Source: an uncultured bacterium (GTDB taxonomy: Bacteria > Patescibacteriota > Gracilibacteria > BD1-5 > UBA2023). Taken from it: a DNA stretch of 64,000 nucleotides. The notes under the pieces were generated by a model that was not told the origin of the DNA, searched no databases, and saw nothing but the letters and a program-made list of their open reading frames with translations. The DNA is taken from NCBI GenBank assembly GCA_903908595.1, contig CAIVSN010000116.1, positions 454 to 64,453 of the forward strand, read 5' to 3'. Positions within the stretch are counted from its first letter, which is position 1. Each line of letters starts with the position of its first letter. A program made the translations under genes and the position numbers. Positions 1 to 64,000 of this stretch are shown here, one piece after another.

Positions 1-1416
1 GTCGGCGGAGTCATCCGATTCAACGGCGAAATCAGCAACGGGATCAAGCTGTTCAGCCAAAGCATGTTTTCCCATACGAACTTTTTTTGCATGTCGGAAA
101 ACCTGACCGTCGGAGCGGAAGACTACGCGTGAGTCATTTGCCTGGACTACGCGGAGAAAAACGACGACGAATTCTACTACGTCGCCAAGGAAATCGATTT
201 CGACTACCTCGCGCATATCCTCGAATTCGATTACATCGAAGAAATCTATCGGAATCTCAAAAAGAAAACCGGCACGGCCAAACGCGAAATCTCTTTTGTT
301 CAAAAATTCTGAGAATACGTAACGGTTCGGGAATCGAACCCCGAAGGGCCGGACGGGAAACGGCCCTCGTTCGAAAAGATACTGGAACTCACGGAAGAAA
401 AATCCGAAATCCCTGACGAAAATGCCGGAAACCCACCCCCGTCGGATCCGGAAATCGAAAACGAAATCAACGCCTTCATGTCCATGAAATCGAGGCATTT
501 CTACGGGAAGATACCGGACAAAAACGTTACGGTCGCAGGGCATATCACCGATAAGGAATTCAAGAAATATTTCGGCTACCTCAAAGAATTCATCCTGCTC
601 GGAATCCTCCGGAATTGCCAGGAGAAATACGGGAAACCCTACGACGTCATCGGCGCCGTATCCACCGGCATCGCCCCATGGGAAGAGCAAACCACCTGAG
701 GCGATATCTATTTTTGTTCCGAATTCGTCACGGAATCGCTCCTGTTTGCCGGATTTTATCCGTTCGACTTCCAGACGAAGACTCCCAAGGCGGTGACCCC
801 GGGGGATATCATGGACATGAGCATTATTTTCAAACGGACCATGGACGGAAACGGAAAGGAATCGGACGCGGTGCTGTACGCGCACCCGAAGCAGGGGGAG
901 TTCGTGCCGGAAAACCTCGCTGACGGCGTATCGGTCAAATCCCACATTATCAACAAAGAACGTGGAAACCCCGAATTCCAAAGGCAGAAAATGCTGATCA
1001 GCGCGTTCAAGGGGATATTGGGCTACAATTTTTCCGCGGACGGGTATACCAGCAAGCCCGTTGCCGAAGAAAAGGCTCCGGCAAATCCCGCACGGTATCC
1101 GGTAAAAAGCACGGCGATGGCCTGAGGGTTCGTCCTGCTTGGAATGCTTGGCGGGTTCATCCTTTCTGGAATGACCGTGCTGAAAGCGAGCGTCGGGGAA
1201 TCCGGCGAAACGTATCCGGGAGGCATCTCGAATCCGAACCTCGGGATGGCATGGGACTTCCTTGCCTGAACGATACTGATATCCCTCGAAATCATCTTCG
1301 CCATTTGCTTGGCTTGGGTACTTTTCACGGCCATCATCCCGAATGCGAAGGCACATTCGCATAGGTGGAAGAGTTGGATCGAATGATGGTATAACGGTAT
1401 TAAATCCCGATTTTAG
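1..1416 (+). CDS. Hypothetical membrane-anchored protein, 5'-truncated by the window edge. Possibly contains a permuted papain/NlpC-P60-like domain.
   Basis: Frame-1 track ORFs 478-699 and 793-1125 join the upstream and downstream frame-1 sequence across in-frame TGAs. The first TAA/TAG in frame is TAG 1414-1416. The C-terminus has two hydrophobic helices (GFVLLGMLGGFILSGMTVL, ILISLEIIFAICLAWVLFTAII). The 'YFCSEFVTESLLFAGF' segment resembles YiiX/C92-type Cys motifs (weak). Confidence 0.6.
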
Positions 1417-1621
1417 AAGCGGGTTTGAGGATTGTTTTTCGGAGGTTGCTTAGAGGCTAGCCGAGAATCGTCTTTGTATCGTCCCACTCAAATCCGACCA
1501 GATTGGGCCTTTTGGAAAGTCATAATCGAAATGCCTAGTTTTGGATAGGGGGCGTCAAGTCCAAACCCAGTTTTTTTATTCGGAAAATACGCTATACTGT
1601 ACACCCCCTAAACCGTCGAAC

Positions 1622-1873
1622 ATGAAATACGGAATCATTCTCCTCTTGGTCGTCCTCGACGGATTTATCATACGCCATTTTTTCCCGAACTTGCGATGGG
1701 GGGAAATCGGGAAGGTATTCAGCAACGACGTTACCGGATTCAACACGGTCCTAGCCATATTTTTCTTGCTCCTGCTCTTGTCGCCTTGGGGAAACAACCC
1801 CTGGGTACTGGGGTGTTCCATAGCGGCGGCGATATGGCTCGCGGTCATGTTGCTGGCGGTGAACAGCTGGTAG
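1622..1873 (+). CDS. Small integral membrane protein (83 aa)
   Basis: Taken from track ORF 1541-1873, starting at the internal ATG 1622 (MKYGIILLLVVLDGFII...). It has three hydrophobic segments and ends in TAG. Confidence 0.5.
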   Translation: MKYGIILLLVVLDGFIIRHFFPNLRWGEIGKVFSNDVTGFNTVLAIFFLLLLLSPWGNNPWVLGCSIAAAIWLAVMLLAVNSW

Positions 1874-1909
1874 AAAACCGGAAATATAAATAGGTTCCAA
1901 AAACCGCAC

Positions 1910-2419
1910 ATGGCCCGGCTTTCATTCTTCCCTATGTCCGACAACGTCTATTACCTCTCCCCGCGTTCCAGGCTCGACGATGTCGACCGGGATATGGTCG
2001 AGCTCGAAATCGCGTCCCTCGCGTCCCACCGCCAACTGGAATCTTCCCGAGAGCGGGTCGGAAAAATCATCGGGGCGGACTATATGTTCGCGCTGCTCGA
2101 ATACCTTTTTTCCGGAAAACCCGCGTTTCCGAAGGGATTCGACCCCACGGGCACGCCCTTCCCCTACCCGTACCGGCACCATCTCGACCTGATGGAGGGA
2201 CGGGAATTGGAAATTTTTTCCCGGACGATTTCCATGATTATGAAAAGGGCCTACGATCGTTCGGGCCGTTCGAGGAAGGAATTGTTCTTTTTGCGAACGG
2301 AAGTGATGCGGCGGCTCGCGATATTCCGGGGCGAGGATTCCGGAAATACCGAAAGGCCGGAATTCGTGGGAGAACCGGGGAAGGGAGGTCCATCGGGACT
2401 CCGTATCGTACATACCTAA
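1910..2419 (+). CDS. Hypothetical protein (169 aa)
   Basis: Track ORF with an ATG start, a TAA stop and non-repetitive composition. No family recognised. Confidence 0.5.
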   Translation: MARLSFFPMSDNVYYLSPRSRLDDVDRDMVELEIASLASHRQLESSRERVGKIIGADYMFALLEYLFSGKPAFPKGFDPTGTPFPYPYRHHLDLMEGRELEIFSRTISMIMKRAYDRSGRSRKELFFLRTEVMRRLAIFRGEDSGNTERPEFVGEPGKGGPSGLRIVHT

Positions 2420-2466
2420 CCAAAATTGGTTTTCGGTATTTCACAGGTACAGATTTGGAATAGATT

Positions 2467-2874
2467 TTATTTTTCTTCTTTCGGGAGCTTATCGGGAATA
2501 ATTGCAGGAAGGCTTTCATTGCTTTTTTCGATAATGATGTACGCGCTTCCGATGTTTCCCGCGGCGTCTTTGGCCGTGACGACGATCGGGGTGAACTGCC
2601 CCTCGAGGGCTCTCATTCCGGCTCATTCGACGACGATGAGTTCCGGGGAAGTTTTGTCGTCCGTGACCCGGACTTGGACGTCGATGGCATCTCCCGAAAC
2701 GACCTGATCGTTCCGGTAGTTCACGAATTCGATAGTCGGAGCCGTCACGTCGGGCTTCGGTTTGGCATATTTCCGGACGGACGTATACCGGTTGTCGGCG
2801 GAGATTTCGGACATTCACCAAAAGCAGAGCCCGGTCACCAACGCTATCGACACGAGTATGTTGAAATTTCTCAT
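2467..2874 (-). CDS. Small secreted/anchored protein (135 aa)
   Basis: Track ORF 2623-2814 extends across TGA 2815-2817 up to ATG 2872-2874 (MRNFNILVSIALVTGLCFW, signal-like). It also extends across TGA 2623-2625 down to TAA 2467-2469. The start lies 3 nt after the upstream gene's stop. The last ~11 codons lie inside a family-B repeat fragment. Confidence 0.55.
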
Positions 2875-2877
2875 ACG

Positions 2878-4269
2878 TTAGAATTTTTCGTGGTAAATAT
2901 GCTCGAATCCCCGGGATTTGAGCGCTTTGACGCTCGATTCCACCAATTGCGGATTCCCGCAGACATAGAACTCGCAACCCTCGGGGAAATCCAATTTCGT
3001 CACGTCGATCCTCCCCGTCTCAAAACCGGCGGCGGTTTCGCGGGAGAGGTACGTGACCGTTTTGAGGTTCGGAATTTTTGCGAGCCGGTCGGCATAGAAG
3101 CGGCTTTCGGAATCCCGCACGCCGAAGAGGAGGATCTTTTCGGTTTCCGGAATATGCGACATCATATTGACGATTGGCGCGAGCCCGGTGCCGGTAGCGA
3201 TGAACGCCTTCTTGGAATCGGTAGGCCGCAGGACGAAAGAACCGGAGACGTTTTCGATTCGCAGCGTATCCCCGACTTTCAATTTTTTCAGCGCGTTGCC
3301 TCCTCTCCCTTCGGAAATCCTAATGCAGAAGGTCAGCTTCGACCGATCGGAATCCACGACGGAATACGGGCGGACGAACGTGCCGTCCCGATCCGAGAGC
3401 ACCACCCGGGCGTATTGTCACGGGATGACCACGAACGGCGTGGCCGTTTCCACCACGAGTTCCATGGTCGTGGAATTCAGCATGGCAATCTGCCGCACCG
3501 GAGCGTCTACCGGCTCCCGGTCGTCGGCCGGCTCGGAAACGGGCACGAAATCCCTTTTGGATACCCCGCAGACCGGGCACGCCCAATCGTCCGGGATGTC
3601 CTCGAACTTCGTCCCCGGCGCGATGCCGCCGTCCGGATCCCCGAGTCGTTCGTCGTAGACGTACCCGCATGGCACGCAGAGGTATTTGGTAACGGGTTTT
3701 CCCAATGGGTTCGCTTGCCCCTTCCGGGAAGCGTCCTTGCGGAAAAATGCCACGGTCCGGAAAAATATCACGGCGCCGATAATCGCCATATACCATTCGT
3801 CGAACCTCGAAGCGAAGGCGATATGGAGCGCCGCCATGAGGAAGAGCGGGTACGCGAGGGTTTGGATTTTTTTCCAAAAACCTTTCAGCAACCGCACGGA
3901 AACATCGTTGGAAGTGACGCCGAGCAGGAAAATTATCACAAATGCCACCGTCCCCGAAGCAACGTCCAGTTCCAAGAAATGTTCCAGGACGAAGAAGGTT
4001 TTCTGGTATGCGTATTCCGCGTAGAAATATACCGCCATATGCCCGATCGCGAGCAAAAAGGCAAAAATCCCGAACGTTCTCCGATACGGCGCCCAACCGG
4101 GGCGTTCGGTCAGGGCGATGATCGGGGTGACCGACATCGCGAGGGCGAGATACAGGAAAGAAACCCTCCCAAAATCCCGAAGCAGCAGGTTCGCGGTTCA
4201 TGGGTTCATCGCGTAGAACGTGACAAAAAGGACGGCTCCGGGAACAAGGGAAAGCAGGTATCGGGTCAT
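2878..4269 (-). CDS. Fusion protein: ferric-reductase-like transmembrane domain + rubredoxin + FNR-type FAD/NAD(P)-binding oxidoreductase (NOX/FRE-like architecture)
   Basis: Same-frame track ORFs 3418-4137 and 2878-3405 are joined by TGA 3418-3420, and extend upstream across TGA 4198-4200 to ATG 4267-4269. TM part: [11 protein letters not shown]...LHIAF. Rubredoxin knuckles: CVPCGYVY...WACPVCG. FNR motifs: RPYSV, GTGLAP, CGNP. Ends in TAA. Confidence 0.8.
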
Positions 4270-4305
4270 GGAAAAAAATGAGGTCGGTTACCGTATTATG
4301 ATGCT

Positions 4306-4400
4306 GAGGTTTGCCTTGGGAAGTCAGTTTACTTTCGAGGCAGAGGTTTGCCTTCCTTGGAAGTCAACTCGCCTTCTAGTCTGAGGCTTGCTTGGAAACG
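4306..4400. repeat. Three imperfect direct repeats, GAGG(T/C)TTGC..TTGG(G)AA, in the intergenic region upstream of the ferric-reductase fusion gene
   Basis: gaggtttgccttgggaagtca (4306-4326), gaggtttgccttccttggaagtca (4343-4366) and gaggcttgcttggaaacg (4384-4400), spaced roughly 37-41 nt apart. Confidence 0.5.
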
Positions 4401-5384
4401 CTAGCTCGCCTTCGAAGTGGTATCGACTTTTGGAACGTACGGGGCTTGCACGGGAGTTTTCGCGGCAGCTTGGGCTTTTGCCTGGGCTACGGCGGCGGCT
4501 TGGGCCCGCGCCCGTTCTTGCTCTTGCCGGATCGCGGCCGAATTGTCGGCCGGCGCGGCGGCTTGGGCTGGCGCGGCGGCTTGGGCTGGCACGGCGGCTT
4601 GGGCTGGCACGGCGGCTTGGGCCGGCGCGGCGGTTTGGGCTGGTGCCGTCTTGGTGTCGTTCGCGGCGGGAGCCTTGGGGGATTTCGCCAGGGCCGGGAC
4701 GGATTTCCTCGGCTTCTTGACCATGACGGGAGGCTCGTACTTGTTATTTATGTCGATGTAGGCGACCAAGGATTCCTTGGTGGGGAAAAACGCGGTTGAG
4801 AGCGTGCCGTTCGGCCTGCGGTACATGTAGGAATCCCTGGTCCGATTGTCCACGATACCGTAGGCCTTCCCGTTCGGGGCGACATAGTCCCCCAATTCCC
4901 TGATATCCGGATTGTTTTCCCTCAGCATAAGCAACAGCGCTTCGTAGTCCTTGAATTTTTTCGAAGAAAACGTCCCGTCGGGCCTCTCAAAAATGTACGC
5001 GCCGCCGTACAGCCGGTGGATGACGTAGGTTTTCCCGTTCGGAACGACGAATTCCACGGGAACGTTAGCTTCCGGAGGCAGGGGCAAAACGACCGTTCCC
5101 GAAGCGGAAACCGGCGTCGTGCCCGCGGGATCGCTTGCCGGCGACGGAGCTGGCACGGGTACCTGCGTAAATTGATATTCGCCATAATCGTCATCCGCAT
5201 CCTCATGTTCGTCTTCATCCTCGTCGTCTTCATCGCTGTCCGCGTGGGCTACCATTACCAACGGCTTGACATTCCAAAAATTCCCGGCCACTTCCTTTTC
5301 TTTCAGGGAAACGATTCCGAAAAAAGAAACGCCCCAAAGCAGGAAAATACTCCCGATTACCACGATTCGCAAAGAAGTTTTCAT
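4401..5384 (-). CDS. Secreted/anchored protein with an acidic stretch and a C-terminal (PAQAAx)n Ala/Pro-rich tail
   Basis: Intact track ORF of 327 aa. It has an N-terminal hydrophobic anchor (MKTSLRIVVIGSIFLLWGVSFFGIV), a DSDEDDEDEDEHEDADDD run and five 18-nt tandem repeats. Ends in TAG. Confidence 0.7.
   Translation of the reverse strand: MKTSLRIVVIGSIFLLWGVSFFGIVSLKEKEVAGNFWNVKPLVMVAHADSDEDDEDEDEHEDADDDYGEYQFTQVPVPAPSPASDPAGTTPVSASGTVVLPLPPEANVPVEFVVPNGKTYVIHRLYGGAYIFERPDGTFSSKKFKDYEALLLMLRENNPDIRELGDYVAPNGKAYGIVDNRTRDSYMYRRPNGTLSTAFFPTKESLVAYIDINNKYEPPVMVKKPRKSVPALAKSPKAPAANDTKTAPAQTAAPAQAAVPAQAAVPAQAAAPAQAAAPADNSAAIRQEQERARAQAAAVAQAKAQAAAKTPVQAPYVPKVDTTSKAS
4552..4642. repeat. About five tandem 18-nt units inside the CDS, encoding PAQAA(A/V)
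   Basis: gcNcggcggcttgggcNg is repeated head-to-tail and can be read directly in the sequence. Confidence 0.85.
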
Positions 5385-5446
5385 AAAATGATTGAAATAA
5401 CGGGATGCAACGGATGAAATTATACGAATGGAATCCTAATAGAAAA

Positions 5447-6361
5447 TTAATACGCGACGGTTTCCGGAAAATCGAGATCGTATTTTTCCCAGAGTCACCG
5501 GGTGTAGAGCAATTCCCCGATAGAAGTGAAAATGAACCCCTCCATGCCGTTTTGCTCGATTATCCGCAGTCACTCCGATACCGGCGCGTTGAATACGCTC
5601 TTGGTGAAGCCGTCGCACTTGGCGCAATCCGGAGATATGAGCGTGACGCTGACGATCGAATTTTCATTTTCCGAAGTTTTCGGATTGACGATGTGGTGCC
5701 GCTTTTTCCGTCCGATTTCCCAGTTGCGCTTGTAGCTTCACGAGGTCGCGATCGCCGAATCCCGAAGCACCAGGGAGGTGAAGATTTCTTGGGTGAACGG
5801 ATTCTCGATGCCGATGACCCATCCCCTGTCCAGGCTCCCGTTCGTCCCGCTCGCGTAGATATCCCCGCCCGCATTCACAAAAAAATCGTCATAGCCGTAC
5901 ATCCGGAGCATGTCGCTGGCCCGGTCGACGGCCCAGCCCTTGGCGATGCCGCCAAAATCCAACGACTGCCCAGGTTCGAGCGTCACCGTATCCCCTTCGG
6001 TTTTCACGGCATGGAAATCGGTATTCACCGACCCGTTGACCGTGACGAAATTCCCTTCCTCGAAAGAATGGCCGTACCCGAGCTTGGCGACGGAAACGAG
6101 CGGATTGAAGAACCCGTCCGTCAGCCGGTACATGTTTTTGGAGACGCTCAGGAGTTCCAAAAACCGCTTGGAAACGGTCGCTTTCTTATGGGCGTTGAGC
6201 AGGCTCAGCGCGGAGTCCTCCCGGAACCGTGAAAATTCCGCCTCGACCGAAACGAAAAAATCGAAAACGGCGGCGATTCGCCCATCGGTAAGCGGATCTT
6301 CGGAAATGACGGCGATTTCTATTTCCGTCCCCAAGAGTTTTCTCGTTTCGGAATATCTCAT
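5447..6361 (-). CDS. apbE: FAD:protein FMN transferase (ApbE family)
   Basis: This is the C-terminal part of track ORF 5738-6724, starting at ATG 6359-6361 (MRYSETRKLLGTEIEIAV...). It reads through TGA 5738, 5570 and 5495 to TAA 5447-5449. ApbE-like blocks: FNPLV, DFGGIAKGWAVD, NAGGDIY, 'AIATS[TGA]SY' (canonical ATSG), 'HHIVNPKT'. No signal peptide is seen. Confidence 0.85.
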
Positions 6362-6424
6362 ATGACAAAAAATAATTCGGGGCGATTGTACGGAGACGAT
6401 ATTAAGGAAGCCTTCGGAAATGAA

Positions 6425-6450
6425 AAAGAAGCGCTCGTAAGCGCTTCTTT
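6425..6450 (-). terminator. Intrinsic terminator after the 6591-7508 gene
   Basis: Perfect 11-bp stem aaagaagcgct/agcgcttcttt with loop cgta, followed by a T-run on the minus strand. Confidence 0.6.
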
Positions 6451-6590
6451 CAAATGTCGAATGCCCTGGCGTTCCAGCGAACGAACCGGTTGAAAATATT
6501 TCCAAACGGATATTCGCGGATAACGGCCTCGTGCGATTCTTTGGTTCGTAGCGGGAAATGCCTGGGCATTCCCGGTTCCGACTTCGCTTC

Positions 6591-7508
6591 CTACACGACG
6601 AATCCGGTGACGGAACCACTCTCGCGGTCGTGCATCTCGATCCTCGACGCGCTGAATCTGAGCTGGCCATCGTGGAACCTCCAGATTGGCGCACAATGGA
6701 ACGTGCCTTCCAATCCGATGACATACTCGTCTCCCGCGCATTTCATCCAAAGGTCATCCTTCGTCTGAAACCGCTCCGGATGAGTCAGGAGGAAAACTCC
6801 CGTCTCATAGGCGCCCAATCCGAATTCGTGCCTTCCCATGACTGCCCGTGCCCGACGCACGGAACGGCCGCGGTGACGGAATCCGAGTTGGGCCGGGAAC
6901 ACCAGGATGTCAGAGTTTTGTTTTTGTCGCATGGCATGCATGGCACGCGCTTTCCGTTCCGTTTCCCGCATGTGACTTTCCCCCAACCGCCGTTCCCGGA
7001 AGTTGATGAAACGTTCTCCATGCGCGAACCGAATCATGTCGAATACGCGTTCCACTGCCTTTTCGTATGTCTCTCCCACCGAGGCCCAATGCGGGATGGC
7101 GTACCATCCGTTCCTGTCTGACCCGATGGGAAGCTCTTCTTCTTCCCGAATCCGCAAGAGCCGCTCCGGGTCGGAATTCCGGAATTTCGGAAACAGCTCA
7201 GTAAGCCGGTCGATTTGATCCGCCAATTCCCTCGTCCGATAGGACGGGGGATAGGTGGAATTCGTATCGACTTCTTCGTCGGCGTATTCGTCGGGGCAAA
7301 GATGGCGCGATATGGCCGATCCCATTGCCGGCGAGATATCCGATTGGAATTGTCCCCCGTTTTCCAATACCCGTTGCAGTTCCTCTTTCGAGGGGTTCAT
7401 CTTCTCAACCAGTTTGGCGACCGTTTTGCGTGCGGCCGATTCTGCCAATTGCGTGAGTTGGGCTACTTGCCCTGACGTGATCCCGTAGGTCATCATCGAC
7501 TCCTTCAT
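6591..7508 (-). CDS. Hypothetical protein (305 aa)
   Basis: Intact track ORF with a TAG stop and no in-frame TGA. No family recognised. Confidence 0.6.
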   Translation of the reverse strand: MKESMMTYGITSGQVAQLTQLAESAARKTVAKLVEKMNPSKEELQRVLENGGQFQSDISPAMGSAISRHLCPDEYADEEVDTNSTYPPSYRTRELADQIDRLTELFPKFRNSDPERLLRIREEEELPIGSDRNGWYAIPHWASVGETYEKAVERVFDMIRFAHGERFINFRERRLGESHMRETERKARAMHAMRQKQNSDILVFPAQLGFRHRGRSVRRARAVMGRHEFGLGAYETGVFLLTHPERFQTKDDLWMKCAGDEYVIGLEGTFHCAPIWRFHDGQLRFSASRIEMHDRESGSVTGFVV

Positions 7509-7574
7509 GGTACCGTTCGGAAATAATGCCCCCGAACCTATGGCGAATTGGATTATTGGTGATTTTAGAAAATA

Positions 7575-7595
7575 GTCAAGCGGAAATGCCTTGAC
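7575..7595 (-). terminator. Possible terminator hairpin after the pilin-like gene
   Basis: gtcaag-N9-cttgac stem, followed on the minus strand by tattttct. Confidence 0.35.
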
Positions 7596-7624
7596 CTATC
7601 GCGAATTCGATTGAATCACGAACC

Positions 7625-9211
7625 CTATTGATCCTGGCACCAGAGATAATCCGAACTGAGCAGATTGGCTCACCAACCGTTGGTCCGGGTTTTTGAATAA
7701 CAATTGCTCCATGCGTTATCGGTGTAAAAAGTCGTGCTTCCCGCGGTCAATCGCAATCTGCTTTCGCTCAAAGTCCAAGCCGATCACCAATCCGGACCTC
7801 ACATCGTCGTCCAGATGACCGTGGTTTCCGTACCGAATGCCGGCACGTCCAAGTTGTTGGCATACGTGTTCGTACAGGAATGGGTGAAATCCATGTTCCA
7901 ATTGGAGGATCCGTACGAAGAGCTGCTATAAAACGCCGCGCTCGACTGATTCGTCCTCGGTCACTTCGTTCATGGCTTGATGGAATTGCAGAGATTATCC
8001 CAATCCGAAATGGAATTGACGACCGTATTGGTTTGAATTTTGCAAAGATAATTCTGCTTATTGCCAACTGAACTTGGCGTGAATTTGTAACATGCGTTGC
8101 ATGCGTTTCAAACCAAATAGGATCATGGGCTGCATTTGTACTGGCAAGTATTGTTCGTCGGCGCCGTTGCCCCGCTTGCCGTCAAGCTGGTTCCGTTCGC
8201 TGCGCCGGTTAGGGAATAGCTTGTGGAAGAATTGTAAAACACGGCGTTCGCCGGAAGTCCCGTACATGCCCCGCTCACCAAATTGCTCGTGCCGCCTCCG
8301 TCTCATACGGCATTTGGCGCGCCACCCCCGAACTGGGCGCTGATCATGTTCGTTCCGAAAGCGACCAATCCTCCCGTGCTCGTATTGATGAGCGTGGAAA
8401 CATTCTGATGGTTCTGGATATCGCTCGATCCATAGAGGGCCTTGAGGGCGGAAACCATATCGGTTATCCCGGACGACGTATTCGGAAGACCGCTCGGATT
8501 CGTCACGGTCTTCGATCCGGAAAACACCACTTGGTTGGGATTGAATGAACTCGCGTTACGGAGGGTTTTCCCATTGAAAAGGAGGGTTCCGGAAAGCGCG
8601 TTCGTACCGCGTATTTCCACGGAGGCTCCTATGGATCCGGTGTTCGTAACGATGCTCGGCACCGCAATGACGTACACTCCGGTTCCTACCGTGACTTTTG
8701 CGGTAAGCCCGCCGAAATTTCCCCGGATATAGGCGATGGTCGGTTCCCCTGCCCCGGCATGCGCGTCTTTTACCAAAGATTCCGCGTTATTCGCGGTTTG
8801 ATTCAAATCCCCTTCATATTCCGCTTTGATTTGGTAGGCCTTACCTTCCGCGAGGGAAGAATAGCCGTACTCGGTATTTTTCAGCGGATCCAAAGGCCTC
8901 TCGTTGAGTCAGCCTCACGCGATCGTTCCCTTGAAATACTGCATGACGGTGCCGCCCACGGTTCCCTGATTCCAAACCGCGCCTCAGGAATAGGTCACGG
9001 CAAAGGAATTGTCCGGAATCGGATACGAACCGGAAGTCACGATGACGATATCCAAAGATTTGGAAACCTGCGCCACGTCACCGATCCGGGCGGAATCCCT
9101 GGCCCTGGAAGAGTATCCTCAGATGGAGAGGAAACCGATGGTACCCAGTATTGCTAGGATAGTAATGACTACGATAAGCTCCACCAAAGTAAAACCTTTG
9201 TATCTCCTCAT
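7625..9211 (-). CDS. Type IV pilin-like protein with a long Cys/Thr/Ser/Asn-rich C-terminal extension (528 aa)
   Basis: Same-frame track ORFs 9119-9340 and 8303-8893, plus further frame-matched sequence, are joined by 12 in-frame TGAs. The first real stop is TAG 7625-7627. The N-terminus is a prepilin signature, MRRYKGFTLVELIVVITILAILGTIGFLSI, followed by GGYSSRARDSARIGD. Confidence 0.8.
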
Positions 9212-9290
9212 ATTGGGCTGGGTAGGCGAAGTGAGTTTATTGTCATCCATAGAAATATGGTAAAAATATATGCGTGCTTCATTCCATTGC

Positions 9291-9318
9291 ATGATAGTAT
9301 ATATTTTTCCGAATGCAA
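9291..9318 (-). promoter_or_regulatory. Candidate sigma-70-type promoter for the pilin-like gene (TTGCAT-N16-TATCAT)
   Basis: Minus-strand -35 TTGCAT (9318-9313) and -10 TATCAT (9296-9291) with a 16-nt spacer, about 80 nt upstream of ATG 9211. Confidence 0.4.
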
Positions 9319-9490
9319 GGAAGATGGATTTCCCTGTCATTTTAAAAGTTAAAATGTCGTAAACTCATGAAATAGAAGTGTCACCTTTTTTCCAAAATAG
9401 AAATGCAATTATAGGATTGATCGTCTTCCGTAAACGCGGGCTGGGAAAATGAGTGGTAACGAATTCAAGGGAGGCAATTTTGAAAACTAC

Positions 9491-9521
9491 AAAAAAGGCG
9501 CGATTCAGAATCTCGCGCCTT
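9491..9521 (-). terminator. Intrinsic terminator after the DUF2202 gene
   Basis: Minus strand reads AAGGCGCGAGATTCTGAATCGCGCCTTTTTT. It lies 14 nt after TAA 9535-9537. Confidence 0.7.
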
Positions 9522-9534
9522 AGTGGAATGGGAG

Positions 9535-10476
9535 TTATTTCGCCGGATTTCCCTGCATCCGCATTCCGCAGCTTCCTTTTCCGGCATGCTTGCATGTGCC
9601 GCCGGACGATTTGCCGCATGCTCCGTTCGTCATGTTCCCGCACTTCCCTTGGTGCATTTGCCCTCCCGTTTTGCCGGATTGGCAGCTTCCGCTACCGGAC
9701 GAAGGCGAAGCCGGAACCGCTATCCCGTCTTTTGCCAAACGGTCGGCGAGCTTACCCTTGAGAGACCCCTTCGATGCGACTTCTGCGGCGGTCAGATAGG
9801 CGGAGTAGTCTATCGAAGTCGTGAATCCCTTCGCTCCGATTTGGCGGGCAAAACTCCGAAGGTGATTATACGAAGCTCCTCCGATATTGGAGAACACAAG
9901 CTTCAAATCGGCGTTATCGGTGGTTTTGATCGTGTCGGCGATGTCCTTGATATCGAGCATTTCGATCTTGAGCCCAACCTCGAGGGCTTCTTTTAACCCC
10001 TTCTGTCACTCGGCCTTGAGCGCGTCGAACGTGGTCTGGAGTTCCCCGTAACCGGTCGGTAACGGCAACGAATAGCGGTCGAGCAGGGTTTTTACCGAAT
10101 CCATATGCTGCTGTTCGGAATCGGCAATGGTTTTGAATTCCGGATCTTGGTAGAGCGTGTGGAAATACGCATACATGTCCCTCGCGACCATTTCTTCCCG
10201 ATATTGGAAGGCGAGGTCGGCTTTCTCCTGTTCGGAGAGCGCGGAAGGGGCGATGCTCATGAGCGCGCCGGAGTGGGTCGACGATGCGGGACCGCGGGTT
10301 TTGGCGGTCGCGGCAGGCTTTGCCGGGACGGCCGTCTGGATCTGTCGGTTCATTCCCTGTCCCGCTGCTCCCCGCAATGGGTTCTGCTGTCAGGAACCCG
10401 CGAATACGGCGAAGGAAGTGGCAATCAGCAATCATCCGATCGCGATTCAAGAAGCAATCATCGTGGTATTTTTCAT
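9535..10476 (-). CDS. DUF2202 (ferritin-like) domain protein with an N-terminal anchor and a Cys/Gly-rich C-terminal tail
   Basis: Same-frame track ORFs 10006-10377 and 9535-9960 are joined by TGA 10006-10008. The frame extends upstream across TGA 10390, 10432 and 10447 to ATG 10474-10476 (MKNTTMIASGIAIGGLLIATSFAVFAG). Blocks such as LSEQEKADLAFQYREEMVARDMY, SEQQHMDSV and GASYNHLRSF match my recollection of DUF2202. Ends in TAA. Confidence 0.7.
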
Positions 10477-10608
10477 AGGGAAAAAATTATGGATAGGCGT
10501 CTGGGGCGGCGAAGCGTCCTCACGGGGGTATACGGAAAGCCATGGAATATTTATTCAGAAAGTTGTAAAAATGCCTCTGGGAAATTCCGGAACCCCGGAA
10601 AAACGATG

Positions 10609-10774
10609 TATACCCAACGGGAATTGGTTTTCGGTATTTTACGGTCATAGATTCGGAACAGGTTTCATTTTTCTTCTTTCGGGAGCTTATCGGCAATAAG
10701 TGACCGAAGAAAAAAATGAAAGATGTCCGAATATGTGACTGGAAAAACCGGGAAACCAATTCCCGTTGGGTATA
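10609..10774. repeat. Family-B element, full-length copy. It is a 166-bp imperfect palindrome with 22-bp termini TATACCCAACGGGAATTGGTTT.
   Basis: The left arm and the reverse complement of the right arm align over the whole length. The centre is catttttcttctttcgg...ccgaagaaaaaaatg. Intergenic. Confidence 0.8.
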
Positions 10775-10871
10775 ATCCGAAGCCGAATTCAAGCACCGCG
10801 GTGAGACGTACTGGGGTACGGTGGACGAGGAACGGAGAAACGGACGAGGAATTCGCGTTTTCCCGGGATCC

Positions 10872-11570
10872 CTAGAATCCCCTGCCGGATCCCTGTCCGA
10901 ACCATGGCATAACCTTGTCCGCGTCGAAGGCATCCGAAGCGACCGCCGTTCCGGAAATCCGGACTTTCGCTCACGTTTCCGTCTTTGCCATTTTCCCGAT
11001 GTGGGCACCGGAAATATCGATTTTCCACAGGTTTCCGTCCAGATCCCGAAGGGAAATGCCCTCGGGACCGACGCCCTGGATCGTACCGGAGAGCCGCCCG
11101 TTCTCGGGCTCGTTCCACGAGGATTCCCGGTACACGATATCGGCCAGGAACGGGATATTTCCGGCGACGTAGGAATGGACCGCCGGTCCCAATCCCGTAC
11201 CCCGGAACGCCACCGCGGCCAGGAGCACCGCGATCCCCCAGACGATCGCGTTCCGGAAAACGTCGTACCGGTACCCGACCGCGGTTTTGCGGAATCCGAA
11301 CAACCCAATAGCCATGAGGCCCGCGAGGAATATCCCCCAGAAAACCGGCGGGAAAAACAGGAGCTGGCCGCCGTTGCCACCTCGCCCGAACCGGAAGAAA
11401 TCCAGGGAGTCGTCGATGAAAAACACCCCGAAAACCGTGGAAAACGCCAAAACGGAAACGATGCCCGCCCACAAAAACCATCGCTGATTGCGGAAATGCG
11501 ATTTCGGGACCGGCACGATGTGCTCGTCGCGGATTTTCGAGAGGATGCTGGTTTTGAGCGGGGTGTTCAT
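10872..11570 (-). CDS. Putative anti-sigma factor / membrane protein cotranscribed with the ECF sigma factor
   Basis: Begins at ATG 11568-11570 (MNTPLKTSILSKIRDEH...), 11 nt after the sigma gene's stop. Has three to four TM helices. Reads through TGA 10971-10973 to TAG 10872-10874. Confidence 0.6.
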
Positions 11571-11581
11571 ATTCGGGAAAG

Positions 11582-12166
11582 TTATTGGCCGCAGTGGAAT
11601 GTTTCGAGGAGCGTCCGGAGCTGTTTGCGCGCCCGGTTGACGAGGGTGCTCGCCGTGCCGATGGGAATCTTGAGAATGTCGGAAATGGCTTCGTACGAGT
11701 ATCCCTCGATGCACCGGAGGAGGATGATTTCGCGGTATTCGGCCGGCAGATGGGAAATCGCCTTTTGCACGCAAGACTTGAGCTCCTTGGACCGGAGTTC
11801 CTTGTGCGGGGTATTCCCGTCCGATACCGTATCGAGTATCGAATCGTATTCCTCGTCGTCGAGCGAGACGTTGCCCATTTCCTTTTTGCTTTTGCGGAAT
11901 CCGTCGATCGTGGCGTTGTGCGCGATCCGGAATATCCACCCCGAGAAATCCCACCGTTCGTCATATTCGTTGATATTCCGGTAGACCTTGATGAAAATAT
12001 CCTGGACGAGATTTTCCGCGTCCTCGTAGGAAACTCCGGAAATCCGCATGACGTAGCGAAGGAGGCGACCCTCGAACATCGTGACAATTTCCCCGAACGC
12101 GTCGGGGTCGGAGTTGATTTTGCGGATGAGCGGGAGGAAATCCATAGTAGCGGGGTTGGGATCCAT
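11582..12166 (-). CDS. ECF-type RNA polymerase sigma-70 family factor
   Basis: Intact 194-aa track ORF. Region 2 (DAENLVQDIFIKVY, FSGWIFRIAHNATIDGFRK) and region 4 (LPAEYREIILLRCIEGYSYEAISDILKIPIGTASTLVNRARKQL). Ends in TAA. Confidence 0.85.
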   Translation of the reverse strand: MDPNPATMDFLPLIRKINSDPDAFGEIVTMFEGRLLRYVMRISGVSYEDAENLVQDIFIKVYRNINEYDERWDFSGWIFRIAHNATIDGFRKSKKEMGNVSLDDEEYDSILDTVSDGNTPHKELRSKELKSCVQKAISHLPAEYREIILLRCIEGYSYEAISDILKIPIGTASTLVNRARKQLRTLLETFHCGQ

Positions 12167-12261
12167 TGTATGGGAATACGCGGATATGGGGAAAAATTAT
12201 TCGGGAAAATAAAAAAACTTGCTATACTCCTTTAAAAGTTCGGGACGTGAATTAAGGGAAG

Positions 12262-13302
12262 ATGACTGAATCATTTCTTACTGGCCAAAATATGGAACCG
12301 CAAAATAGTATCGTCATATACGAGGGGGATAACGGAGAACTGAGAATAGAGGTGCTCATGGACTGAGAGACGGTCTGGCTGAACATTGAGCAGATGTCTG
12401 AATTATTTGGGAAAAGCCGCTCTACCGTCAATGAACATATCCTGAATATTTATGAAGAAAGCGAATTGACCGAAGCGAATACTTTGAGAAAAATCGGAAT
12501 TTCCGATTTTTCTACAAAACCGACAAATTATTACAACCTCGACGTGATTATCTCCGTAGGCTACCGGGTCAAATCCGTACGCGGTACCCGCTTTCGCCAA
12601 TGGGCTACCACGCGGCTACGGGAATACATTATCAAAGGTTTTACCATGGATGACGAGCGACTCAAAAAAGCGTGAGGGGGGAATTTTTGGAAAGAACTTC
12701 TTGATCGTATCAGGGATATTCGCAGTAGCGAAAAAGTACTCTACCGACAAGTACTCGATCTCTACGCTACCAGTATGGACTATGACCCGAATTCGGAAGA
12801 ATCGATCCGTTTTTTCAAGACGGTTCAGAATAAGCTCCACTATGCAACGAACCAGCATACCGCTGCGGAAACTATCTATGAACGAGCCGATGCAGGGAAA
12901 GATTTTATGGGGCTTGCAAATTTCAGAGGTGCCTTGCCGGTAAAATCGGAAGTAGGAATAGCAAAGAATTACCTTACCGAAGATGAACTTTTCCGACTGA
13001 ACCGAATGGTCTCGGCATTTTTCGATCTCGCTGAAATCAAAGCGTCGGAGCACGTGGAGATGAAGATGTCCGATTGGGTAAGCGAACTCGACAAATTTTC
13101 GGAAAATTACGGAAAATGAGTTCTCGATGGTTCGGGGAGAATCAGCCACGAACAAGCTCTCGAAAAGGCAGAACGGGAATATAGAAAGTATCAGGAAAAA
13201 ACGCTTTCTCCCGTCGAGGCAGCCTATCTGGAGAATATAAAATCGCTCGCGAAGAAAGTAGAAAAATGAGCGAAAACAAAACCACCTCTCGGAGCTTCCT
13301 AG
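12262..13302 (+). CDS. RhuM family virulence-associated protein
   Basis: Frame-1 track ORFs 12394-12675 and 12775-13119 are joined, with the upstream ATG at 12262, across TGA 12364, 12673, 13117 and 13267. Ends in TAG 13300-13302. Typical RhuM blocks: IVIYEGDNGELRIEVLMD[G]ETVWLN, NLDVIISVGYRVKSVRGTRFRQWATTRLREY. Confidence 0.8.
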
Positions 13303-13308
13303 TTTTTT

Positions 13309-13329
13309 TGGAGCACCCAGTAGGGTTCG
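13309..13329. repeat. Degenerate direct copy (17 of 21 nt) of the tRNA-Arg 3' end
   Basis: tggagcacccagtagggttcg compared with tggtgcacccagctgggctcg (14472-14492). Same orientation, and preceded by a T-run like the other copies. Confidence 0.6.
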
Positions 13330-13378
13330 TCCTCCGGGTCGGCGTTGATTTTCGTTTTTCCTACTCCCGGCATCAATG

Positions 13379-14203
13379 CTATTGATCCCCTTCGAGTTCC
13401 TCCCAGGTCGGTCGGTGAAACTTCCCCTCGTACGGACAAAGGGTCACCCCCTCCGCGTCGATTTCGACTTCTTCCACGTTCTGCAGGGGAAACCACTCTC
13501 CGGAAATCGATAAGAAATCCTTGTCTCCTATCTTGAGAGGACTTGCGGACACCCATTCCTCCTCATAGGTCCAGCCGACTTGGACGAGAAATTTCGAAAT
13601 GTCCTGCGGGGTTTTCGAATCGCAGGACCGTTTCGGGAAATACTGGTTGTTTTCCGTCAATGGCAAGCGCAGCCGTATTTCGCCGACGCTCTCTTTTCCC
13701 GGATCTACCGCCGTTGCGACAATGGGAGTGCGACGGGAAACCTGCATGAACATCGGCGGAGTGAGAATTCCCTTTACGACACGCGCGGTCGATCCGCTTT
13801 GGAAAACGTAGGCGCTTCAATCTTCGAAAGACAGTTCCCCGTTTTCCCCGAATGACAGGAGTTGGTCGAAAACGAAAATCCGCTTGTTCACCGACAAATT
13901 TTTCATGGCATATTTCAGGACGATCTCGTCGGAAGTCCGTTCGGATACCGTCGCCTTCAGCTCGACTCGCCTTCCAGGGGGAGAGATGGTTTCCATAGTC
14001 GTTTTGGGATTATTGATAACTGCGGTGTTCTTGGGCTTCGGGGCCTGTCACGCATCCAAGGGCATTGAGCCCGAACCGATAGCCGGCGCTTCCGGCGCCT
14101 GTGCCTTTCCGCCGGTCGACATTTTGGAAAATACGAAAAATCCGATGACGGAAAACAGTATCGCCAAAGCTAGTATCGCCGTAATTGCCCTGGATTTGTA
14201 CAT
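13379..14203 (-). CDS. Hypothetical N-terminally anchored protein (274 aa)
   Basis: Track ORF 13379-13753 extends upstream across TGA 13817-13819 and 14048-14050 to ATG 14201-14203 (MYKSRAITAILALAILFSVIGFFVF). Ends in TAA. Confidence 0.55.
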
Positions 14204-14246
14204 AAAAACTGCCTTTTTAAAAAAACGAGTTGGCGAATAGCGATGT

Positions 14247-14471
14247 TTGGTGCACCCAGCTGGGCTCGCCCGTTGGGCCGCCCGGGGCCGGAGTCCAAAC
14301 CGTTGGACTCCTCGATGCTCCGCATCGCCCCGCGTTCTCGCCGGGGGTTTTGATTATTTTGGTGCACCCAGCTGGGCTCGCCCGTTGGGCCGCCCGGGGC
14401 CGGAGTCCAAACCGTTGGACTCCTCGATGCTCCGCATCGCCCCGCGTTCTCGCCGGGGGTTTTGATTATTT
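14247..14471. repeat. Two tandem 112/113-bp units immediately 3' of tRNA-Arg. Each ends with a 21-nt copy of the tRNA 3' end.
   Basis: ggtgcacccagctgggctcg starts at 14248, 14360 and 14473, and the third occurrence is the tRNA itself. Each unit also contains the hairpins cgatgc-gga-gcatcg and ggagtcc-N8-ggactcc. Confidence 0.9.
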
Positions 14472-14549
14472 TGGTGCACCCAGCTGGGCTCGAACCAGCG
14501 GCCTCAGCCTTCGGAGGGCTGCGCTCTAATCCAACTGAGCTATGGGTGC
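14472..14549 (-). tRNA. tRNA-Arg (anticodon CCG), CCA encoded
   Basis: Minus strand reads GCACCCATAGCTCAGTTGGATTAGAGCGCAGCCCTCCGAAGGCTGAGGCCGCTGGTTCGAGCCCAGCTGGGTGCACCA. The cloverleaf folds, and the anticodon loop is CTCCGAA. Confidence 0.9.
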
Positions 14550-14689
14550 ATGGCGGCATGATATCTAAAACGTCGGATTTTTCAAATTCGATATACGAGG
14601 TTTTTTTCGGATTCCGCGCGGTTACAATTCTTACAGTGCAACTGACAGTCATGGACATTGTTATTGCCACGGAAGCGCAATCGCCTACG

Positions 14690-14811
14690 GAGACTTCTGC
14701 AAAATGATGAAATCCGAAGTCAATTTCGAGCACTGCAGTGAGGCGTACTGGCAAGTACGTCGAACGAGGAGCGGAAAAATTGACAAGGAGTTCGCATTTT
14801 GCAGAAGTCTC
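14690..14811. repeat. Family-A palindromic element, copy 1
   Basis: Termini gagacttctgcaaaatg / cattttgcagaagtctc. Conserved core gatgaaatccgaag...gaggcgtacTGGCAAgtacg...caaggagttcgc. The right end abuts the ATP-grasp gene's stop codon. Confidence 0.85.
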
Positions 14812-15794
14812 TACGGATCGAATATCAGCTTCAGCATTTCCCGTCCGGTATTCACGCCCGTAAGTTCCCGGTCTCACCCGAGGCCCGGGGTGGCGTTCAC
14901 TTCGAGGATTATTCCCCCGGTTTCTTTCAGGGGCTTGGAAAAATCGGTAGACAGGATATCGATTCCGCAGATTCCCAGTCCGAATTTTTCCGCGATTTCG
15001 ATACACGTTTGCCGGGTTTCGGGATGCAGCAATGGGGTAATGTCCCGGGCGGTGCCCCCGGTTCACAGATTCGAGTTTCATCGCAGCCGGAGGCAGGCTC
15101 AATCGGGCAAAACGCTTTCGGGAGAATATCCCTGCTTGCCGATGAAATCCCGGAGTTCCCCGTCGATCGGGATCAGGGAAAGCGGCGCTTCGTATCCGTT
15201 TCCCCGGAGCGAATTGCTTTCGTTTTCGTACCGGATCAGCGCTTCGACGGTCGATTTCCCGTCGCCGGTCACCGCCGGGGGAATCCTTTGTAGCCCGAGC
15301 AATACCTTTCCGAGCACTACCAAAACCCGACATTCGTCTCAGGCGACCTGCTCCTGTACGATCATCCGGGGGTATTCCTCCAAAGACGCCGTCAGTTTTT
15401 CCGTCAATTCCCGAACGTCCCGCAAGCCCATTTTCACGCCATTGCCATGGGCTCCGTCGACCGGCTTGACGATTACGGGAAAAACGAAGTCGGCAAAGTC
15501 CTCAGGCCCGAAGCCTTCGGACAGCCGTTTGGCATCGACGTAGCAAGTGCGGGGAATGGGAAAACCATATTTGGAAAGCATAGCATACGACAATTCCTTA
15601 TCGTCCGCGATATTTTTTCACAAGGCGGAATTCGCTCAAAAATCGGTGCTTTTGAACGTCACGGATTTCCGGGGCGATCGCACGATGAAAAAATTTTTTT
15701 CGGGAATGACCACTTCGACGGTGAGTCCGAGATTTTCCGCTTCTTCTTGGAGAACCTGGGAGGAAATCGACCAATAGGTCATGAAGTCGGTCAT
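14811..15794 (-). CDS. ATP-grasp ligase resembling the cyanophycin-synthetase N-terminal domain / RimK family
   Basis: Same-frame track ORFs 15636-15848, 15339-15593 and 15099-15323 are joined by 7 in-frame TGAs. Ends in TAG 14811-14813. Blocks: PVIVKPVDGAHGNGV, RIPPAVTGDGKSTVEALI, NL[G]TGGTARDIT, GICGIDIL, GGIILEVNATPGL. Confidence 0.75.
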
Positions 15795-15860
15795 AATTGG
15801 AAAAATTAGGGAGTCCCATGCGAAATGATGAAATGAAATCTGTCTCAAACAGCGGGATCC

Positions 15861-16898
15861 CTATTGGGCATAACAGCTTGCCACCGAGTCGAGCCATTCC
15901 TTCGCGAAATACCGTTCTTCCGGTTCGCACAGATATCCGGTCATGATGTTGTTCTCCGTGAAATAGTATTTTCCGTCCTTTCCCACGAGGATGTCCAACC
16001 CTCCGTGAAACTCGGGAACGATTTGGCAATAGCGGAGGATTTTCAGCTGGACATCCTCGGGAATGACGCTCAGATCCAATCGTCTCAACGTGTTTCATTT
16101 CGCGATATTGTGGAGTACCTGTCATTCTTGCCGCTCTTTCCCGTGCACTTCGAGAAGTTTGGGACTTCATCCTGCCATTTTTGCCCAATATACCCGGTAT
16201 TCCGTATCGGAAACGTCGAGCAGCTCCATGATGACGTAATCCCCGCCGCAAGCCTGGGACACGAACGAACGGAGCCCGTCTTCGAAACCGGTTTCCGCGA
16301 CCCCGAATATCCGTATCCCCTCCCCGGAAGAAAATCCCGCGTTCTTCGCGATCGCCGATTCGCCGAACCGGCCGGATTCCCGTATGAATTTCACCAAGTA
16401 GGAGAAATCGCCTTCGTCGCAGACATACGGCACGACGCATCGGGGAAAATTCTCGCCATCCGCATAGGCAAGCGCGTGGCACTTCGAAGAAAGCGGGGTA
16501 TTCTCCGGATTTTCGAGATTCGTCACCACCCGGATGTCCCACCGCAATTTCGCGCTTTTCACCAAGAAAGCGAGGAACGATTTCGGCAGGCCTCCGGTCC
16601 TGTGGAGATATACGGTACTCCCCGGGGGGATTATGGAAAAATTCCCGTTTTCGTCGATCCCGAACAGGCCATCCTGCGATACGAAAATATTCCCCGAGAG
16701 GATGTGTCACATTTCGGATCGATCCCGGAGGAGTTGGGAAAATACGTATATGACGTCCACTCAACTGTCCCCGACGGAAAAATATGCCTTCGAGTTCTCC
16801 GCGAATCGGGAAACGTTTTCGAAGGAAAATCCCCCGTACGACTCCGAAACCCGTTTCAATTCGGAAACGGAAAACGAGGTAAAACAATATTTTTTCAT
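15861..16898 (-). CDS. Second ATP-grasp-like protein (345 aa)
   Basis: Same-frame track ORFs 16761-17093 (from the internal ATG 16896-16898), 16167-16565 and 15861-16088 are joined by in-frame TGAs at 16761, 16707, 16167, 16122 and 16095. The C-terminal FHGGLDILVGKDGKYYFTENN resembles an ATP-grasp C-domain. Ends in TAG. Confidence 0.55.
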
Positions 16899-16942
16899 AC
16901 TCCCTGGGGGTGAGGATACGGCATTGCGACGGCATTTTTCTC

Positions 16943-16962
16943 CCGATTTTTCGAAAAATCGG
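16943..16962. promoter_or_regulatory. Perfect 20-bp palindrome CCGATTTTTCGAAAAATCGG upstream of the ATP-grasp pair (candidate operator)
   Basis: The sequence is its own reverse complement. It lies about 45 nt upstream of ATG 16898. Confidence 0.4.
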
Positions 16963-17261
16963 AACTTTGGAGCGATTCGGATACGCACGTTATGATTTCC
17001 CATCGTATGGGATTTCTTGAAAAAGTCAAAGCCGGCCCCGATTCCGCGCGTAGCCGGCCGGATGCATTTTGCGAATCGCTGGAAATATCCCATGAGCCAG
17101 GCTCAAAAAGAGATACTTGGGAAATAATGGGGCACGAAAAACGTCATAGGGTCGTACTTACGGCCCAACCCTATCGTGGAAACCAAAAATTTCCGAGATT
17201 TTTCCGTGATTTTCGTAAGGGAATCGGTAGCGTGTTCCCCTATCCATTACCCCAATCCACC

Positions 17262-17669
17262 ATGAAACTCCTTACCAAACGCATCCTCGAACAATTCCGG
17301 AAAATATGAAACCAGTCGGAAAACCCCGATCCCCTCGTCATCTGCAAATTCTTCAACCCGGCCGGGGCGGGCACGTGGTACGCCTCGGAATTCGACGAGG
17401 AAAGCGGGATATTCTTCGGGTACGTCTCCATTTTCGGGGATTGGAACGACGAATGGGGGAATTTTGCCCTTTCGGACCTCGAATCGTTCCGCGGAAAGTT
17501 CGGGCTCGGAATCGAACGGGACATCCACTTCGAGCCGGAGCGGTTTTCGGAATTGGGAATCGACCGCCAAACCGAGGAGGCGGATGCGGAGCCGTATGCG
17601 ATTGGGCAAATCGCCTATCCATCGACCGGGGAAATCATTGCGACGGCCGTGCCTTCCACGGCGGCGTAA
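17262..17669 (+). CDS. DUF2958 family protein
   Basis: MKLLTKRILEQFRKI[TGA=G]NQSENPDPLVICKFFNPAGAGTWYASEFDEESGIFFGYV...LSDLESFRGKFGLGIERDIHF matches my recollection of DUF2958. Ends in TAA 17667-17669. Confidence 0.7.
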
Positions 17670-17677
17670 CCCAGAAA

Positions 17678-17712
17678 TATACCCAATAGGAATTGGTTTC
17701 CTATTGGGTATA
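17678..17712. repeat. Family-B minimal hairpin (15-bp perfect stem, loop ttggt)
   Basis: tatacccaataggaa-ttggt-ttcctattgggtata, located between convergent genes. Confidence 0.85.
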
Positions 17713-17738
17713 AGTCCCGGAAAAAAGCAAAATCCGCG

Positions 17739-18179
17739 CTATTTCGCCAAACCCTCCGAATGCCGCTTGAAATTCTCCAAGATGGCGCTCCAGCCCGCGA
17801 TCTGCATTTCGTGGGAATGGACGTCTTCCGCGTCGAAAATCTCCGTAACCCGTATCCCGTCGGGCGTTTCTTCGAAAACGACTTCCACTTCCCGGCCGGC
17901 CGGGAGGAAATATTCCTTCATCTCGCCCATCGTGTAGGAGACGCGTTTCATCGGCTCCACCAGGTCGTACCGGGCGGTGAAATCGAAGGAAGCGCTCCCG
18001 TCTTTCGCGGCGAACGTATTGCAAAACACGACGCCGACCCCGGGTTCGGGAGAGTCGGATTTCGGGCAGTGCCAATCGTCCGAGGCGAAGCACCAGCGGA
18101 CGATGTGTTCGCTCTTCCAGAAAGCGTCCCAAACGGTGGGAAGCGGAGCGTGCACCAGGGTAGATACGGTAAGTTTCAT
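17739..18179 (-). CDS. SRPBCC/AHSA1 (START-like) domain protein
   Basis: Intact 146-aa track ORF. MKLTVSTLVHAPLPTVWDAFW...GWSAILENFKRH is typical of Aha1/BPI-like SRPBCC proteins. Ends in TAG. Confidence 0.7.
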   Translation of the reverse strand: MKLTVSTLVHAPLPTVWDAFWKSEHIVRWCFASDDWHCPKSDSPEPGVGVVFCNTFAAKDGSASFDFTARYDLVEPMKRVSYTMGEMKEYFLPAGREVEVVFEETPDGIRVTEIFDAEDVHSHEMQIAGWSAILENFKRHSEGLAK

Positions 18180-18260
18180 AGGGAAAAAATAGGTGATGGA
18201 GCGTCGTTGTATTTTTTACGGAAGAAGCGAACCGGCGGATTGCCAATGGATTGGAGGCGA

Positions 18261-18605
18261 TTATTTTTTCTCTGCCGACGTTTCCCCGAAAATCATAGTA
18301 ACGATAGCGAGGACAATGGCAAATACGGCGGCTGACAAAAATCCGTCCAATACGAATCCCGGTACGATTTTTGCGACCAGCATCACCATGAGCACGTTGA
18401 TAACAAGGGAAACGAGCCCGAGCGTCAGGAGGTTCAGGGGAAGCGTCAGCAGCTTCAAAACAGGCGTGATGGTGGCGTTGACCACGGCGAGGACGACCGC
18501 GACGATAATCGCCGTCACGTACCCGTCCACGTGGGATCACGGGGTGAAATAGGAAGCGATGGCGATTGCCAGCGCGGAAATCAGAAGGTTCAAGATGATG
18601 GCCAT
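18261..18605 (-). CDS. Phage holin family IV / DUF360-type small membrane protein
   Basis: Track ORF 18261-18530 is joined across TGA 18537-18539 to ATG 18603-18605. MAIILNLLISALAIAIASYFTP[G]SHVDGYVTAIIVAVVLAVVNATITPVLKLLTLPLNLLTLGL matches the family, with the TGA falling on the conserved PG. Ends in TAA. Confidence 0.75.
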
Positions 18606-18778
18606 ATGGGGAAAATTAGGAATACGGCCTGACATTATACGCGTATGTGCGGGAATGGGTAAAGATAAGCCGGGGGGCGGGGGGATTTCATGATTTGATA
18701 TCATCAAATATAGCAAATACGGGAAAATTCCATACACTTCGCTTATGAATGGATTGTATTTTTTAAATTTTATAAGAT

Positions 18779-19324
18779 ATGTTCAACACGTTCTTTTCTT
18801 TTTTGATAAAGCCTACTGAAGTTACCAAGGAAATTTTATCTTTCGATAATAAAACGAAGGATATCGTTACGGTATCGATAGTCGTTCTTTACTTCATATC
18901 CTGACAGTTACTTGCCTATATGATGTTGCCGGAACTATATCTGCTCTGAATTTCTGCCTTGTCCGTTGTCACGGCATTTGCAATGTCATTTATCGGGTTT
19001 TACTCGTTCAATCTTGGAATGCAACTATTCGGGAAGGCAATTGGTGGGAAAGGTTCATTTAGGGATGTAAGCGTCGTGACGGCGTATTCGATGTTTATCT
19101 ACGTTATCTTGACCCCTCTGATTTCCATTGTCTCAAAGGTGCTTTGACTCGGGTTTATCGGAACTGCCAGTATGCTTATACCATTGGTCTGGTTCTTGAT
19201 AATATATTCGAAATCACTATCGCAAGCACAGCAATTTTCTGAAACCAAGGTATTGGTAAATGTGCTGGTTGTTGGTGGCATATTCTACTTTATCATTGCT
19301 GTTTTACCAAAATTAGGTCTTTAG
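18779..19324 (+). CDS. Yip1-like integral membrane protein, in an AT-rich segment
   Basis: ATG 18779. Frame-2 sequence including track ORF 18959-19147 is joined across TGA 18902, 18947 and 19145. Ends in TAG 19322-19324. Has five hydrophobic helices. Confidence 0.6.
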
Positions 19325-19458
19325 GGTAAACTTGTACTTGGGCTCTTTTCCCTCAGTGTCGATTCCGCTTTCCAAGCGGACTCTCGCTTCGGGAAACGCC
19401 TTGCGACAAGCTTGCCATTCCAGGCAAGCTTTCCCCGGCTCGCCGCTCCGCGCTCGCC

Positions 19459-19490
19459 GGTGTCGCTGCGGTTCGAGCCCCGCCAAACCC
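19459..19490 (+). pseudogene. Fragment copying the tRNA-Lys 3' portion (T-arm plus acceptor 3' strand), inverted relative to the gene
   Basis: ggtgtcgctgcggttcgagccccgccaaaccc compared with tRNA-Lys AGGTCGCGGGTTCGAGCCCCGCCAAACCC. One G is deleted from the T-stem. Confidence 0.7.
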
Positions 19491-19503
19491 GGCGTCCCGC
19501 GTG

Positions 19504-19530
19504 AAAAAACCCGCTTGCGCGGGTTTTTTT
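19504..19530. terminator. Bidirectional intrinsic terminator
   Basis: aaaaaacccgc-ttgc-gcgggttttttt, located between the Yip1-like gene (+) and the ankyrin gene (-). Confidence 0.75.
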
Positions 19531-19572
19531 GGAGTTCTGATGGTGGGTTACCCAACTCCGCTAAACATGTTT

Positions 19573-20793
19573 TTACCTCAATACCTGAAGCATCTTTTCT
19601 CTGAAAACATCGTTTTTAATTTGAGAAGCATAATCAATGGCCGATTGATCAAGCGAATCCATTAAATTTGGGTTTACTCAAAAATCTATTAATAACTTCG
19701 CCGTCCTGACTGCTTCTTCAGAAGCACTTGACTGTTCTTTTTTTGGTAAGGTATTAAAATTATGAACAAGATAATCATTAAGATAGAGACGTTCCTGAAT
19801 TTCTAAAATCAATGCAGTGCGTCCAAGATCATCTACTGTATTTGGATTTGCATCAATGCTTTTGAGGTAATCAAAATCATTTTTTGTTAATCCTCTTAGT
19901 CGATCAAACCATACGGGGGAATGGTATGATTCCTTATATGGATAACGGGCTGGTCCCCATATCGAAGCAAACAAAGTGATATTTACATCTTTAATGCCGA
20001 GGCATCTTCCTGATATCAGAAAGTACGACATATTCCCGCCATGCCTATCATTAAGAATGATTTGTTTGAGTTTTTGGCAACCGTGTGACCATTCTTGGGA
20101 ATTTGGAAACTGTCATATACATAGAGCATATTGGGAGTATGTTCCAGACAAACCACTATCGAGCGTATTGATTTTACCACACATATTGGAATCTTTATTT
20201 TTGATTGCTTCTTGTATTAATTGTAACCTTTTACACGAATCACTATAAACATACATGTTATCACAAGAAATCGGGTCATTTGAATAAATAGTTTTTGAGG
20301 TAATTTCTTCGAGTTTACACGAAGCATACATATGTGTATTGGGAGTATATATTGAGCAACTTGCATTTTGTTCTACAAAAGACTTATAATTTGCACCTTG
20401 CAAACAACCACTATACCAGCTGTTCCAAGTTGAGAGCATAGATTTTTCTTCTCCTTGAGATATTCATGCTAATGGTAGTTTGCAAAACATATCATTTCCT
20501 GTTACTTGTGCTAAGGAGCTTGAAAAGATTACCAAATTTTTCTGCCAAACAAATAAACTGCAGATTAGAATTGGAATTAGGAGTGCAAATTTTTTTATTG
20601 ATATTTTGGGCTCTAACTTTCGTGATTTTACAATTTTCTTAATCGATAGAAAAATACCAAAGATTACTATTGATATATGGGCATAGTAAACAAAACTGAC
20701 GAGCTTATACCAGATAAATAATTCAATCATATACATTCTGATTATCCGATAAGATTTATTTGCATTAAAACAAGTAAATACCATTCTCGGCAT
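19573..20793 (-). CDS. Membrane-anchored Cys-rich protein with C-terminal ankyrin repeats, in an AT-rich segment
   Basis: Same-frame track ORFs 20464-20793, 20113-20439 and 19678-20031 are joined by TGA 20464, 20113 and 19678. Ends in TAA 19573-19575. Ankyrin-like: DANPNTVDDLGRTALI and LLIDF[G]VNPNLMDSLDQSAIDYA. The start is uncertain; ATG 20736 is an alternative. Confidence 0.6.
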
Positions 20794-20887
20794 TTACTTG
20801 TTTTGTCTTTCGTTACTTTCTTTTATCAAAGCCAATCTTCTTCCCCTCACCGAGAGGAGGTAAAAAAGTTTGACGGTCTTGGTACAA

Positions 20888-20963
20888 TGGTGGGTTTGGC
20901 GGGGCTCGAACCCGCGACCTTGGCCTTAAAAGGGCCCTGCTCTACCTGCTGAGCTACAAACCC
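20888..20963 (-). tRNA. tRNA-Lys (anticodon UUU), CCA encoded
   Basis: Minus strand reads GGGTTTGTAGCTCAGCAGGTAGAGCAGGGCCCTTTTAAGGCCAAGGTCGCGGGTTCGAGCCCCGCCAAACCCACCA. The anticodon loop is CTTTTAA. Confidence 0.9.
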
Positions 20964-21066
20964 AAAAAAGTGGGTCTCCAATCCTTCTCATTTTCTACTT
21001 CGGGGGCATTGTAGACAAAGAACCCGGAAAGTCGAATTTATTTTGAAATTTTCGCCCCTTCCATTC

Positions 21067-21094
21067 CTTGCAAACCCCGGCATATATGATACTA
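21067..21094 (+). promoter_or_regulatory. Candidate promoter of the giant gene (TTGCAA-N16-TACTAT with an extended -10 TG)
   Basis: -35 TTGCAA 21067-21072 and -10 TACTAT 21089-21094, with TG at 21086-21087. It lies about 30 nt upstream of ATG 21125. Confidence 0.45.
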
Positions 21095-21124
21095 TGGCCC
21101 CTAGAAAGATATCCGATCCCTTCC

Positions 21125-24100
21125 ATGTCCGTATTTCCCAAACCAAGCAGGCTCAAAAAATGGGTTTCCTCACTCCTCATTTTTACCATGTTCGCGAGCC
21201 AGACGGTGCAATTCCCGTTGCTGGTTCCCAGGATCTTCGCGGAAGGCAGCGACGTTCCGAATTTGGTATCGATCATCGTCAGCGAGTCCGTCTTTACTGG
21301 CAACACGAAGGACAAAATTTCCCAATATTCCAAGGATATCCAGGCTTCGATGACCAATACCCGGGTCGTCATCGTGAACGTGCCCGACAACATCGCCCCG
21401 CACAGCATCGCGGCGCTCAATGAAAAACTCTACTACGAAGGCGACGGCGACGGGATTTCCCGGCTCGTGGGGACCGTCCTGATCGGGAAACTCCCGATTC
21501 CCGTGGTCCACAACGGAAGCAAGAGCTTTCTCAGCATCTATCCGTATACCGACTTCGACGAAAAGGTCTTCATGTTCGACGTGGAGAAGGGCTACTACGA
21601 GGCTGGAAGCGGACCCGTGGAGCATGACAGCCCAGAAATCTGGCACGGGGTCATCCAGCCGAATTCCGGGGATTCCGCCACCGACCGGGCCAAACTCGAA
21701 CAGTACCTCGACAAGACGCACGATTTCTATGCGAAGCAGGGGGTGTTCGCCAACATGAGCCAGACGCCCTACGTTTTCTATCTCGACATCACCCACGACC
21801 AGGAAGCCGCGAGCGCTTCCAATTGGAAGGCGTACAACCTCGGCCTCGAATACCTGGAAGATCTTACCTACAAGCGCTTCAACAAGCACCTGGCCAAAAC
21901 GCTGTACGACAAGTTCCAGGGCATGCAGGATTCCACGGCGGATCTGACTTCCGAGGAAAAAGCCGAGCTCGGGGCCGCTGGGGTGGACATTCCGCCGATG
22001 GCCGATTCCATGGATTTTTCCAGTTCCCCGGACATCCAGACCCGCACCGCCATCACCGAGGTAACGAAGCAGTTCTTCGAGATTTTCAACGAAAAATACC
22101 TCGGGGACATCCTCAAGTTCATCTACAACACGGGAAGATACGGCGACGGGAGGGATACCCGGGCCGATATCGCTCCGGTACTGGTATCCAAGCGCGACGA
22201 ATTCATGAAGCGGGTCATTAAGGACAGCAATACCGCGCTCGAAAACAGCATCGACCAGCTCGTGAAATCCGGCCTCGCGATCGATCTGGCCATTCCGACC
22301 GACGTCAAAATCACCAAAACCGGCTCGGGCGCTGACGCCAACAACCCCGTTCCGCCGATATACCGCAATTACTATTATGGGAAATTGGCGAGTTCCATTA
22401 CCAACGCGAAGGAGTGCTCCATCGTCCGGGGTTCTACGCTCCCGGTCGAAGCGAACCGGGGATACAATATCCTCAACGTCGAGCCGGATTTGCAGAAGCT
22501 TACCCAATATTCGACGCTGTGCTTCCCCGGAGGGCTTCCCGCGACGATGGACTGGTGGGGCGGCAACAGCCCGCTCAACGTGAAGACCGATTCGTTCACG
22601 GCGGCGGATTTGGCGATCTTGCAAAGCGCGACGGGCGGAACGGACCTCTCCGCCTACGAAGGCAAGCTCTCCACCAAGTTCGAGCTCAAGGGCAACGTCT
22701 ATAAGGATTACGTCATCCAGACCTTCGATCTCCTGGGGCAAAGCGAAATCTCGCGTACCGGAGCGCTCCGCGTCAATTCCCCGTCGGATTGTCTCGCCTC
22801 GAACTATATCGCGGATCCGTTCGTCGGAAAATCCGAGGATGGGATGTCATTTTCCCAATTCCAGCATCCGCAGACTACGGGGGGGACGCAGTTCGTCTGC
22901 GTGATGCGGGACAGCAAGGGGGTGCTCGGCCACAAGTTTTTCGTGCAATCCAGCACGACCCTTTTCGCGGACGCCATCGCCGACCGGATCAACCCGCCCC
23001 TCTGTACCGTCGTCAAAGTCAATCTGGTGGGAGGTTTTTCCAAGCAGTTCGGACGGCTGTGCGATGAAGAAGTACCGGTGGCGACCACGGGAAACGGAAC
23101 GGGAGAATCCTCCGGAACGGAAACGGTGACGACCGGGACGACCGAGGAGTACGACTTCAAAAAGATATCTTCCTGGATCGTCCACAAATCCCCCACGGAC
23201 GAAGAATACGGGGCCGCCGTCAAAGGCATGACCACTCCTTCCCTCGCGAGCGACGGGGACCGCTACATCGACTTCATGGGCCCTGCGGGAACCGTCCAAA
23301 AAATCGTCTATCCGAATTTTTTCCGGCTGAACAACCAGTCCTACGAGGCCGCGTTGGCAACGGCAGGAACCTGAGGCAGCACGTTTTTTGGCGATCTCGT
23401 GACCGTCGTGGACCACTCCCTCGCCTCGGCCGGCTGAGGCACCGTGGCCAACACTGGGGCCAGCCTGCTTTCCGGCAATATGCCCGACCTGACCATCGAT
23501 ATGGTCAAAGATTCCATCAAGGCGGTCCTCGATAAGAAAAGCGCCGAAATCAACGCCATTATCAACGCGCAGGATCCGGCGCTCCTCACCGGGGATCAGG
23601 CCGCGATCTACCAGCTCATGAATACCGGCGCCTATCCGGCCGCCAACGTCGATCTCTATACGATGGTCGCGAGCAGCGGGAACATGCTCACGACCCTGGC
23701 GGATACCATCCTCTGGTACAACCGCACCAACGCGACGAGCAAGTATTCGTTCATCCTCGAGAATTACCTCGACCGCGACGGGAACCGGGACTACCCGCTT
23801 TCCGGGCACCATTCCGATTATGAAATGGGATACATCGGCGGACCCGGCGACGCGCAGAACATGTACGTCAAGGTCGACCCAGAATCCAAAGGCACCCTGT
23901 CGAAAGACATTACCGACATCCAGGCCGACTACGGTTCCCTCGTAAACCTGCTGGACGCCGCGAACGTCGCCGAGTACAGTCCCGAAGATTCCCAATTCAA
24001 GTGCGGGCCGCCGGAGGGCGTGGTCATTTGGAAATGGCTTCCTGCCGTCTTCTGCTGGCTCGGGACGATTCTCCCGCCGACCATTTCGGCCGGATCCTGC

Positions 24101-27100
24101 GGACCGCAACTCGGCTCCGATACGGACAAGGGGCAAGACCGCGATTTTTTCACTTCGATTCCGGGCACGGACGGCAAGCTCGCCTGGCAGCAAGACCTCG
24201 ACCATAACGGAATCCTCGACGGATACGAGTGGGTCAAGGACGGGGAAATCAAGCTTGCCGCTTCTCTCAAGCGGATCGGATACCGCTCGGGCGCGGCGCT
24301 GACGGCCGATCTCACGAAGGACGGCCGGATTCTCGCCCACGATTCGTACAACCAGGTATTTTTCGACGTCAAGAAAATCACGCTGCTGAAGGGTCAGAAC
24401 GATCTCGAAGGCAATCCGGTGACTTCCGACAAGATCGTCTACGTCCGGGGAGGAACGGGAGCCGCCGGAAGCATCGAGACGCTCAAAAAATACGTTTTCT
24501 TCACGCCGATCGCGGTCCGGGCGGAGGCGGGAACGGCCACCTACGGCATCCAATCCATCGACCGGGACATCGATATCGATATCGTCGCCACCGTCGCTCC
24601 GAAAGACAAAAACGGAAACGTCGCCTTTTCCAAGGATTCCAATCTCATTACCCTCAAAGTCCGGGACGAAGCGCTCAAAATCGGTACGGAAATCCAGGAA
24701 ACCACCGGAACCGGATCCCGGGTCGATCCGACCTTCAAGGCGGGAGACGCGAGCAAAATCACCTTCAAGTTCACGGTATCCGGGAAAAATCCCGAAACGC
24801 CGACGGCCGCGAAATCGCCCATCAAGATCAAAATCCTCGACGACGTCGACGGAACGGAGCTTACGCCGAGGCCGGCGGATATCGGCAGCGACACGTTCAT
24901 TTATGCCGGAAACCTCCTGAAACAGGCCGGGAATTACCGGTTCGAATTCGTCGACGCGGAAGACCGGTACGGCACCGTCATGGTGAACGTCCTCCCGGGC
25001 GACCCATTCAAGATCGAAGCCGTAGCGGCCTCGAACATGTTCGTGAAAGGCCAGAAAAATATGGTCCTCGTAACCGTGAAGGACCGATTCGACAACTACG
25101 TCAAGGGGGACTTGCTCCAGGTCGCCGGCACCGTCGACGGGGGCGCGTATTTCACGGAAAACCACGATGCCGCCAATTCGAAAAGCACCGTCGAAGGCGT
25201 ATTGAGCTTCGAGATGAGCGCCGACGCCGGAAGCACGGGCAACAACACCCACAAATTGGATTTCAGCACCGTCGACAGCAAAGGCGCGACCATCAAGATG
25301 GCCACGCCGCTGACCGTCCAATCCATCGACTACGCCAAGATCCAGGTAAACGTCGCGAACCGCGGCAGCCTGGTGGCCGGAGGTTCCGGACAGACCGTCA
25401 CGCTCAAGATTACCGACAATCTCGGGCAGGTATTGACCGGGTTCAACGGGGTCGCCAGTCTGGATTTTCCGAAAAATTCCGGATTCTTCAGCACGCCGTT
25501 CGTCCAAATCACGAACGGGACCAATTCCGGCGCCCTGACCTTCACTCCGGGAACGGTCGCGATCCTCGATGCCAAAATCGACGTGCAGGTCCCCGGGATC
25601 GTCGACGTGGAAGGCGGAACGCTGAGCATTCTCCCGAACGTGCCGATGCGCGTGGGACTCCTCTCCGATACCGCCAAATTCGAAGCCAAGGTCGGGAATT
25701 CCGCCGGGATTACCGCGCAACTGTTCGACCGGTACGGCAACATCGCCTACAATCACCCGGCCGGAATGTCGGCGAATTTCACGATTCCGAGCGGTTACGG
25801 CAAGTACGGCAGCATCAGCGGGGGGAACGTGCCATTCGCGAACGGGGAAGCCAAGGTCCAAATCAATTCCAGCAGCAGTCCGGGCACCCTCTATTATATG
25901 GTGGAAGTCGCTCCCGGACTCGAAACGAATACCTTTACCATAGAAGGGGAAAATATCGACACGACCCCTCCGACGAAAACTTCCGTCACGATCAAGGGGT
26001 ATTCCAAAAACGTCGCCTACATCGAGAGCTACTACCTGTGGAACGCGGAAAAACTCGCGAAAACCAACTACAACGTCCTCTCCACCACCCTGCTCGGGGC
26101 CGACTACGGAAACGTCACCGTTCCGAACTATCTCGCGGGCGAACTGATTTTCAATTCCGGCAGCTCGTCGATGGCGGTCACGACGCTCCTGGGCAACGCC
26201 GAAAAGCGGGACGAAATCGTCCAGATGACCCCGGGAGGAAAAATCGTCCTCGACCGGGGCCAGACGGCCGAAGTCCAAATCGGTTCCAACAAGAACCGGA
26301 CGACGCTCGATATTTTCGACCCGTTCAAACGGGAAAATATCGGAAGGTTCTATCTCAATACCAGTCCGGCGACGCCGACGTTCGCATGCGCCACGGACGA
26401 AGCGGACGAAATCGACGCCTGCGACTTCCAGGGCAAGGAATCCTATATGGTCCTCAAGGGATTGGGCGAGGCCGAAGTGACGAAGATCGGCAACCGGCTC
26501 AGCCTCGGTTTCGACGGCATTCCCGTCTTCGAAATTTCTCCGGACGGAACGATCACCAAGTATCCGAACGTCACCGTGGAAGCGGACGGGGAAGAAAGCA
26601 GGAATCTCCTTTCGCTCTCCATCGTCAGCAGCGGCATCAAAATCGGACGGCTCGGCATCAAGTGGGACGCTCCGGAGATTATCGTCAGCTCCCCTTCGAC
26701 CCTCGACGCAGCGCTCGCGAGCCACCCCGGCACCATCGTCTACGAGGGCATTTCTCCCCGATACGGCATCAAACAGGACAACCTGGGGAATACTTCCGCG
26801 GGAGACAAGGGCCTCAAGATTTTCGCCCAGAGCGAAGACGTGGAGACGGACCGGGATCTCATAGGATCCTCCGGCAAGCTGGGATACGAGGAATACGCCA
26901 AAAACAAGGGGATCGGATTCGGCGACGGCAACAACACCCAACTCGAATTCGCGAGCCAATCCACCGTCGGGCAATCCGCCAAATCCTTCGCGACCTACTC
27001 CGAAATCGTCATCGGCGACCCGGTCGCGAGGCTTCCGGAAATCCTCTCTCCCCAGAACTTCGACCGAACCCTGGGAAAAAGGCTCATGAGCAGCGCCGGC

Positions 27101-30100
27101 GGAATCATCGAATCCTATTCGACGATCGACTACAACCGGGACAACATGCAGGACATCGTCGTCTTCTACCAGGACGGCAAGGTCGAGCTCCTGCAAAACT
27201 ACCGGTGAACCTACAAGAGCCTCGGCTATCTCCTCTACGTCTTCGACGCGGGCAAGGAACGCAAGGGCGCGGGGGATTTCAACGGCGACGGCTACGGGGA
27301 CTTGGTCATGGTGGACCAGGACGGCAAACTCATCGTCATCCAAAACCGAAAGGGCAAATTCGTCCGCGTACCCGCAAAAATCATCGACCAAGCCGGTGCC
27401 GAAGCCAAAATCGGCGGATCCGTCATGCAGCTGGAAATATTCGACATGGACAAGGACGGCAAAACCGACATCGTCATTTCCGACGATTCCGGAGAATTGA
27501 ACATCCTCTACGGCGGCGGCACTCCGGACGACGTCGTTTTCACCAAAAAATTGCTCGACGACGGCATCGGAATCAAGCTGGGAACCGGGGAATTCACGAA
27601 CGGCGGGGCGATCCGTTTCGACGGCATCAAGGAAATGACCCCGTTCACCCAGACCGGGTACGTCATGGAAACCGAGGCTTCCAGCGCGGACGCCGACGTC
27701 GAAACACTCAGCCTTCCGGACCAAATCCGGCTCTTGGACAGCAAAATCTACTACCAGCAAACCGTCTACGAGGAAGTTCAGAACCCGGCGGAGGCCCAGA
27801 ATATCCGGCTGCTCAGCGGAGTGGGCGACGATCCGGACAATCCCGGCGTCCCTAACCAGGCGCTCGCCGATGAGATCAGCCAGACGATTCTCGATTTGCA
27901 GAACCAGGCGGCGAGCGGCAGCATCGACACGAGCGAACTCACGAACGCGACGATCGAAAAGCAGCGCTCGTTCCTCCGATCCGAATTCGCGGACGGAAAA
28001 GACATAAAAATCGCAAAAAAATATACCGATAGCAACGGCGGGTTCCTTCAGGCGGGGGATCCGATCCTGGTAACGATCGACGTGACCAATGCCGGAAGCG
28101 CTCCCCTTTCCGGAGTCATCTATCTCGACAGTTACGAAAAATCCGTGTTCCAGCCGGGAGAAAACGATTCGTATGCCATTTACGGCGGGTCGGGCAGCAT
28201 GATGGGAACCGGGGCTTTCGCCGCCTTCACGGGAAGCACGTTCTTCGACGAACTGGCAACGGTCGTGGACCATTCATTGTCCGCGGCCTCGGGCGGCTGA
28301 TCGGCCGGAAGCGCCGCCGCCACGGGATCTGCCCAAGACGGGCTCATTGGCACCGGCAGCCTCGACCAGCTCACCGAAGGGGAATTCGACTTCCAATTCG
28401 GAACGCTGACCATCCCCGTGGGCCAGAAAATCACCATCAAATACCTCCTCAAGGCCAATGCTATCTCCGTCGGGAAATTCCACGTGGGCGTACTCGAAAC
28501 CGATGACATATACGGGGACGTCAGCATGAACGCGAACTCGGTCTGCTGAGACCAGGAATGGCTTTGGAAATCCATCGTACCGACTCCGAGAACGTATTCG
28601 GCAAGAACCCTCAGGGATATCCCGGAGAGCGGCGACGTAGCCGGTACCCAAAAGGGCAAGTTCACCGATTTCAACGGCAACGGATCCCCGGACTATATCG
28701 ACCTCCTTTCCGGAACGGGCGGTAACGATTCCATGGCGTCCTCGCTCTGGGATCCAACGCGACACGGGATCCTGGTTTTCCGCGAAACCTCGACCGATAC
28801 CGGGCTGGACGGAACGAATTTCGAAGTCGGACGGGTCGTCTCCAATTCCGAAACGGGGTACGTCCAACTCAACCCCGTATCCGTAAAGGAAGACGTTCCC
28901 GTTCTCGCGACGCCGGCGCTCGCCAACGGGACGATCAACGGAAACGAACTCGGCGCCGGAAGCGTCAGCAACGTCCTGACCGGAAGCGTTACCAATACGC
29001 TGATCACGACCGCCTGCGGACAACCGGGCACTTCCGTTTCGGATCTCCGGCTCACGGGATACCGGCAGATCTATCATCCGAGCGTCATGTCGGACATTAC
29101 GGGAAACCTCTCGCTCGTCGCCGTCGGAACGTCGAAAACCCTCGACGCTTCTGGAAGCGTCATCGGTACGGGCGACTGCATGATCGACATCAATTCGACG
29201 TCGAATCCGGCATGGGACGGTACCAAGGTCACCGGGCTCGGCTGGAAACTCCTCACCAAGGGAACCTTCCAGCACTTCAGCCTCGGGGGCACGCAATCCA
29301 ACCTCATCGCCGAGTCCGTCGGAATTCCCGACAGCCACGAACCGCTCGGAAGCGATTTGTTCACGTTCGAAAGCGATGGGTCGCTCATCGGGGGAACCGT
29401 CGACATCGGGGGCATGTCGGACGAAAACATCGACAAGGTCAACGGGGCCATCGATACCATCGTCCAGGGCCTCGGGTGCGGATTCGGAGGAGGTAGCTGC
29501 CTCTCCATGCCGATGAACTGGGCCCCTCTCGCCCCGGGTTCCGCTCCGGTCGTCATGGGATTCCCCATCGGGGGACTCAGTCCGTCGACGGGTTTCCCGG
29601 TATTCAGCAGCCTCACGGGCATCCAGACGATGTGCGGCAAATCGCCTTGCTGCATACCGAGCGTTTTTCCCATAAGCCCCCTCGCCTACGTACCCGGACC
29701 GGCTTGCGGATCCCCGAGCGCCGGAGGATACCTGGGCACCTGGGCGCCAACCAACACGTTCCGCTTCTATATCACCCCGACCATCACGGGAGCCGTGGGA
29801 ATCGCCGCGTGTTTCGGAGGTACGGCCATGGTTACCGGACGAATACCGCCACAGGCCGTATCGCCGCTCGTGCCGGGAGGCAACTGCGTCGTCGCGGCCA
29901 AGCCGCTCCTCGGCTGCAAGGACGACGGTTCCGACGGGACGTTCGAGGACTTGTGAAGCACCGATAACGGAACCCTCAATGCCGGATCCTGCAAGAACCA
30001 ATCCGACGAGGAAACCGTTTCCGCCGAAGACCAGGAAAAAATCCGAGCCTTCGTCCGCGGCGACAATACCTTCGTGAGCGATATCGTCAAAAATGCCGCG

Positions 30101-33100
30101 GGCCGCGGAAGCATGATTATTCCGAACGGTCCCCTGCTCTCCATCTGAGGCCGGGGCGGAAGCGGAGCCGGCAGCTTCGAGCTGGCCATCGATCTCAAGA
30201 GCATCAAGAACTTCGATATCGGCATCATCACCAAAATCAGCAACCAGCGGGTTTCCGCGTTCCCGGATTTCATCATGGACTGGGTCAACCGCCAATTGGA
30301 AGAAGTCGCCAACAAACTCACGAGCCTCCCGACGCTGTATATCATCAAGCCGGATTTCCGAGGCGTCATCGACGGCAACTGGAACGGGTTCACGGAGAAG
30401 CTCGGGAAAGCCTACGGTACCGGAAAGAAAAACGGCAGTCCGGTACTCGGCAACGAAAACGCCGGCCGGAGCATTTCCGGCGTCAAGTCAGCCTACGAAT
30501 TCATGTCCCGGCTCCCCCTTATCAAATTCGAGAAAACGACCCTGGACATCTCCTATCCGGACATCGGCCAGGAAGACCTCAACAAGGCCCTCAAGAATCT
30601 CAAGAATACCAAGGCCCAATGGGAGCGGGAGATTTCGAGCAAGAAAGCCCTGTACGCGGGCACGTTGACCGCTACCGGCATGGACGCGAGCATTATCGTC
30701 CGGTCGGAATGACTTATCAGCAGCATCAACCAGAACATCCGAACGATAGAGGAATACAAGAAATTCCCGGAAAAACTCGCGAAGTACCTTACCTGGAAGG
30801 AACGGTATGCGGCGCAATTGCTCTGCAATATCACGGCAATCCAAAACATGCTGGACAGTTTCATTACCAAGAATGCCATCCGCTTCAAGGCCTGGGTCGA
30901 GTTCTTCGAACTGCTCAAGAACATCCTCAAGGGCTGGCAGCTCATCCCGGACCTCTTCTACAAGAACGAGGCCGAATGCGGGGTGTGCCGCAACGAGCGC
31001 TACGACGCGAAGCATTTCATGTTCAAGCTCATCAAGGCCATCATACCGCCGCTTCCGATCATCAAGTTCCCGAAGTGGCCGGACATCATCTTGGACCTCC
31101 ACAACGTTCGGCTCGGCCTCCGCATCGCCATGCCGGAATTCGTGTTCCACCCGACCCCGATCGTCCTTCCGAGATTCCCGAATCTCGCGTTGCCGACGCT
31201 TCCGAAACTGGGCATCGGTTTGCCGAGCATTCCGACGCTTCCGAGCCTGCCGCCGTTACCGGAATTGCCGGATATTCCGTCGCTTCCGCTCATCACCCTT
31301 CCGGAACTCCCGCCGCCGCCGACCATCCCGAAGCTCTTCGGAGCCATCAAATTCACGTTGAACATCCTCAAGATCATCGCGAAGGTCCTCTGTATCATGC
31401 GTTCGAATCCGTTCGTGCCGGAATGGCGCGCCGGAGACCAGATTGCCCAGATTACGGAACGGCAGGGCAAAATGAAGCTCGACTTCCTCAATATCGAATT
31501 CCCGCAGTTCAACGCGAGCTTCGTCGATGCCATCAAGGTGACGACCTACGTGAATTTCGAGTTCCAGATCGACTTCCTCCTCGAAATGGCCAAAGCCACG
31601 TTCGAACCGATCAACGCGTTCACCTCGAACCTCTCGAACATCGTTCCGAACGCGACCAAGGACATCCTTCCGAACAAAGTGGACCTCCGCGGGCTCAATC
31701 CGGGCAACCAGAAAATCCAAATCGGTCCGACCGGAATGGAAGGCAAAAACCCGTTCGTCAAGCAATACGCCCAAACGTTGGCCCAAGCATTCGTTACGAC
31801 GATCAAGCAAGGACAATTCTACGCGAACGAATCGGCGGCCTACGAGGAAATACGGGAGAATCTCGCCGACGAGCTCGCCCATACCCACGCGACCCCGGGA
31901 ACCCCGGGATTCGCCATCCTCGAAGAAATGCGGGAAGGACTCCGGATTCGCGGCGATGCCGAAGCCGAAGCCCTCGCGACCGAACTCCGAAGGGACAACG
32001 ACGAAAAGTTCAACCTCGCGAACGGTTTCGTCAAATCGGAGATGCACGAAATCACGGAACTCCAGGCCCAACTCCACCTCGTGCAAACCGGCAAGAAGGA
32101 CCTCTCGGATATTTTCGGGACCCGGAAAAGCGGGGGAAATGCCGAATTGACGGATTCCGCGAACCCGTACAGCACCGAATCGGAACTTCCAGATTTCACC
32201 AAATTCAACGAACGGGCCTACGTCGCCTATTCCGAACTCCTCGCACCGAAGCCGGACGACGAACTCGTGACCATGGGAAAAAATCTCAAGGACAGCATGC
32301 AAGCCTATTCCGCGGAAGCCGAGAGGAAGTCCGCCGAATACTGAGCCGGAACTGACATTGCCGGCGGAGGCGAACTCGCGAATTACGAATACCGCGGCAT
32401 TTATACCAAGGACAACGGTCGGCAGATCCGGCTCTTCGATTACACCAACGACCTCATGGGAGACGAGAGAGCCGTCCAGGTCGACCGGCTCGGAAACGGG
32501 GCGATAGAATATATCTACCTGAGCGGGGACGGATTGTATCTCAAGACCAAACTGGGGAATTCCGGAACCTCGGCGACGAGCGGAAGCGCTTCCACGGGCG
32601 GAACCGGTTTCTTCGACGAACTCGGCACCGTCGTGGACAATTCCCTGTCCATGGCTACGGGAGGAACTCCGACTGCCAACACCGGAGGTGGGACTTCGGG
32701 CAGCGTCACGACCAGCATTCCCGTCTACCGGCTTTCCGGCATCATCGATCTTCCGAATTCCGAAACGTTGCGGCCGACCGCGCCGAACCGTTTCGTGGAA
32801 AGATTCGTGGCTTCCGGGGAAATCAACTTCTCGTTCCGGCCGGCCGACTTGGTCAACGACACGATTTTTCGAATGGAATTCTACGATTATATCGATCGCT
32901 TCGACCTGCGGATGAGTGGGAAAGACTGGAAGGATATCGCGCCGACCACCCGGGTTTCCTACGTGGATCTCGTCCCGGAATTCACGGGCGAAACCGTGAC
33001 GGACGCTTCCAATACCGGCATCATCCTCCAAAAACCCTATGCGAAATACTTACAGGGAACCGGGAACGGATTCATCAGCGGGGCGGACTACCGCACCCTC

Positions 33101-34630
33101 TGAGCCGGCTCGAAGATTCAGGTTGCCGCGAGCAAATCGATCTATGCTGACGGAGGCGGAGCGAAAATCGCGTACAAAATCGCCGACAGCGCGGCTTCCG
33201 TTACGGGCAGCACGGTGACCATACCGAATTCCGGAGAACTCAAATTCTTGGACAACATGGACATGGAAGTCCTGAACGGAAACGTCATCCTCATTAACGA
33301 GAGTTCGAGCCCCGTACGGCGGCCACAGGATTTTCAGAAACTGAACGGGCTTCCCGTCATCCTGGGTCAGAAAATAGAAATTCCCGCGACGACGGCCCGG
33401 CTCAATATCGAGTATTACAACGGCGCATCGCTCCGCATGGACGGGCCGAGCCTCTATGAAAGCCACGAGCTCGGAGCGAAATCCGACGAATATGACGTGT
33501 CGCTCCGCCAGGATAACGGCTGGTACTACGCCAGGCTCGAAAGCGTTTCGCCGAGCCCCCGGACCAGTACGCGGATCACGCTGCTTTCGCCACAAATGGA
33601 AGCCGACAAGGAAGCTCCGCTCATCGAGGTCGCGGGAGGATTCCGGGCGCCGGTCTATCTCGACCGTGCCATAGACTTACGCGAACAGATTACGGACGTT
33701 TCCGGCATCAGCGACGTGTTTATCGACACGGATCTCGCGGCCGATTCCGACCGGGATGGGCAAATGGACAACGACCGGGATTCCGACGCGGCCGGATCGA
33801 TATTCAGAAAGGGCAGCTCCAATCTCGAATGGATCGTCAAAGCCCAGGATCGACTGTTCGAGAAGAAAATCAAAATCTGGGCCGGGGACGAAAGCGGAAA
33901 TTTGGCAGGAACAGAGACGGATCTCCGCATCTATGCCCCGGTTCCGAATATTTCGACCCAATCGGGAACCACGATTTTCGGAAACCTCGACGAGTCGTTG
34001 GACGGCGAACCGACGGATATCGTCCGGTACCGCAACGGCAAGATTTCCCCTATCGGCAACGCGGCGCTTACCCAGAGCGGCGGGGAATTCCTCAATACCT
34101 TCGGCACGAATACCGGAATAGCCATCAGATGACCGTCGGGCGAATTGGCAAAAATCAACGAAAACACCGGAAAACTCACCCTGAGCGGCAGCGAGAACGA
34201 ATTCGTCGTCCTCCCGGCCAACGCCGACGTCCCGATGCGGATCGAAATCCAGAAGAAATCGGATCATTCCGTCCTCTACTCGCAATCCGTAGCACTGGGA
34301 AGCGCCGGGAAGATAGAACCCGTGTCCAGCCTCGCGGAAGCTCTCGCCAAAGCGAAATGAGGCCTCGGCGTACGTCTCGATGCCGGATGGAATTTCGTCC
34401 GGAACCCGGGCAATAGCCCGTCGCTTCCAGGAGGCATATTCGTCACGGACGCGGACATGAAACCGGTGTTCGGTATCGCCAAGGATGGCAACGTATACTT
34501 CCTGAAATCCTCTGGACTCAGCCTGAAATACGGAACCGAACAGGACTACTTCGTCATCGAAGTCCGCGACGCGGACCATCTCGTCGGAACCCTCTATTAC
34601 GTACTCGATGCCGAATATGTCATCAAATAG
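21125..34630 (+). CDS. Giant secreted surface protein (~4,500 aa) with FG-GAP/VCBS-like, Ig-like and DUF11/CARDB-like segments and a Pro-rich region
   Basis: Nine frame-2 track ORFs (21068-23374, 23444-27208, 27302-28300, 28733-29956, 30275-30712, 30818-32344, 32456-33103, 33215-34132, 34145-34360) are separated only by 12 in-frame TGAs. The first TAA/TAG in frame is TAG 34628-34630. Signal-like MSVFPKPSRLKKWVSSLLIFTMFASQ. FG-GAP-like GDFNGDGYGDLVMVDQDGKL and DMDKDGKTDIVISDDSGEL. Pro-rich LPSLPPLPELPDIPSLP. Confidence 0.85.
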
Positions 34631-35243
34631 CCTCCTTATCGCTTCGGTGACCGATCCGGGACACTGGTACCTTTTCGACGACCGGGACGTTTGTACGGCC
34701 CACGAAACCCATTCCATCGCCGGCAAGGAATTCGACCGCTTCCTCGATACTGCGGTCGGATTCCTGAAGGGCCGAAATCTCGGATTCGCGGATATTTCGA
34801 CCATTTACCTAGTCACCGGACCGGCTTCTTTCACGGGGGGTCGCATCATGACGCTCACGCTCGGTTCCCTCGCGCTCGCCTACCCGAATATCCGGCTCGT
34901 CGGAATTACCCTCTTCGAATACTGGGCGATGGCGGGAAACGCCTACCCGATGGCCATCGAGGCGAACCGCGAAGAATTGGCCATCCAGCGGGGGCCGGAA
35001 TCGGAAATCGAGCTCGTCTCCAAAGCGGAAGCCGAGATCATTCCCTTCCGCACCTGGTATTCCCGCATATGAAAGTTGCCGAAGTGGGAAAATATGATAC
35101 AATTCGACGAACGAATATCTTCTTTACCCAACGCCCTGAAACGGAAACCCCCTACTCGGACCCTGAATCCGCTGTATATCAAAAAGCCGAACATTACCAT
35201 CTCACCGACTTCCCATGATACCAGTAGACCTTCACATCAGTAA
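34608..35243 (+). CDS. tsaB: TsaB/YeaZ-like protein (tRNA t6A biosynthesis)
   Basis: Track ORF 34608-35072 reads through TGA 35070-35072 to TAA 35241-35243 (211 aa). The block IYLVTGPASFTGGRIMTLTLGSLA resembles the TsaB GPGSFTGLRIG motif. It overlaps the end of the giant gene. Confidence 0.6.
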
Positions 35244-35793
35244 CCTGCGACCGGGGGAACGGATCGAATACGTGCTTCACCGCCACTGGATTACCCTCTT
35301 CTATACGGGCGGATATATCTTCGTCCTCGTAATGGTCACCATACTGATGCTGGCGTTCCACGATTCGTTGTCCGCCTTCCTTCCTTGAACGTTCCTTTCG
35401 CTCCTGCTTCTCGCGTTCATGATGTTTTTCACCCTGTTCATCTACGTCTACTGGGTGGACAACGAACTGGACTTCTACATCATTACCAACGAGCGGATCA
35501 TCGCTATAGAACAGCTGTCCTTCCTCAACCGGACCGTCAGGGAATGCTCGCTGGAACAGGTTCAGGAAGTCAACGGGTTCGCCCGGGGACTGCTCGAAAA
35601 CATCCTCAACTTCGGGTGCGTCACGATTCGGACGGCTTCGGACATCTCCGAATTCAACATGGAACTCGCGCCGGAACCGCTCGAAAACGCCCGGATCATC
35701 CTCAATATCATCCAGGAATACAAGGGGACGCACCGCGAACGCATGCGGGATTTCGTCCGTGACGAAAAGCCGAAGGCGCCGGAAATACCTTAG
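35215..35793 (+). CDS. Membrane protein with a bacterial PH (bPH_2/YdbS-like) domain
   Basis: ATG 35215. Joins track ORF 35419-35793 across one TGA. Has two TM helices, followed by DFYIITNERIIAIEQLSFLNRTVRECSLEQVQEV. Ends in TAG. Confidence 0.65.
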
Positions 35794-35835
35794 GAGATCC
35801 TACGACAGAATCCTATTTTTTAACCCATATTCCCC

Positions 35836-36465
35836 ATGTACGGAACATTCGTCAAAGGACTTTCCAAAAAAAACGACAAATACGGGTTCGTAAACGAAAA
35901 CGAAGTGCGGATCGCCACCGGCGTGACCTTCGTTTTTGGGCTCTTTTCGCTCTTCCTCGTGCTGCTCAAATGAGAATTCACGATTCCGCTCGTCCTGCTT
36001 TCGCTCGTATGGCTCGACTTCGTCGTCAAGGTGTTCGTTTCCCCGGAATACTCGATTTTTGGAAGGTTCGTCCGGCTGTTCCTCAAAAAAGAACCCTACT
36101 GGATCGGATCCGTCCAGAAGCGGTTCGCCTGGTCGATCGGACTGGTGATATCCACGATTGCCGTGCTGTGCCTGATATTCCAATCCGGGCTGTTCGTCGA
36201 CGTGGCGCCATTTTTCCAAACCGCGTACGAATATATCCAAGCGCAGCTGAAGCAGGCGACGTTCATCAAGCACCCAAACCAGCTGATGTATACGCCGCTC
36301 AATCCCCCGATCCTACTCTGTATCCTCTGCCTCGTGTTCATGTGGTTCGAATCCGTCGTCGGCTTTTGCGTCGGGTGCGCCATCTATGCCTGGGGAGTGA
36401 GGAAAAAATTCTGGAAAGCATACGAAGGACAGAACTGCACGGGCGGGATGTGCCGACTGGACTAA
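35836..36465 (+). CDS. DUF4395 family membrane protein
   Basis: ATG 35836. Joins track ORF 36031-36465 across one TGA. NENEVRIATGVTFVFGLFSL...CVGCAIY is typical of DUF4395. Ends in TAA. Confidence 0.6.
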
Positions 36466-36471
36466 AGCTCG

Positions 36472-36506
36472 AAATGCCTTCCGAAATCGGAAGGCATTTT
36501 TTATTT
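36472..36506 (+). terminator. Intrinsic terminator
   Basis: aaatgccttccg-aaat-cggaaggcattt, followed by a T-run. Confidence 0.75.
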
Positions 36507-36552
36507 TCCCCTTGTAATATATTTTTTCGGCTATATATTGAAAATCGTCAAT

Positions 36553-37116
36553 ATGCCTATGATGGAAAGATACCTATCGGAGATGCCGAGCAGGAGCGAA
36601 GTCCGGCAGTCGGAACAATCCATTCTGGAAGCCCGAACGTTCGAACGCCTGCTGGAATCCATGCCTGAAAAAAAGAGCAAAGCCGTGACCCGGCTGGACC
36701 GTACCGATTTGTTCAAAAACGACATCGCGTACCTCCGTTTCGTCAAGGAAAAAAAAGAAAACGGCAAGACGATTCAACGGACGGACATCAAGGTTTCCCT
36801 CTTCGTTCGGGGGGTCCACGGACCCCTCCTCTTCTGTACGGCGAGCTTGGAAAACCCTTCGCGTGAGGGATCCCACAATACCGGAAACTGCATCATGCGG
36901 CTCCCCATTATCGGCAACCGCGACGGGATACTCCTGGGGCGGAGGGCGTTTGACAATCTCGCCAACGAAGTGGGATACGGCCTCACGGAAGAGGAGCAAG
37001 AGATGCTGTCGGAAAAATTCCTCGACGACATCCAATGGATACCCGACTACCACGAGCGGTACCGGAACCTTTGAAAAGCGGTCCGGGGATTCGTCAGCGA
37101 CATTTTCGCAAAATAA
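36553..37116 (+). CDS. Hypothetical protein (187 aa)
   Basis: Taken from track ORF 36538-37074, starting at ATG 36553. Reads through TGA 37072-37074 to TAA 37114-37116. Confidence 0.5.
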
Positions 37117-37204
37117 TTTGTACATCCCGGCGGGAATCTGATATCATTCCTTCGCCATGCCCAATTTCGGGCAAATCAACCAATTTTGGGAAAAGGAGAA
37201 ACAA

Positions 37205-37438
37205 ATGGCCACAATTACCATTGTGAAAAAAGGTTCCGGGATCCGCGTCCGTGCAATCACGACCGGTGGGTACGGCAGCCAAGAAGGTTACACCGACAGC
37301 AAAGGCATGGTACGATTCAACGACAGTGCCAATAGGACTCAGATTCAGGTCTGGAGTCCGGGCGGCTCGCGTTGGGTCAATACCGGCGACGTGCTTTCCT
37401 CATTACGGGGAGATCACGACTGCTACATGCCCTTCTGA
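37205..37438 (+). CDS. Small hypothetical protein (77 aa) with standard-code hallmarks. It ends in TGA.
   Basis: AGGAG 37194-37198 lies 6 nt before ATG 37205. The ORF closes with TGA 37436-37438, and an intrinsic terminator follows 8 nt later. Under code 25 the frame would stay open to TAA 37841-37843. Confidence 0.45.
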   Translation: MATITIVKKGSGIRVRAITTGGYGSQEGYTDSKGMVRFNDSANRTQIQVWSPGGSRWVNTGDVLSSLRGDHDCYMPF

Positions 37439-37445
37439 AGGATTA

Positions 37446-37474
37446 CGGCCCCCGTTATGCGGGGGCCGGTTTTT
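37446..37474 (+). terminator. Intrinsic terminator
   Basis: cggcccccg-ttatg-cgggggccg, followed by gttttt. Confidence 0.75.
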
Positions 37475-37480
37475 GTGTGG

Positions 37481-37598
37481 AACCCCGGCAAAACGCGAAC
37501 TCCTTGTCAAATTCTGCTTCCTCGCTCAACGTACCTATCGGTACGCCTCGCTACGGTACTCGAATTTGGCTTCGGATTTCATCGTTTTGACGGGGTTC
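37481..37598. repeat. Family-A palindromic element, copy 2 (inverted orientation)
   Basis: Termini gaaccccggcaaaacg / cgttttgacggggttc. The central hairpin is cgtacC-GATA-Ggtacg on the reverse strand. Confidence 0.85.
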
Positions 37599-37628
37599 TG
37601 GGGTTTTTGCAAAATATTTCTGTCAGAC

Positions 37629-37829
37629 ATGAACTTGTGCCTTCCGCTTCGGCAATACCTTGCCATATCCGGGAAACAGGCGGAATCTACGGCGGAACAA
37701 CCCACCGTGAGCCGAGACCAGTATCCGCTTGCGCAAGGGGTACGTGTCGAAGTGCCGGGCAATGCCCGGGTACGAATTGACGGCGGAAACGAACGACTGC
37801 TTTTGGCACCAAAAGATTTCGCTCGTTAA
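37629..37829 (+). CDS. Possible small protein (66 aa)
   Basis: ATG 37629, TAA 37827-37829. MNLCLPLRQYLAISGKQAESTAEQPTVSRDQYPLAQGVRVEVPGNARVRIDGGNERLLLAPKDFAR. It sits in a generally open GC-rich frame, so support is weak. Confidence 0.25.
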   Translation: MNLCLPLRQYLAISGKQAESTAEQPTVSRDQYPLAQGVRVEVPGNARVRIDGGNERLLLAPKDFAR

Positions 37830-37836
37830 TTCAAAA

Positions 37837-37972
37837 GTATTAAATGGGTTTTAACTTGACACTACCTCAATCAGGATAAATCGTTATTACATTCCTTAGT
37901 AGAGAGTAAAACTGAACCGATTTTTCGAGTACATTTCGTATAGTAGGCGTCAGGTTAAAACCCATTAAGTAT
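37837..37972. repeat. AT-rich segment bracketed by a 13-19-bp inverted repeat (AATGGGTTTTAAC / GTTAAAACCCATT)
   Basis: gtattaaatgggttttaac (37837-37855) pairs with gttaaaacccattaagtat (37954-37972). The ~100-nt interior is much more AT-rich than its surroundings. Confidence 0.6.
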
Positions 37973-38078
37973 TATTTCCGAAAGGGAAATTATCTTTTTC
38001 CATTGACCGGACCAGTTATTCCGTATGATACTCCCAAAAACGCCTATACTCTCTCAAATTCCGTAATCCCTTCCGAAC

Positions 38079-38507
38079 ATGAAAAAACGATTGCTTCCCA
38101 TTCTTTCGACACTTTGCCTCATGGGCCTACTCGTCGCCGAATCGACGACCTATGCGTTCCCCAAGTCAAATTTTTCGGGAAAAACCGAAATCACCCAGCG
38201 CTACGGCGAAATGACGAAAGCTTACGAGTCCAAATACTCCGCTTGGGAAATCAAAAAATCGAAGCGCGTCAAAACCATGGAAAACAAGATTTTTATCGCC
38301 TACAAGAATCTCGCCAAAGCGAAAACTTCAAAACTGAAAAAGCGGTATGAGACCCAAATCGTCCAATTCCAGAAGAATTTGGACGCGGAATTGCTTCGAT
38401 TGAGCAAGCTTCCCAAGCCTCCGGCAAACCTTTCTCCAAAAACGGATAGCCAAAACTCGGGGATGGACGCGATAGAATCGGCCATCAAGGAAAAACTGAA
38501 AAAATAG
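38079..38507 (+). CDS. Small secreted Lys-rich protein
   Basis: Intact track ORF. Signal peptide MKKRLLPILSTLCLMGLLVAESTTYA. Ends in TAG. Confidence 0.6.
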   Translation: MKKRLLPILSTLCLMGLLVAESTTYAFPKSNFSGKTEITQRYGEMTKAYESKYSAWEIKKSKRVKTMENKIFIAYKNLAKAKTSKLKKRYETQIVQFQKNLDAELLRLSKLPKPPANLSPKTDSQNSGMDAIESAIKEKLKK

Positions 38508-38607
38508 CCGAAACGCATCAGTACTCCCCTTTTCCACCAAAGAACCCCCCCCCCTTCAGAAACAAGCCGGACGGATTTCCAAAGCCAATCCTTCAATTTT
38601 CCAACCT

Positions 38608-39813
38608 ATGAAACATTCATATATCCCAAAAATCGCGTTCTCGATCGCGTTCGTCGCATTTTCCTTTTCCACTGCTTCCGCAGAAGGCCTCGTTTACGAT
38701 TTCGACCGCGTCGACGTGAAATTCGCTACGGAATTCCAGGTCATGCCCGCCATCGAGAGCAACGGGACCAGCTGGGCAACCGAATTGGCCGGCGGTACTG
38801 CCGACCCGCTCACCGTCACGTACGGAATCGTCGACCTCATCAAAAACGATCAGCCCGCCTGGTCCGAAGAATTCGTCAAGGTTACTGGCAAAAACGGATC
38901 GGAACGATTTTTGGTGAATTCCGGATCGCCGGAATTCTACGAATGAACCGACAAGCTGAGGCATAACCGGTCGTTCTTTTGGTCGGCAAAAAAACTCGTC
39001 GGAAACTCGGTCATGAAAGATTTCAGCGGAACCGTCAAGTCCATCGTGCTCGAAATGAAGCTTTCGGAAGACCAGAAAATCGATTCCGCGAGCCTTTCCT
39101 TTTCGGACAACGGCCAGCAGGCCAGCGAAGATTTCTGGTATCCGGAACGGAAGGGGAATTTTCAAAATTATTACGAATATTCGAAAGGTACCGTCGCCGG
39201 TACGACGGTACCGGCTTCGAATCCGTGCGAAGAAAGCATCGCGTACGACGGCAACGAATACCCGGTCAAGCTCATGCCGGACGGAAAATGCTGGACGACG
39301 ACTATGAAGCATCTTCCCGTCAAGCACATTCCTTGGAACGCCGAGGGAAGCCAAAGCGGTTCGTCCTACGTGGGCAATTCCTGGAACTACGGGGATACCG
39401 AAGCGAATCTCCCGACGAACGGCACCGGCGCGGTATCCGGAAGACTGTACAGCTGGTACGCGGCCATGGGACTGGACGAAGGATCGGCGGAGACGGAGGA
39501 ATCCTCGAACCGAACCGTCCGTAGCGTATGTTCGGCTTTGGGAAGCGGATGGAAACTCCCGACCGAGGAACAATGGAGGACTTTGGAAAAAGCCGGGGGC
39601 ACGAAAGAAATCATCACGCACTATCCCGGATATCAGGACTCCACGGGAACGTTCCGGGATTATGGCAAGGAGAAAAATTCTTGGGCCGCCTGGAGTTCGA
39701 CCTCCAAGGGAAGCGAAGCGTACTTTTACGCGAATTTTCAGGGGAATCACTATCTGGGATACGGCGACATCGGGAAGAAGCAGGGAGCTTCGGTGGTTTG
39801 CGTCAAGAATTAA
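38608..39813 (+). CDS. Secreted protein with a C-terminal Fibrobacter-succinogenes-major-paralogous (FISUMP) type domain
   Basis: Frame-1 track ORFs 38608-38946 and 39013-39813 are joined by TGA 38944-38946. Has a signal peptide. GRLYSWYAAM...CSALGSGWKLPTEEQWRTLEKAGG...AWSSTS matches my recollection of TIGR02145-type domains. Ends in TAA. Confidence 0.65.
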
Positions 39814-39848
39814 GTGGTTTCGGATGGGCTGAAAAGAGTCATATTCAC

Positions 39849-39881
39849 AAAAAAACGCTCGTTTGGTATGAGCGTTTTTTT
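39849..39881 (+). terminator. Intrinsic terminator
   Basis: aaaaacgctc-gtttggtat-gagcgttttt, followed by tt. Confidence 0.7.
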
Positions 39882-39903
39882 GAAGTTTCCATTTTATACC
39901 CAA

Positions 39904-40028
39904 CGGGAATCTCGTTAAAAACGCGAACTCCTTGTCAAATTCTCCGCTCCTCGTTCAACGTACTATCGTACGCCTCACTACGGTGCTCAAATTTGACTTC
40001 GGATTTCATCGTTTTAACGGGATTCCCG
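39904..40028. repeat. Family-A palindromic element, copy 3 (inverted orientation), abutting a family-B half-site (39895-39910)
   Basis: Termini cgggaatctcgttaaaaacg / cgttttaacgggattcccg. The central hairpin is cgtac-GATA-gtacg. It overlaps the stop codon of the methylase gene. Confidence 0.85.
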
Positions 40029-41291
40029 CTGCACGATCCGCACCACCTCCCTCCCAACGGTCTGCCCCGGCCTCCGATAGATCAACGATCCGTACTTCGT
40101 CAATTTTACTTCTTCCCGGTCTGCCAACAACGGGTCCGCCCGGAATCCGTGACGCCCAAGCAACTGGTAGAATTCCCCGAAATAAATGCTCGATTCCTTC
40201 GTCTCCCAACACGGGATGGTCATGACGATGACCCCGTCCCATTTCGCCTTCGCGAGCCCTTCGAACATCGGCCCGTAGATTTCGAGCAGGTGGATTTTTT
40301 CTTCCGCCACGAGTTCCGGTTTGATGGAGTGCTGCCCAAAAATCCGTCCCAGGTATCCTTCGGTCACGATATGGGTGACTTTGGCAATGGCCGGGAACGT
40401 CGAGATGAGTTTCCCGTCCAGAGTTTCTATTTTCAAAGGAGAAATCCTCAGTGCCGGGTCGTCCGTACCGGAAACCCGCGCGACGTAATCCGCCACCCCC
40501 TGTTTCGTCGCGGCCGTCATTTCCGGGCTGATGTCCGAAGCGTAAACGCGGGTAATCCCCATATGGAGAGCTTCGATCGGTACCGTCCCGAGCCCGCAGA
40601 ACGGGTCGTAGAGATGCACGTCGTCGCCGGGAGATTCCGTCCCGAGCGCGAGATTAATCATCGATTGCGCGAGCTTCGGGGGAAGCATTCCCACGACCAT
40701 ATCGCGGGATTTCCCGAGGTCCCGCTCGGAGTACGCGTCGATATCCTGGATATGGATGGTGTGCGCCATATAGAATTTCTTCCCGCTTTCGAGTAGGAAA
40801 AATTCCGTGGCCGTTGCCACGAGGCCTTCTTTTTTGACGACCGCGGACACGAGGTTCTGGTCGTCCTTGTTGACGGTCCGGAGGTTGAATCCCTTGTCCC
40901 TGAGGTCCTTTTTGAGCCGCAGTCATTGCGAAAAAATCGGCACGCTGACCCCGATAGCCCCGAGCCCGAAAGTAATTCGCGCTTCGTTCGGAATCCGCCC
41001 GATGCGCTTTCCGACCTCCGCCCCGAACGAACGAGGATCCCGAAGCGGCGCGTCCATTTGGAACGCGCGGATGATTCCCCCCATCCTCGACGCGATTTGG
41101 GCCACGTCCCGAGATGTCTGCACGACGCAAAGTTTTGGGGTGACGGAGACGATGTTTTCCGCTCCGAACAGCGTTTCGATTTCCGCGAGCGAGAGCTTCC
41201 ACTCCCGGCCGAGCTCGAACGCGTGCCAGGTTTCCGGATCGAACCGGTGGGAATTCCGGCTTTCCGGAATGGGCTTGGTAATAGGTTTCAC
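40014..41291 (-). CDS. Class I SAM-dependent RNA methyltransferase (UPF0020/Trm11-like)
   Basis: Same-frame track ORFs 40923-41291 and 40014-40850 are joined by TGA 40923-40925. Motif I is LYDPFCGLGTVPIEA. Ends in TAA. Confidence 0.7.
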
Positions 41292-41300
41292 AAAGCGGGA

Positions 41301-43466
41301 TTAAATGACGATAATAATTCTTTCGAGCCCCACCCTCCCCTTCTCCTTGTCCACGTTGATGATCTTGACGTTCACTTCCTCCCCGACGCTCACGTATTTG
41401 GAAATGTCTTCCACCCGTTCCTTGACCCCGAGTTTCGAGATGTGCATCATGCCGGACTTCCCTTTCGACCATTCGACGATGGCGCCGACCCCGTCGAGGA
41501 TCTTGACGACTTTGCCGTGCAGCACGTCGCCGACCTCGTCGTCTTTGAGAATGCCCTTGATGCGTTCCAAGGCGGCCTTTCCGCTCGCCTGGTCCTTCGC
41601 GGTAACGGAACATTGCCCGTTGTCTTCGAGATTGACTTCGACGCCGAATTCCTTCTCGATGCCCTGGATGGTTTCCCCGCCCTTCCCGATGACTTCCCGC
41701 ATTTTCTCTTCCGGTACGAACACGCTGAGGATGAACGGCGCGAACGGCGAAAGTTCCGACCGGGGAGCCGCGAGCGCCTGGGCCATGCTTGCCCGTATTT
41801 CTTTCAGGGCCGCGACGGATTGCGCGAACACTTGGTCGATTACGCCGAGTTCCAATCCGGAAATCTTGCAGTCCATCTGCAGCGCGGTGATGCCGTTTTC
41901 GGTAGAAGCGACCTTGAAGTCCAGATCCCCGAGGAAATCCTCCTGGGCCTGGATGTCCGAGAGCACCACGTATTCGCGGGTCTTCTCGTCGAAAATCATT
42001 CCCATGGCGACCCCGGCGACCGCCCGTTTGATCGGCACCCCCGCGTCCATCAGGGAAAGCGTGGATCCGCAAACGGAAGCCATGGAAGACGATCCGTTGC
42101 ACGTGAGCGTTTCGGAAACCACCCGGATGAAGTACGGGAATTCCTCAAGCGACGGGAGCACGGGTTCGAGCGCTTTTTCCGCGAGCCGGCCATGTCCGAC
42201 TTCCCGCCGTCCCACGCCTCGCAGCGGTTTGACTTCGCCGACGCTGTACGGGGGAAAATTATAATGGTGGATGTACCGCTTGGTATTTTCTTCGAACATG
42301 TCGTCGACGATCTGGATGTCGCCCGGACCGCCGAGGGTCGTCACCGAAAGCACCTGCGTCACCCCCCGCTCGAACAATCCGGAACCGTGGGTCCTCGGAA
42401 GGATGCCGACGGCAGACCGGAGCGGACGCACCTGGTCGGGTTTCCGTCCGTCGAGTCGGACTTTTTGCCCGAGGACCGAAGCCCGCATGTGGGTTTTGAC
42501 CATGGAATATACCGCTTCGGAAACGGCTCCGGCGTCGATGGCGTTTTCTTCGGCATCGGCCTTGTAGCCGAGATCCGAGAGCACGGATAATTCCAATTCC
42601 TTCAACCGGTCGTAAAATTCCGTTTTTCCGGTGCGGAACAACGGCTTGGTGCGTTCCGCGGTAACGAGGATCGCCACCCGGTCGTGGAGGATTTCGTCAT
42701 CCTCCTTGAGCGTGAGCTCGATGACCGGAAGCGCGTACGACTTCTGGTATTCCGTCAGGAAATCCAATTGCGCCTGACAGATTTCCCGGACGATTCCGTG
42801 CGCGAAGGCGAACGCCCGCGACATGGTCGCTTCGTCGACTTCCTGGGCCTGCGACTCCACCATGGTAATGGCGTCGAGCGTTCCGGCGATCGTGAGGTCG
42901 AGTTTCGCCGCCGCGATTTGCGCGAAGGTCGGATCAAAGACGAACTTCCCTTCCGCGTCCATCGCGATGCGGACGCCCGCTACCGGCCCTTCGAAATCGC
43001 CGACTCCCGCGAGCATGAGCGAGAGCGAGGCTCCCGTGATTCCCCAGAATCCGAAATCGGAAGTTCCGCCGGAACTCATGATGGTGGAAATGATCTGCAC
43101 GTCGTTCTGCACGCCCTTCGGGAACATCGGACGGATCGGCCGGTCGATGAGCCGGGAGGTGAGAACCGCCGTTTCGGAAGGCCGTCCTTCGCGCTTCATG
43201 AAGCGGTTGCCGCCGATTTTACCGGTCGCGTAGTACCGTTCGACGAATTCCACCGTGAGCGGGAAAAAACTCGCGGCCTTGGGTTCGGGATTGATGCCCG
43301 AGGTCGTGAGGAGATAGTTGCCGAGCGTATCTTGGATGACAATCGCGCCCTGGGCGAGCCGCGCCATACGGCCGGATTCGAAGGTTACCGGCTTGCCGGC
43401 GATATCAAAAGTCTTGGAAACGGGAAGTTTGCCCATCACGTTCTGATCGGAGAGTCCGGGAATCAT
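41301..43466 (-). CDS. pnp: Polyribonucleotide nucleotidyltransferase (PNPase)
   Basis: Intact 721-aa track ORF with two RNase PH domains, a KH domain (REVIGKGGETIQGI) and an S1 domain (GKVVKILDGVGAIVEW). No in-frame TGA. Ends in TAA. Confidence 0.95.
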   Translation of the reverse strand: MIPGLSDQNVMGKLPVSKTFDIAGKPVTFESGRMARLAQGAIVIQDTLGNYLLTTSGINPEPKAASFFPLTVEFVERYYATGKIGGNRFMKREGRPSETAVLTSRLIDRPIRPMFPKGVQNDVQIISTIMSSGGTSDFGFWGITGASLSLMLAGVGDFEGPVAGVRIAMDAEGKFVFDPTFAQIAAAKLDLTIAGTLDAITMVESQAQEVDEATMSRAFAFAHGIVREICQAQLDFLTEYQKSYALPVIELTLKEDDEILHDRVAILVTAERTKPLFRTGKTEFYDRLKELELSVLSDLGYKADAEENAIDAGAVSEAVYSMVKTHMRASVLGQKVRLDGRKPDQVRPLRSAVGILPRTHGSGLFERGVTQVLSVTTLGGPGDIQIVDDMFEENTKRYIHHYNFPPYSVGEVKPLRGVGRREVGHGRLAEKALEPVLPSLEEFPYFIRVVSETLTCNGSSSMASVCGSTLSLMDAGVPIKRAVAGVAMGMIFDEKTREYVVLSDIQAQEDFLGDLDFKVASTENGITALQMDCKISGLELGVIDQVFAQSVAALKEIRASMAQALAAPRSELSPFAPFILSVFVPEEKMREVIGKGGETIQGIEKEFGVEVNLEDNGQCSVTAKDQASGKAALERIKGILKDDEVGDVLHGKVVKILDGVGAIVEWSKGKSGMMHISKLGVKERVEDISKYVSVGEEVNVKIINVDKEKGRVGLERIIIVI

Positions 43467-43514
43467 AGGAAAAAAATAAAAAACATCTTTCCCATATCCG
43501 AACGAATGCCTCTT

Positions 43515-43633
43515 GAGACCCTGGAAAAATGATGAAATTCGAAGTCAATTTCGAGTACCGAAGGGAGGCGTACGAGAGTACGCCCGCAAGGAACGGAAAA
43601 ATTGACGAGAAGTTCGCATTTTTCCAGGGTCTC
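43515..43633. repeat. Family-A palindromic element, copy 4, in the pnp leader
   Basis: Perfect 17-nt termini gagaccctggaaaaatg / catttttccagggtctc. The central hairpin is cgtac-GAGA-gtacg. Confidence 0.85.
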
Positions 43634-43723
43634 TCTCGGCTTGCGACGACGGCACGAACCGCCGACGCAAGCAAAGAGGCTACGCTGGGTTTGGGAGATA
43701 GCCAGAGTATACGGGAAAAACCG

Positions 43724-46654
43724 CTATTGTAAAAGCGTAGGCGAATTTCGTACCGAATCGTCGGCGAATTTCGGCCTTTTGGCGTTCCGGAGGTACTCCG
43801 TGATTTTCCGCCCCTTCTGCTCGTATTGGCTCGCCAGAATCGGATGTTCGCACACGTTCTCAAAAATCTCCGTGACGAATTCGTAGAGTTTCGGCATTTT
43901 CTTATCGCCCATATGCATATACTCGAAGTACCCGATTTCGAAAATCAAAGCGATGATGAACGGGTCGACGATCTGGTCGAGCATCCCGATTTCCTTCCCG
44001 TTATCGTCGCGTTCCATCATGGAATAGATCGATTCGTCGGTTTCTTCCGAAAAATCCACGTTCGCGAATTGCTTCAAAAATGCCGTGAACACGTCGTTTC
44101 TCAGGCTTTTTCTCCGATCTTCGGAAGTTTCCTTCGGTTTCTTGTTCTTGCCGAGCGAATCGTCGATCTGGAAATCCTCCATATATTTGAGGAGATCGTT
44201 GAAATAATCGAGCGTAAATTCGATATCGTCGCCATGGACCCTCGCGAGCGTCCGGGAATAGAAGAGGTGCTTGGCAATATCGGCCCATTCCACCCGCTGG
44301 AGCGATTCGATGCGGTCGATTTCGTCGAACATCCGGATGTCGTACTGGTCCAAGAGCTCGTCGGACAGCGTTTCAAGCCGCAATGGATCCGAGAACAGGA
44401 GCGTCCGGCAGGCGCGGTGGAAAATCTCGGGATCGCCGTTCGCGGAGAGTTCGAGATACGTGCCGAGATAGTCCGGATGGTCTTCTGGCAAATCCTCGAT
44501 GAGTTTCAAAAGTTTCGAAGCGTCGTATACGCTCTGGTCCGGGCGTTTTTTCGCTTCTTTTTCCATAATCAGCCGGTTGGCCCGGGCGATGTCCGAGAGA
44601 AACCTCGGATCCTGGGTCTCCTGGTGGATTTCCTCGAAAAGCCGGAGGGCCATCTTGGGCTTCGGGGCCGAATACAGGTAGTATTCCGCAATCCTCGTCC
44701 TGGCCCGGAGATTGCCGGCGGCGGCGGCATCGCGGAGGATGGAGAGGCCGCTCCGGATTTCGCCGTACGCAATGGCGGTTTCCCCGAACATCGCGAGGAT
44801 TTCCGCGGGATAGCTCCCGTCGGGAAGGATATTTTCCTTGAGGATATCGGCAACGATAACTTTGAGGTCGATCGGGTTCTCGGGATCGAAATCCGGTCGG
44901 GTCGTCAGCGCCACGACCAAATCCTCCGGCGCGTGATTGCCGGAAAAAGCGAGGTTGAGCATCGAGGAGACCACCTCGGGATCATGGAGATCGGCTTGGG
45001 CGAACGCCGACAGCGCGTACCGTTCGTACCCGCAGTTCTGGAGCAGCCGCCCGAACTGCTTGGCGGCCGCGGGAGGCATGAAATCGAGATTGATCTTCTC
45101 GATCATCGCTTCCGTATAATCCACGTCGGCTCCGTAGAGGATCGCGGCCATCGTGAACGCGACCAGGCTTCCGTAGTCCTCAAGCGTGGGGGTATTCAGC
45201 TGGAACTTGCCTTCGAGCACGGCGATCTTGACCGCGTAATAGTTCTCTTCGGCCTTGAGCACGGACATCGCGGACTTCTGCATCAGGATGTAGAAATCGG
45301 CAAAATCGTCTCCGAGCAGCTTGAATATCGACTCGATCCGGGCGTGTACCAGCGTCAGGTCGTGCATCAGGGGCTTCAATGTCGCGAGGTCGTGTTCCTC
45401 GGCAAATTCCTTGAGCGTCCGGATCATGTCCGCTCGGTCGGGAGTGATCGCGAACCGCGCCGCGAGATAGAGGTGCGCGGAAAGCGTCGGTTCGAAATCG
45501 TCGGTGACTTCCGTATCCTCGGAATCGGCTTCTTCGTCGGATTCGTCCCCGGCTTCTTCCTTCAAAAATGCCCGGGCCCTCGGCAACGGATTTTTTTCGA
45601 GGAAATCCTTGAGCAGCGCCCGTTTTTCCCATCCGCCTTCGTACAGTCCCATGACGAAGGTCACGAACTGCTGCGAAGCCGGATAATTGCGGAATTCTAT
45701 CGCCGCGAGCCGCAGTCCCCGGAGCTGGTACAGTATGGCTTCGGGCGTGCCTTCCTTCTGTTCTTCCAATCCGCTCGCGACCGCTTCGAACAGGTCCTTC
45801 CGGAATCCTGATCCGAGAAAGTGATCCGCGCCATTTTCTCCCAGTTTTTCGATCGCGTCGAAGTCCCTCGGGAACCGGTAGTCCCGCAGGTGGGTTCACA
45901 AATCGCCGTCGAGCGGCTCCCCGAGATCCCGCAGGTATTGGAACAGCGGAATGGCCTCTTTGGAATTTTTCGTGATGAAGTGGACTTGCGCCAAGGCTCG
46001 TAGGGACTCGACGTCCCGGTACTGCTCCCATCCCATGGAGAGGATCCGTTTCGCGAGCTCGATTTTTTTCTTTTCGAGGAGGATTTGCGCGTACGGCACG
46101 ATGGCCGCGGCATCGCCGTCGAGCTGGAACGCGGTCCGGAAGGATTTCGCCGCCGGCATGGTTTTCTTGGCGACGTACCTGAGGTACATCGCGTAGGCCC
46201 GGTCGAACTTGGGATCCCACTCGCCCCGGGCCTCGATTTTCTCAAGGAATTCTAGGAAAAACGCCTCGAACCGCTGGGAAAACAGTTCCCGTTTCCGGCC
46301 GAATTTTTCGTCGGCATCCGAATCCTGCGACCAGTAATCATGCCCCATGATCGCGATGACGTTCTCGCACAAGGCGCCCGGCACCTCGTTCATGATCCGG
46401 TTCAGCCAGCTGAAAATCCGGACCAGCCAGCCTTTTTCCAAGAGCTGGAGCGAAATCTTGACGATGGTTTCCCGGGGCATCCCTTCGAGGGAAGGAATCG
46501 CGTCGAGGCACGCGCCCGCCTGGGACTTGGACGCGGCGAGGAGCCGGTAGGCCCGCTGTCCGTCCTCCTCGGCGGAAAGGCGCAACATCGCCTCCTTGTC
46601 GAAATACGGGATAAATGCGGGATTATCGTTTTTACCTGGGGCGGGAAGGTTCAT
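43724..46654 (-). CDS. Large hypothetical all-alpha protein (976 aa)
   Basis: Same-frame track ORFs 45896-46654 and 43724-45769 are joined by TGA 45896-45898. Ends in TAG. No family recognised. Confidence 0.6.
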
Positions 46655-46778
46655 ATGGCGGGATTGGATTTGGTATTTTATAATTGAATAATTTGCAAAG
46701 TCAAAAGATAGCGCCGAGGGATTTTTTGTTTTGACATTCTTTCCGAAGAACTGGATGGGTGTAAAGATAATCCGGGAG

Positions 46779-46823
46779 TATACCTAACCGAATCTATGGC
46801 CATAAAATACCGAAAACCAAATT
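46779..46823. repeat. Family-B arm fragment (inverted)
   Basis: The reverse complement, aatttggttttcggtattttatggccatagattcggttaggtata, aligns to the left arm of the 10609-10774 copy. Confidence 0.65.
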
Positions 46824-46825
46824 CG

Positions 46826-46991
46826 CTTAGTCTCTAAGCAAAAATAAGTTGCAACTTTGCCGCGTATGCATGAGGTATCAGGCAAGGCGACTCTTACGCA
46901 GTGGAGCGGGCTCCACAAGTATGAGGCAACGATGGCTGATATCTTATGCATACGATGGGAAAGTGTAAGTTATTTTTGCTTAGAGACTTAG
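46826..46991. ncRNA. Rod-like structured element of ~165 nt. It is either a candidate ncRNA or a palindromic mobile element.
   Basis: A 22-bp closing stem (cttagtctctaagcaaaaataa / ttatttttgcttagagacttag), a 19-bp inner stem with two G-U pairs (cgtatgcatgaggtatcag / ctgatatcttatgcatacg), and an apical hairpin gtggag-cgg-ctccac. Confidence 0.4.
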
Positions 46992-47134
46992 GTATATTTT
47001 TGGAATTTGGGGAAAGTGACAATGCAACCATGGGAATGACACGCTCAAAATCGAATTTGACAATCGCGATACGGTCCATATATTGCGGACGGCTCAACCA
47101 AAATCAGTTGGAGGCCGCAAAATAGGAGTATACC

Positions 47135-47485
47135 GTGGAAATACAAATATACCTGATTGGCTTCGATCTCTGGCTTCTCGTCCTCACGACCCTGCTCGGA
47201 ATGACGGTAAGCACGATCGGATATGTGAAACGTTTGCCGAACGGGAAACGGTTCGATATCGTCAAAGCATGGAAAACGTCAATCATTGCCACAATGTTGC
47301 TATTGTGGGGATTGATCATCGCGCTCATGGTCTGGTTTTCTTACGAACCGGAATCGTTCGGCAAGTTTTTCTACTATCCCATCCAACTCTTCTCTGCCGG
47401 AATCGTCGGCGAAACGTTGGCGCTCGGGTTGTCCTGGATTCTCAAAGGGCATCGCAATTCCCTTCTGAATCTCGGGAAAACCTGA
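47135..47485 (+). CDS. Small membrane protein (116 aa) with standard-code hallmarks. It ends in TGA.
   Basis: AGGAG 47124-47128 lies 6 nt before GTG 47135. It has about four hydrophobic helices. The ORF closes with TGA 47483-47485, and an intrinsic terminator follows at 47520. Under code 25 the frame stays open to TAA 48992-48994. Confidence 0.5.
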   Translation: MEIQIYLIGFDLWLLVLTTLLGMTVSTIGYVKRLPNGKRFDIVKAWKTSIIATMLLLWGLIIALMVWFSYEPESFGKFFYYPIQLFSAGIVGETLALGLSWILKGHRNSLLNLGKT

Positions 47486-47519
47486 AATCTTCCCCGGGAA
47501 ACCCCCGTGGAAACCCCCA

Positions 47520-47551
47520 ATCCCGGAACGGCGACGTTCCGGGATTTTTCT
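47520..47551 (+). terminator. Intrinsic terminator
   Basis: aatcccggaacg-gcga-cgttccgggatt, followed by ttt. Confidence 0.75.
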
Positions 47552-47624
47552 GAATCGGGAATCCCGGGATTCCATTTTTTGAAAATCCCCGTACAATGCC
47601 TGCCAATCCTAATCATAACCCATT

Positions 47625-48437
47625 ATGAACACGCCACCATTTTCCCTCGCGCTCGGCGGATGAGCCGCCCGGGGACTCGCCCATGTCGGAATCATACGGT
47701 ATCTCGAAGAACACGGGCTCCGCGCGGAAGAAGTCTCCGGAACGAGCATGGGATCCATCATCGCGGCGCTCTACGCCTATTGAAAGACGTCCGAAGAAAT
47801 GCGGAATATCTGTGCCGATATCAAGTTCGTCAAGCTGATCGATCTCGATCTCAAGAAATGACTCCTCAAGGGGAACAAGATCGAAAAGCTTCTCGAATCC
47901 ATATTCTGAAACGCGAAGATCGAGGATTTGAAAATGCCCTTGAAAATCGTTTCCGCCAATATCGACACCGGAGAAAAACGCGTTTTCGAAACAGGTCCGG
48001 TCGTCGACGCCATCCGTTCTTCCATCAGCATTCCCGGAATCATCATGCCGAACGAACTCGGCCTCGAACGGCTGGTTGACGGGGGCATCGTCAACAATCT
48101 CCCCGTGGAAATCCTCAGGGGCAAAAACGTCATCGCCGTTTCGGTCTTACGGGACGTCTCCCGTCCAATCGACATGAAACTCAAAGTCCTCGGGTTCGAG
48201 ATGAACCAATCCATTTTCTGAATCGGGTATCAGATCTTGCAGAAAACCATCGACATCATGGTAAACCAGAACGAAAAAAGGTCGTTGGAATCGGAAAAGC
48301 ATATCGTCCTGCTCGAACCGAAATTCCCGGGAATCGATTATTACGAATTCCAGAAGTACGACGAAATCATCGGCATCGGATACGCTACGGCCATGAACGC
48401 CGGGCTGATTGGCCGATTATCCGAAAAATTCGAATAA
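47625..48437 (+). CDS. Patatin-like phospholipase
   Basis: ATG 47625. Frame-0 track ORFs 47928-48221 and 48237-48437 are joined with upstream sequence across 5 TGAs. Motifs: LALGG[TGA]AARG (GGGxRG), GTSMGS (GxSxG), DGGIVNNLP (DGG). Ends in TAA. Confidence 0.85.
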
Positions 48438-48449
48438 TCCAAATCGAAC

Positions 48450-49007
48450 ATGCCACTGGAAACCATCGTCGCGTTCGATCGATACTGCATCCTTTCGGTA
48501 TCCGCGTTCCAAAGCCCCTGGCTCGACCCCGGCATGATTGCCCTTACCAAAGTCGGGGATATGGGAGCGGTATGGCTGATCGGTACCGCCACCCTGCTCC
48601 TCTGGCAGAAATACCGGTACGAAGGAGCCGTTATTTTTTCCGGACTGGCATTGAATACGGTCCTCGGGGAATGAATATTGAAGCACGTTTTTCAAAGGGA
48701 TCGCCCATTTCTCGATCTGCACGAAGTCGCGCTCAAGATTCCGGCTCCGATTACTTCGTCGTTTCCGTCGGGACACACGAGTGCTTCGTGGTGTTTTGCC
48801 CTGCTGTTCACGGTATTTTTTTGGAAACGTTCGAGATCCGCCGTCATCCTCGTCTGGACGTTGGCAATCGGCATCGCGTTTTCCAGGTTTTACCTCCAGG
48901 TACACTATCCGAGCGATATTCTGTGAGGAATGGCTATCGGTACGGCCAGTTCGATTGCGGTAATCTACATTTTTGGAAAAATCGACGCCAGTAAAAAACT
49001 CCCCTAA
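48450..49007 (+). CDS. PAP2 superfamily phosphatase (BcrC/undecaprenyl-diphosphatase-like)
   Basis: Frame-0 track ORFs 48450-48674 and 48678-48926 are joined by TGA 48672 and 48924. Motifs: KHVFQRDRP, PSGHT, SRFYLQVHYPSDIL[TGA]G. Ends in TAA 49005-49007. Confidence 0.8.
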
Positions 49008-49021
49008 CCGGGGAGTTTTTT
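48994..49021. terminator. Bidirectional terminator between convergent genes
   Basis: aaaaactcccc-taacc-ggggagttttt. The PAP2 stop codon lies in the loop. Confidence 0.6.
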
Positions 49022-49039
49022 ACTGGCTGGCAATTCCAA

Positions 49040-49918
49040 TTATTTCTTAGCCGGAGCGGGAACCACTGCTGGCGCTGGAACCACTGCCGGAGCGGGAACC
49101 ACTGCCGGAGCGGGAACCATGCCCGGAACGGTCATTCCTTCGGGAATACGTCCGGTCTGCTTGCTGTCTACGGCGTCCAAGAACGACCGGAGAATGTCGA
49201 ATCCGATTTTCTTCCTTTCGATTTCCGATTTCGAATCGAGCTTCACGTTGATGTCGGAAGTCGCCTTATGGAGGTTTTCCCCGACTTGCTTCATTACGTT
49301 GACCCCTTCGACACACATGTTGAGCTGCTCAGCGACGTTATTCGTGAGAATCTGGCTCAGGGTCCGATCCACGCCTTCCACGAGCGCCCCCTTCAATTGG
49401 TCAAGCTGATCCTGGGTAAGGACGGCGCCGTTGGTAAGCTTCAGATTGGTGAGTTGGATACCCATTTCGGTATTGAGAACCCCTTCGAACTCCTTTCGGG
49501 AAATCTCCACCGCTTTCACGTTGAGTTCCTTGTATTGTGCCAACAGCTTTTCCTGCATGACGGGAAGGTACGCCTCGAATTGCTTCTTGAGTTCCTCGAA
49601 GAGGACCGGTCCGCTTTTTTCTGCCGTCTTACCGAGTTCTTCCGTAATCCGTGGCATTACCTGGACTACGCTGTATTTCGCGTTTTCCAAAAAGGCCGGG
49701 CTGGTGAAATACCGGTACATACTCACGAAAATGAAAGTATTGTAGAGGATAACCACCAGGATCGCGATCCATACGTACTTCTTGGTCTTGTCACCTTTCG
49801 CGCGCTCCTCCTTCTCCGCGAGGAGCATCTTGAGTGCTTGCTGAATGTCTAACATTTTCGCGGAATCCGCAGAATTGGAATCTTCCGGTGAGGCGTTGGT
49901 ATTTTTGTCTCGAGCCAT
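49040..49918 (-). CDS. Membrane-anchored coiled-coil protein with a C-terminal (PAPAVV)n tail
   Basis: Intact 292-aa track ORF with one TM helix (YVWIAILVVILYNTFIFVSMY). 18-nt tandem repeats at 49050-49124. Ends in TAA. Confidence 0.65.
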   Translation of the reverse strand: MARDKNTNASPEDSNSADSAKMLDIQQALKMLLAEKEERAKGDKTKKYVWIAILVVILYNTFIFVSMYRYFTSPAFLENAKYSVVQVMPRITEELGKTAEKSGPVLFEELKKQFEAYLPVMQEKLLAQYKELNVKAVEISRKEFEGVLNTEMGIQLTNLKLTNGAVLTQDQLDQLKGALVEGVDRTLSQILTNNVAEQLNMCVEGVNVMKQVGENLHKATSDINVKLDSKSEIERKKIGFDILRSFLDAVDSKQTGRIPEGMTVPGMVPAPAVVPAPAVVPAPAVVPAPAKK

Positions 49919-50132
49919 AAAAAAAAGTTAAAGGTAAAAAAGTATTAAAAAAAGATATTTCTTTTTTTGTACCGCGGTAGTATATATACATTTTTTGAAT
50001 ATTCCAAAAGATTATGCATAAGGGGGAATTAAGCGTCAAGGGAAAATCGGTTTCCTTAAGAAAAAATATTGTTTTTCCGGTAAAATAAAACGTTGGGAAC
50101 CGTCGTGAAAAAATGGTTTCGAATGGGAAATG

Positions 50133-52439
50133 TTAGGAAGCGGAATCCGAGGAAGGATCGTATTCTCCGCACCAAATAGAGTTTCTTCCATGTTCTTTCG
50201 CCTGGTACATGGCATCGTCGGCCTGCTTCAATATATCGTCGGCATGCGTCTCGTCCCCATCGAATACCGCTATTCCGATGCTTCCCGTACACCGGTGATT
50301 GACGTGGATTTTTTCCCGTTTTTCGTTCGTTATGGAGAGCGAATATTCCTCGCCGAGCGAACTGAGAATTTTTTCGGCGACGTTTTTTGCCAATACGGAA
50401 GAATCTCCTGGATCAAGATTCAATTCGTTCAACAGGATGGCGAATTCGTCTCCTCCGAAACGCGCGACCGTATCGGTTTCCCGAACGCAATCCTTCATGC
50501 GGTTCGCGGCCTCTATCAGGAGGAGATCCCCGAATTTATGGCCGAATTGGTCGTTCAGCGGCTTGAAATTGTCGAGGTCGATGAACAGGACCGCGCCAAA
50601 CGACCGGCTCCGTTTATGGCTGATCATGGACAGTTGCAGGCGCTCGAAGAACAGCCTCCGGTTCGGCAGATTCGTCAGCCCGTCGTGGAACGCCATCCGG
50701 AGCACCTTGTCCTGAAGCTCCTTCCGGTCGGTGATATCGGTAATGAAGCCGTGCCAGATGGTCGAACCATCCGCTTCCCTCTCCGGAGCTGCATCGCCAA
50801 AAAGCCACCTTACGGTCCCATCGTCGAATTTTATTCGATACTCGTGTTTCCAGAGCGACAGGTTTACGGCAGAAGCATTGATGGAAGCGACAACCCCGCT
50901 ATAGTCCTCGGGGTGCAAATTGGTGAATACCTTGGAAGCATCGTTCTTTACCTCGTCGGGAGAAACCCGGTAAATCGCGAAGATGGCCTCGCTCGCGAAC
51001 GGAAAACACGACGTGCCATCCGGCCGAAGCCGGAACTGGTATACGAGACCGGGAACGCGGCTCGCGATTTTGAGCAACAGATCGAGCGTGTTTTTCCGGT
51101 CGGAAATATCGGTATGGGTACCGAACATCATGAGGGGTTTCCCGTCGGGAGTCCTCGTGATAACCTTTCCGTGATCGCGCACCCAGATCCAGCGTCAATC
51201 CCGATGCTTCATCCGGCAATCGAAATCGTAATACGGGAGCTCACCGGAAAAATGCCGTTCGAGCAACGCTCACGATTCTTTCAAATCGTCAGGATGGGCC
51301 AATTCTCACCAGGTCTTGATGCTGATGGGCTGGAGTTCGTCGAGCGTATATCCGACGATTCGAGCCCACGTTTCATTGAAGATCGTCTCGCCGGTCTGAA
51401 CGTTCCATTCCCAAGTGGCCGCGTCTGTGCCTTCGATGATATTCTCGAACCTCCAAGAGATATTCCGAAGCTTTTCCTGGATGATTTTCTGTTCGGTGAT
51501 ATCCTGTCATTCCGGCAACAGATACATGACCAGCCCATTTTCGTCGAAAACCGGGGAGAGGCTGAAGTCGATGAAGTGCCGGGTTCATTCGATATCCAGG
51601 TGAATGACTTCTTTCCTGACGAATTTCCCGTTTTTCGCTTCCCGAATTGCCTCGATCAGCGTTTTTTGGGCATCGGGAGAATATGACCACCATACACCTT
51701 CCCAGAAGGGCTTCCCCACGATTGCTCCGATGTCGGTCCCGATGAAATCCAACGAGGTCCTATTGGCTTCTATGACGATGCCGTCCGGATCCAGCAGTCC
51801 GATGAACTCGCGGGAAAGGTTGAAAATGGCTCGGTACCTTTTCTCGCTTTCCACCAGGTTCCTTTCCAAGAGTTTTCGCTCCGTGATATCGTGGATGACC
51901 GAGAAGAGGATTTTGCTCCGGTTGAATTCGATGGGGGAAGAATGGACTTCGACCAATCGTTCTTCCCCGCTTGCCAACTTGTGGGGAAAATGGAAATAAT
52001 TCCGATGATCGCTGACGGCGTTGACCAGTTCAGTTCTGATTTGTCCATCGGATAGCATGTTGAGTTCCCGGATGTTTTTTGCCCGGAGATCGTTTTTTGA
52101 ATATCCATAGAATTCCGCGGCGGCATCGTTGGCATCGAGTATGGCACCGGTAGGGGGATCGACCAATAGCATGATGGCGCTGTGTCGACCGAACAGGTTA
52201 CGAAAATCCCCCCTTACTTCCAACGGCAGTTCCGGTATCTCGGCCTTCTCGACCGGTTTTCCCCTACCGCCATCGGGAGTCCCGACGATCGCTTCGGCGC
52301 TCAGAGAAATGGCCTCCTGCAAGGCTTGGACTCCGTATTCCCGGATCATCCGGGCCAATTCCAACCCGTCGGCCGTCGAAAAGGATTTCGGAGGGGTCTG
52401 CGAAATCGTCGAAGAATGCACCAATGGAAGAACGCTCAT
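50133..52439 (-). CDS. Multi-PAS sensor diguanylate cyclase (GGDEF)
   Basis: Same-frame track ORFs 51585-52439 and 50133-51182 are joined across 5 in-frame TGAs. PAS blocks are followed by [14 protein letters not shown]...[11 protein letters not shown]...[14 protein letters not shown]. Ends in TAA. Confidence 0.85.
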
Positions 52440-52543
52440 TTTATCTGGAGGGTATTATCGAGTTACGATCGCGATGAACGTTCATAATGAACATTTCAAT
52501 AAAAAAGTCAACTAATATTGGCCTCATGCGTTCGTTGCGATTT

Positions 52544-52578
52544 TATACCCAACGGGAATTGGTTTCCTGTTGGGTATA
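52544..52578. repeat. Family-B minimal hairpin
   Basis: tatacccaacgggaa-ttggt-ttcctgttgggtata. Contains one G-T pair and covaries with the 17678 copy. Confidence 0.85.
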
Positions 52579-52638
52579 TTTGAAAAAGCGTCGGAACGCA
52601 TCGGCAAAATGCCCGGTCGGGATTTTTCCGATATCCCC

Positions 52639-54387
52639 CTACCGGAATTTCACGGAAAAATCCTTCGGATCGCGATCGTATGGAAGTTCGGTACACTTCG
52701 TCGACGAAGAAGAGATTTCGCACGAGACGCCCAACCCCGGAAGCGTCTCCGGGAAGGGCTGGTCGAAGATGAAGTTGCCGAGCGAATAGTAAATCGGGAC
52801 CCCCCGGTAGATTTCCGAATCGGCCATGACGTGCGGATGGTGTCCGATGATGAGCCGGGCTCCCGCGTCGACGAACCGGTACGCGAGTTTTTGCTGCGCT
52901 TCCGTATGGGACGCGGAATACTCTACCCCCCAGTGCAGCGAAACGATGGGCACGTACCCCGAAAACGACAACGTTTGGACAGCTTCGACCTTTTTGTCCC
53001 AATCGTTCGTGATGTCGATGGCGTTCAGTCCGACGAACGCGTACTTCGTCCCGCGGATTTCGGTCTTGAAAATTTCGGATTCGGTCTTCCTGCCGTCGCC
53101 GAAGTACGCGAGGCCCGCTTTCGCGAGGTCGTCTTTAGCGGCAATATAGGACGCGGTTCCGCAATCGTACGCGTGGTTGTTCGCGAGATCGACCGTGTCG
53201 ATGCCGATCGATCGGAGGATGGAGAGGTTCGCCGGCGGCATGATGATGCGGACGGATTTCTTGGACGGCAGGCACCCCTCCTTCGTGGAAACCGCGGTTT
53301 CGAGATTGGCAATGACCCGGTCGAACCCGGAAAGCGGGCGGTGATACCCCGTGTCGAGCGGGATTCCGATGTCCCCCTTTTCATAGAAGGAGGCCAGCGA
53401 GCGGGCGATGGCGCCGGAAGACGCGGCCTCGCGCATTTGGAATCCGCGCCCCAGGTGCGTATCCCCGAAAAACGCGAAAAACGCGGGGGATTCCCGACGG
53501 ACCGCCGGGTCGGCAGGCGCGAAAAATCCGTAAACGTGGCTCGTGTTCCCCGTGAAACTCCGGGTCTGGAATACCGTATCGACGCTGGTCCTCGCCACAA
53601 TGGAAAAATCGGTCAGCCCCGCCTTCGTCGCGACGCTTTTGGCCACGGCGAGGCAGTTCCGGCAATCGACCTCGGCCTTCGCGAATTCGTCCGTGCTCCC
53701 GTTCCGGAGGATTTCCACGGAAAGCGAATCGTGGAGCTTGGCGAAAGGTTCGTCGGTATTGTGGGAAAAATCCACCGAGGCCAGGACGAGCACGTTCCCG
53801 GGAAGTCGGGCAATCGCCGAAGCGAAGCGCTCGCTTTCTTCTCCCGGTTTCAGTTCGCGGCGGAGGACGACCGGCATGATTTTCGCGTCGGGAAAATGCT
53901 TGGAAACGAAATCGAAATGCTCCCCGAGCCCGTGCTCTCGGGTTTCCCCGTTCTCCGTAAACAGCGGGAACGTCGATGGGATATCCACGAATCCCGGGAA
54001 GGGCACGGCCGAGACGTGGCGGTCCTTGAAAAATATATCCCGTTCCGATCCGACGGATTCGAGCGGCTGTTTGCCAGCCCCGAAATGGTTCGGCGAAACG
54101 ATGACGACCGTCGAGGGGATTCCGTATTTTACCGCCAGGAGCTCATAGAACCCATCCACCCGGGCCCGGTCGACCATATGGTGCGGCAACACGGCGACAT
54201 GGATGCCCGGAACGGGAACGGAATCGGTCGGCAATCCCGCCATGGAACCCGGATGGGCCGGCAGGATTTCCCAAGGGGCCATCAAAATCCGGTACGACCA
54301 AATCCCCCCGTAGAGCAATACGAAGACGAGAAAGGCGCCGAACACCGAATACGGACGCAGCCGGAACGAAATATTGGGGAGCTTCAT
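52639..54387 (-). CDS. Fusion of a Memo/AmmeMemoRadiSam-B-like domain with a CapA-family metallophosphatase; N-terminal TM anchor
   Basis: Track ORF 52639-54432, starting at ATG 54385-54387 (MKLPNISFRL...), which overlaps the upstream stop as TAATG. The CapA part has LANNHAYDCG, HWGVEY and IIGHHPHV. The N-terminal part has VLPHHMV...VIVSPNHFG. No in-frame TGA. Ends in TAG. Confidence 0.7.
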   Translation of the reverse strand: MKLPNISFRLRPYSVFGAFLVFVLLYGGIWSYRILMAPWEILPAHPGSMAGLPTDSVPVPGIHVAVLPHHMVDRARVDGFYELLAVKYGIPSTVVIVSPNHFGAGKQPLESVGSERDIFFKDRHVSAVPFPGFVDIPSTFPLFTENGETREHGLGEHFDFVSKHFPDAKIMPVVLRRELKPGEESERFASAIARLPGNVLVLASVDFSHNTDEPFAKLHDSLSVEILRNGSTDEFAKAEVDCRNCLAVAKSVATKAGLTDFSIVARTSVDTVFQTRSFTGNTSHVYGFFAPADPAVRRESPAFFAFFGDTHLGRGFQMREAASSGAIARSLASFYEKGDIGIPLDTGYHRPLSGFDRVIANLETAVSTKEGCLPSKKSVRIIMPPANLSILRSIGIDTVDLANNHAYDCGTASYIAAKDDLAKAGLAYFGDGRKTESEIFKTEIRGTKYAFVGLNAIDITNDWDKKVEAVQTLSFSGYVPIVSLHWGVEYSASHTEAQQKLAYRFVDAGARLIIGHHPHVMADSEIYRGVPIYYSLGNFIFDQPFPETLPGLGVSCEISSSSTKCTELPYDRDPKDFSVKFR

Positions 54388-56315
54388 TATCTGATAACGG
54401 TATTTTCCTTGTCGGAGAGCGGTCCTCCCCATTCGAAGACGTCATATCCCCCGCTCCGGTCGAACCGCCGGAGGATCTTGCTATCGAACGCGTTCCCTAC
54501 GCTCGGCCACGAGAACTTCGGATTGACGGAAGGGATTTCGTAGGATTCCAGCAACACCCGGAAGACGGAGTCGGGAGCCGGGGAAAAATTCAAAGCCGCA
54601 TAGGGGGACAGCCGATCGTCGAATTTGAAGGAAACGAAGTAGGCGCGGTCAGCATGGAATTCCGGAATCCAAAATTCCATGAAATCCCGTTTTTCCACTT
54701 CGTTGAATCCCATGGTTACGAGCTTGTTTTCGAAGAACGCTTCCATATCCCGGCCGTTCACCATCCACCCTTCGGTATTGAAGCGGTAGTTCGGCACCTT
54801 CGCGGAATAGTACAGGTACGGATACCCGGATCCGAGCACCGAGACGGACCCGCCGGCGTCGGCACGGAAATCCCACGATTGTTTTCCGGTGAAATCCGGG
54901 ATGAGCTTGGTGAAGGCTCCTCCTGGGGCGAGAGTCACCGTGAGGGACTTGTTCCCATTCGGATTTTTCGAGTCATAGGCGTACACCGCCGGCTTGCAGA
55001 GTTCCGCGAACGTGGTGAATTGGTATTTTTTGGCGGTATATATCAGGTAGTTCCCCTTGCCGTCGAACGGGACGGTCAGGAAATACGGGAGCCCGGCTTC
55101 CGTCATGGTTTCGGGAGTCACGGTTTCGTTCATGGAGCCGGTCAGGATGAGGACGCGGTTGCTATCGTTCGATAGCGAGCCCGAAAGGATTTTTTGGGAA
55201 AGTTCGAGGTTCTGGAGGTTCCCGCCCTTCAGGTTTTCGGAGAGCCAAGAAGCGTCGGTGCCGAGATACGCGATCCGTTCGGAAGGCTGCATTTTTTTGT
55301 CCGCCATTTCGTACCGGAATCGCGTTCCGGGATATTCCGTGAACGAAACGATATACGATTTGGAGAGGAATTTGGACGATGCGGCCAACTGGGAAAGTAC
55401 GGCTCCGACGTCGTCGCCAACGGAAAGCGCCCCGGTGAATTCGATATTGTCCCGGATCGATCCGAAATAGTAGAGGTCCGTGGAAATCATGGAAGACGTC
55501 GGGCGAAACTCGAAATTCCCGATTTTTAAGCTCTTCGGATACGGTTTTCCCAAACTGGAAAATTCGACCGCCTGGTCCTTCGCCCCGAAAATTTCCTGCT
55601 TCCAGCTTCCGCCCCCGCAGCCCACGACTTCGGATCTCTTTACGAGAAAATCGCCGTTGTCGGAGACGGACTCGGATTCTTCCGTCATCATGGCGTTGTA
55701 CGTCTTGCTCGCCGTTTTCTTTTGGACGTTCACGACCGTGGCGGTTTTTTCCTGGCAGCCGTGATTTTCCGATTCGAAAAAATCCCCGTCGACGTAGAAC
55801 GATCCCTCGATGGATTTTTCTTGATTGCTAGCGTAGCAATCGCCCAGCTTGTATTGATGGATTCCGTCGGCTTCCTTGATGGTCTTCTGTCCCAAGTCCA
55901 CGCAGATATCCAAAACGCACGAAGGGGTTTTCATTTTGGTTCCCAGTACGGGCTTGGGAAGTTTGTCCATCGTCGAGGCCACTACGGCCGGTTTTTCTTC
56001 CGGGACGGGGGTCTCGGTTTTTTCCTCGATGGGAGCGATGGCTCCAGTCAGGGAAAGGAGGGTTCCGGTTCACTCCGAAACGGCGCCGGTGGCAACGCGT
56101 TCTGGCAATGCGGACAGCGAGCCGGTCAGCTCGGGCAGGGATCCGGTCAGCTCGGCTGGGACGATTGGGACCGGCACGGCGGTTTCCCGGACGGCCGGAG
56201 CCGTGACGGCTTGCGGGACGGCGGGAGGATTCGGAGCCGGCGTTACCTTTTGCCCACACGAAGACAGGGCAAAGACGAACGCAGCCGCAACGGCATAGTG
56301 GAAAATTTTTCTCAT
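54387..56315 (-). CDS. Lipoprotein, function unknown (642 aa)
   Basis: Track ORF 54387-55982 is joined in frame, across TGA 56070-56072, to ATG 56313-56315. Lipobox: MRKIFHYAVAAAFVFALSSC. Ends in TAA 54387-54389. Confidence 0.65.
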
Positions 56316-56401
56316 GGAAACGGCTTGGATTACTTGGCAGTAAGTATATGCCTGATAACGGGATATGCCAAATGAATTCTCCCGCTTGTGCCAAACGGGA
56401 G

Positions 56402-56441
56402 AAAAAACGAAACATTCCCCGGCATTGTCCGGGGAATGTTC
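56402..56441 (-). terminator. Intrinsic terminator after the 56467-57468 gene
   Basis: 12-bp stem aacattccccgg / ccggggaatgtt, followed on the minus strand by tcgtttttt. Confidence 0.65.
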
Positions 56442-56466
56442 ATAGAAAATCCGAAGCGGGTACCTA

Positions 56467-57468
56467 TTATGTTTTCTTGACTGCGGCAACCCCGGTAGCT
56501 GCAGTGGCAACGGCGGGAGCGGGGGCAGGAGCTGCGGCGGGGGCGGCGGCAACGGCGGGAGCGGGGGCGGCGGCAACCGCGGGAGCGGGGGCTGCGGCGG
56601 GGGCTGCAGTAGCAACGGCGGGTTTAGCGGCGGGTTTGGCGATGGGCGCGGTCGCGGTTGCTGTGGCGGGCGCCGTGGCAGGCGCTTCTGGTTTGACCTT
56701 GGGATCGGCGGCTGCGCTGGCGCTGGCCACCGCCACGGCTTCGGCCTTCTGTTCCGGTTTCGCGAAATATTTCGCCACAAGCGTCTGGGTATCGGGCTTC
56801 TTGTCGGCCTTCGTGCATTCGAGCGGAACGCTCAACGCTTCGGCGAAGGCTTTGTCGACCACGATTTCCGTTTTGGGCGGTTCATTCCCCCTTTTGTAAG
56901 TCGCCTGGATCTGATCGCCGACCATCGCGTATTCCGTATCGGCCGGGTAAATCTTTTTCAGTTCCGATACCGCGCTTTCCGAAAGGGTTTTCTTTTCCTT
57001 GGCCTGCGCATCCGCATCGGTCGCGCCCGCGGGGATTTCCTTCTTGAGGAACGTGAGGAACGGAGCGCTTTCCTGATTGGATGAAAGCAATTTTCCCCCC
57101 TTGAGCGCATCCTTGATGTTCTCGAATTTCATGAGGGCGTCCTTGGGCATATCCCCGGAAAAGAGCGCCTTGAGGATGGAGAAAAGCTTGCCGAGAATGG
57201 GAACGTCCTTGAACGTCTGGCCCATACGGTCAAGCAGCTTGTTGAAATCCTCGACGTTTTTCGGCGGATTCTTGCCGGCGATTTCGCTCACGACCGAAGC
57301 CGCGGCCTTGGGCGAATCGGGATTGTTTTGCGCGGCTTCCGCGACGGTGGCCGGGACTGCGTCAACCGTGGCAGGAACCTGGTCTTCTTTCGCTTTCTTT
57401 TCTTCAGCCCGCTTGGCTGCCTCAGCTTCCGGAGTCTTGGTCCGATCCGATATTTGTTCTACTGGCAT
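56467..57468 (-). CDS. Hypothetical protein with a long Ala/Pro-rich C-terminal tail
   Basis: Intact 333-aa track ORF. The tail is ...APATAPATATATAPIAKPAAKPAVATAAPAAAPAPAVAAAPAPAVAAAPAAAPAPAPAVATAATGVAAVKKT. Ends in TAA. Confidence 0.6.
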   Translation of the reverse strand: MPVEQISDRTKTPEAEAAKRAEEKKAKEDQVPATVDAVPATVAEAAQNNPDSPKAAASVVSEIAGKNPPKNVEDFNKLLDRMGQTFKDVPILGKLFSILKALFSGDMPKDALMKFENIKDALKGGKLLSSNQESAPFLTFLKKEIPAGATDADAQAKEKKTLSESAVSELKKIYPADTEYAMVGDQIQATYKRGNEPPKTEIVVDKAFAEALSVPLECTKADKKPDTQTLVAKYFAKPEQKAEAVAVASASAAADPKVKPEAPATAPATATATAPIAKPAAKPAVATAAPAAAPAPAVAAAPAPAVAAAPAAAPAPAPAVATAATGVAAVKKT

Positions 57469-57473
57469 ATGCG

Positions 57474-57803
57474 TTAAAATGAGATGATTGACTCCCCTTG
57501 GGCTTTTGACTCCGCTTCGGTCGCTTTCATTTCTTCCTCCCTTTCGGAATTTTCCTTGTCCTTGAGGTTTCGCATGGAGCGTACGCCTTCCAGCATTTTT
57601 GCCCTGGCTGCCTCGTGTTTGGCCGAATCGGCCGCTTCGACGAGCATTTCGAGGGCCTTGTCAATGGACTCCGGGGTCGCGTGTGGGCTGCCGATCAACA
57701 GGTGCAAACCTTCGGCGAGATCCCAGTATCCGAACAGGCGTTCCAGAGCTTGCAGCACGATGGCGCGCTTCCGGATATAGTCCTGCTTTTCTTCGGGAGT
57801 CAT
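57474..57803 (-). CDS. Hypothetical helical protein (109 aa)
   Basis: Intact track ORF with a TAA stop. It lies 5 nt upstream of the next gene's start. Confidence 0.5.
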   Translation of the reverse strand: MTPEEKQDYIRKRAIVLQALERLFGYWDLAEGLHLLIGSPHATPESIDKALEMLVEAADSAKHEAARAKMLEGVRSMRNLKDKENSEREEEMKATEAESKAQGESIISF

Positions 57804-57904
57804 GGAAAAATTCTTTTAAGAAGATGCTTCCCGGCAACTCTACCATATACGAAAGGATATTGCAAAATTTGCCATCGACGAATTTTTGCCCTGGTTTCCG
57901 GAAT

Positions 57905-59803
57905 ATGGTATATTCGCAGGAACGGCCGGAAATCTTCGGTCACTTCATCATGCGCAACGATATCTATCAACGTACTCCTGAAACCGGGAGCCCTCACAGC
58001 AAGGGCTTGGCGGATCCGGAAAAAACCGGACGGGATTCCCTCGATTCGGCGGCTACCCGGTTTTCGCTCACGCTCGGGAGAGAATTCGAAAGGAAATTTC
58101 CGGAAAACGAAGTTTCGTTCGATATCCGCGGTTTCAAGTCGCGACTGGTTTCCGCCGTGGAAAAGGTATTTCTCGACCCGTCCATCCCGGAAATCGCGAA
58201 GAAAAAATTCGAATCGGACCTCCTCGCGAAAATCGAACTCCTGGCCAAAGTGGAATTCGCCGATATCGAAAACCTCAGGAACCGCCGGGCCGTGGAATCC
58301 CTCGGCATCGAGCCGGTGGAACTCGAAAGGAAATTCGGCAAGGACGAAGCGAAAAAACGCGGATACTACCTGGGAAAAATCCTCGGCGAAACGATTGGCA
58401 ACTACGTGGAGCCCGCGGCGCTCGGATTGGTTTCTGCATTTTCCGATGAAAAACGAAAGGTCGGAACGACCGAGTACCACGCGAATACGCTCGACGCGTT
58501 CCGTGGGAAGATCGGGACGCTCGACGCGAAATACGGCGTAGACATCGGTTCGGAAATCGAAGGGATAGCCAGGGATTTCAAAAAAAATGCCTCCGGGGAC
58601 ATTTCCCGGGAAGACCTTTACCGGGAGGCGGGGACCCGGCTCGTGCGCCAACTCGATGCGCGGCAACGGATTCCCCAAGCGAACCGCATCCTGGAACTCA
58701 TCCGGAACGGAACCCTCACCGAGCGGGCGAAATTCGGAAAACAAACCGAAGCCGGTACCCCGAACGGGCCGAAAGACGCCGTGGATATCGTCCTGGAATA
58801 CCGGACCGCCATCCTGACGTTCCAAAAAACGGAGACGGAAATCCGCACGGCGAAAGACGTGGCCGTCGCCACCGGACCGGTGGCGACGGCCAAACAATGG
58901 CTCGGGATGGATCGGATCAAAAACGAATTCGACTCCCTCCGGCCGGAAAGCATCGACATGAAAATCCGGAATGCCTCGTTGTCCGACATGGTCATCATGG
59001 CGGTGCAGCTCTCCCAGCTTTCCCCGATAGTCGGCGACATCGGCGGGGGATTGGAAGGCATCGCGAACGCCTATTCGGGAACGAACGTCAACGGGGCGAT
59101 GCTCACGGGAGCGGAGCGGTCGGTGAACGCCGCTCTCGGGGTCCTCGGAATCGCCGTCGTAGGCGGATTCGCCAAACGGGCCCACGATGCGGGGAGGTTG
59201 CCAGAAATCCTGAAATCTTTCCGCGCCTTACAAAAATACCTCCCCGAAAAGCTCGCGGAATTCGCCAAATCGGGTGAAAATCTCCCAAAATCCGCGATAT
59301 CCCGGCTCGAAAGCCTTTTTCCTTCCACAAAACCCGTATATTTCATACCGGAAGCCCAAATCTCGGAAAAGGCCACGGGAAAATTGCAAACTTCCGCGTG
59401 GTTCGAGCAGATGAAGGCGAAAAAACAATGACTCGCTTCCCTGGAAGCCGCGGAAAAAAACCTGGCGGAATCGAAAACCGGCTGGAACCGGCTGGACGCG
59501 ATGATGCGATTGGATATCGCCATGGACCGGGCGCATCCCGGAAGCGTGCCACCGATGCGATTGCAAATGGCCACCGAGGCCATCGTACGATGAGATGTCG
59601 CCATGAAACTCCCGAAGGGGCAACGGGAAACGGCATTGGCGGACATACGGATGAGATTCATTACCGCCTATACCCAAGAACTCCTCATAAGCCAAAAGGC
59701 AGAAGGCCAAGCGAAAACGGCCATTCAAAAAGCGAAACTCTCCGCGAATGTCTCGAACAAATTCATAGAAGACGTCATCGGGAATACGGAGGGTACCGAC
59801 TAG
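57905..59803 (+). CDS. Large hypothetical protein with a possible pre-toxin TG (PT-TG) domain
   Basis: This is the frame-2 part of track ORF 57599-59431, starting at ATG 57905. It is joined across TGA 59429 and 59591 to track ORF 59603-59803 and ends in TAG. SPIVGDIGGGLEGIANAYSGTNVNGAMLTGAERSVNAALGVLG resembles the PT-TG signature. Confidence 0.55.
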
Positions 59804-59838
59804 CGAAAAATTCGAACCGCGGAAGAAAAATCGGAAAC

Positions 59839-60873
59839 CTAGTAGCTCTCGGGGGTCAGCCGTGCCAATGCCATGTATCTCCGGAGCTTTTTCAACCCCG
59901 TCTTCTCGATTTGCCGGATACGCGAAGAAGTCAGATCCATGACTTTGGCAATTTCTTCCAAAGTGTATTCCTGCGGGATTCAGAAAAGCCCGAACCTCAT
60001 GGAAATGACGGCCTTTTCCCGTCTCGTCAGCCCGGCGATCACGCCGTCCTTCGCCGTGTCGAAAATCGACAGCACCTTTTCGGAAACGTTTTTGCGGAGC
60101 AGGCGCTCGTACGGTTCGCAATCGCTGGACGCGGGAATGAGATCGTGGAGATCCGTGTCTTCGTTATCCGTTCATACGGGGCGGTCGAACGACGAGAGGT
60201 GCCGCATCTGGGTGAGTTCCCTCAGCATCCATACGCGGTCGCGGTCGATATCGAATTCGTCGCTGATTTCCCGTTCCGTGGGCATTTTCCCGTTTTGCCG
60301 TTCATATGCGGCAACGTAGGCGCCGTATTTTCACAGCTCGGACATGATTTGTACGGGATACCGGATTTCCGTGCCCATTTCCCAGATGGCGCGTACGATC
60401 GTCTGGCGTATCCACCAAGTGGCATACGTCGAAAACCGGAATCCGAGTTCCGGATCGAATTTTTCGACGGCCCGCATGAGTCAAATATTCCCCTCCTGGA
60501 TCAGGTCGGACATTTCCAACCCCCGGTTGGGATATTTTCTGGCAATGGAAAATACCAGCCGTACGTTCGAGGCTACCATCCGATCGCGAGCGGCGATATC
60601 CCCAGCCCTGGCAGCACGGGAAAGCGTGACTTCTTCCGCGGCGGTGAGGAGGTCGTTTTTTCGGGAATCCCGCATCAGGAAGGCTACGGAGTCCTGCGTT
60701 GAAAACACTTCCTTTTCGACGCAGGTCGTGCCGGTATCGGAATTTGCGAAGTCCGGGACGGAGAATGCCGCCTTGGCGACGGTTGCAAGAAAATCGGAAA
60801 CTTCGGCCCTTTCGGGAGCGAGGATTTCCATCGCCTCGGATACTTCGGCCGAGTCCGGATCCTTGATGTTCAT
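59839..60873 (-). CDS. rpoD: RNA polymerase sigma-70 family factor, RpoD-like (regions 2-4)
   Basis: Track ORF 60481-60873 continues across TGA 60481, 60331, 60172 and 59980 to TAG 59839-59841. Blocks: SDLIQEGNI[TGA][32 protein letters not shown], then [16 protein letters not shown][TGA][33 protein letters not shown]. Confidence 0.9.
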
Positions 60874-60907
60874 ATCGGGAGATTGAGGTAGTGGAGATGA
60901 AAAATAG

Positions 60908-60935
60908 AAAATACCTATAAATATATAAAAGTCAA
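60908..60935 (-). promoter_or_regulatory. Candidate promoter of the sigma factor gene (TTGACT-N16-TATTTT)
   Basis: Minus-strand -35 at 60935-60930 and -10 at 60913-60908, about 35 nt upstream of ATG 60873. Confidence 0.35.
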
Positions 60936-61053
60936 TAACCGGTGGTACCGACGGTCGTCTCCATTTTGGCTTGACAAACTGGAAATGCGATTTTTAATGC
61001 GTTTCCCAATGGGAAAATGAGATACGACGGCCGATGGAACGGACGGGAAACCC

Positions 61054-61082
61054 AAAAAAAACCTCCCCGGTTTCCGGAGAGG
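61054..61082 (-). terminator. Intrinsic terminator after efp
   Basis: Minus strand reads cctctccgg-aaa-ccggggagg, followed by tttttttt. Confidence 0.7.
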
Positions 61083-61103
61083 AGTTCGCGAGATGCCCCG
61101 TGG

Positions 61104-61667
61104 CTATTTCGCCCGTTCCTGGTATTCTCCGGTTTCCGTGTTGATAATGAGGTATTCCCCGTTGTTCACGAATCCTGGAACCCGCATTTCGAGTCCGGTT
61201 TCGAGCTTGACCAGCTTGTCGACCTTGCCGTCGGCCGTATTCCCCGCAACCGCGGGATCCGCCTCGATGACCTTGAGCTTGACCCGTTGCGGGAGCATGG
61301 CCCCGATGAACCGGCCCTCGTAGCTCTGGATGTCCACGATGAGGCCTTCCGTCATGTAATTGACGGCGTCCCCGATGTCGTCGACCGTGAGTTCGATCTG
61401 TTCGAAAGTATCCTGGTTCATGAACGCGTACGATCCCGCCGACTCGTAGAGGAATTCGAATTTTACGCGTTCCAGCGTGATGTCTTCCATCTTTTCTTCG
61501 CTGTCGAACATCTTGTCCACGGAGTTCCCCTGGAGCAGGTTCTTGAGACGGAGCTTGATATTGGTAGCCCCGCGCCCGCCCCGGTGGAGTTCGAACTTGA
61601 GGACCAGGAGGATGTCTCCCCCGATTTTGACGACCGTACCAACACGGCATTGCATTGCGAATTTCAT
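61104..61667 (-). CDS. efp: Translation elongation factor P
   Basis: Intact 187-aa track ORF with EF-P-wide similarity (VGTVVKIGGDILLVLKFELHRGGRGATNIKLRLKNLLQG...VEADPAVAGNTA). Ends in TAG. Confidence 0.9.
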   Translation of the reverse strand: MKFAMQCRVGTVVKIGGDILLVLKFELHRGGRGATNIKLRLKNLLQGNSVDKMFDSEEKMEDITLERVKFEFLYESAGSYAFMNQDTFEQIELTVDDIGDAVNYMTEGLIVDIQSYEGRFIGAMLPQRVKLKVIEADPAVAGNTADGKVDKLVKLETGLEMRVPGFVNNGEYLIINTETGEYQERAK

Positions 61668-61704
61668 AAAAAAAAGTTAGTTCTTGCTGTTTTTGGAAAT
61701 GATT

Positions 61705-61790
61705 TGGTGCCCAGAATGAGACTCGAACTCACAAGGGATTGCTCCCACAGGCTTCTGAGACCTGCGTGTCTACCATTCCACCACCTGGGC
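61705..61790 (-). tRNA. tRNA-Leu (anticodon CAG), class II with a long variable arm, CCA encoded
   Basis: Minus strand reads GCCCAGGTGGTGGAATGGTAGACACGCAGGTCTCAGAAGCCTGTGGGAGCAATCCCTTGTGAGTTCGAGTCTCATTCTGGGCACCA. The anticodon loop is CTCAGAA. Confidence 0.9.
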
Positions 61791-61923
61791 CAATGCTACG
61801 AATAGCGGCAATCTTTCCAAAAAACGTGCAGATAGTAAGCAAAAGCTAAAAAGAAGCAAGTTTTGACATTTTTAATTCTTTATGTATCGTTTGAAAGTGC
61901 AACTATCCGTAACCTTTTCGCGC

Positions 61924-62268
61924 ATGAAAACCGATATCGCATCCGGGCATTTCGCTCCGGAAACCCCGGAAAATTCCGATCCCCTTCTGCTCGCGGCTCC
62001 CCTCAAAACCACGGAATACGCCGGCACGGTCGCGGCGACCGTCGGAGCGCTCCTCCTGTCCGGATGCGTCGTAATAGCGGAACGGCCGAGTTACGACCAT
62101 TACCCGTCCCGGCACTACGAACCGGTACGAGAACGGCATTACAAAGAACGCCGCCGGATCATCGTCGTGGAACGCCCGGTCATCGTGGAACGAAAAATCA
62201 TCGTCGTGGCCCCGAAACATAAGAAGGACAACGACCGCCACCACCGAGATCACGACCGGAAAAACTAA
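61924..62268 (+). CDS. Small basic putative lipoprotein
   Basis: Taken from track ORF 61882-62268, starting at the internal ATG 61924. Has ...VGALLLSGC, followed by an Arg/His/Lys-rich tail. Ends in TAA. Confidence 0.45.
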   Translation: MKTDIASGHFAPETPENSDPLLLAAPLKTTEYAGTVAATVGALLLSGCVVIAERPSYDHYPSRHYEPVRERHYKERRRIIVVERPVIVERKIIVVAPKHKKDNDRHHRDHDRKN

Positions 62269-62351
62269 GTCTTTCGGTATTTTTTTCCAAAACCCGAAAA
62301 AATCCCCAAGATTCCCCTTTTGAGGAATGTTCATTTTGACTATAATCCTCC

Positions 62352-62471
62352 AAAATCCTGCAAAACGATGAAATCCGAAGCCTATTTCGAGCACCGTAGC
62401 GAGGCGTACTGGCAAGTACGCCGAACGAGGAGCGCAGAAATTGGCAAGGAGTTCGCGTTTTACAGAAATTT
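62352..62471. repeat. Family-A palindromic element, copy 5
   Basis: Termini aaaatcctgcaaaacg / cgttttacagaaattt. The central hairpin is cgtacT-GGCA-Agtacg. It lies just upstream of proS. Confidence 0.85.
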
Positions 62472-62498
62472 CCACAGCGTAATTTAAACCCCTATCCC

Positions 62499-63971
62499 AT
62501 GGCTATCACATCCCGCGCGACCGACTATTCCCAATGGTACCTCGACGTCGCCAAATCCGGCGACCTGTTCGAATATTCCCCGACCCCCGGCTGCATCACC
62601 TTCCTCCCCAAATCCGTGACCATGTGGACCCGCATCCAGAAGGCCATGCAGGAGAAGCTCGACCGGCTCGGCGTCCAGAACGTCTATCTCCCGATGCTCG
62701 TCCCGATGAGCTTTTTCGAGCGGGAAAAGGACCACGTGGAAGGATTCGCGCCGGAACTCGCCGTCGTCACCATCGGCGGAGGCAAAACGCTTGAGGAGCC
62801 CCTCGCCATCCGGCCGACTTCCGAGCTCCTGTTCTGCGATTTTTTCAAGGACAAGCTCCAGTCCTATCGCGACCTCCCGATGCTCTATAACCAGTGGGTA
62901 TCCGTGCTCCGATGGGAAAAACGCACCCGACCGTTCCTCCGCACCGCGGAATTCTACTGGCAGGAAGGCCACACCCTCCACGAAAACCGGCCCCAGGCGG
63001 ACGCCTTCGCGCTCGACATCCTCTGGAAGGTCTACATCGAGACGATCGAGGACGTCATGGCCATCGGCGGAATCGCCGGCCGCAAGTCTTCGAGCGAAAA
63101 ATTCGCCGGAGCCGACACCACCTATACGTTCGAGCCGATGATGAGCAACGGCTGGGCGCTCCAAATCTGCACGTCCCACCTCCTCGGACAGGGATTCATG
63201 GAAGGGTTCGGCGTGAACTACCAGGACCGGGACGGGGCACTGACCCATCCGTGGTACACTTCCTGGGGACTCTCGACCCGGTCCATCGGGGGGATCATTT
63301 CGAGCCATTCCGACGATCGCGGGCTTATAATTCCTCCGAAAATGAGCGAATTCCAAGCGGTCATCCTCCCGCTTTTCACCAAGGAAAACACCGAAGCCAT
63401 CGGGGAATACGCCCGGCAAATCGCCCGGCTCATCGTCGGGGAAACCGCGAGCGAAGTCCCGGTCCACGGAGAATATTTCCGGGCGCTCGTCGGAGCCGGC
63501 GGCAAGGTCGAGCTCGACCTCCGGGACGCGAGGCTGGGAGAGAAAATCACCGACTGGGAAATCTCCGGATACCCCATCCGCATCGAGTGCGGCGAACGCG
63601 ACCGACAAGCCGGGAAATGTGTGATCGCATCGCGGATCACCGGGGAAAAATCGATCGTCACGCTCGACGAAGTCGTGGCGACCGTGTCGAGAATGAACGA
63701 GGAAGGCCAGGCCAAACTCCTCGCGGACAGCCGTCGGAGACTGGAAGAAAACACCGTGGCCTGCTTCGGCATGGAAGACATCGGCAACGCCATCGAAGCC
63801 GGGAAGTTCGCCATCTGCGAATGGGACCAGGACCCCGAATTCGAGAAGGAAATCAAGGAAAAATTCAAGGCGACGACGCGGTGCATCCCGTTCGAGGGAC
63901 AATTCACGGATGAATTGCTGCCTTTGACCAAGGAAGGAACGGTTCGGGTCGTGGTGGCGCGGAGTTTTTAG
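62499..63971 (+). CDS. proS: Proline--tRNA ligase (archaeal/eukaryote-like type)
   Basis: Intact 490-aa track ORF. Similarity includes YLDVAKSGDLFEYSPTPGCITFLPKSV, FAPELAVVT and RPTSE...FLRTAEFYWQEGHT. No in-frame TGA. Ends in TAG. Confidence 0.9.
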   Translation: MAITSRATDYSQWYLDVAKSGDLFEYSPTPGCITFLPKSVTMWTRIQKAMQEKLDRLGVQNVYLPMLVPMSFFEREKDHVEGFAPELAVVTIGGGKTLEEPLAIRPTSELLFCDFFKDKLQSYRDLPMLYNQWVSVLRWEKRTRPFLRTAEFYWQEGHTLHENRPQADAFALDILWKVYIETIEDVMAIGGIAGRKSSSEKFAGADTTYTFEPMMSNGWALQICTSHLLGQGFMEGFGVNYQDRDGALTHPWYTSWGLSTRSIGGIISSHSDDRGLIIPPKMSEFQAVILPLFTKENTEAIGEYARQIARLIVGETASEVPVHGEYFRALVGAGGKVELDLRDARLGEKITDWEISGYPIRIECGERDRQAGKCVIASRITGEKSIVTLDEVVATVSRMNEEGQAKLLADSRRRLEENTVACFGMEDIGNAIEAGKFAICEWDQDPEFEKEIKEKFKATTRCIPFEGQFTDELLPLTKEGTVRVVVARSF

Positions 63972-64000
63972 GGCATCCTGGGCGTTTTCGGAACGAATCG

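Follow-up and report, generated by a model that had tools for sequence, protein, structure and literature searches.

ORF77, an open reading frame of 77 codons, lies on the forward strand of the window, as the whole stretch of 64,000 nucleotides analysed here is called. It is carried as a self-contained cassette comprising a promoter, a structured 5' leader, a strong Shine-Dalgarno (SD) motif, the ORF, a closing UGA and an intrinsic terminator (Table 1). The core of this arrangement had been described in a first-pass annotation of the sequence (AGGAG with a 6-nt spacer to ATG 37205, a 77-aa product, a TGA end and a strong terminator at 37446-37474), and each of these elements was found in its place. 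The candidate promoter agrees with the sigma-70 consensus at 9 of 12 positions and is TG-extended, and some 7-9 nt separate the end of its -10 element from the conserved leader. Comparable -35/-10 pairs, at an equal distance from the GCCAUGCCC leader, were recognized by eye in the 8 other family members with long enough upstream sequence.

Table 1. Features of the ORF77 locus and of a second candidate, in window coordinates
Feature	Position	Strand	Description
Sense TGA, internal control	37072..37074	+	Inside upstream gene 36553-37116, 130 nt before ORF77
Sigma-70-like promoter (candidate, consensus match)	37119..37147	+	TGTACA, 17-nt spacer, TATCAT, TG just upstream
Structured 5' leader	37154..37190	+	GCCAUGCCC...GGGCA stem-loop; arm CCAAUUUUGGG downstream of it, immediately 5' to the SD
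Shine-Dalgarno motif AGGAG	37194..37198	+	6-nt spacer to ATG 37205; -8.9 kcal/mol to anti-SD
ORF77	37205..37435	+	77 sense codons from ATG 37205
Closing TGA	37436..37438	+	Directly after the 77 sense codons of ORF77
Intrinsic terminator	37446..37474	+	Stem-loop 37446-37468, T-run 37470-37474, 7 bases past TGA
Second candidate	47124..47580	+	AGGAG 47124-47128, GTG 47135, TGA 47483-47485, hairpins and T-runs 47520-47580

The local stem of the leader is invariant across nine family members and shows no covariation. The minimum-energy fold of the leader is a longer hairpin in six of these nine members, with arms that differ in sequence but keep their complementarity. An ATG at 37157 was considered as the true, near-leaderless start and rejected, as it is missing in several orthologues and lies in frame 0, 1 or 2 in others. 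A motif of the AGGAG or GAGGAG type stands 5-9 nt before the ATG in all family members read, distant ones included, except L016, which has only a weak purine-rich stretch in its place; in the ORF77 orthologues the AGGAG is conserved and the flanking bases are variable. The stem of the terminator consists of 10 pairs, 9 of them G-C, which close a 3-nt loop and are followed by TTTTT. Among 13 terminator-like sites between 34 and 44 kb it ranks as the strongest, folding with -26.8 kcal/mol (z = -3.4). A hairpin and a T-run follow the TGA in every orthologue read, the stems differing but staying complementary. When TGA is counted as sense, the ORF77 frame extends to 212 codons and closes at TAA 37841-37843, across the hairpin and a dispersed repeat, as the first-pass annotation had pointed out.

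The genome decodes UGA as glycine (code 25), which was the premise of the earlier reading. Alignment with solved structures places the sense TGAs of a sigma-70 homologue opposite glycine at three of four sites, including one in the EGN(I/L)GL motif, and those of a patatin opposite glycine at both aligned sites, including one in the GGGxRG motif. Each sense TGA in the pnp and methyltransferase orthologues is lineage-specific and mostly stands opposite a GGN-encoded glycine in other lineages. The longest ORF in the window grows from 5.4 kb to 13.7 kb once TGA is counted as sense, and a gene of 4,501 codons contains 12 in-frame TGAs. The 29 confident genes, with 13,879 codons in total, contain 51 in-frame TGAs, which are scattered along the lengths of the genes and make up 4.5% of their glycine codons (range across counts 4.5-5.8%); T is depleted at the base following them (2 of 51). 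The same 29 genes end in TAA (15) or TAG (14) and never in TGA, in agreement with the earlier remark that coding sequences other than ORF77 close with TAA or TAG.

An internal control is provided by the sense TGA in the gene upstream of ORF77. In orthologues the site is GGN in L001, L002 and L003 and TGA in L010, and the tail of 13-14 residues that follows it (K.V..WV..) is conserved up to a TAA or TAG stop. Because relatives carry GGN at this position and the tail beyond it is conserved, this UGA is decoded as glycine. Genes for tRNA-Gly(UCA), RF2, tmRNA and smpB and the 16S rRNA tail were found neither in the window nor in the loci of relatives examined. Loss of RF2 has been reported for code-25 lineages (PMC8629427; bioRxiv 10.64898/2026.05.24.727570, the gTranslate preprint).

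About 30 gene starts were inspected, and a convincing SD was found at that of ORF77 alone (-8.9 kcal/mol). One other start reaches an anti-SD duplex energy of -8.4 kcal/mol through a G-run that is not of the AGGAG type, and the remainder are at -5.2 kcal/mol or weaker. These energies bear out the earlier statement that other genes start without SD motifs. T-rich 'TTTTTCC' leaders precede most of the starts inspected. The window contains no rRNA; SR1 and Peribacter, which are relatives, are listed as SD-scarce and without a CCUCC anti-SD (PMC10783764).

ORF77 is a true gene, passed on vertically, and encodes a protein of 77 residues. Database searches returned five clusters with 74-100% identity. 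In recoded relatives of at least nine distinct lineages, represented by cluster contigs and by three metagenome-assembled genomes labelled Patescibacteria, Gracilibacteria and 'Peribacteria', the orthologue adjoins pnp and a gene for a UPF0020 methyltransferase. The neighbours of ORF77 in the window are the same, save for a 2.5-kb insert, and all family members checked sit on recoded contigs. Pairwise dN/dS values are 0.1-0.3, with dS of about 1 (saturated) between lineages, and 59 of the 110 variable sites fall at third codon positions. A profile search added more distant stand-alone homologues of 77-79 aa with 30-55% identity, bringing the family to about 15 small homologues of this length, a sample of about 15 lineages that derives partly from code-11 gene calls. 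The family profile also matches repeated domains in large surface proteins.

The first-pass annotation had raised recent import from a standard-code donor, and a non-coding small RNA may be considered beside it, but we reject both as scarcely credible. ORF77 does score lower in codon usage (-0.05) than any of the 29 reference genes, and the whole transcript folds well (z = -4.3); these two points would favour a foreign or non-coding origin. The base composition, on the other hand, is typical of the genome (GC 0.55, GC3 0.65), and the syntenic orthologues of recoded relatives, with their saturated dS and low dN/dS, speak against recent arrival. The coding-type substitution pattern, a confidently predicted fold and the absence of an Rfam match argue against a small RNA. 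The other frames of ORF77 and its read-through stretch have codon scores of about -0.55 to -0.6, far under that of the ORF. In searches for known RNA families, none reached the gathering threshold in the window; region 37050-38100 gave chance-level matches and region 46700-47650 none.

The product of ORF77 is predicted to be a stand-alone transthyretin-like beta-sandwich. An AF2 model built from 15 sequences has seven strands (pLDDT 87), and since the last strand comprises residues 69-73, the whole fold has been formed by about residue 74, just before the TGA. The best Foldseek matches are to transthyretin, NOMO and MG domains (TM 0.58-0.63, E of 0.1-0.5), and Pfam bMG3 gives a sub-cut-off match (E = 0.031). 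The protein is weakly basic and ends in ...HDCYMPF, with no basic tail. Pfam, NCBIfam, PHROGs and PADLOC yielded no significant match for ORF77, for ORF116 (the ORF of the second candidate in Table 1) or for a basic 77-aa family described below. Nothing was found in a phage genome collection or IMG/VR, and JGI metagenome contigs gave no confirmed further orthologues.

All ten distinct ORF77-type sequences end in ...P-F-TGA at the same codon. In the same ten sequences, 0 of the 23 four-fold sites in invariant-residue columns are themselves invariant, and the Pro codon two positions before the TGA of ORF77 occurs with all four third bases. Five of five distant members on recoded contigs (L016, L018/19, L020, L021 and L022) likewise close with TGA and have a terminator after it. 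Of a paralogous branch (P0030-type), three copies were read: TGA closes the window genome's own copy (L014), which lies about 1.6 kb beyond proS and outside the window, and that of L010, whereas L001, a close relative of L010, has TAG at this place. Ends in TAA or TAG, which according to the first-pass annotation would speak against its reading, thus occur in none of the ten ORF77-type orthologues and none of the five distant members, the paralogue in L001 being the sole exception.

If position 78 were just a glycine, its codon should drift to GGN, as the sense TGAs do; a mere stop would be expected to turn into TAA or TAG, which are one or two changes away; and a neutral relic would be expected to decay like synonymous sites. 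None of these three drifts occurred in the ORF77 branch, and selection therefore holds UGA in particular at the point where the protein naturally ends. To judge from the aligned orthologues, the closing UGA is under purifying selection as the boundary of the ORF, being neither an ordinary glycine codon nor a replaceable stop. Its position coincides exactly with the end of the protein fold and of the family.

The peptides that would be made by reading past the TGA are unrelated between lineages and merely encode the hairpin. From the TGA to the T-run, all 18 loci are free of TAA and TAG in frame, compared with counts of 6 and 2 for the other two frames, a weak indication of stop avoidance (P of about 0.04) from loci that are not independent. 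Any of the four bases may follow the terminal UGA, its distance from the hairpin ranges from 5 to 27 nt, and no shared local context was found around the terminal UGAs. None of the roughly 175 glycine codons inside these TGA-ended small ORFs is TGA, where a share of 4.5-5.8% would be expected. This has a probability of about 1e-5 to 2e-4 if codons are independent, a figure weakened by relatedness, by code-11 gene calling in the source databases and by a possible codon bias of high expression. The phrase 'written in the standard code', used of ORF77 in the first-pass annotation, is apt in this respect.

The UGA end of ORF77 is real, conserved and beyond any described bacterial mechanism. ORF77 shares logic with arfA and brfA, with rpsU in Flavobacteria and with mtRF1 at AGA/AGG, and is a member of none of these systems. 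The mRNAs of arfA (Escherichia coli) and brfA (Bacillus subtilis) are stop-less, with a hairpin or terminator inside the ORF; like ORF77, these genes have about 60-77 codons and a message cut before a usable stop, and the truncated message ties the level of their product to trans-translation (PMC3989581, PMC6881298, PMC8012679). However, ORF77 has no sequence similarity to ArfA or BrfA, and its product is predicted to be a beta-sandwich rather than a basic mRNA-channel peptide. ArfA and BrfA act through RF2, whereas code-25 lineages are reported to be without it. In arfA and brfA, moreover, there is no fixed codon ahead of the hairpin, whereas in ORF77 a specific UGA is conserved at the end of the fold.

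The rpsU gene, encoding bS21, is the one strongly SD-led gene of the SD-blind Flavobacterium and, like ORF77, a lone small gene that keeps a strong SD in an SD-poor lineage; its SD implies a special ribosome state and autoregulation (PMC9976891, PMC13000453). ORF77 does not encode bS21 and has no match to a ribosomal-protein model, and rpsU lacks an unusual stop codon. In human mitochondria, COX1 and ND6 are closed by the non-standard stops AGA and AGG, which are served by a dedicated release factor, mtRF1 (PMC9810596). These mitochondrial codons lack a cognate tRNA and are never found in the interior of genes, whereas here UGA encodes glycine dozens of times in neighbouring genes. In the ciliate Condylostoma and in Blastocrithidia, the same codon is sense inside genes and stop near the mRNA's 3' end. 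These organisms differ in being eukaryotic and in relying on poly(A)-proximal factors and eRF1, and we know of nothing equivalent to such position-dependent stops in bacteria.

Regulated decoding at a conserved in-frame UGA near an SD or a hairpin is also found in prfB (UGA and SD) and in selenoprotein genes (UGA and SECIS). ORF77 is unlike both, with a hairpin that carries a T-run, variable spacing, unconserved loops and no ORF leading onward to a stop. A selenoprotein-type UGA with SECIS was rejected on account of the 5-27-nt spacing, the unrelated loops, the T-run that follows and the lack of a downstream stop or conserved extension. Frameshifting of the prfB type was rejected because no slippery CUU U site is present and the SD lies 240 nt upstream of the UGA, and a functional read-through extension because the peptides past the TGA are unrelated between lineages.

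We give first place, at somewhat under an even chance, to explanations in which the ORF77 message is non-stop or its end conditional. In its own cell the message would be effectively stop-less. Ribosomes would arrive at a slowly decoded UGA, where either a non-canonical release might take place or glycine might be inserted and translation continue over 10-20 codons until the terminated transcript runs out at its 3' end, where tmRNA-SmpB or an ArfB-type hydrolase would free the ribosomes by ribosome rescue. By either route, the yield of clean 77-residue protein would be set by the capacity of the cell for UGA decoding and rescue. The strong SD in an almost SD-free genome may point to a special translation route or ribosome state, as with rpsU in Flavobacteria. 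A hybrid seems most economical, in which UGA would act as a conditional end and the gene would report on UGA decoding, akin to the sensing of RF2 by prfB.

The stop-less reading fits the observation that, under code 25, none of the 18 loci has a usable stop ahead of the terminator. A pure non-stop design, however, would be satisfied by any sense codon, so the invariance of the UGA needs an added assumption, such as slow decoding or partial release at this codon. Against the logic of a rescue factor counts the lack of ArfA/BrfA similarity (Pfam, NCBIfam) and of a basic tail, and against a stop-less design the true stop, TAG, tolerated by the paralogue copy in L001. The first-pass annotation had proposed context-dependent termination and a non-stop transcript; both survive, strengthened by the conservation of the TGA, and neither fits perfectly.

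Context-dependent termination would give UGA a dual meaning: glycine in ordinary genes and a true stop where it closes one of a small class of mRNAs that are led by an SD and abutted by a terminator. We regard this as possible but doubtful, and hold with the same reserve the proposed route, in which a retained or unrecognized release activity, or closeness to the mRNA 3' end, decides. The conservation of UGA exactly at the family's C-terminus, its swap with TAG in one paralogue copy, the absence of internal TGA among the ~175 glycine codons of these ORFs and the depletion of T after sense TGAs (2 of 51) all favour a stop, as does a layout that matches an ordinary gene of the window, in which TAA is followed after 5 nt by a terminator (36463-36500). 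Outside bacteria, the position-dependent stops of ciliates offer a precedent. Another is mtRF1 at AGA/AGG, in only two human mitochondrial ORFs (PMC9810596). Such a stop would nevertheless have to be recognized in lineages for which loss of RF2 is reported (PMC8629427; gTranslate preprint), at terminal UGAs without a common context (any next base, hairpin 5-27 nt away), while sparing dozens of sense UGAs, among them the one read as glycine on the same strand 130 nt upstream. A simple stop also predicts frequent UAA and UAG among the orthologues, and these are never seen.

A tolerated relic, in which a TGA older than the recoding persists, a short read-through tail or rescue does no harm and no special selection acts, is unlikely. 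The tail would indeed be short, with the terminator following at once, and small non-essential proteins can bear C-terminal additions; but neutral sites are saturated (0 of 23 four-fold sites invariant), yet the TGA is kept in 10 orthologues and 5 distant members, and sense TGAs elsewhere turn over freely, so that this reading is already strongly disfavoured. Even less probable is a cassette meant for a UGA-stop, SD-using setting, either a standard-code host or prey cell or a cell in which an invader supplies RF2 or removes tRNA-Gly(UCA). It would explain why TGA is preferred over GGN and TAA/TAG alike, and it accords with the scarcity of SD motifs and lack of a CCUCC anti-SD in SR1 and Peribacter (PMC10783764). 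It is also in keeping with the co-occurrence of a sigma-70-like promoter, an SD, no internal TGA, a terminal TGA and an intrinsic terminator, the genome otherwise using none of these. The conserved chromosomal neighbourhood, the absence of matches to phage or defence families and the plain beta-sandwich, devoid of toxin or enzyme features, weigh against it. We know of no nucleic-acid delivery to hosts by these bacteria. In the invader variant, which we consider just as improbable, the cassette would be a sensor of the code state; in either variant the TGA would block the proper product in the normal producer.

In the usual picture, codon reassignment is complete: with UGA decoded as glycine and RF2 lost, no gene needs a terminal UGA. 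In contrast, a code-25 small-gene family has kept a terminal UGA under selection while its synonymous sites are fully randomized. If UGA retains a context-dependent stop role, this would bear on genetic code change and on its ambiguous intermediate states. A UGA of dual meaning, if true, would be the first sense/stop codon described in bacteria and would imply an unrecognized release mechanism despite the presumed absence of RF2. If instead the message is stop-less on purpose, protein output would be linked to UGA decoding or ribosome rescue, a regulatory device unique to recoded organisms. In annotation, code-25 gene callers will lengthen these ORFs by 35-135 spurious codons. A single C-terminal peptide offers a testable handle on translation termination in uncultured bacteria of the Candidate Phyla Radiation (CPR).

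A scan with a codon model for TGAs after which the coding signal is lost gave three matches (1267, 35070 and 48672), ORF77 lying under its upstream score threshold. No second copy of ORF77 was found in the window by tblastn, and the copy 2 implied by the first-pass annotation, which labels ORF77 copy 1, is probably the unrelated ORF 47135-47485 (ORF116), the second candidate in Table 1. This ORF has 116 codons, a spacing of 6 nt between AGGAG and GTG, and a membrane-like product with several hydrophobic segments. Its codon score is 0.18, typical of the genome's genes, and falls to -0.39 beyond the TGA; with TGA as sense, the frame would extend to 48994, crossing the patatin and PAP2 genes out of frame. 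The only database match of the protein is an identical one. Beside the paralogue, outside the window, lies a member of an unrelated family of basic 77-aa ORFs, which are always TGA-ended (once with TGA TGA) and followed by a terminator. Because this family and ORF116 share the pattern of ORF77, it seems to belong to a small gene class and not to be a lone oddity.

The window contains a second ORF with the appearance of a standard-code gene, in addition to ORF77, the 77-codon gene that carries a Shine-Dalgarno (SD) motif and is closed by TGA. This second ORF, ORF116, comprises 116 codons that specify several hydrophobic segments; its GTG start is preceded by AGGAG at a 6-nt gap, its end codon is TGA, and hairpins with T-runs follow on the 3' side (see the table of features). 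A search of its product against a database of 5.8 billion proteins returned an identical protein as the sole match. The low-GC gap immediately 5' of ORF116 holds a long hairpin of approximately 175 nt (46819-46996), with arms of 59 nt that are 80% complementary, and this hairpin is very stable (-95.6 kcal/mol, z = -11.4). Because it has no match in Rfam, it could be a miniature inverted-repeat element (MITE) or an undescribed structured RNA.

Members of a paralogous branch of ORF77 (P0030-type), found in the window's own genome and in loci of relatives, are likewise SD-led and are followed 28 to 50 nt downstream by an unrelated basic 77-aa ORF with the motif KRFVKGFIIAG...KSQKKRHR. The L001 copy of the paralogue is closed by TAG, the copies in L010 and L014 by TGA. 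The end codon of the basic ORF is TGA (TGA TGA in L020), and a terminator comes next.

Among approximately 30 gene starts in the window, the SD motif is absent from most (for example, 10476-, 18179-, 43466-, 57803- and 61667-). Most window genes have instead a T-rich leader with TTTTTCC(C/T) or TTTTTTTT at its end, abutting the ATG; this leader may serve as an initiation signal peculiar to the lineage. In-frame TGAs read as Gly inside ordinary genes are rarely followed by T (2 of 51 in the window); the corresponding share is 24% for GGA codons and 17% for codons overall. A codon-model scan also found TGAs after which the coding signal falls (1267, 35070 and 48672, plus strand); these may be noise.

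Downstream of ORF77, a 2.5-kb segment with two genes (37480-40013) is bracketed by two direct copies of family A, a dispersed repeat of approximately 110 nt with 77 to 89% identity between copies and, as read by eye, inverted termini GAACCCCGGCAAAACG...CGTTTTGACGGGGTTC at the ends of every copy. Relatives lack this segment, and in them ORF77 directly faces the methyltransferase; L009 and L010 carry related family A copies 3' of the ORF77 terminator. Between a family A repeat and the next gene, an AT-rich stretch includes an inverted repeat (37833-37976; 28 nt, 82% complementary, 88 nt between arms).

Coordinates of repeats, paralogous loci and other features (window positions unless a locus is named)
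Feature	Position	Strand	Remarks
Family A copy	37490-37615		
Family A copy	39918-40025		
Family A copy	62333-62461	-	
Family A copy	14700-14802	-	
Family A copy	43526-43630	-	
Family A copy	10774-10867	-	
P0030-type paralogue + basic 77-aa ORF	L014 3178-3720		window's genome; not in the window but ~1.6 kb beyond proS
P0030-type paralogue + basic 77-aa ORF	L001 382-940		
P0030-type paralogue + basic 77-aa ORF	L010 2915-3470		
P0030-type paralogue + basic 77-aa ORF	L020 3700-4070		
Giant gene	21125-34630		~4,500 codons, 12 in-frame TGAs, GC3 0.76
tRNA-Lys	20888-20963	opposite to giant gene	~160 nt upstream of the giant gene's chosen start
ORF116 cassette	47124-47580		AGGAG; GTG 47135; TGA 47483-47485; hairpins + T-runs 47520-47580

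Follow-up and report, generated by a model that had tools for sequence, protein, structure and literature searches.

The genome of an uncultured Gracilibacteria bacterium carries, in a gap between two divergent genes, a segment of about 160 nt that folds into a long rod. The question raised by this locus is whether the rod is a regulatory RNA, a retron-like hairpin, or a palindromic mobile element, all three of which had been proposed in a first-pass annotation of the window, the 64,000-nt stretch of DNA analyzed here. We find that positions 46830–46987 of the window are a copy of a lineage-private MITE family, a reading to which we assign a probability of roughly 0.85. This conclusion follows from the combination of many copies, sharp ends, terminal repeats, target-site duplications, and a recoverable empty site. 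The family was previously undescribed, and the kind of element is ordinary and already known. We refer to it as family C, which is distinct from families A and B of the first-pass annotation.

Extent and structure of the element

The 480-bp gene-free gap around the element is confirmed under genetic code 25, in which UGA is read as glycine, and extends from 46655 to 47134. It is a divergent intergenic region, with a minus-strand gene of 976 aa starting at 46654 and a plus-strand gene for a small membrane protein starting at 47135; the products encoded around the window copy are a TPR-like protein, the small membrane protein, and a patatin. The element had also been described as richer in AT than its surroundings. 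This holds in comparison with the flanking genes (45.6% GC in the element versus 50–57% in the genes) but not in comparison with the remainder of the gap, which has a GC content of only 40.1%.

Folding of 46816–47001 by RNAfold produced a single unbroken rod of −95.6 kcal/mol, in agreement with the rod-like fold noted earlier, whereas 200 dinucleotide shuffles of the same segment averaged −45.2 ± 4.1 kcal/mol (z = −12.4) and none of them equaled the native fold. The individual helices that had been pointed out are all present in the sequence. The outer stem joins 46826–46847 with 46970–46991, the inner stem joins 46863–46881 with 46936–46954, G-U wobbles included, and the tip is formed by the hairpin GTGGAGC-GG-GCTCCAC at 46901–46916. 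In addition, a repeat search of the window recovered the two arms, 46826–46884 and 46933–46991, as inverted repeat I5. The element proper measures 158 nt (46830–46987) and excludes the outermost 4 nt on each side of the paired region, where C46826 and G46991 are target bases lying outside the element. A covariance model built from the 25 full-length copies described below scores this interval, which corresponds to C116:47283–47440 in the assembly, at 184 bits. The element has no coding capacity, as it is overlapped by chance ORFs of at most 67 aa only. The family-B arm that had been noticed on its left is indeed there, and the element interrupts the right end of a short copy of family B. The features of the locus are as follows.

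46675..46704, minus strand: promoter-like site TTGACT-18-TAAAAT of the 976-aa gene (consensus scan only; outside the element)
46779..46829, no strand assigned: left part of the family-B host, TATACCTAACC...CCAAATTCGC-TTA, whose arm at 46788–46830 has more than 50 relatives in the genome
46827..46829, no strand assigned: left target-site duplication TTA, with the same TTA directly repeated at 46988–46990
46830..46987, plus strand: element proper, copy of MITE family C, with sharp homology limits at G and C in the 25-copy alignment
46830..46853, plus strand: left terminal inverted repeat GTCTCTAAGCAAAAATAAGTTGCA, from the 24-mer search that found 78 ends genome-wide
46863..46954, plus strand: inner stem, asymmetric conserved core, and tip hairpin (from the fold and the 25-copy alignment)
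46964..46987, minus strand: right terminal inverted repeat, with 2 mismatches relative to the left repeat
46988..46990, no strand assigned: right target-site duplication TTA (from sequence and family comparison)
46991..46996, no strand assigned: remaining right-hand end of the family-B host, GGTATA, separated from the left part by the insertion (from the empty-site reconstruction)
47057..47084, plus strand: promoter-like site TTGACA-16-TATATT (11/12 matches) of the membrane-protein gene at 47135 (consensus scan only; outside the element)

The window copy is located between the two divergent promoter-like sites, neither of which is interrupted. Upstream of the 976-aa gene, synteny with the same-genus relatives is lacking, and an orthologous empty site was not found there. 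In the closest same-genus relative (L033, G001:C36), a gene resembling IS200/IS605-type TnpA lies upstream of the orthologue of the 976-aa protein, at 2582–3052 on the minus strand, and encodes the motif HVVWITKYRF.

Dispersed copies, target site, and nesting

Copies of the element were sought in the window's own assembly, which comprises 2.41 Mb in 186 contigs. A first whole-genome search returned about 27 near-full matches at 85 to 96% identity as well as fragments, and BLAST combined with alignment defined 25 full-length copies of about 158 nt on 22 contigs. The pairwise identity among these copies is 77 to 97%, with a mean divergence of 11% (range, 2.5–23%), and the flanks of the dispersed copies are unrelated. 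Shortened, nested, or remnant copies number about 40, and about 25 partial matches were returned by BLAST. When the 24-mer terminal repeat was searched with up to 5 mismatches, 78 ends were found genome-wide, mostly in plus/minus pairs spaced 133 to 135 nt apart. In the alignment of the 25 copies with their flanks, similarity starts abruptly at G(TCTC...) and stops just as abruptly at (...GAGA)C, while the fewest shared variants are found in the core, at alignment columns 51–113.

Identical TNA trinucleotides occupy both flanks in 15 of the 25 copies, as TTA/TTA, TAA/TAA, and, in one case, CTA/CTA; the duplications of the other 10 are imperfect. The palindromic mobile element reading is thereby borne out, including the copies elsewhere with target-site duplications that had been named as the mark of a plain MITE. 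Pairs of the form T[AT]A/T[AT]A are direct in 14 cases and inverted in 2 (binomial p about 0.002, calculated by hand). Because the middle base of the TNA is identical in those 14 pairs and complementary in only 2, the trinucleotide lies outside the inverted repeat and constitutes the duplication. Moreover, the inner G and C are invariant in all 25 copies, whereas the outer bases vary, with C in 18 copies and G in 19, so the duplication is of 3 bp and not of 5 bp. The preferred target is thus C-TWA-G, with the TWA duplicated, and conservation beyond the C at −1 and the G at +1 was not seen among the 25 copies.

The state of the locus before insertion can be reconstructed by joining the window flanks with one TTA, which gives ...AAAACCAAATTCGCTTAGGTATATTTT... 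This sequence matches uninterrupted family-B ends, with 97% identity at C38:11564–11601 and further matches in C167, C50, C160, and C155. Since the rebuilt site is an intact family-B end, the family C copy was inserted in the CTTAG that ends a family-B copy, and the empty site is recoverable from paralogous sites in family-B termini. Family C lies within family B in C116, C85, and C177, the last two of which occupy the same family-B site. The reverse arrangement is also found, as family B resides at a TA within family C copies at C39:40012–40323 and C158:25746–25870.

Family B itself consists of TATACC...GGTATA palindromes, and its arm has more than 50 matches genome-wide; other positions in the window are 10609–10774, 17678–17712, 52544–52578, and 2412–2511. 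It appears to target TA, judging from the copies that sit at TA inside family C copies, and like family C, it occurs in full (about 166 nt) and minimal ends-only forms. Chimeric repeats at C91 (~34913), C126:28889, and C51 (~26546) fuse the first 18 nt of the family C terminal repeat to family-B sequence comprising the interior and the far terminus.

Shortened derivatives of family C measure 79, 46, 44, and 40 nt, and many have duplications of their own. Five internal forms of 44 nt (C12:144–187, C50:8567–8610, C142:13562–13605, C144:43711–43754, and C158:22154–22197) consist of the left terminal repeat followed by its reverse complement, which makes them perfect left-arm/left-arm palindromes, and 3 of the 5 are flanked by perfect TNA duplications. 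Three contigs (C50, C78, and C95) start at the palindrome center AAGTTGCAACTT, and C78 and C50 probably join across a mini palindrome with TAA on both sides. Smaller remnants of the form TNA-GTCTC-TNA-G occur 15 times genome-wide, compared with 4.3 expected from base composition. Four of them share one position in family-B termini (C18 (~4329), C51 (~16458), C161 (~5908), and C186:3075), where the terminus contains an 8-nt insert made up of GTCTC and a TNA: TATACC-TAA-GTCTC-TAA-GCGAATTTGG. In sequence, this insert looks like the footprint of a MITE deletion or excision, and the family-B remnants could have arisen through slippage between the CTNAG of the terminal repeat and the duplicated target.

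The target also brings the element into contact with gene ends. A stop codon of a long ORF (145–1420 aa) lies inside or touches the target in 8 to 9 of the 25 copies, with 5 copies in one sense and 4 in the other. Among permissive CTWAG sites, 11% overlap a stop codon by a crude gene model, compared with which the copies are enriched (p about 0.001–0.004); under a model that calls just 75% of the genome coding, this enrichment is suggestive only. In every CTWAG, one strand reads TAA and the other TAG. Because the site holds these codons and the terminal G and C of the element rebuild it, a copy would be able to sit on a stop codon without destroying it. TAA and TAG are the only stops left in a code in which UGA specifies glycine, and both are contained within C-TWA-G, which offers a simple mechanical reason for the pile-up of the element at gene ends. 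The pentamer CTWAG is among the rarest in the genome, with an observed/expected ratio of 0.12. Specific avoidance of it was considered and rejected, as a general depletion of CTA and TAG explains the rarity fully (Markov observed/expected, 1.07). The lowest observed/expected ratios of all pentamers, 0.06 to 0.18 by base composition, belong to those with CTAG, CTAA, or TTAG, and the lower-order depletion of CTA and TAG accounts for these as well.

Family C was detected in this genome only. BLAST found no match in 40 relatives, five of which belong to the same genus, and a covariance-model search of 89 genomes of the same family matched the own genome alone. Exact core and terminal-repeat patterns were not matched in GTDB genome contigs, JGI metagenome contigs, or IMG/VR, and blastn found no match in plasmid and phage collections.

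Conservation of pairing and possible modes of transposition

The consensus rod of the 25-copy alignment contains 57 pairs, and 97.7% of the pair cells are paired. Changes on both sides have occurred in 12 pairs, compared with 5.1 ± 1.3 in shuffles (0/500) and 1 to 6 in slid controls. The two ends of the element co-vary (TCTCTAAGC/GCTTAGAGA, TCTCCAAGC/GCTTGGAGA, and TCTCTCAGC/GCTGAGAGA), changing jointly at terminal-repeat positions 6 and 7. In addition, one private compensatory double change is found in each of six copies, where about 0.08 is estimated by chance from the singleton rate. When read in the plus sense, one-sided changes produced G·U in 87 cells of 25 columns versus A·C in 20 cells of 13 columns, and in 25 of 25 copies the fold of the plus sense is the more stable one (means of −82 kcal/mol for plus and −66 kcal/mol for minus). 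Since the 25 copies share ancestry, the fold bias counts as roughly one observation, and the wobble bias is weak when counted by columns (25 versus 13; two-sided p about 0.07). Taken together, whole-rod compensation and a wobble bias on one strand hint at a single-stranded hairpin step. The G-U pairs had been put forward as an argument for folding at the RNA level; what stands of it is a weak hint of single-strand folding for the family as a whole, while the status of an RNA gene is not supported.

Private single mutations among the 25 copies are about as frequent in the core (0.29 per position) as outside it (0.36; p = 0.57), and this even spread implies that resident copies decay neutrally. 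Pairing would accordingly matter in lineages that are still transposing, and not for the host.

We consider it probable, at somewhat better than even odds, that a DDE transposase of the IS5/PIF-Harbinger (PHIS) type mobilized family C, since a 3-bp TWA duplication within C...G is the signature of that superfamily. Under this model, family C moves, or moved, in trans, and the cognate enzyme would either have been lost or be missing from the fragmented assembly. Its spread, or its survival in transposing lineages, would depend on a fully paired rod, as suggested by compensatory changes that keep pairing well past the terminal repeats. A DDE enzyme that binds each end separately does not account for the joint changes of both ends at those two terminal-repeat positions, nor for the private compensatory double changes of the six copies.

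A candidate enzyme was sought in the own genome. No match to DDE_Tnp_1_2 (PF13586) or DDE_Tnp_4 (PF13359) was found there, nor to Y1_Tnp/RAYT (PF01797), and no transposase of the IS5 or PIF type was recognized. The only matches to DDE_Tnp_1 (PF01609) were an IS4-family transposase at C117:678–1868 (NF033592, 232 bits), carried by a 2.1-kb contig that probably corresponds to the insertion sequence itself, as well as an IS1380-like transposase at C37:91–1491 with a fragment at C39:30909–31514. In the 186-contig assembly, no pair of terminal repeats 0.2 to 6 kb apart enclosed a transposase or coding segment that could represent an autonomous partner; the pairs at this spacing defined two coincidental segments only, of ~3.7 kb and nonhomologous. 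Likewise, no autonomous element bearing these terminal repeats was found in the assembly or, by exact pattern, in public collections. Many accepted MITE families also have no known autonomous partner, and multicopy insertion sequences are often missing from metagenome bins. The fragmented assembly means that absence of the transposase is not proven. IS5-like remnants were present in 4 of 201 genomes of the same order, and one of them ends in ...C-TTA-GGGCC...

An alternative is a REPIN-like, hairpin-dependent element whose ssDNA or RNA hairpin, instead of two separate terminal repeats, is recognized by an HUH/Y1 enzyme or by an unrecognized enzyme outside the IS5/PIF group. Compensation along the whole 57-bp rod, terminal repeats and the six private double changes included, would be accounted for in this way, as would the plus-sense wobbles, the more stable plus-sense fold, and the 44-nt left-arm/left-arm palindromes, which give the impression that one arm was copied from its partner. 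The lack of an IS5-type transposase in the genome points in the same direction, and REPINs are also compensated (PMC3116915). However, gene conversion between the arms could mimic compensation without selection, the strand bias shrinks to about one observation and 25 versus 13 columns, and no Y1_Tnp/RAYT gene was found in the genome. Moreover, directly duplicating 3 bp of a palindromic target is characteristic of DDE enzymes, which make staggered cuts in both strands. We therefore regard hairpin-dependent mobility as improbable, and we hold at equally long odds the bolder proposal that a strand-specific single-stranded hairpin intermediate coexists with the 3-bp C-TWA-G duplication in a genome that has neither an IS5/PIF-type nor an HUH transposase. 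If it were true, such an intermediate would signify an unrecognized enzyme or a new mode of transposition in the Candidate Phyla Radiation (CPR), and the same mechanism might explain the ends-only palindromes of both family C and family B.

Two further readings assign the rod a function in the host. Copies that are MITEs by origin could have been adopted as cis-acting RNA elements, such as 3′-UTR stabilizers, RNase III sites, or terminator-like hairpins directly behind stop codons. Transcribed hairpin-forming MITEs are known, with terminators among the roles suggested for them (review, PMC10969869); as RNA, the rod has a very stable fold, and 8 to 9 of the 25 copies abut a stop codon. Insertion preference alone explains that association, however, given that C-TWA-G always contains TAA or TAG, and the copies at stop codons show no preferred orientation (5 versus 4). 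In addition, private mutations are evenly spread, the window copy, with divergent promoter-like sites on either side, is not part of a 3′ UTR, and no T-run follows the rod, which is thus not an intrinsic terminator. Adoption by the host is marginally less probable still than hairpin-dependent mobility. The least probable reading by far is a structured regulatory RNA with a gene of its own (a 6S-like or other small RNA) or a hairpin of the retron msr/msd kind. A rod-like fold of ~160 nt with G-U pairs in a promoter-containing intergenic gap had suggested it, yet the Rfam search advised in the first-pass annotation, run on 46000–48000 at E ≤ 10, returned nothing on the element, and the consensus scan detected no promoter-like site inside it or just upstream on the plus strand. 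A conserved regulatory RNA is expected to be single-copy and shared with relatives. Family C is neither, with 25 copies and no match in any relative searched, and its private mutations are those of neutrally decaying sequence. As to the retron, no reverse transcriptase is encoded among the neighbors, and multiple copies with target-site duplications are incompatible with such a hairpin.

Related elements and genomic context

Several known systems resemble the MITE family. Maize PIF prefers CWCTTAGWG, and the bacterial IS1031 and IS427 groups of the IS5 family make short TA-centered duplications. PIF/Harbinger elements duplicate TWA, and NuwaII, of the PHIS superfamily, uses C-TNA-G, an extended target that family C reproduces exactly as reported (PMC4482050). 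With Tourist-like MITEs and PIF-Harbinger, family C shares a short, noncoding body, terminal inverted repeats, and the 3-bp TWA duplication. However, PIF/Harbinger and NuwaII are eukaryotic, whereas family C is bacterial, has no linked transposase, and forms a compensated hairpin over its whole length. Similarly, IS5-family elements and the MITEs derived from them resemble family C in their 2- to 4-bp duplications at palindromic, stop-codon-like targets, but no such gene is found in the own genome, and the GTCTC... repeats match nothing in public collections.

REPINs depend on a single-copy Y1 (HUH) transposase, and neither they nor IS200/IS605 elements are known to make a target-site duplication. 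Like REPINs, whose compensatory changes preserve the hairpin, family C consists of dispersed intergenic hairpins of ~100 to 160 nt that are confined to one lineage and have compensated pairing (PMC3116915). Unlike them, it carries duplications, in a genome that yields neither a RAYT gene nor any other Y1_Tnp match. A resemblance to the Correia (CREE), ERIC, and RUP MITEs is also apparent in the size of ~100 to 160 nt, the hairpin transcripts, the intergenic position near genes, and the internally deleted short forms. These elements, which are either IS630-like or without a known origin, duplicate TA, and they have no sequence similarity to family C, which matched none of them in Rfam.

For annotation, the outcome is that a false lead is removed, as the element is not a new regulatory RNA. 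A further outcome is the record of a MITE family private to one lineage, in a Gracilibacteria genome with UGA recoded to glycine; in a full-text search of the literature, no paper was found that mentions MITEs together with Gracilibacteria. Whole-rod pairing in a family with no matching transposase bears on how bacterial MITEs are recognized and copied.

Gracilibacteria usually have very small genomes. The own genome, at 2.41 Mb, is roughly double the size of those of the same genus (0.9–1.3 Mb in five genomes; 0.7–1.8 Mb across the family), and it contains at least three families of hairpin repeats, which insert within each other. It could be useful for studying transposon expansion in a lineage that is otherwise streamlined. 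Many of its segments are repeated at 85 to 95% identity, and the reported contamination is 5%. The two MITE families make up well under 1% of the extra DNA, so the rest would consist of paralogues, strain mixture, or binning. Other long repeats look like ordinary paralogues, for example, of ankyrin-repeat proteins. A ~930-bp repeat family with at least 12 copies by self-BLAST was considered as an insertion sequence and rejected, as its members are type-IV-pilin-like paralogues. They include C19:2147–3060, C125:2159–3085, C132:194–1120 and 44655–45589, C144:25563–26491, and C22:17519–18449, and they are 85 to 92% identical, sharing the N-terminal motif KGFTLVELIVVITILAILG and diverging in their downstream parts.

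Follow-up and report, generated by a model that had tools for sequence, protein, structure and literature searches.

In ciliates such as Condylostoma, the same codon can serve as stop or as sense depending on its position, through eukaryotic eRF1 and poly(A)-proximal context. Nothing comparable to these position-dependent stops is known from bacteria. In stop-loss (non-stop) alleles, a single base change removes a functional stop codon, and translation is expected to continue into the 3' UTR. Non-stop messages also underlie ArfA and BrfA, both of which are made from non-stop mRNA with a terminator or a cleavage site inside the ORF (PMC6881298, PMC8012679). Genes with TGA ends and no internal TGA are known from the code-11-compatible phages of Gracilibacteria and Absconditabacteria, which infect code-25 hosts and back their TGA codons up with a nearby TAA or TAG (PMC10746230). 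Among BD1-5/Gracilibacteria genomes, prfB, encoding release factor 2, has been detected in none (PMC6851277), and proteomics of a BD1-5 bacterium found that UGA codons yield glycine, without any peptide specific to a stop at UGA (PMC4032931).

Within a 64,000-nucleotide stretch of DNA from an uncultured BD1-5 bacterium (the window), ORF 47135-47485 encodes a 116-residue protein and closes with TGA, a glycine codon in the code of its own genome. The features of the locus, together with a second, unrelated TGA-ended gene in the window, are as follows.

37205 to 37438, + strand: unrelated 77-aa gene with a TGA end at 37436-37438 (homologues, dN/dS, terminator scan)
46770 to 47012, no strand assigned: long imperfect palindrome (rod-like intergenic element), outside the gene unit (fold z = -7.9)
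47057 to 47084, + strand: promoter, with -35 TTGACA at 47057-47062, a 16-nt spacer and -10 TATATT at 47079-47084 (consensus match 11/12)
47091 to 47116, + strand: 5'-UTR stem-loop (GGCTCAACC...GGAGGCC), where the transcript is predicted to begin
47124 to 47128, + strand: Shine-Dalgarno sequence AGGAG (read directly; kept in four of five aligned loci)
47135 to 47482, + strand: coding sequence with a GTG start, for a membrane protein of 116 aa predicted to have three helices (codon score, homologues)
47483 to 47485, + strand: TGA where homologues have TAA, glycine in the code of the genome (DNA of homologues)
47486 to 47551, + strand: putative read-through tail (G-NLPRETPVETPNPGTATFRDF...) to the 3' end of the terminated transcript (code 25 translation)
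47519 to 47549, + strand: intrinsic terminator with a 12-bp GC-rich stem, GCGA loop and T-run (-21.6 kcal/mol)
47555 to 47580, + strand: second hairpin (GGAATCCCGGGATTCC) followed by T6 (terminator scan)
47625 to 48437, + strand: patatin-like phospholipase gene with its own -10 TACAAT at 47592-47597 (motif G-G-TGA-x-R-G; syntenic in locus L017)

The layout that a sequence-only reading had given for this ORF holds. Translation would start with GTG at 47135, 6 nt after AGGAG, and pass through 116 sense codons, with no TGA among them, before reaching TGA at 47483-47485. A hairpin at 47519-47546, which begins 33 nt past the TGA in a terminator scan, is followed by a T-run to 47549, and the patatin gene starts at 47625 in another frame. 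With UGA read as sense, the frame stays open for 619 codons, until TAA at 48992-48994. The 502 codons without TAA or TAG that separate the TGA from this stop are unremarkable, since the window is GC-rich and about 10% of its off-frame positions have runs at least that long. The hairpin after the ORF has the GC-rich stem, the T-run and the compensatory changes of a Rho-independent terminator, while the second hairpin, possibly a back-up terminator, is not conserved in L017, the closest relative. The codon score of the tail between the TGA and position 47551 is about zero and turns clearly negative further downstream. The central observation of the sequence-only reading, that a real small gene ends in TGA without a backup stop inside a UGA=Gly genome, is borne out.

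Comparison of aligned genes confirms that this genome reads UGA as glycine. The nucleophile-elbow motif of the patatin is G-G-[TGA 47661-63]-A-R-G, and in orthologous methyltransferase and PNPase genes the TGA codons of the window align with GGN, and its GGN codons with TGA. A self-trained code-25 gene set contains 73 in-frame TGA codons, about 5.7% of its glycine codons, and 22 hand-picked, higher-scoring code-25 models end in TAA or TAG, an ending that the model itself requires. In gene 36538-37116, a UGA 13 codons before the end aligns with GGN in orthologues that also share the tail beyond it. An A follows UGA in 20 of the 52 sense cases in the window, where no +4 nucleotide context was found that sets the terminal TGA apart, and no +1 or -1 frame stop usable by frameshift was seen by eye near the end of ORF 47135-47485. 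Rfam, at its gathering threshold, places only tRNA-Arg, tRNA-Lys and tRNA-Leu in the 64-kb window. Beside tRNA-Arg(CCG) (14472-14549) lies a perfect tandem duplication at 14246-14469, with two 100% identical copies of a 112-nt unit.

Two further candidates for TGA-ended ORFs, 34608-35072 and 8303-8893, were rejected as ordinary genes that continue through sense TGA. The first is part of gene 34608-35243, TsaB-like by eye, which runs through a sense TGA at 35070-35072 and overlaps the start of the next gene (35215) by about 29 nt; under code 11 it would resemble another TGA-terminated ORF. Elsewhere in the window, 21068-34630 is a giant protein gene, a single open frame of 4520 codons that includes 12 in-frame TGA and has internal repeats spaced by about 4.4-4.9 kb.

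When the long ORFs of the window are used to train a codon model, ORF 47135-47485 scores a log-odds of +0.24 per codon in its own frame, within the range of the window's own genes, and below zero in each of the five alternative frames. A word-indexed search of proteins with this one sequence returned the same protein alone, in three near-identical contigs. An exhaustive phmmer search of 1.84 billion representatives found four homologues with 30-46% identity, and a profile search added a fifth, for an overall range of 29-46%. With six clusters in 5.8 billion proteins, the family is rare, and its distribution is patchy. Across a five-sequence alignment, 11 columns are invariant (FEPxSF..., Q, G..W...G), and both ends are conserved, the N-terminus as M-E/Q-I-x-I/T and the C-terminus as WILKGHxxSLMNLxK(T/A). 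The window protein retains 11 of the 11 residues that are identical across the four other aligned members, and its identity to the outgroup is 0.38, as against 0.42 for L017. As the codon score is specific to the frame and the homologues share conserved ends, ORF 47135-47485 can be taken as a genuine, native gene for a small membrane protein.

Searches of Pfam and NCBIfam gave no match for the 116-aa protein, PHROGs nothing significant (best E = 0.007), and Foldseek against the PDB no fold relative (best E = 3). Scans of JGI metagenomes with alignments of both the 116-aa family and the 77-aa family found no match, and a GTDB genome scan with the window's patatin protein returned only distant proteobacterial and spirochaete patatins. 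In the databases searched, ORF 47135-47485 has no relative closer than 46% identity by which a mutation could be dated. The protein had been proposed to span the membrane with about four helices; hydropathy and an AlphaFold model point to three long hydrophobic helices instead (AF2 model, pLDDT 78; residues 12-33, 42-70 and 80-104). On the evidence of these comparisons, this is a rare, previously unannotated protein family, and all members whose genomes can be checked for their code occur in UGA=Gly bacteria.

Conservation extends beyond the protein. Across five family loci, the -35 element TTTGAC is invariant and the -10 element is conserved. The 5'-UTR stem-loop differs by only one base between the window and L017 (36-62), despite 46% protein identity, and the consensus hairpin from five loci has nine pairs, three of them with compensatory changes; it may act as a stabilising or regulatory leader. 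At the position of the ribosome-binding site, AGGAG or GGAG is present in four of five aligned loci and AAGGAA in L014. Each of the six family loci has a hairpin with a T-run after the ORF; 4 of its 11 pairs show double compensatory changes, and in L014, L017, L018 and L020 it lies 28-33 nt downstream of the TAA. Promoter, 5' hairpin, ribosome-binding site, ORF and terminator are conserved as a self-contained unit in five lineages.

For comparison of the stop codons, the DNA of every homologue locus was fetched. In L014, L017, L018 and L020, the homologous codon is TAA; L017, for instance, ends AGG AAA ACC TAA, as against GGG AAA ACC TGA in the window. The sixth locus, L019 (32-358), has a TGA eight codons early, straight after an A7 run, and one extra A restores ...KKPLM-TAG, which fits the PLM motif of the family. 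The contig is short and of low coverage, the early TGA probably reflects a frameshift or an indel of the assembly, and the locus is uninformative. L017 is syntenic as well as closest in sequence: its next gene is a patatin that is 75-77% identical to the window patatin and that likewise encodes this glycine of the GGGxRG motif as TGA. The RecA of L014 reads IRMKI[TGA]VMFGNPETTTGG, and the recR gene of L018 has TGA at two positions that, judged by the RecR consensus, are probably conserved glycine sites. The homologue genomes in which the code can be checked thus also appear to read UGA as glycine.

The window's own TGA recurs in three further assemblies (L001, L002 and L021), making four assemblies of three samples in all, which excludes an assembly error. 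Given TAA at the homologous codon in four homologues, the TGA is a derived point change: by parsimony, the ancestral stop of the family is TAA, and the window carries an A-to-G transition. A second A-to-G change is seen at the start codon, GTG in the window and ATG in L014, L017, L018 and L020. The GC content of the window is 54%, compared to 34-47.5% in the contigs of the relatives, and the direction of both changes fits a GC-enriched lineage. Read with UGA as glycine, the gene is predicted to be stop-less, with no usable stop before its own transcription terminator.

We lean towards a native, vertically inherited gene that has undergone a TAA-to-TGA stop-loss, one that is recent and either tolerated or mildly harmful. 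An A-to-G transition in this GC-enriched lineage turned TAA into TGA, which the genome reads as glycine. We infer that ribosomes would insert glycine at 47483-47485 and run on for about 21 codons, past the hairpin of the terminator, until the terminated transcript ends; the glycine read-through product would have the predicted tryptic junction peptide TGNLPR, then ETPVETPNPGTATFR. On transcripts that escape termination, ribosomes would run on out of frame over the patatin gene. The ribosomes would be freed by rescue, either through trans-translation, with tagging and degradation, or through tag-free hydrolysis, and the cell would have a tail-extended protein or far less of the protein. On the stop-loss reading, the TGA would be neither a designed feature nor a sign of foreign origin. 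It counts against this reading that the ORF shows no decay, with all 11 conserved residues, an intact promoter, ribosome-binding site and terminator, and good codon usage, so the change would be either very recent or harmless.

The gene resembles other stop-loss alleles in the single base change and in the expected translation into the 3' UTR. It differs in that the new codon is TGA, a standard stop that is sense in this host, so that the loss is visible only through the genome's code, and in that the next TAA or TAG lies 502 codons on, past the terminator. As with ArfA and BrfA (PMC6881298, PMC8012679), a terminator lies inside the open code-25 frame ahead of any stop, which would make for a non-stop transcript whose product requires ribosome rescue. 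However, the stop-less layout is not conserved in this family, as L014, L017, L018 and L020 have TAA upstream of the terminator. Furthermore, ArfA and BrfA are small soluble proteins with a basic C-terminal tail that recruits RF2, whereas the protein here has three hydrophobic helices and no basic tail, and the partner RF2 is reported absent from these bacteria. We therefore rejected filing the gene with ArfA and BrfA, since its layout arose by mutation and is not conserved. The likeness to genes of the code-11-compatible phages (PMC10746230) extends to the TGA end, the lack of internal TGA and the code-25 setting; unlike those, ORF 47135-47485 has no backup stop, lies on the chromosome, shows synteny with a relative and finds no match among viral contigs.

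Upstream of the promoter, the sequence-only reading had described a rod-like element and a family-B fragment (46779-46991). The stretch 46779-46991 is part of one long imperfect palindrome at about 46770-47012. Fragments of its arms recur at 2412-2511 and 10609-10774, both matching by BLAST, and a similar terminal motif at 17675-17713 and 52543-52581 has no BLAST match to the element. Long imperfect intergenic palindromes of this kind form a family, with termini like TATACCCAAC..GGAATTGGTTT. At the Rfam gathering threshold, the palindromes and the leader hairpins match no known RNA family. None of the homologue loci fetched contains the palindromic element.

A second intergenic repeat family, of about 120-130 nt, is found at 14683-14814, 43508-43634 and 62344-62475 on the + strand and at 37490-37606 and 39918-40025 on the - strand, with a partial copy at 10828-10873. 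Its ends are inverted repeats by eye (GGAGACTTCTGCAAAATG...CATTTTGCAGAAGTCTCT), and it contains a ATGAAATCCGAAG..TTCGAG core and a TTGACA-like box. The repeat also occurs downstream of the homologue of the 77-aa gene in L023, and L027 has a sequence that resembles it less closely; related genomes thus seem to share this repeat.

The earlier reading had regarded ORF 47135-47485 and the gene at 37205-37438 as two copies of one pattern. A related anomaly does exist at the latter position, but the two proteins are unrelated and their histories differ, as the terminal TGA is lineage-specific in ORF 47135-47485 and conserved in all five lineages of the 77-aa gene. Homologues of the 77-aa protein (loci L022-L027) are 74-81% identical, come from five diverged UGA=Gly lineages and all end in TGA at the same codon, and their loci are syntenic, adjoining methyltransferase and PNPase genes. 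With dN/dS of 0.11-0.29 at dS of 0.8-2.2, the alignments clearly indicate a real gene under purifying selection. Its terminator, at about 37446-37476 (-22.9 kcal/mol), starts 7 nt after the TGA, and across the lineages this distance is 7-10 nt. The proline codon before the TGA varies synonymously (CCC, CCA, CCT or CCG), and of 25 fourfold sites only 4 are the same in all five lineages. In the neighbouring methyltransferase and PNPase genes, sense TGA is freely exchanged with GGN: of about 16 alignment columns with sense TGA, not one is conserved between the window and these genomes. The code-25 extensions beyond the terminal TGA, of 34 to 218 codons, are not conserved either, and run antisense into a convergent gene. 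As an ordinary glycine codon or a junk codon would not stay TGA, the terminal TGA of the 77-aa gene is, judging from these alignments, under constraint, as a stop codon would be. This suggests that, in this clade, selection can maintain a UGA directly ahead of a terminator as a workable end of a gene. The only two coding-like TGA-ended ORFs in the window, 37205-37438 and 47135-47485, precede its two strongest terminators (-22.9 and -21.6 kcal/mol). The invariant terminal TGA of the 77-aa gene is the most interesting lead in the window.

These observations bear unequally on the other ways in which the TGA of ORF 47135-47485 could be explained. The sequence-only reading had considered the ORF to be written in the standard code and to be possible cargo of a mobile or palindromic element; a foreign gene brought in by a phage or mobile element, with TGA as a true stop in the donor, would be in keeping with the TGA end, the lack of internal TGA and the adjoining palindrome. 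We consider such an origin highly improbable. At a TGA codon frequency of 0.47%, about 0.5 internal TGA are expected in 116 codons and none by chance about 58% of the time, so their absence is uninformative. Moreover, the codon usage is native, the homologues that can be checked end in TAA in UGA=Gly genomes, the closest relative is syntenic with the patatin, and neither the viral contig collection (which holds no relative of the 77-aa gene either) nor PHROGs, at significance, offers a phage relative. A comparison of flanks among relatives, which the sequence-only reading had itself proposed, found the ORF and, in L017, the patatin synteny present and the palindrome absent, which argues against mobile cargo. 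Native usage, recoded relatives that end in TAA, synteny and the lack of phage relatives thus leave both the standard-code and the cargo claims unsupported. There is just as little to recommend a chance, untranslated intergenic ORF: its small size and the absence of a Pfam or NCBIfam family and of a solved structural relative would suit such an ORF, but it has protein homologues with conserved motifs and ends in several lineages, its ribosome-binding site and start position are conserved, and its codon score is frame-specific.

It is conceivable, if improbable, that the gene was already dispensable and that the TGA is the first visible lesion of a pseudogene no longer under selection. The family does evolve quickly, at 46% identity to L017 compared to 75-77% for the adjacent patatin, it is rare and patchy, and in L019, too, the gene does not end properly where the others do. 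However, no other lesion accompanies the TGA, codon usage is still gene-like, the 5' hairpin is intact along with the other signals of the transcription unit, and the identities of the window copy and L017 to the outgroup are about equal. More weight, though still well short of favour, goes to a normal gene in a clade where a UGA placed a short way ahead of an intrinsic terminator is a productive end of translation, making TAA-to-TGA effectively synonymous. Such an end might come about by context-dependent termination, or ribosomes might stall at the hairpin or 3' end and then be released without a tag. Only on this reading is there a likeness to Condylostoma, where a codon that is sense inside genes terminates next to the 3' end of the mRNA. 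The constraint on the 77-aa gene argues for this possibility, through purifying selection, a TGA that is invariant in five lineages beside a varying proline codon, the unconserved sense TGA in neighbouring genes and the unconserved extensions, as do the placement of both ORFs before the window's strongest terminators and the lack of decay in ORF 47135-47485. The invariant TGA in the 77-aa gene also counts against plain stop-loss in ORF 47135-47485. Conversely, no UGA release factor is known in such bacteria (PMC6851277), proteomics of a BD1-5 bacterium found no UGA-stop peptides (PMC4032931), and gene 36538-37116 has a sense UGA near its end. The spacing from TGA to hairpin is 33 nt in ORF 47135-47485, as opposed to 7-10 nt in the 77-aa gene, and the support comes from one other gene family, in five lineages. 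Finally, with TAA in four of five homologues and the fifth ambiguous, TGA is not the selected state for the family of ORF 47135-47485. The broader proposition, that in this GC-rich UGA=Gly lineage a UGA just upstream of a terminator is a selected end of translation without release factor 2, by context-dependent termination or rescue-mediated release, and so both glycine and effectively stop, is a tentative one that we think unlikely; were it true, the 77-aa gene would be a conserved example and the change in ORF 47135-47485 a neutral swap.

Stop-loss remains the reading we prefer for ORF 47135-47485. Taken alone, it would be an ordinary event in an unusual coding context: a single transition that would be silent in most bacteria, from stop to stop, leaves a gene without its stop codon when the organism is UGA=Gly. 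Run with code 25, a gene caller would fuse such an ORF or miss it, while one run with code 11 would be "correct" for the wrong reason. The comparisons also define a new family of small membrane proteins with an unusually well conserved unit of promoter, leader and terminator. It gains wider interest when set beside 37205-37438, whose terminal TGA is conserved under selection. Together, the two genes offer a testable case of how translation is completed in bacteria without RF2 when a gene has UGA at its end and a terminator next to it, whether through ribosome rescue, a tolerated tail or true context-dependent termination.
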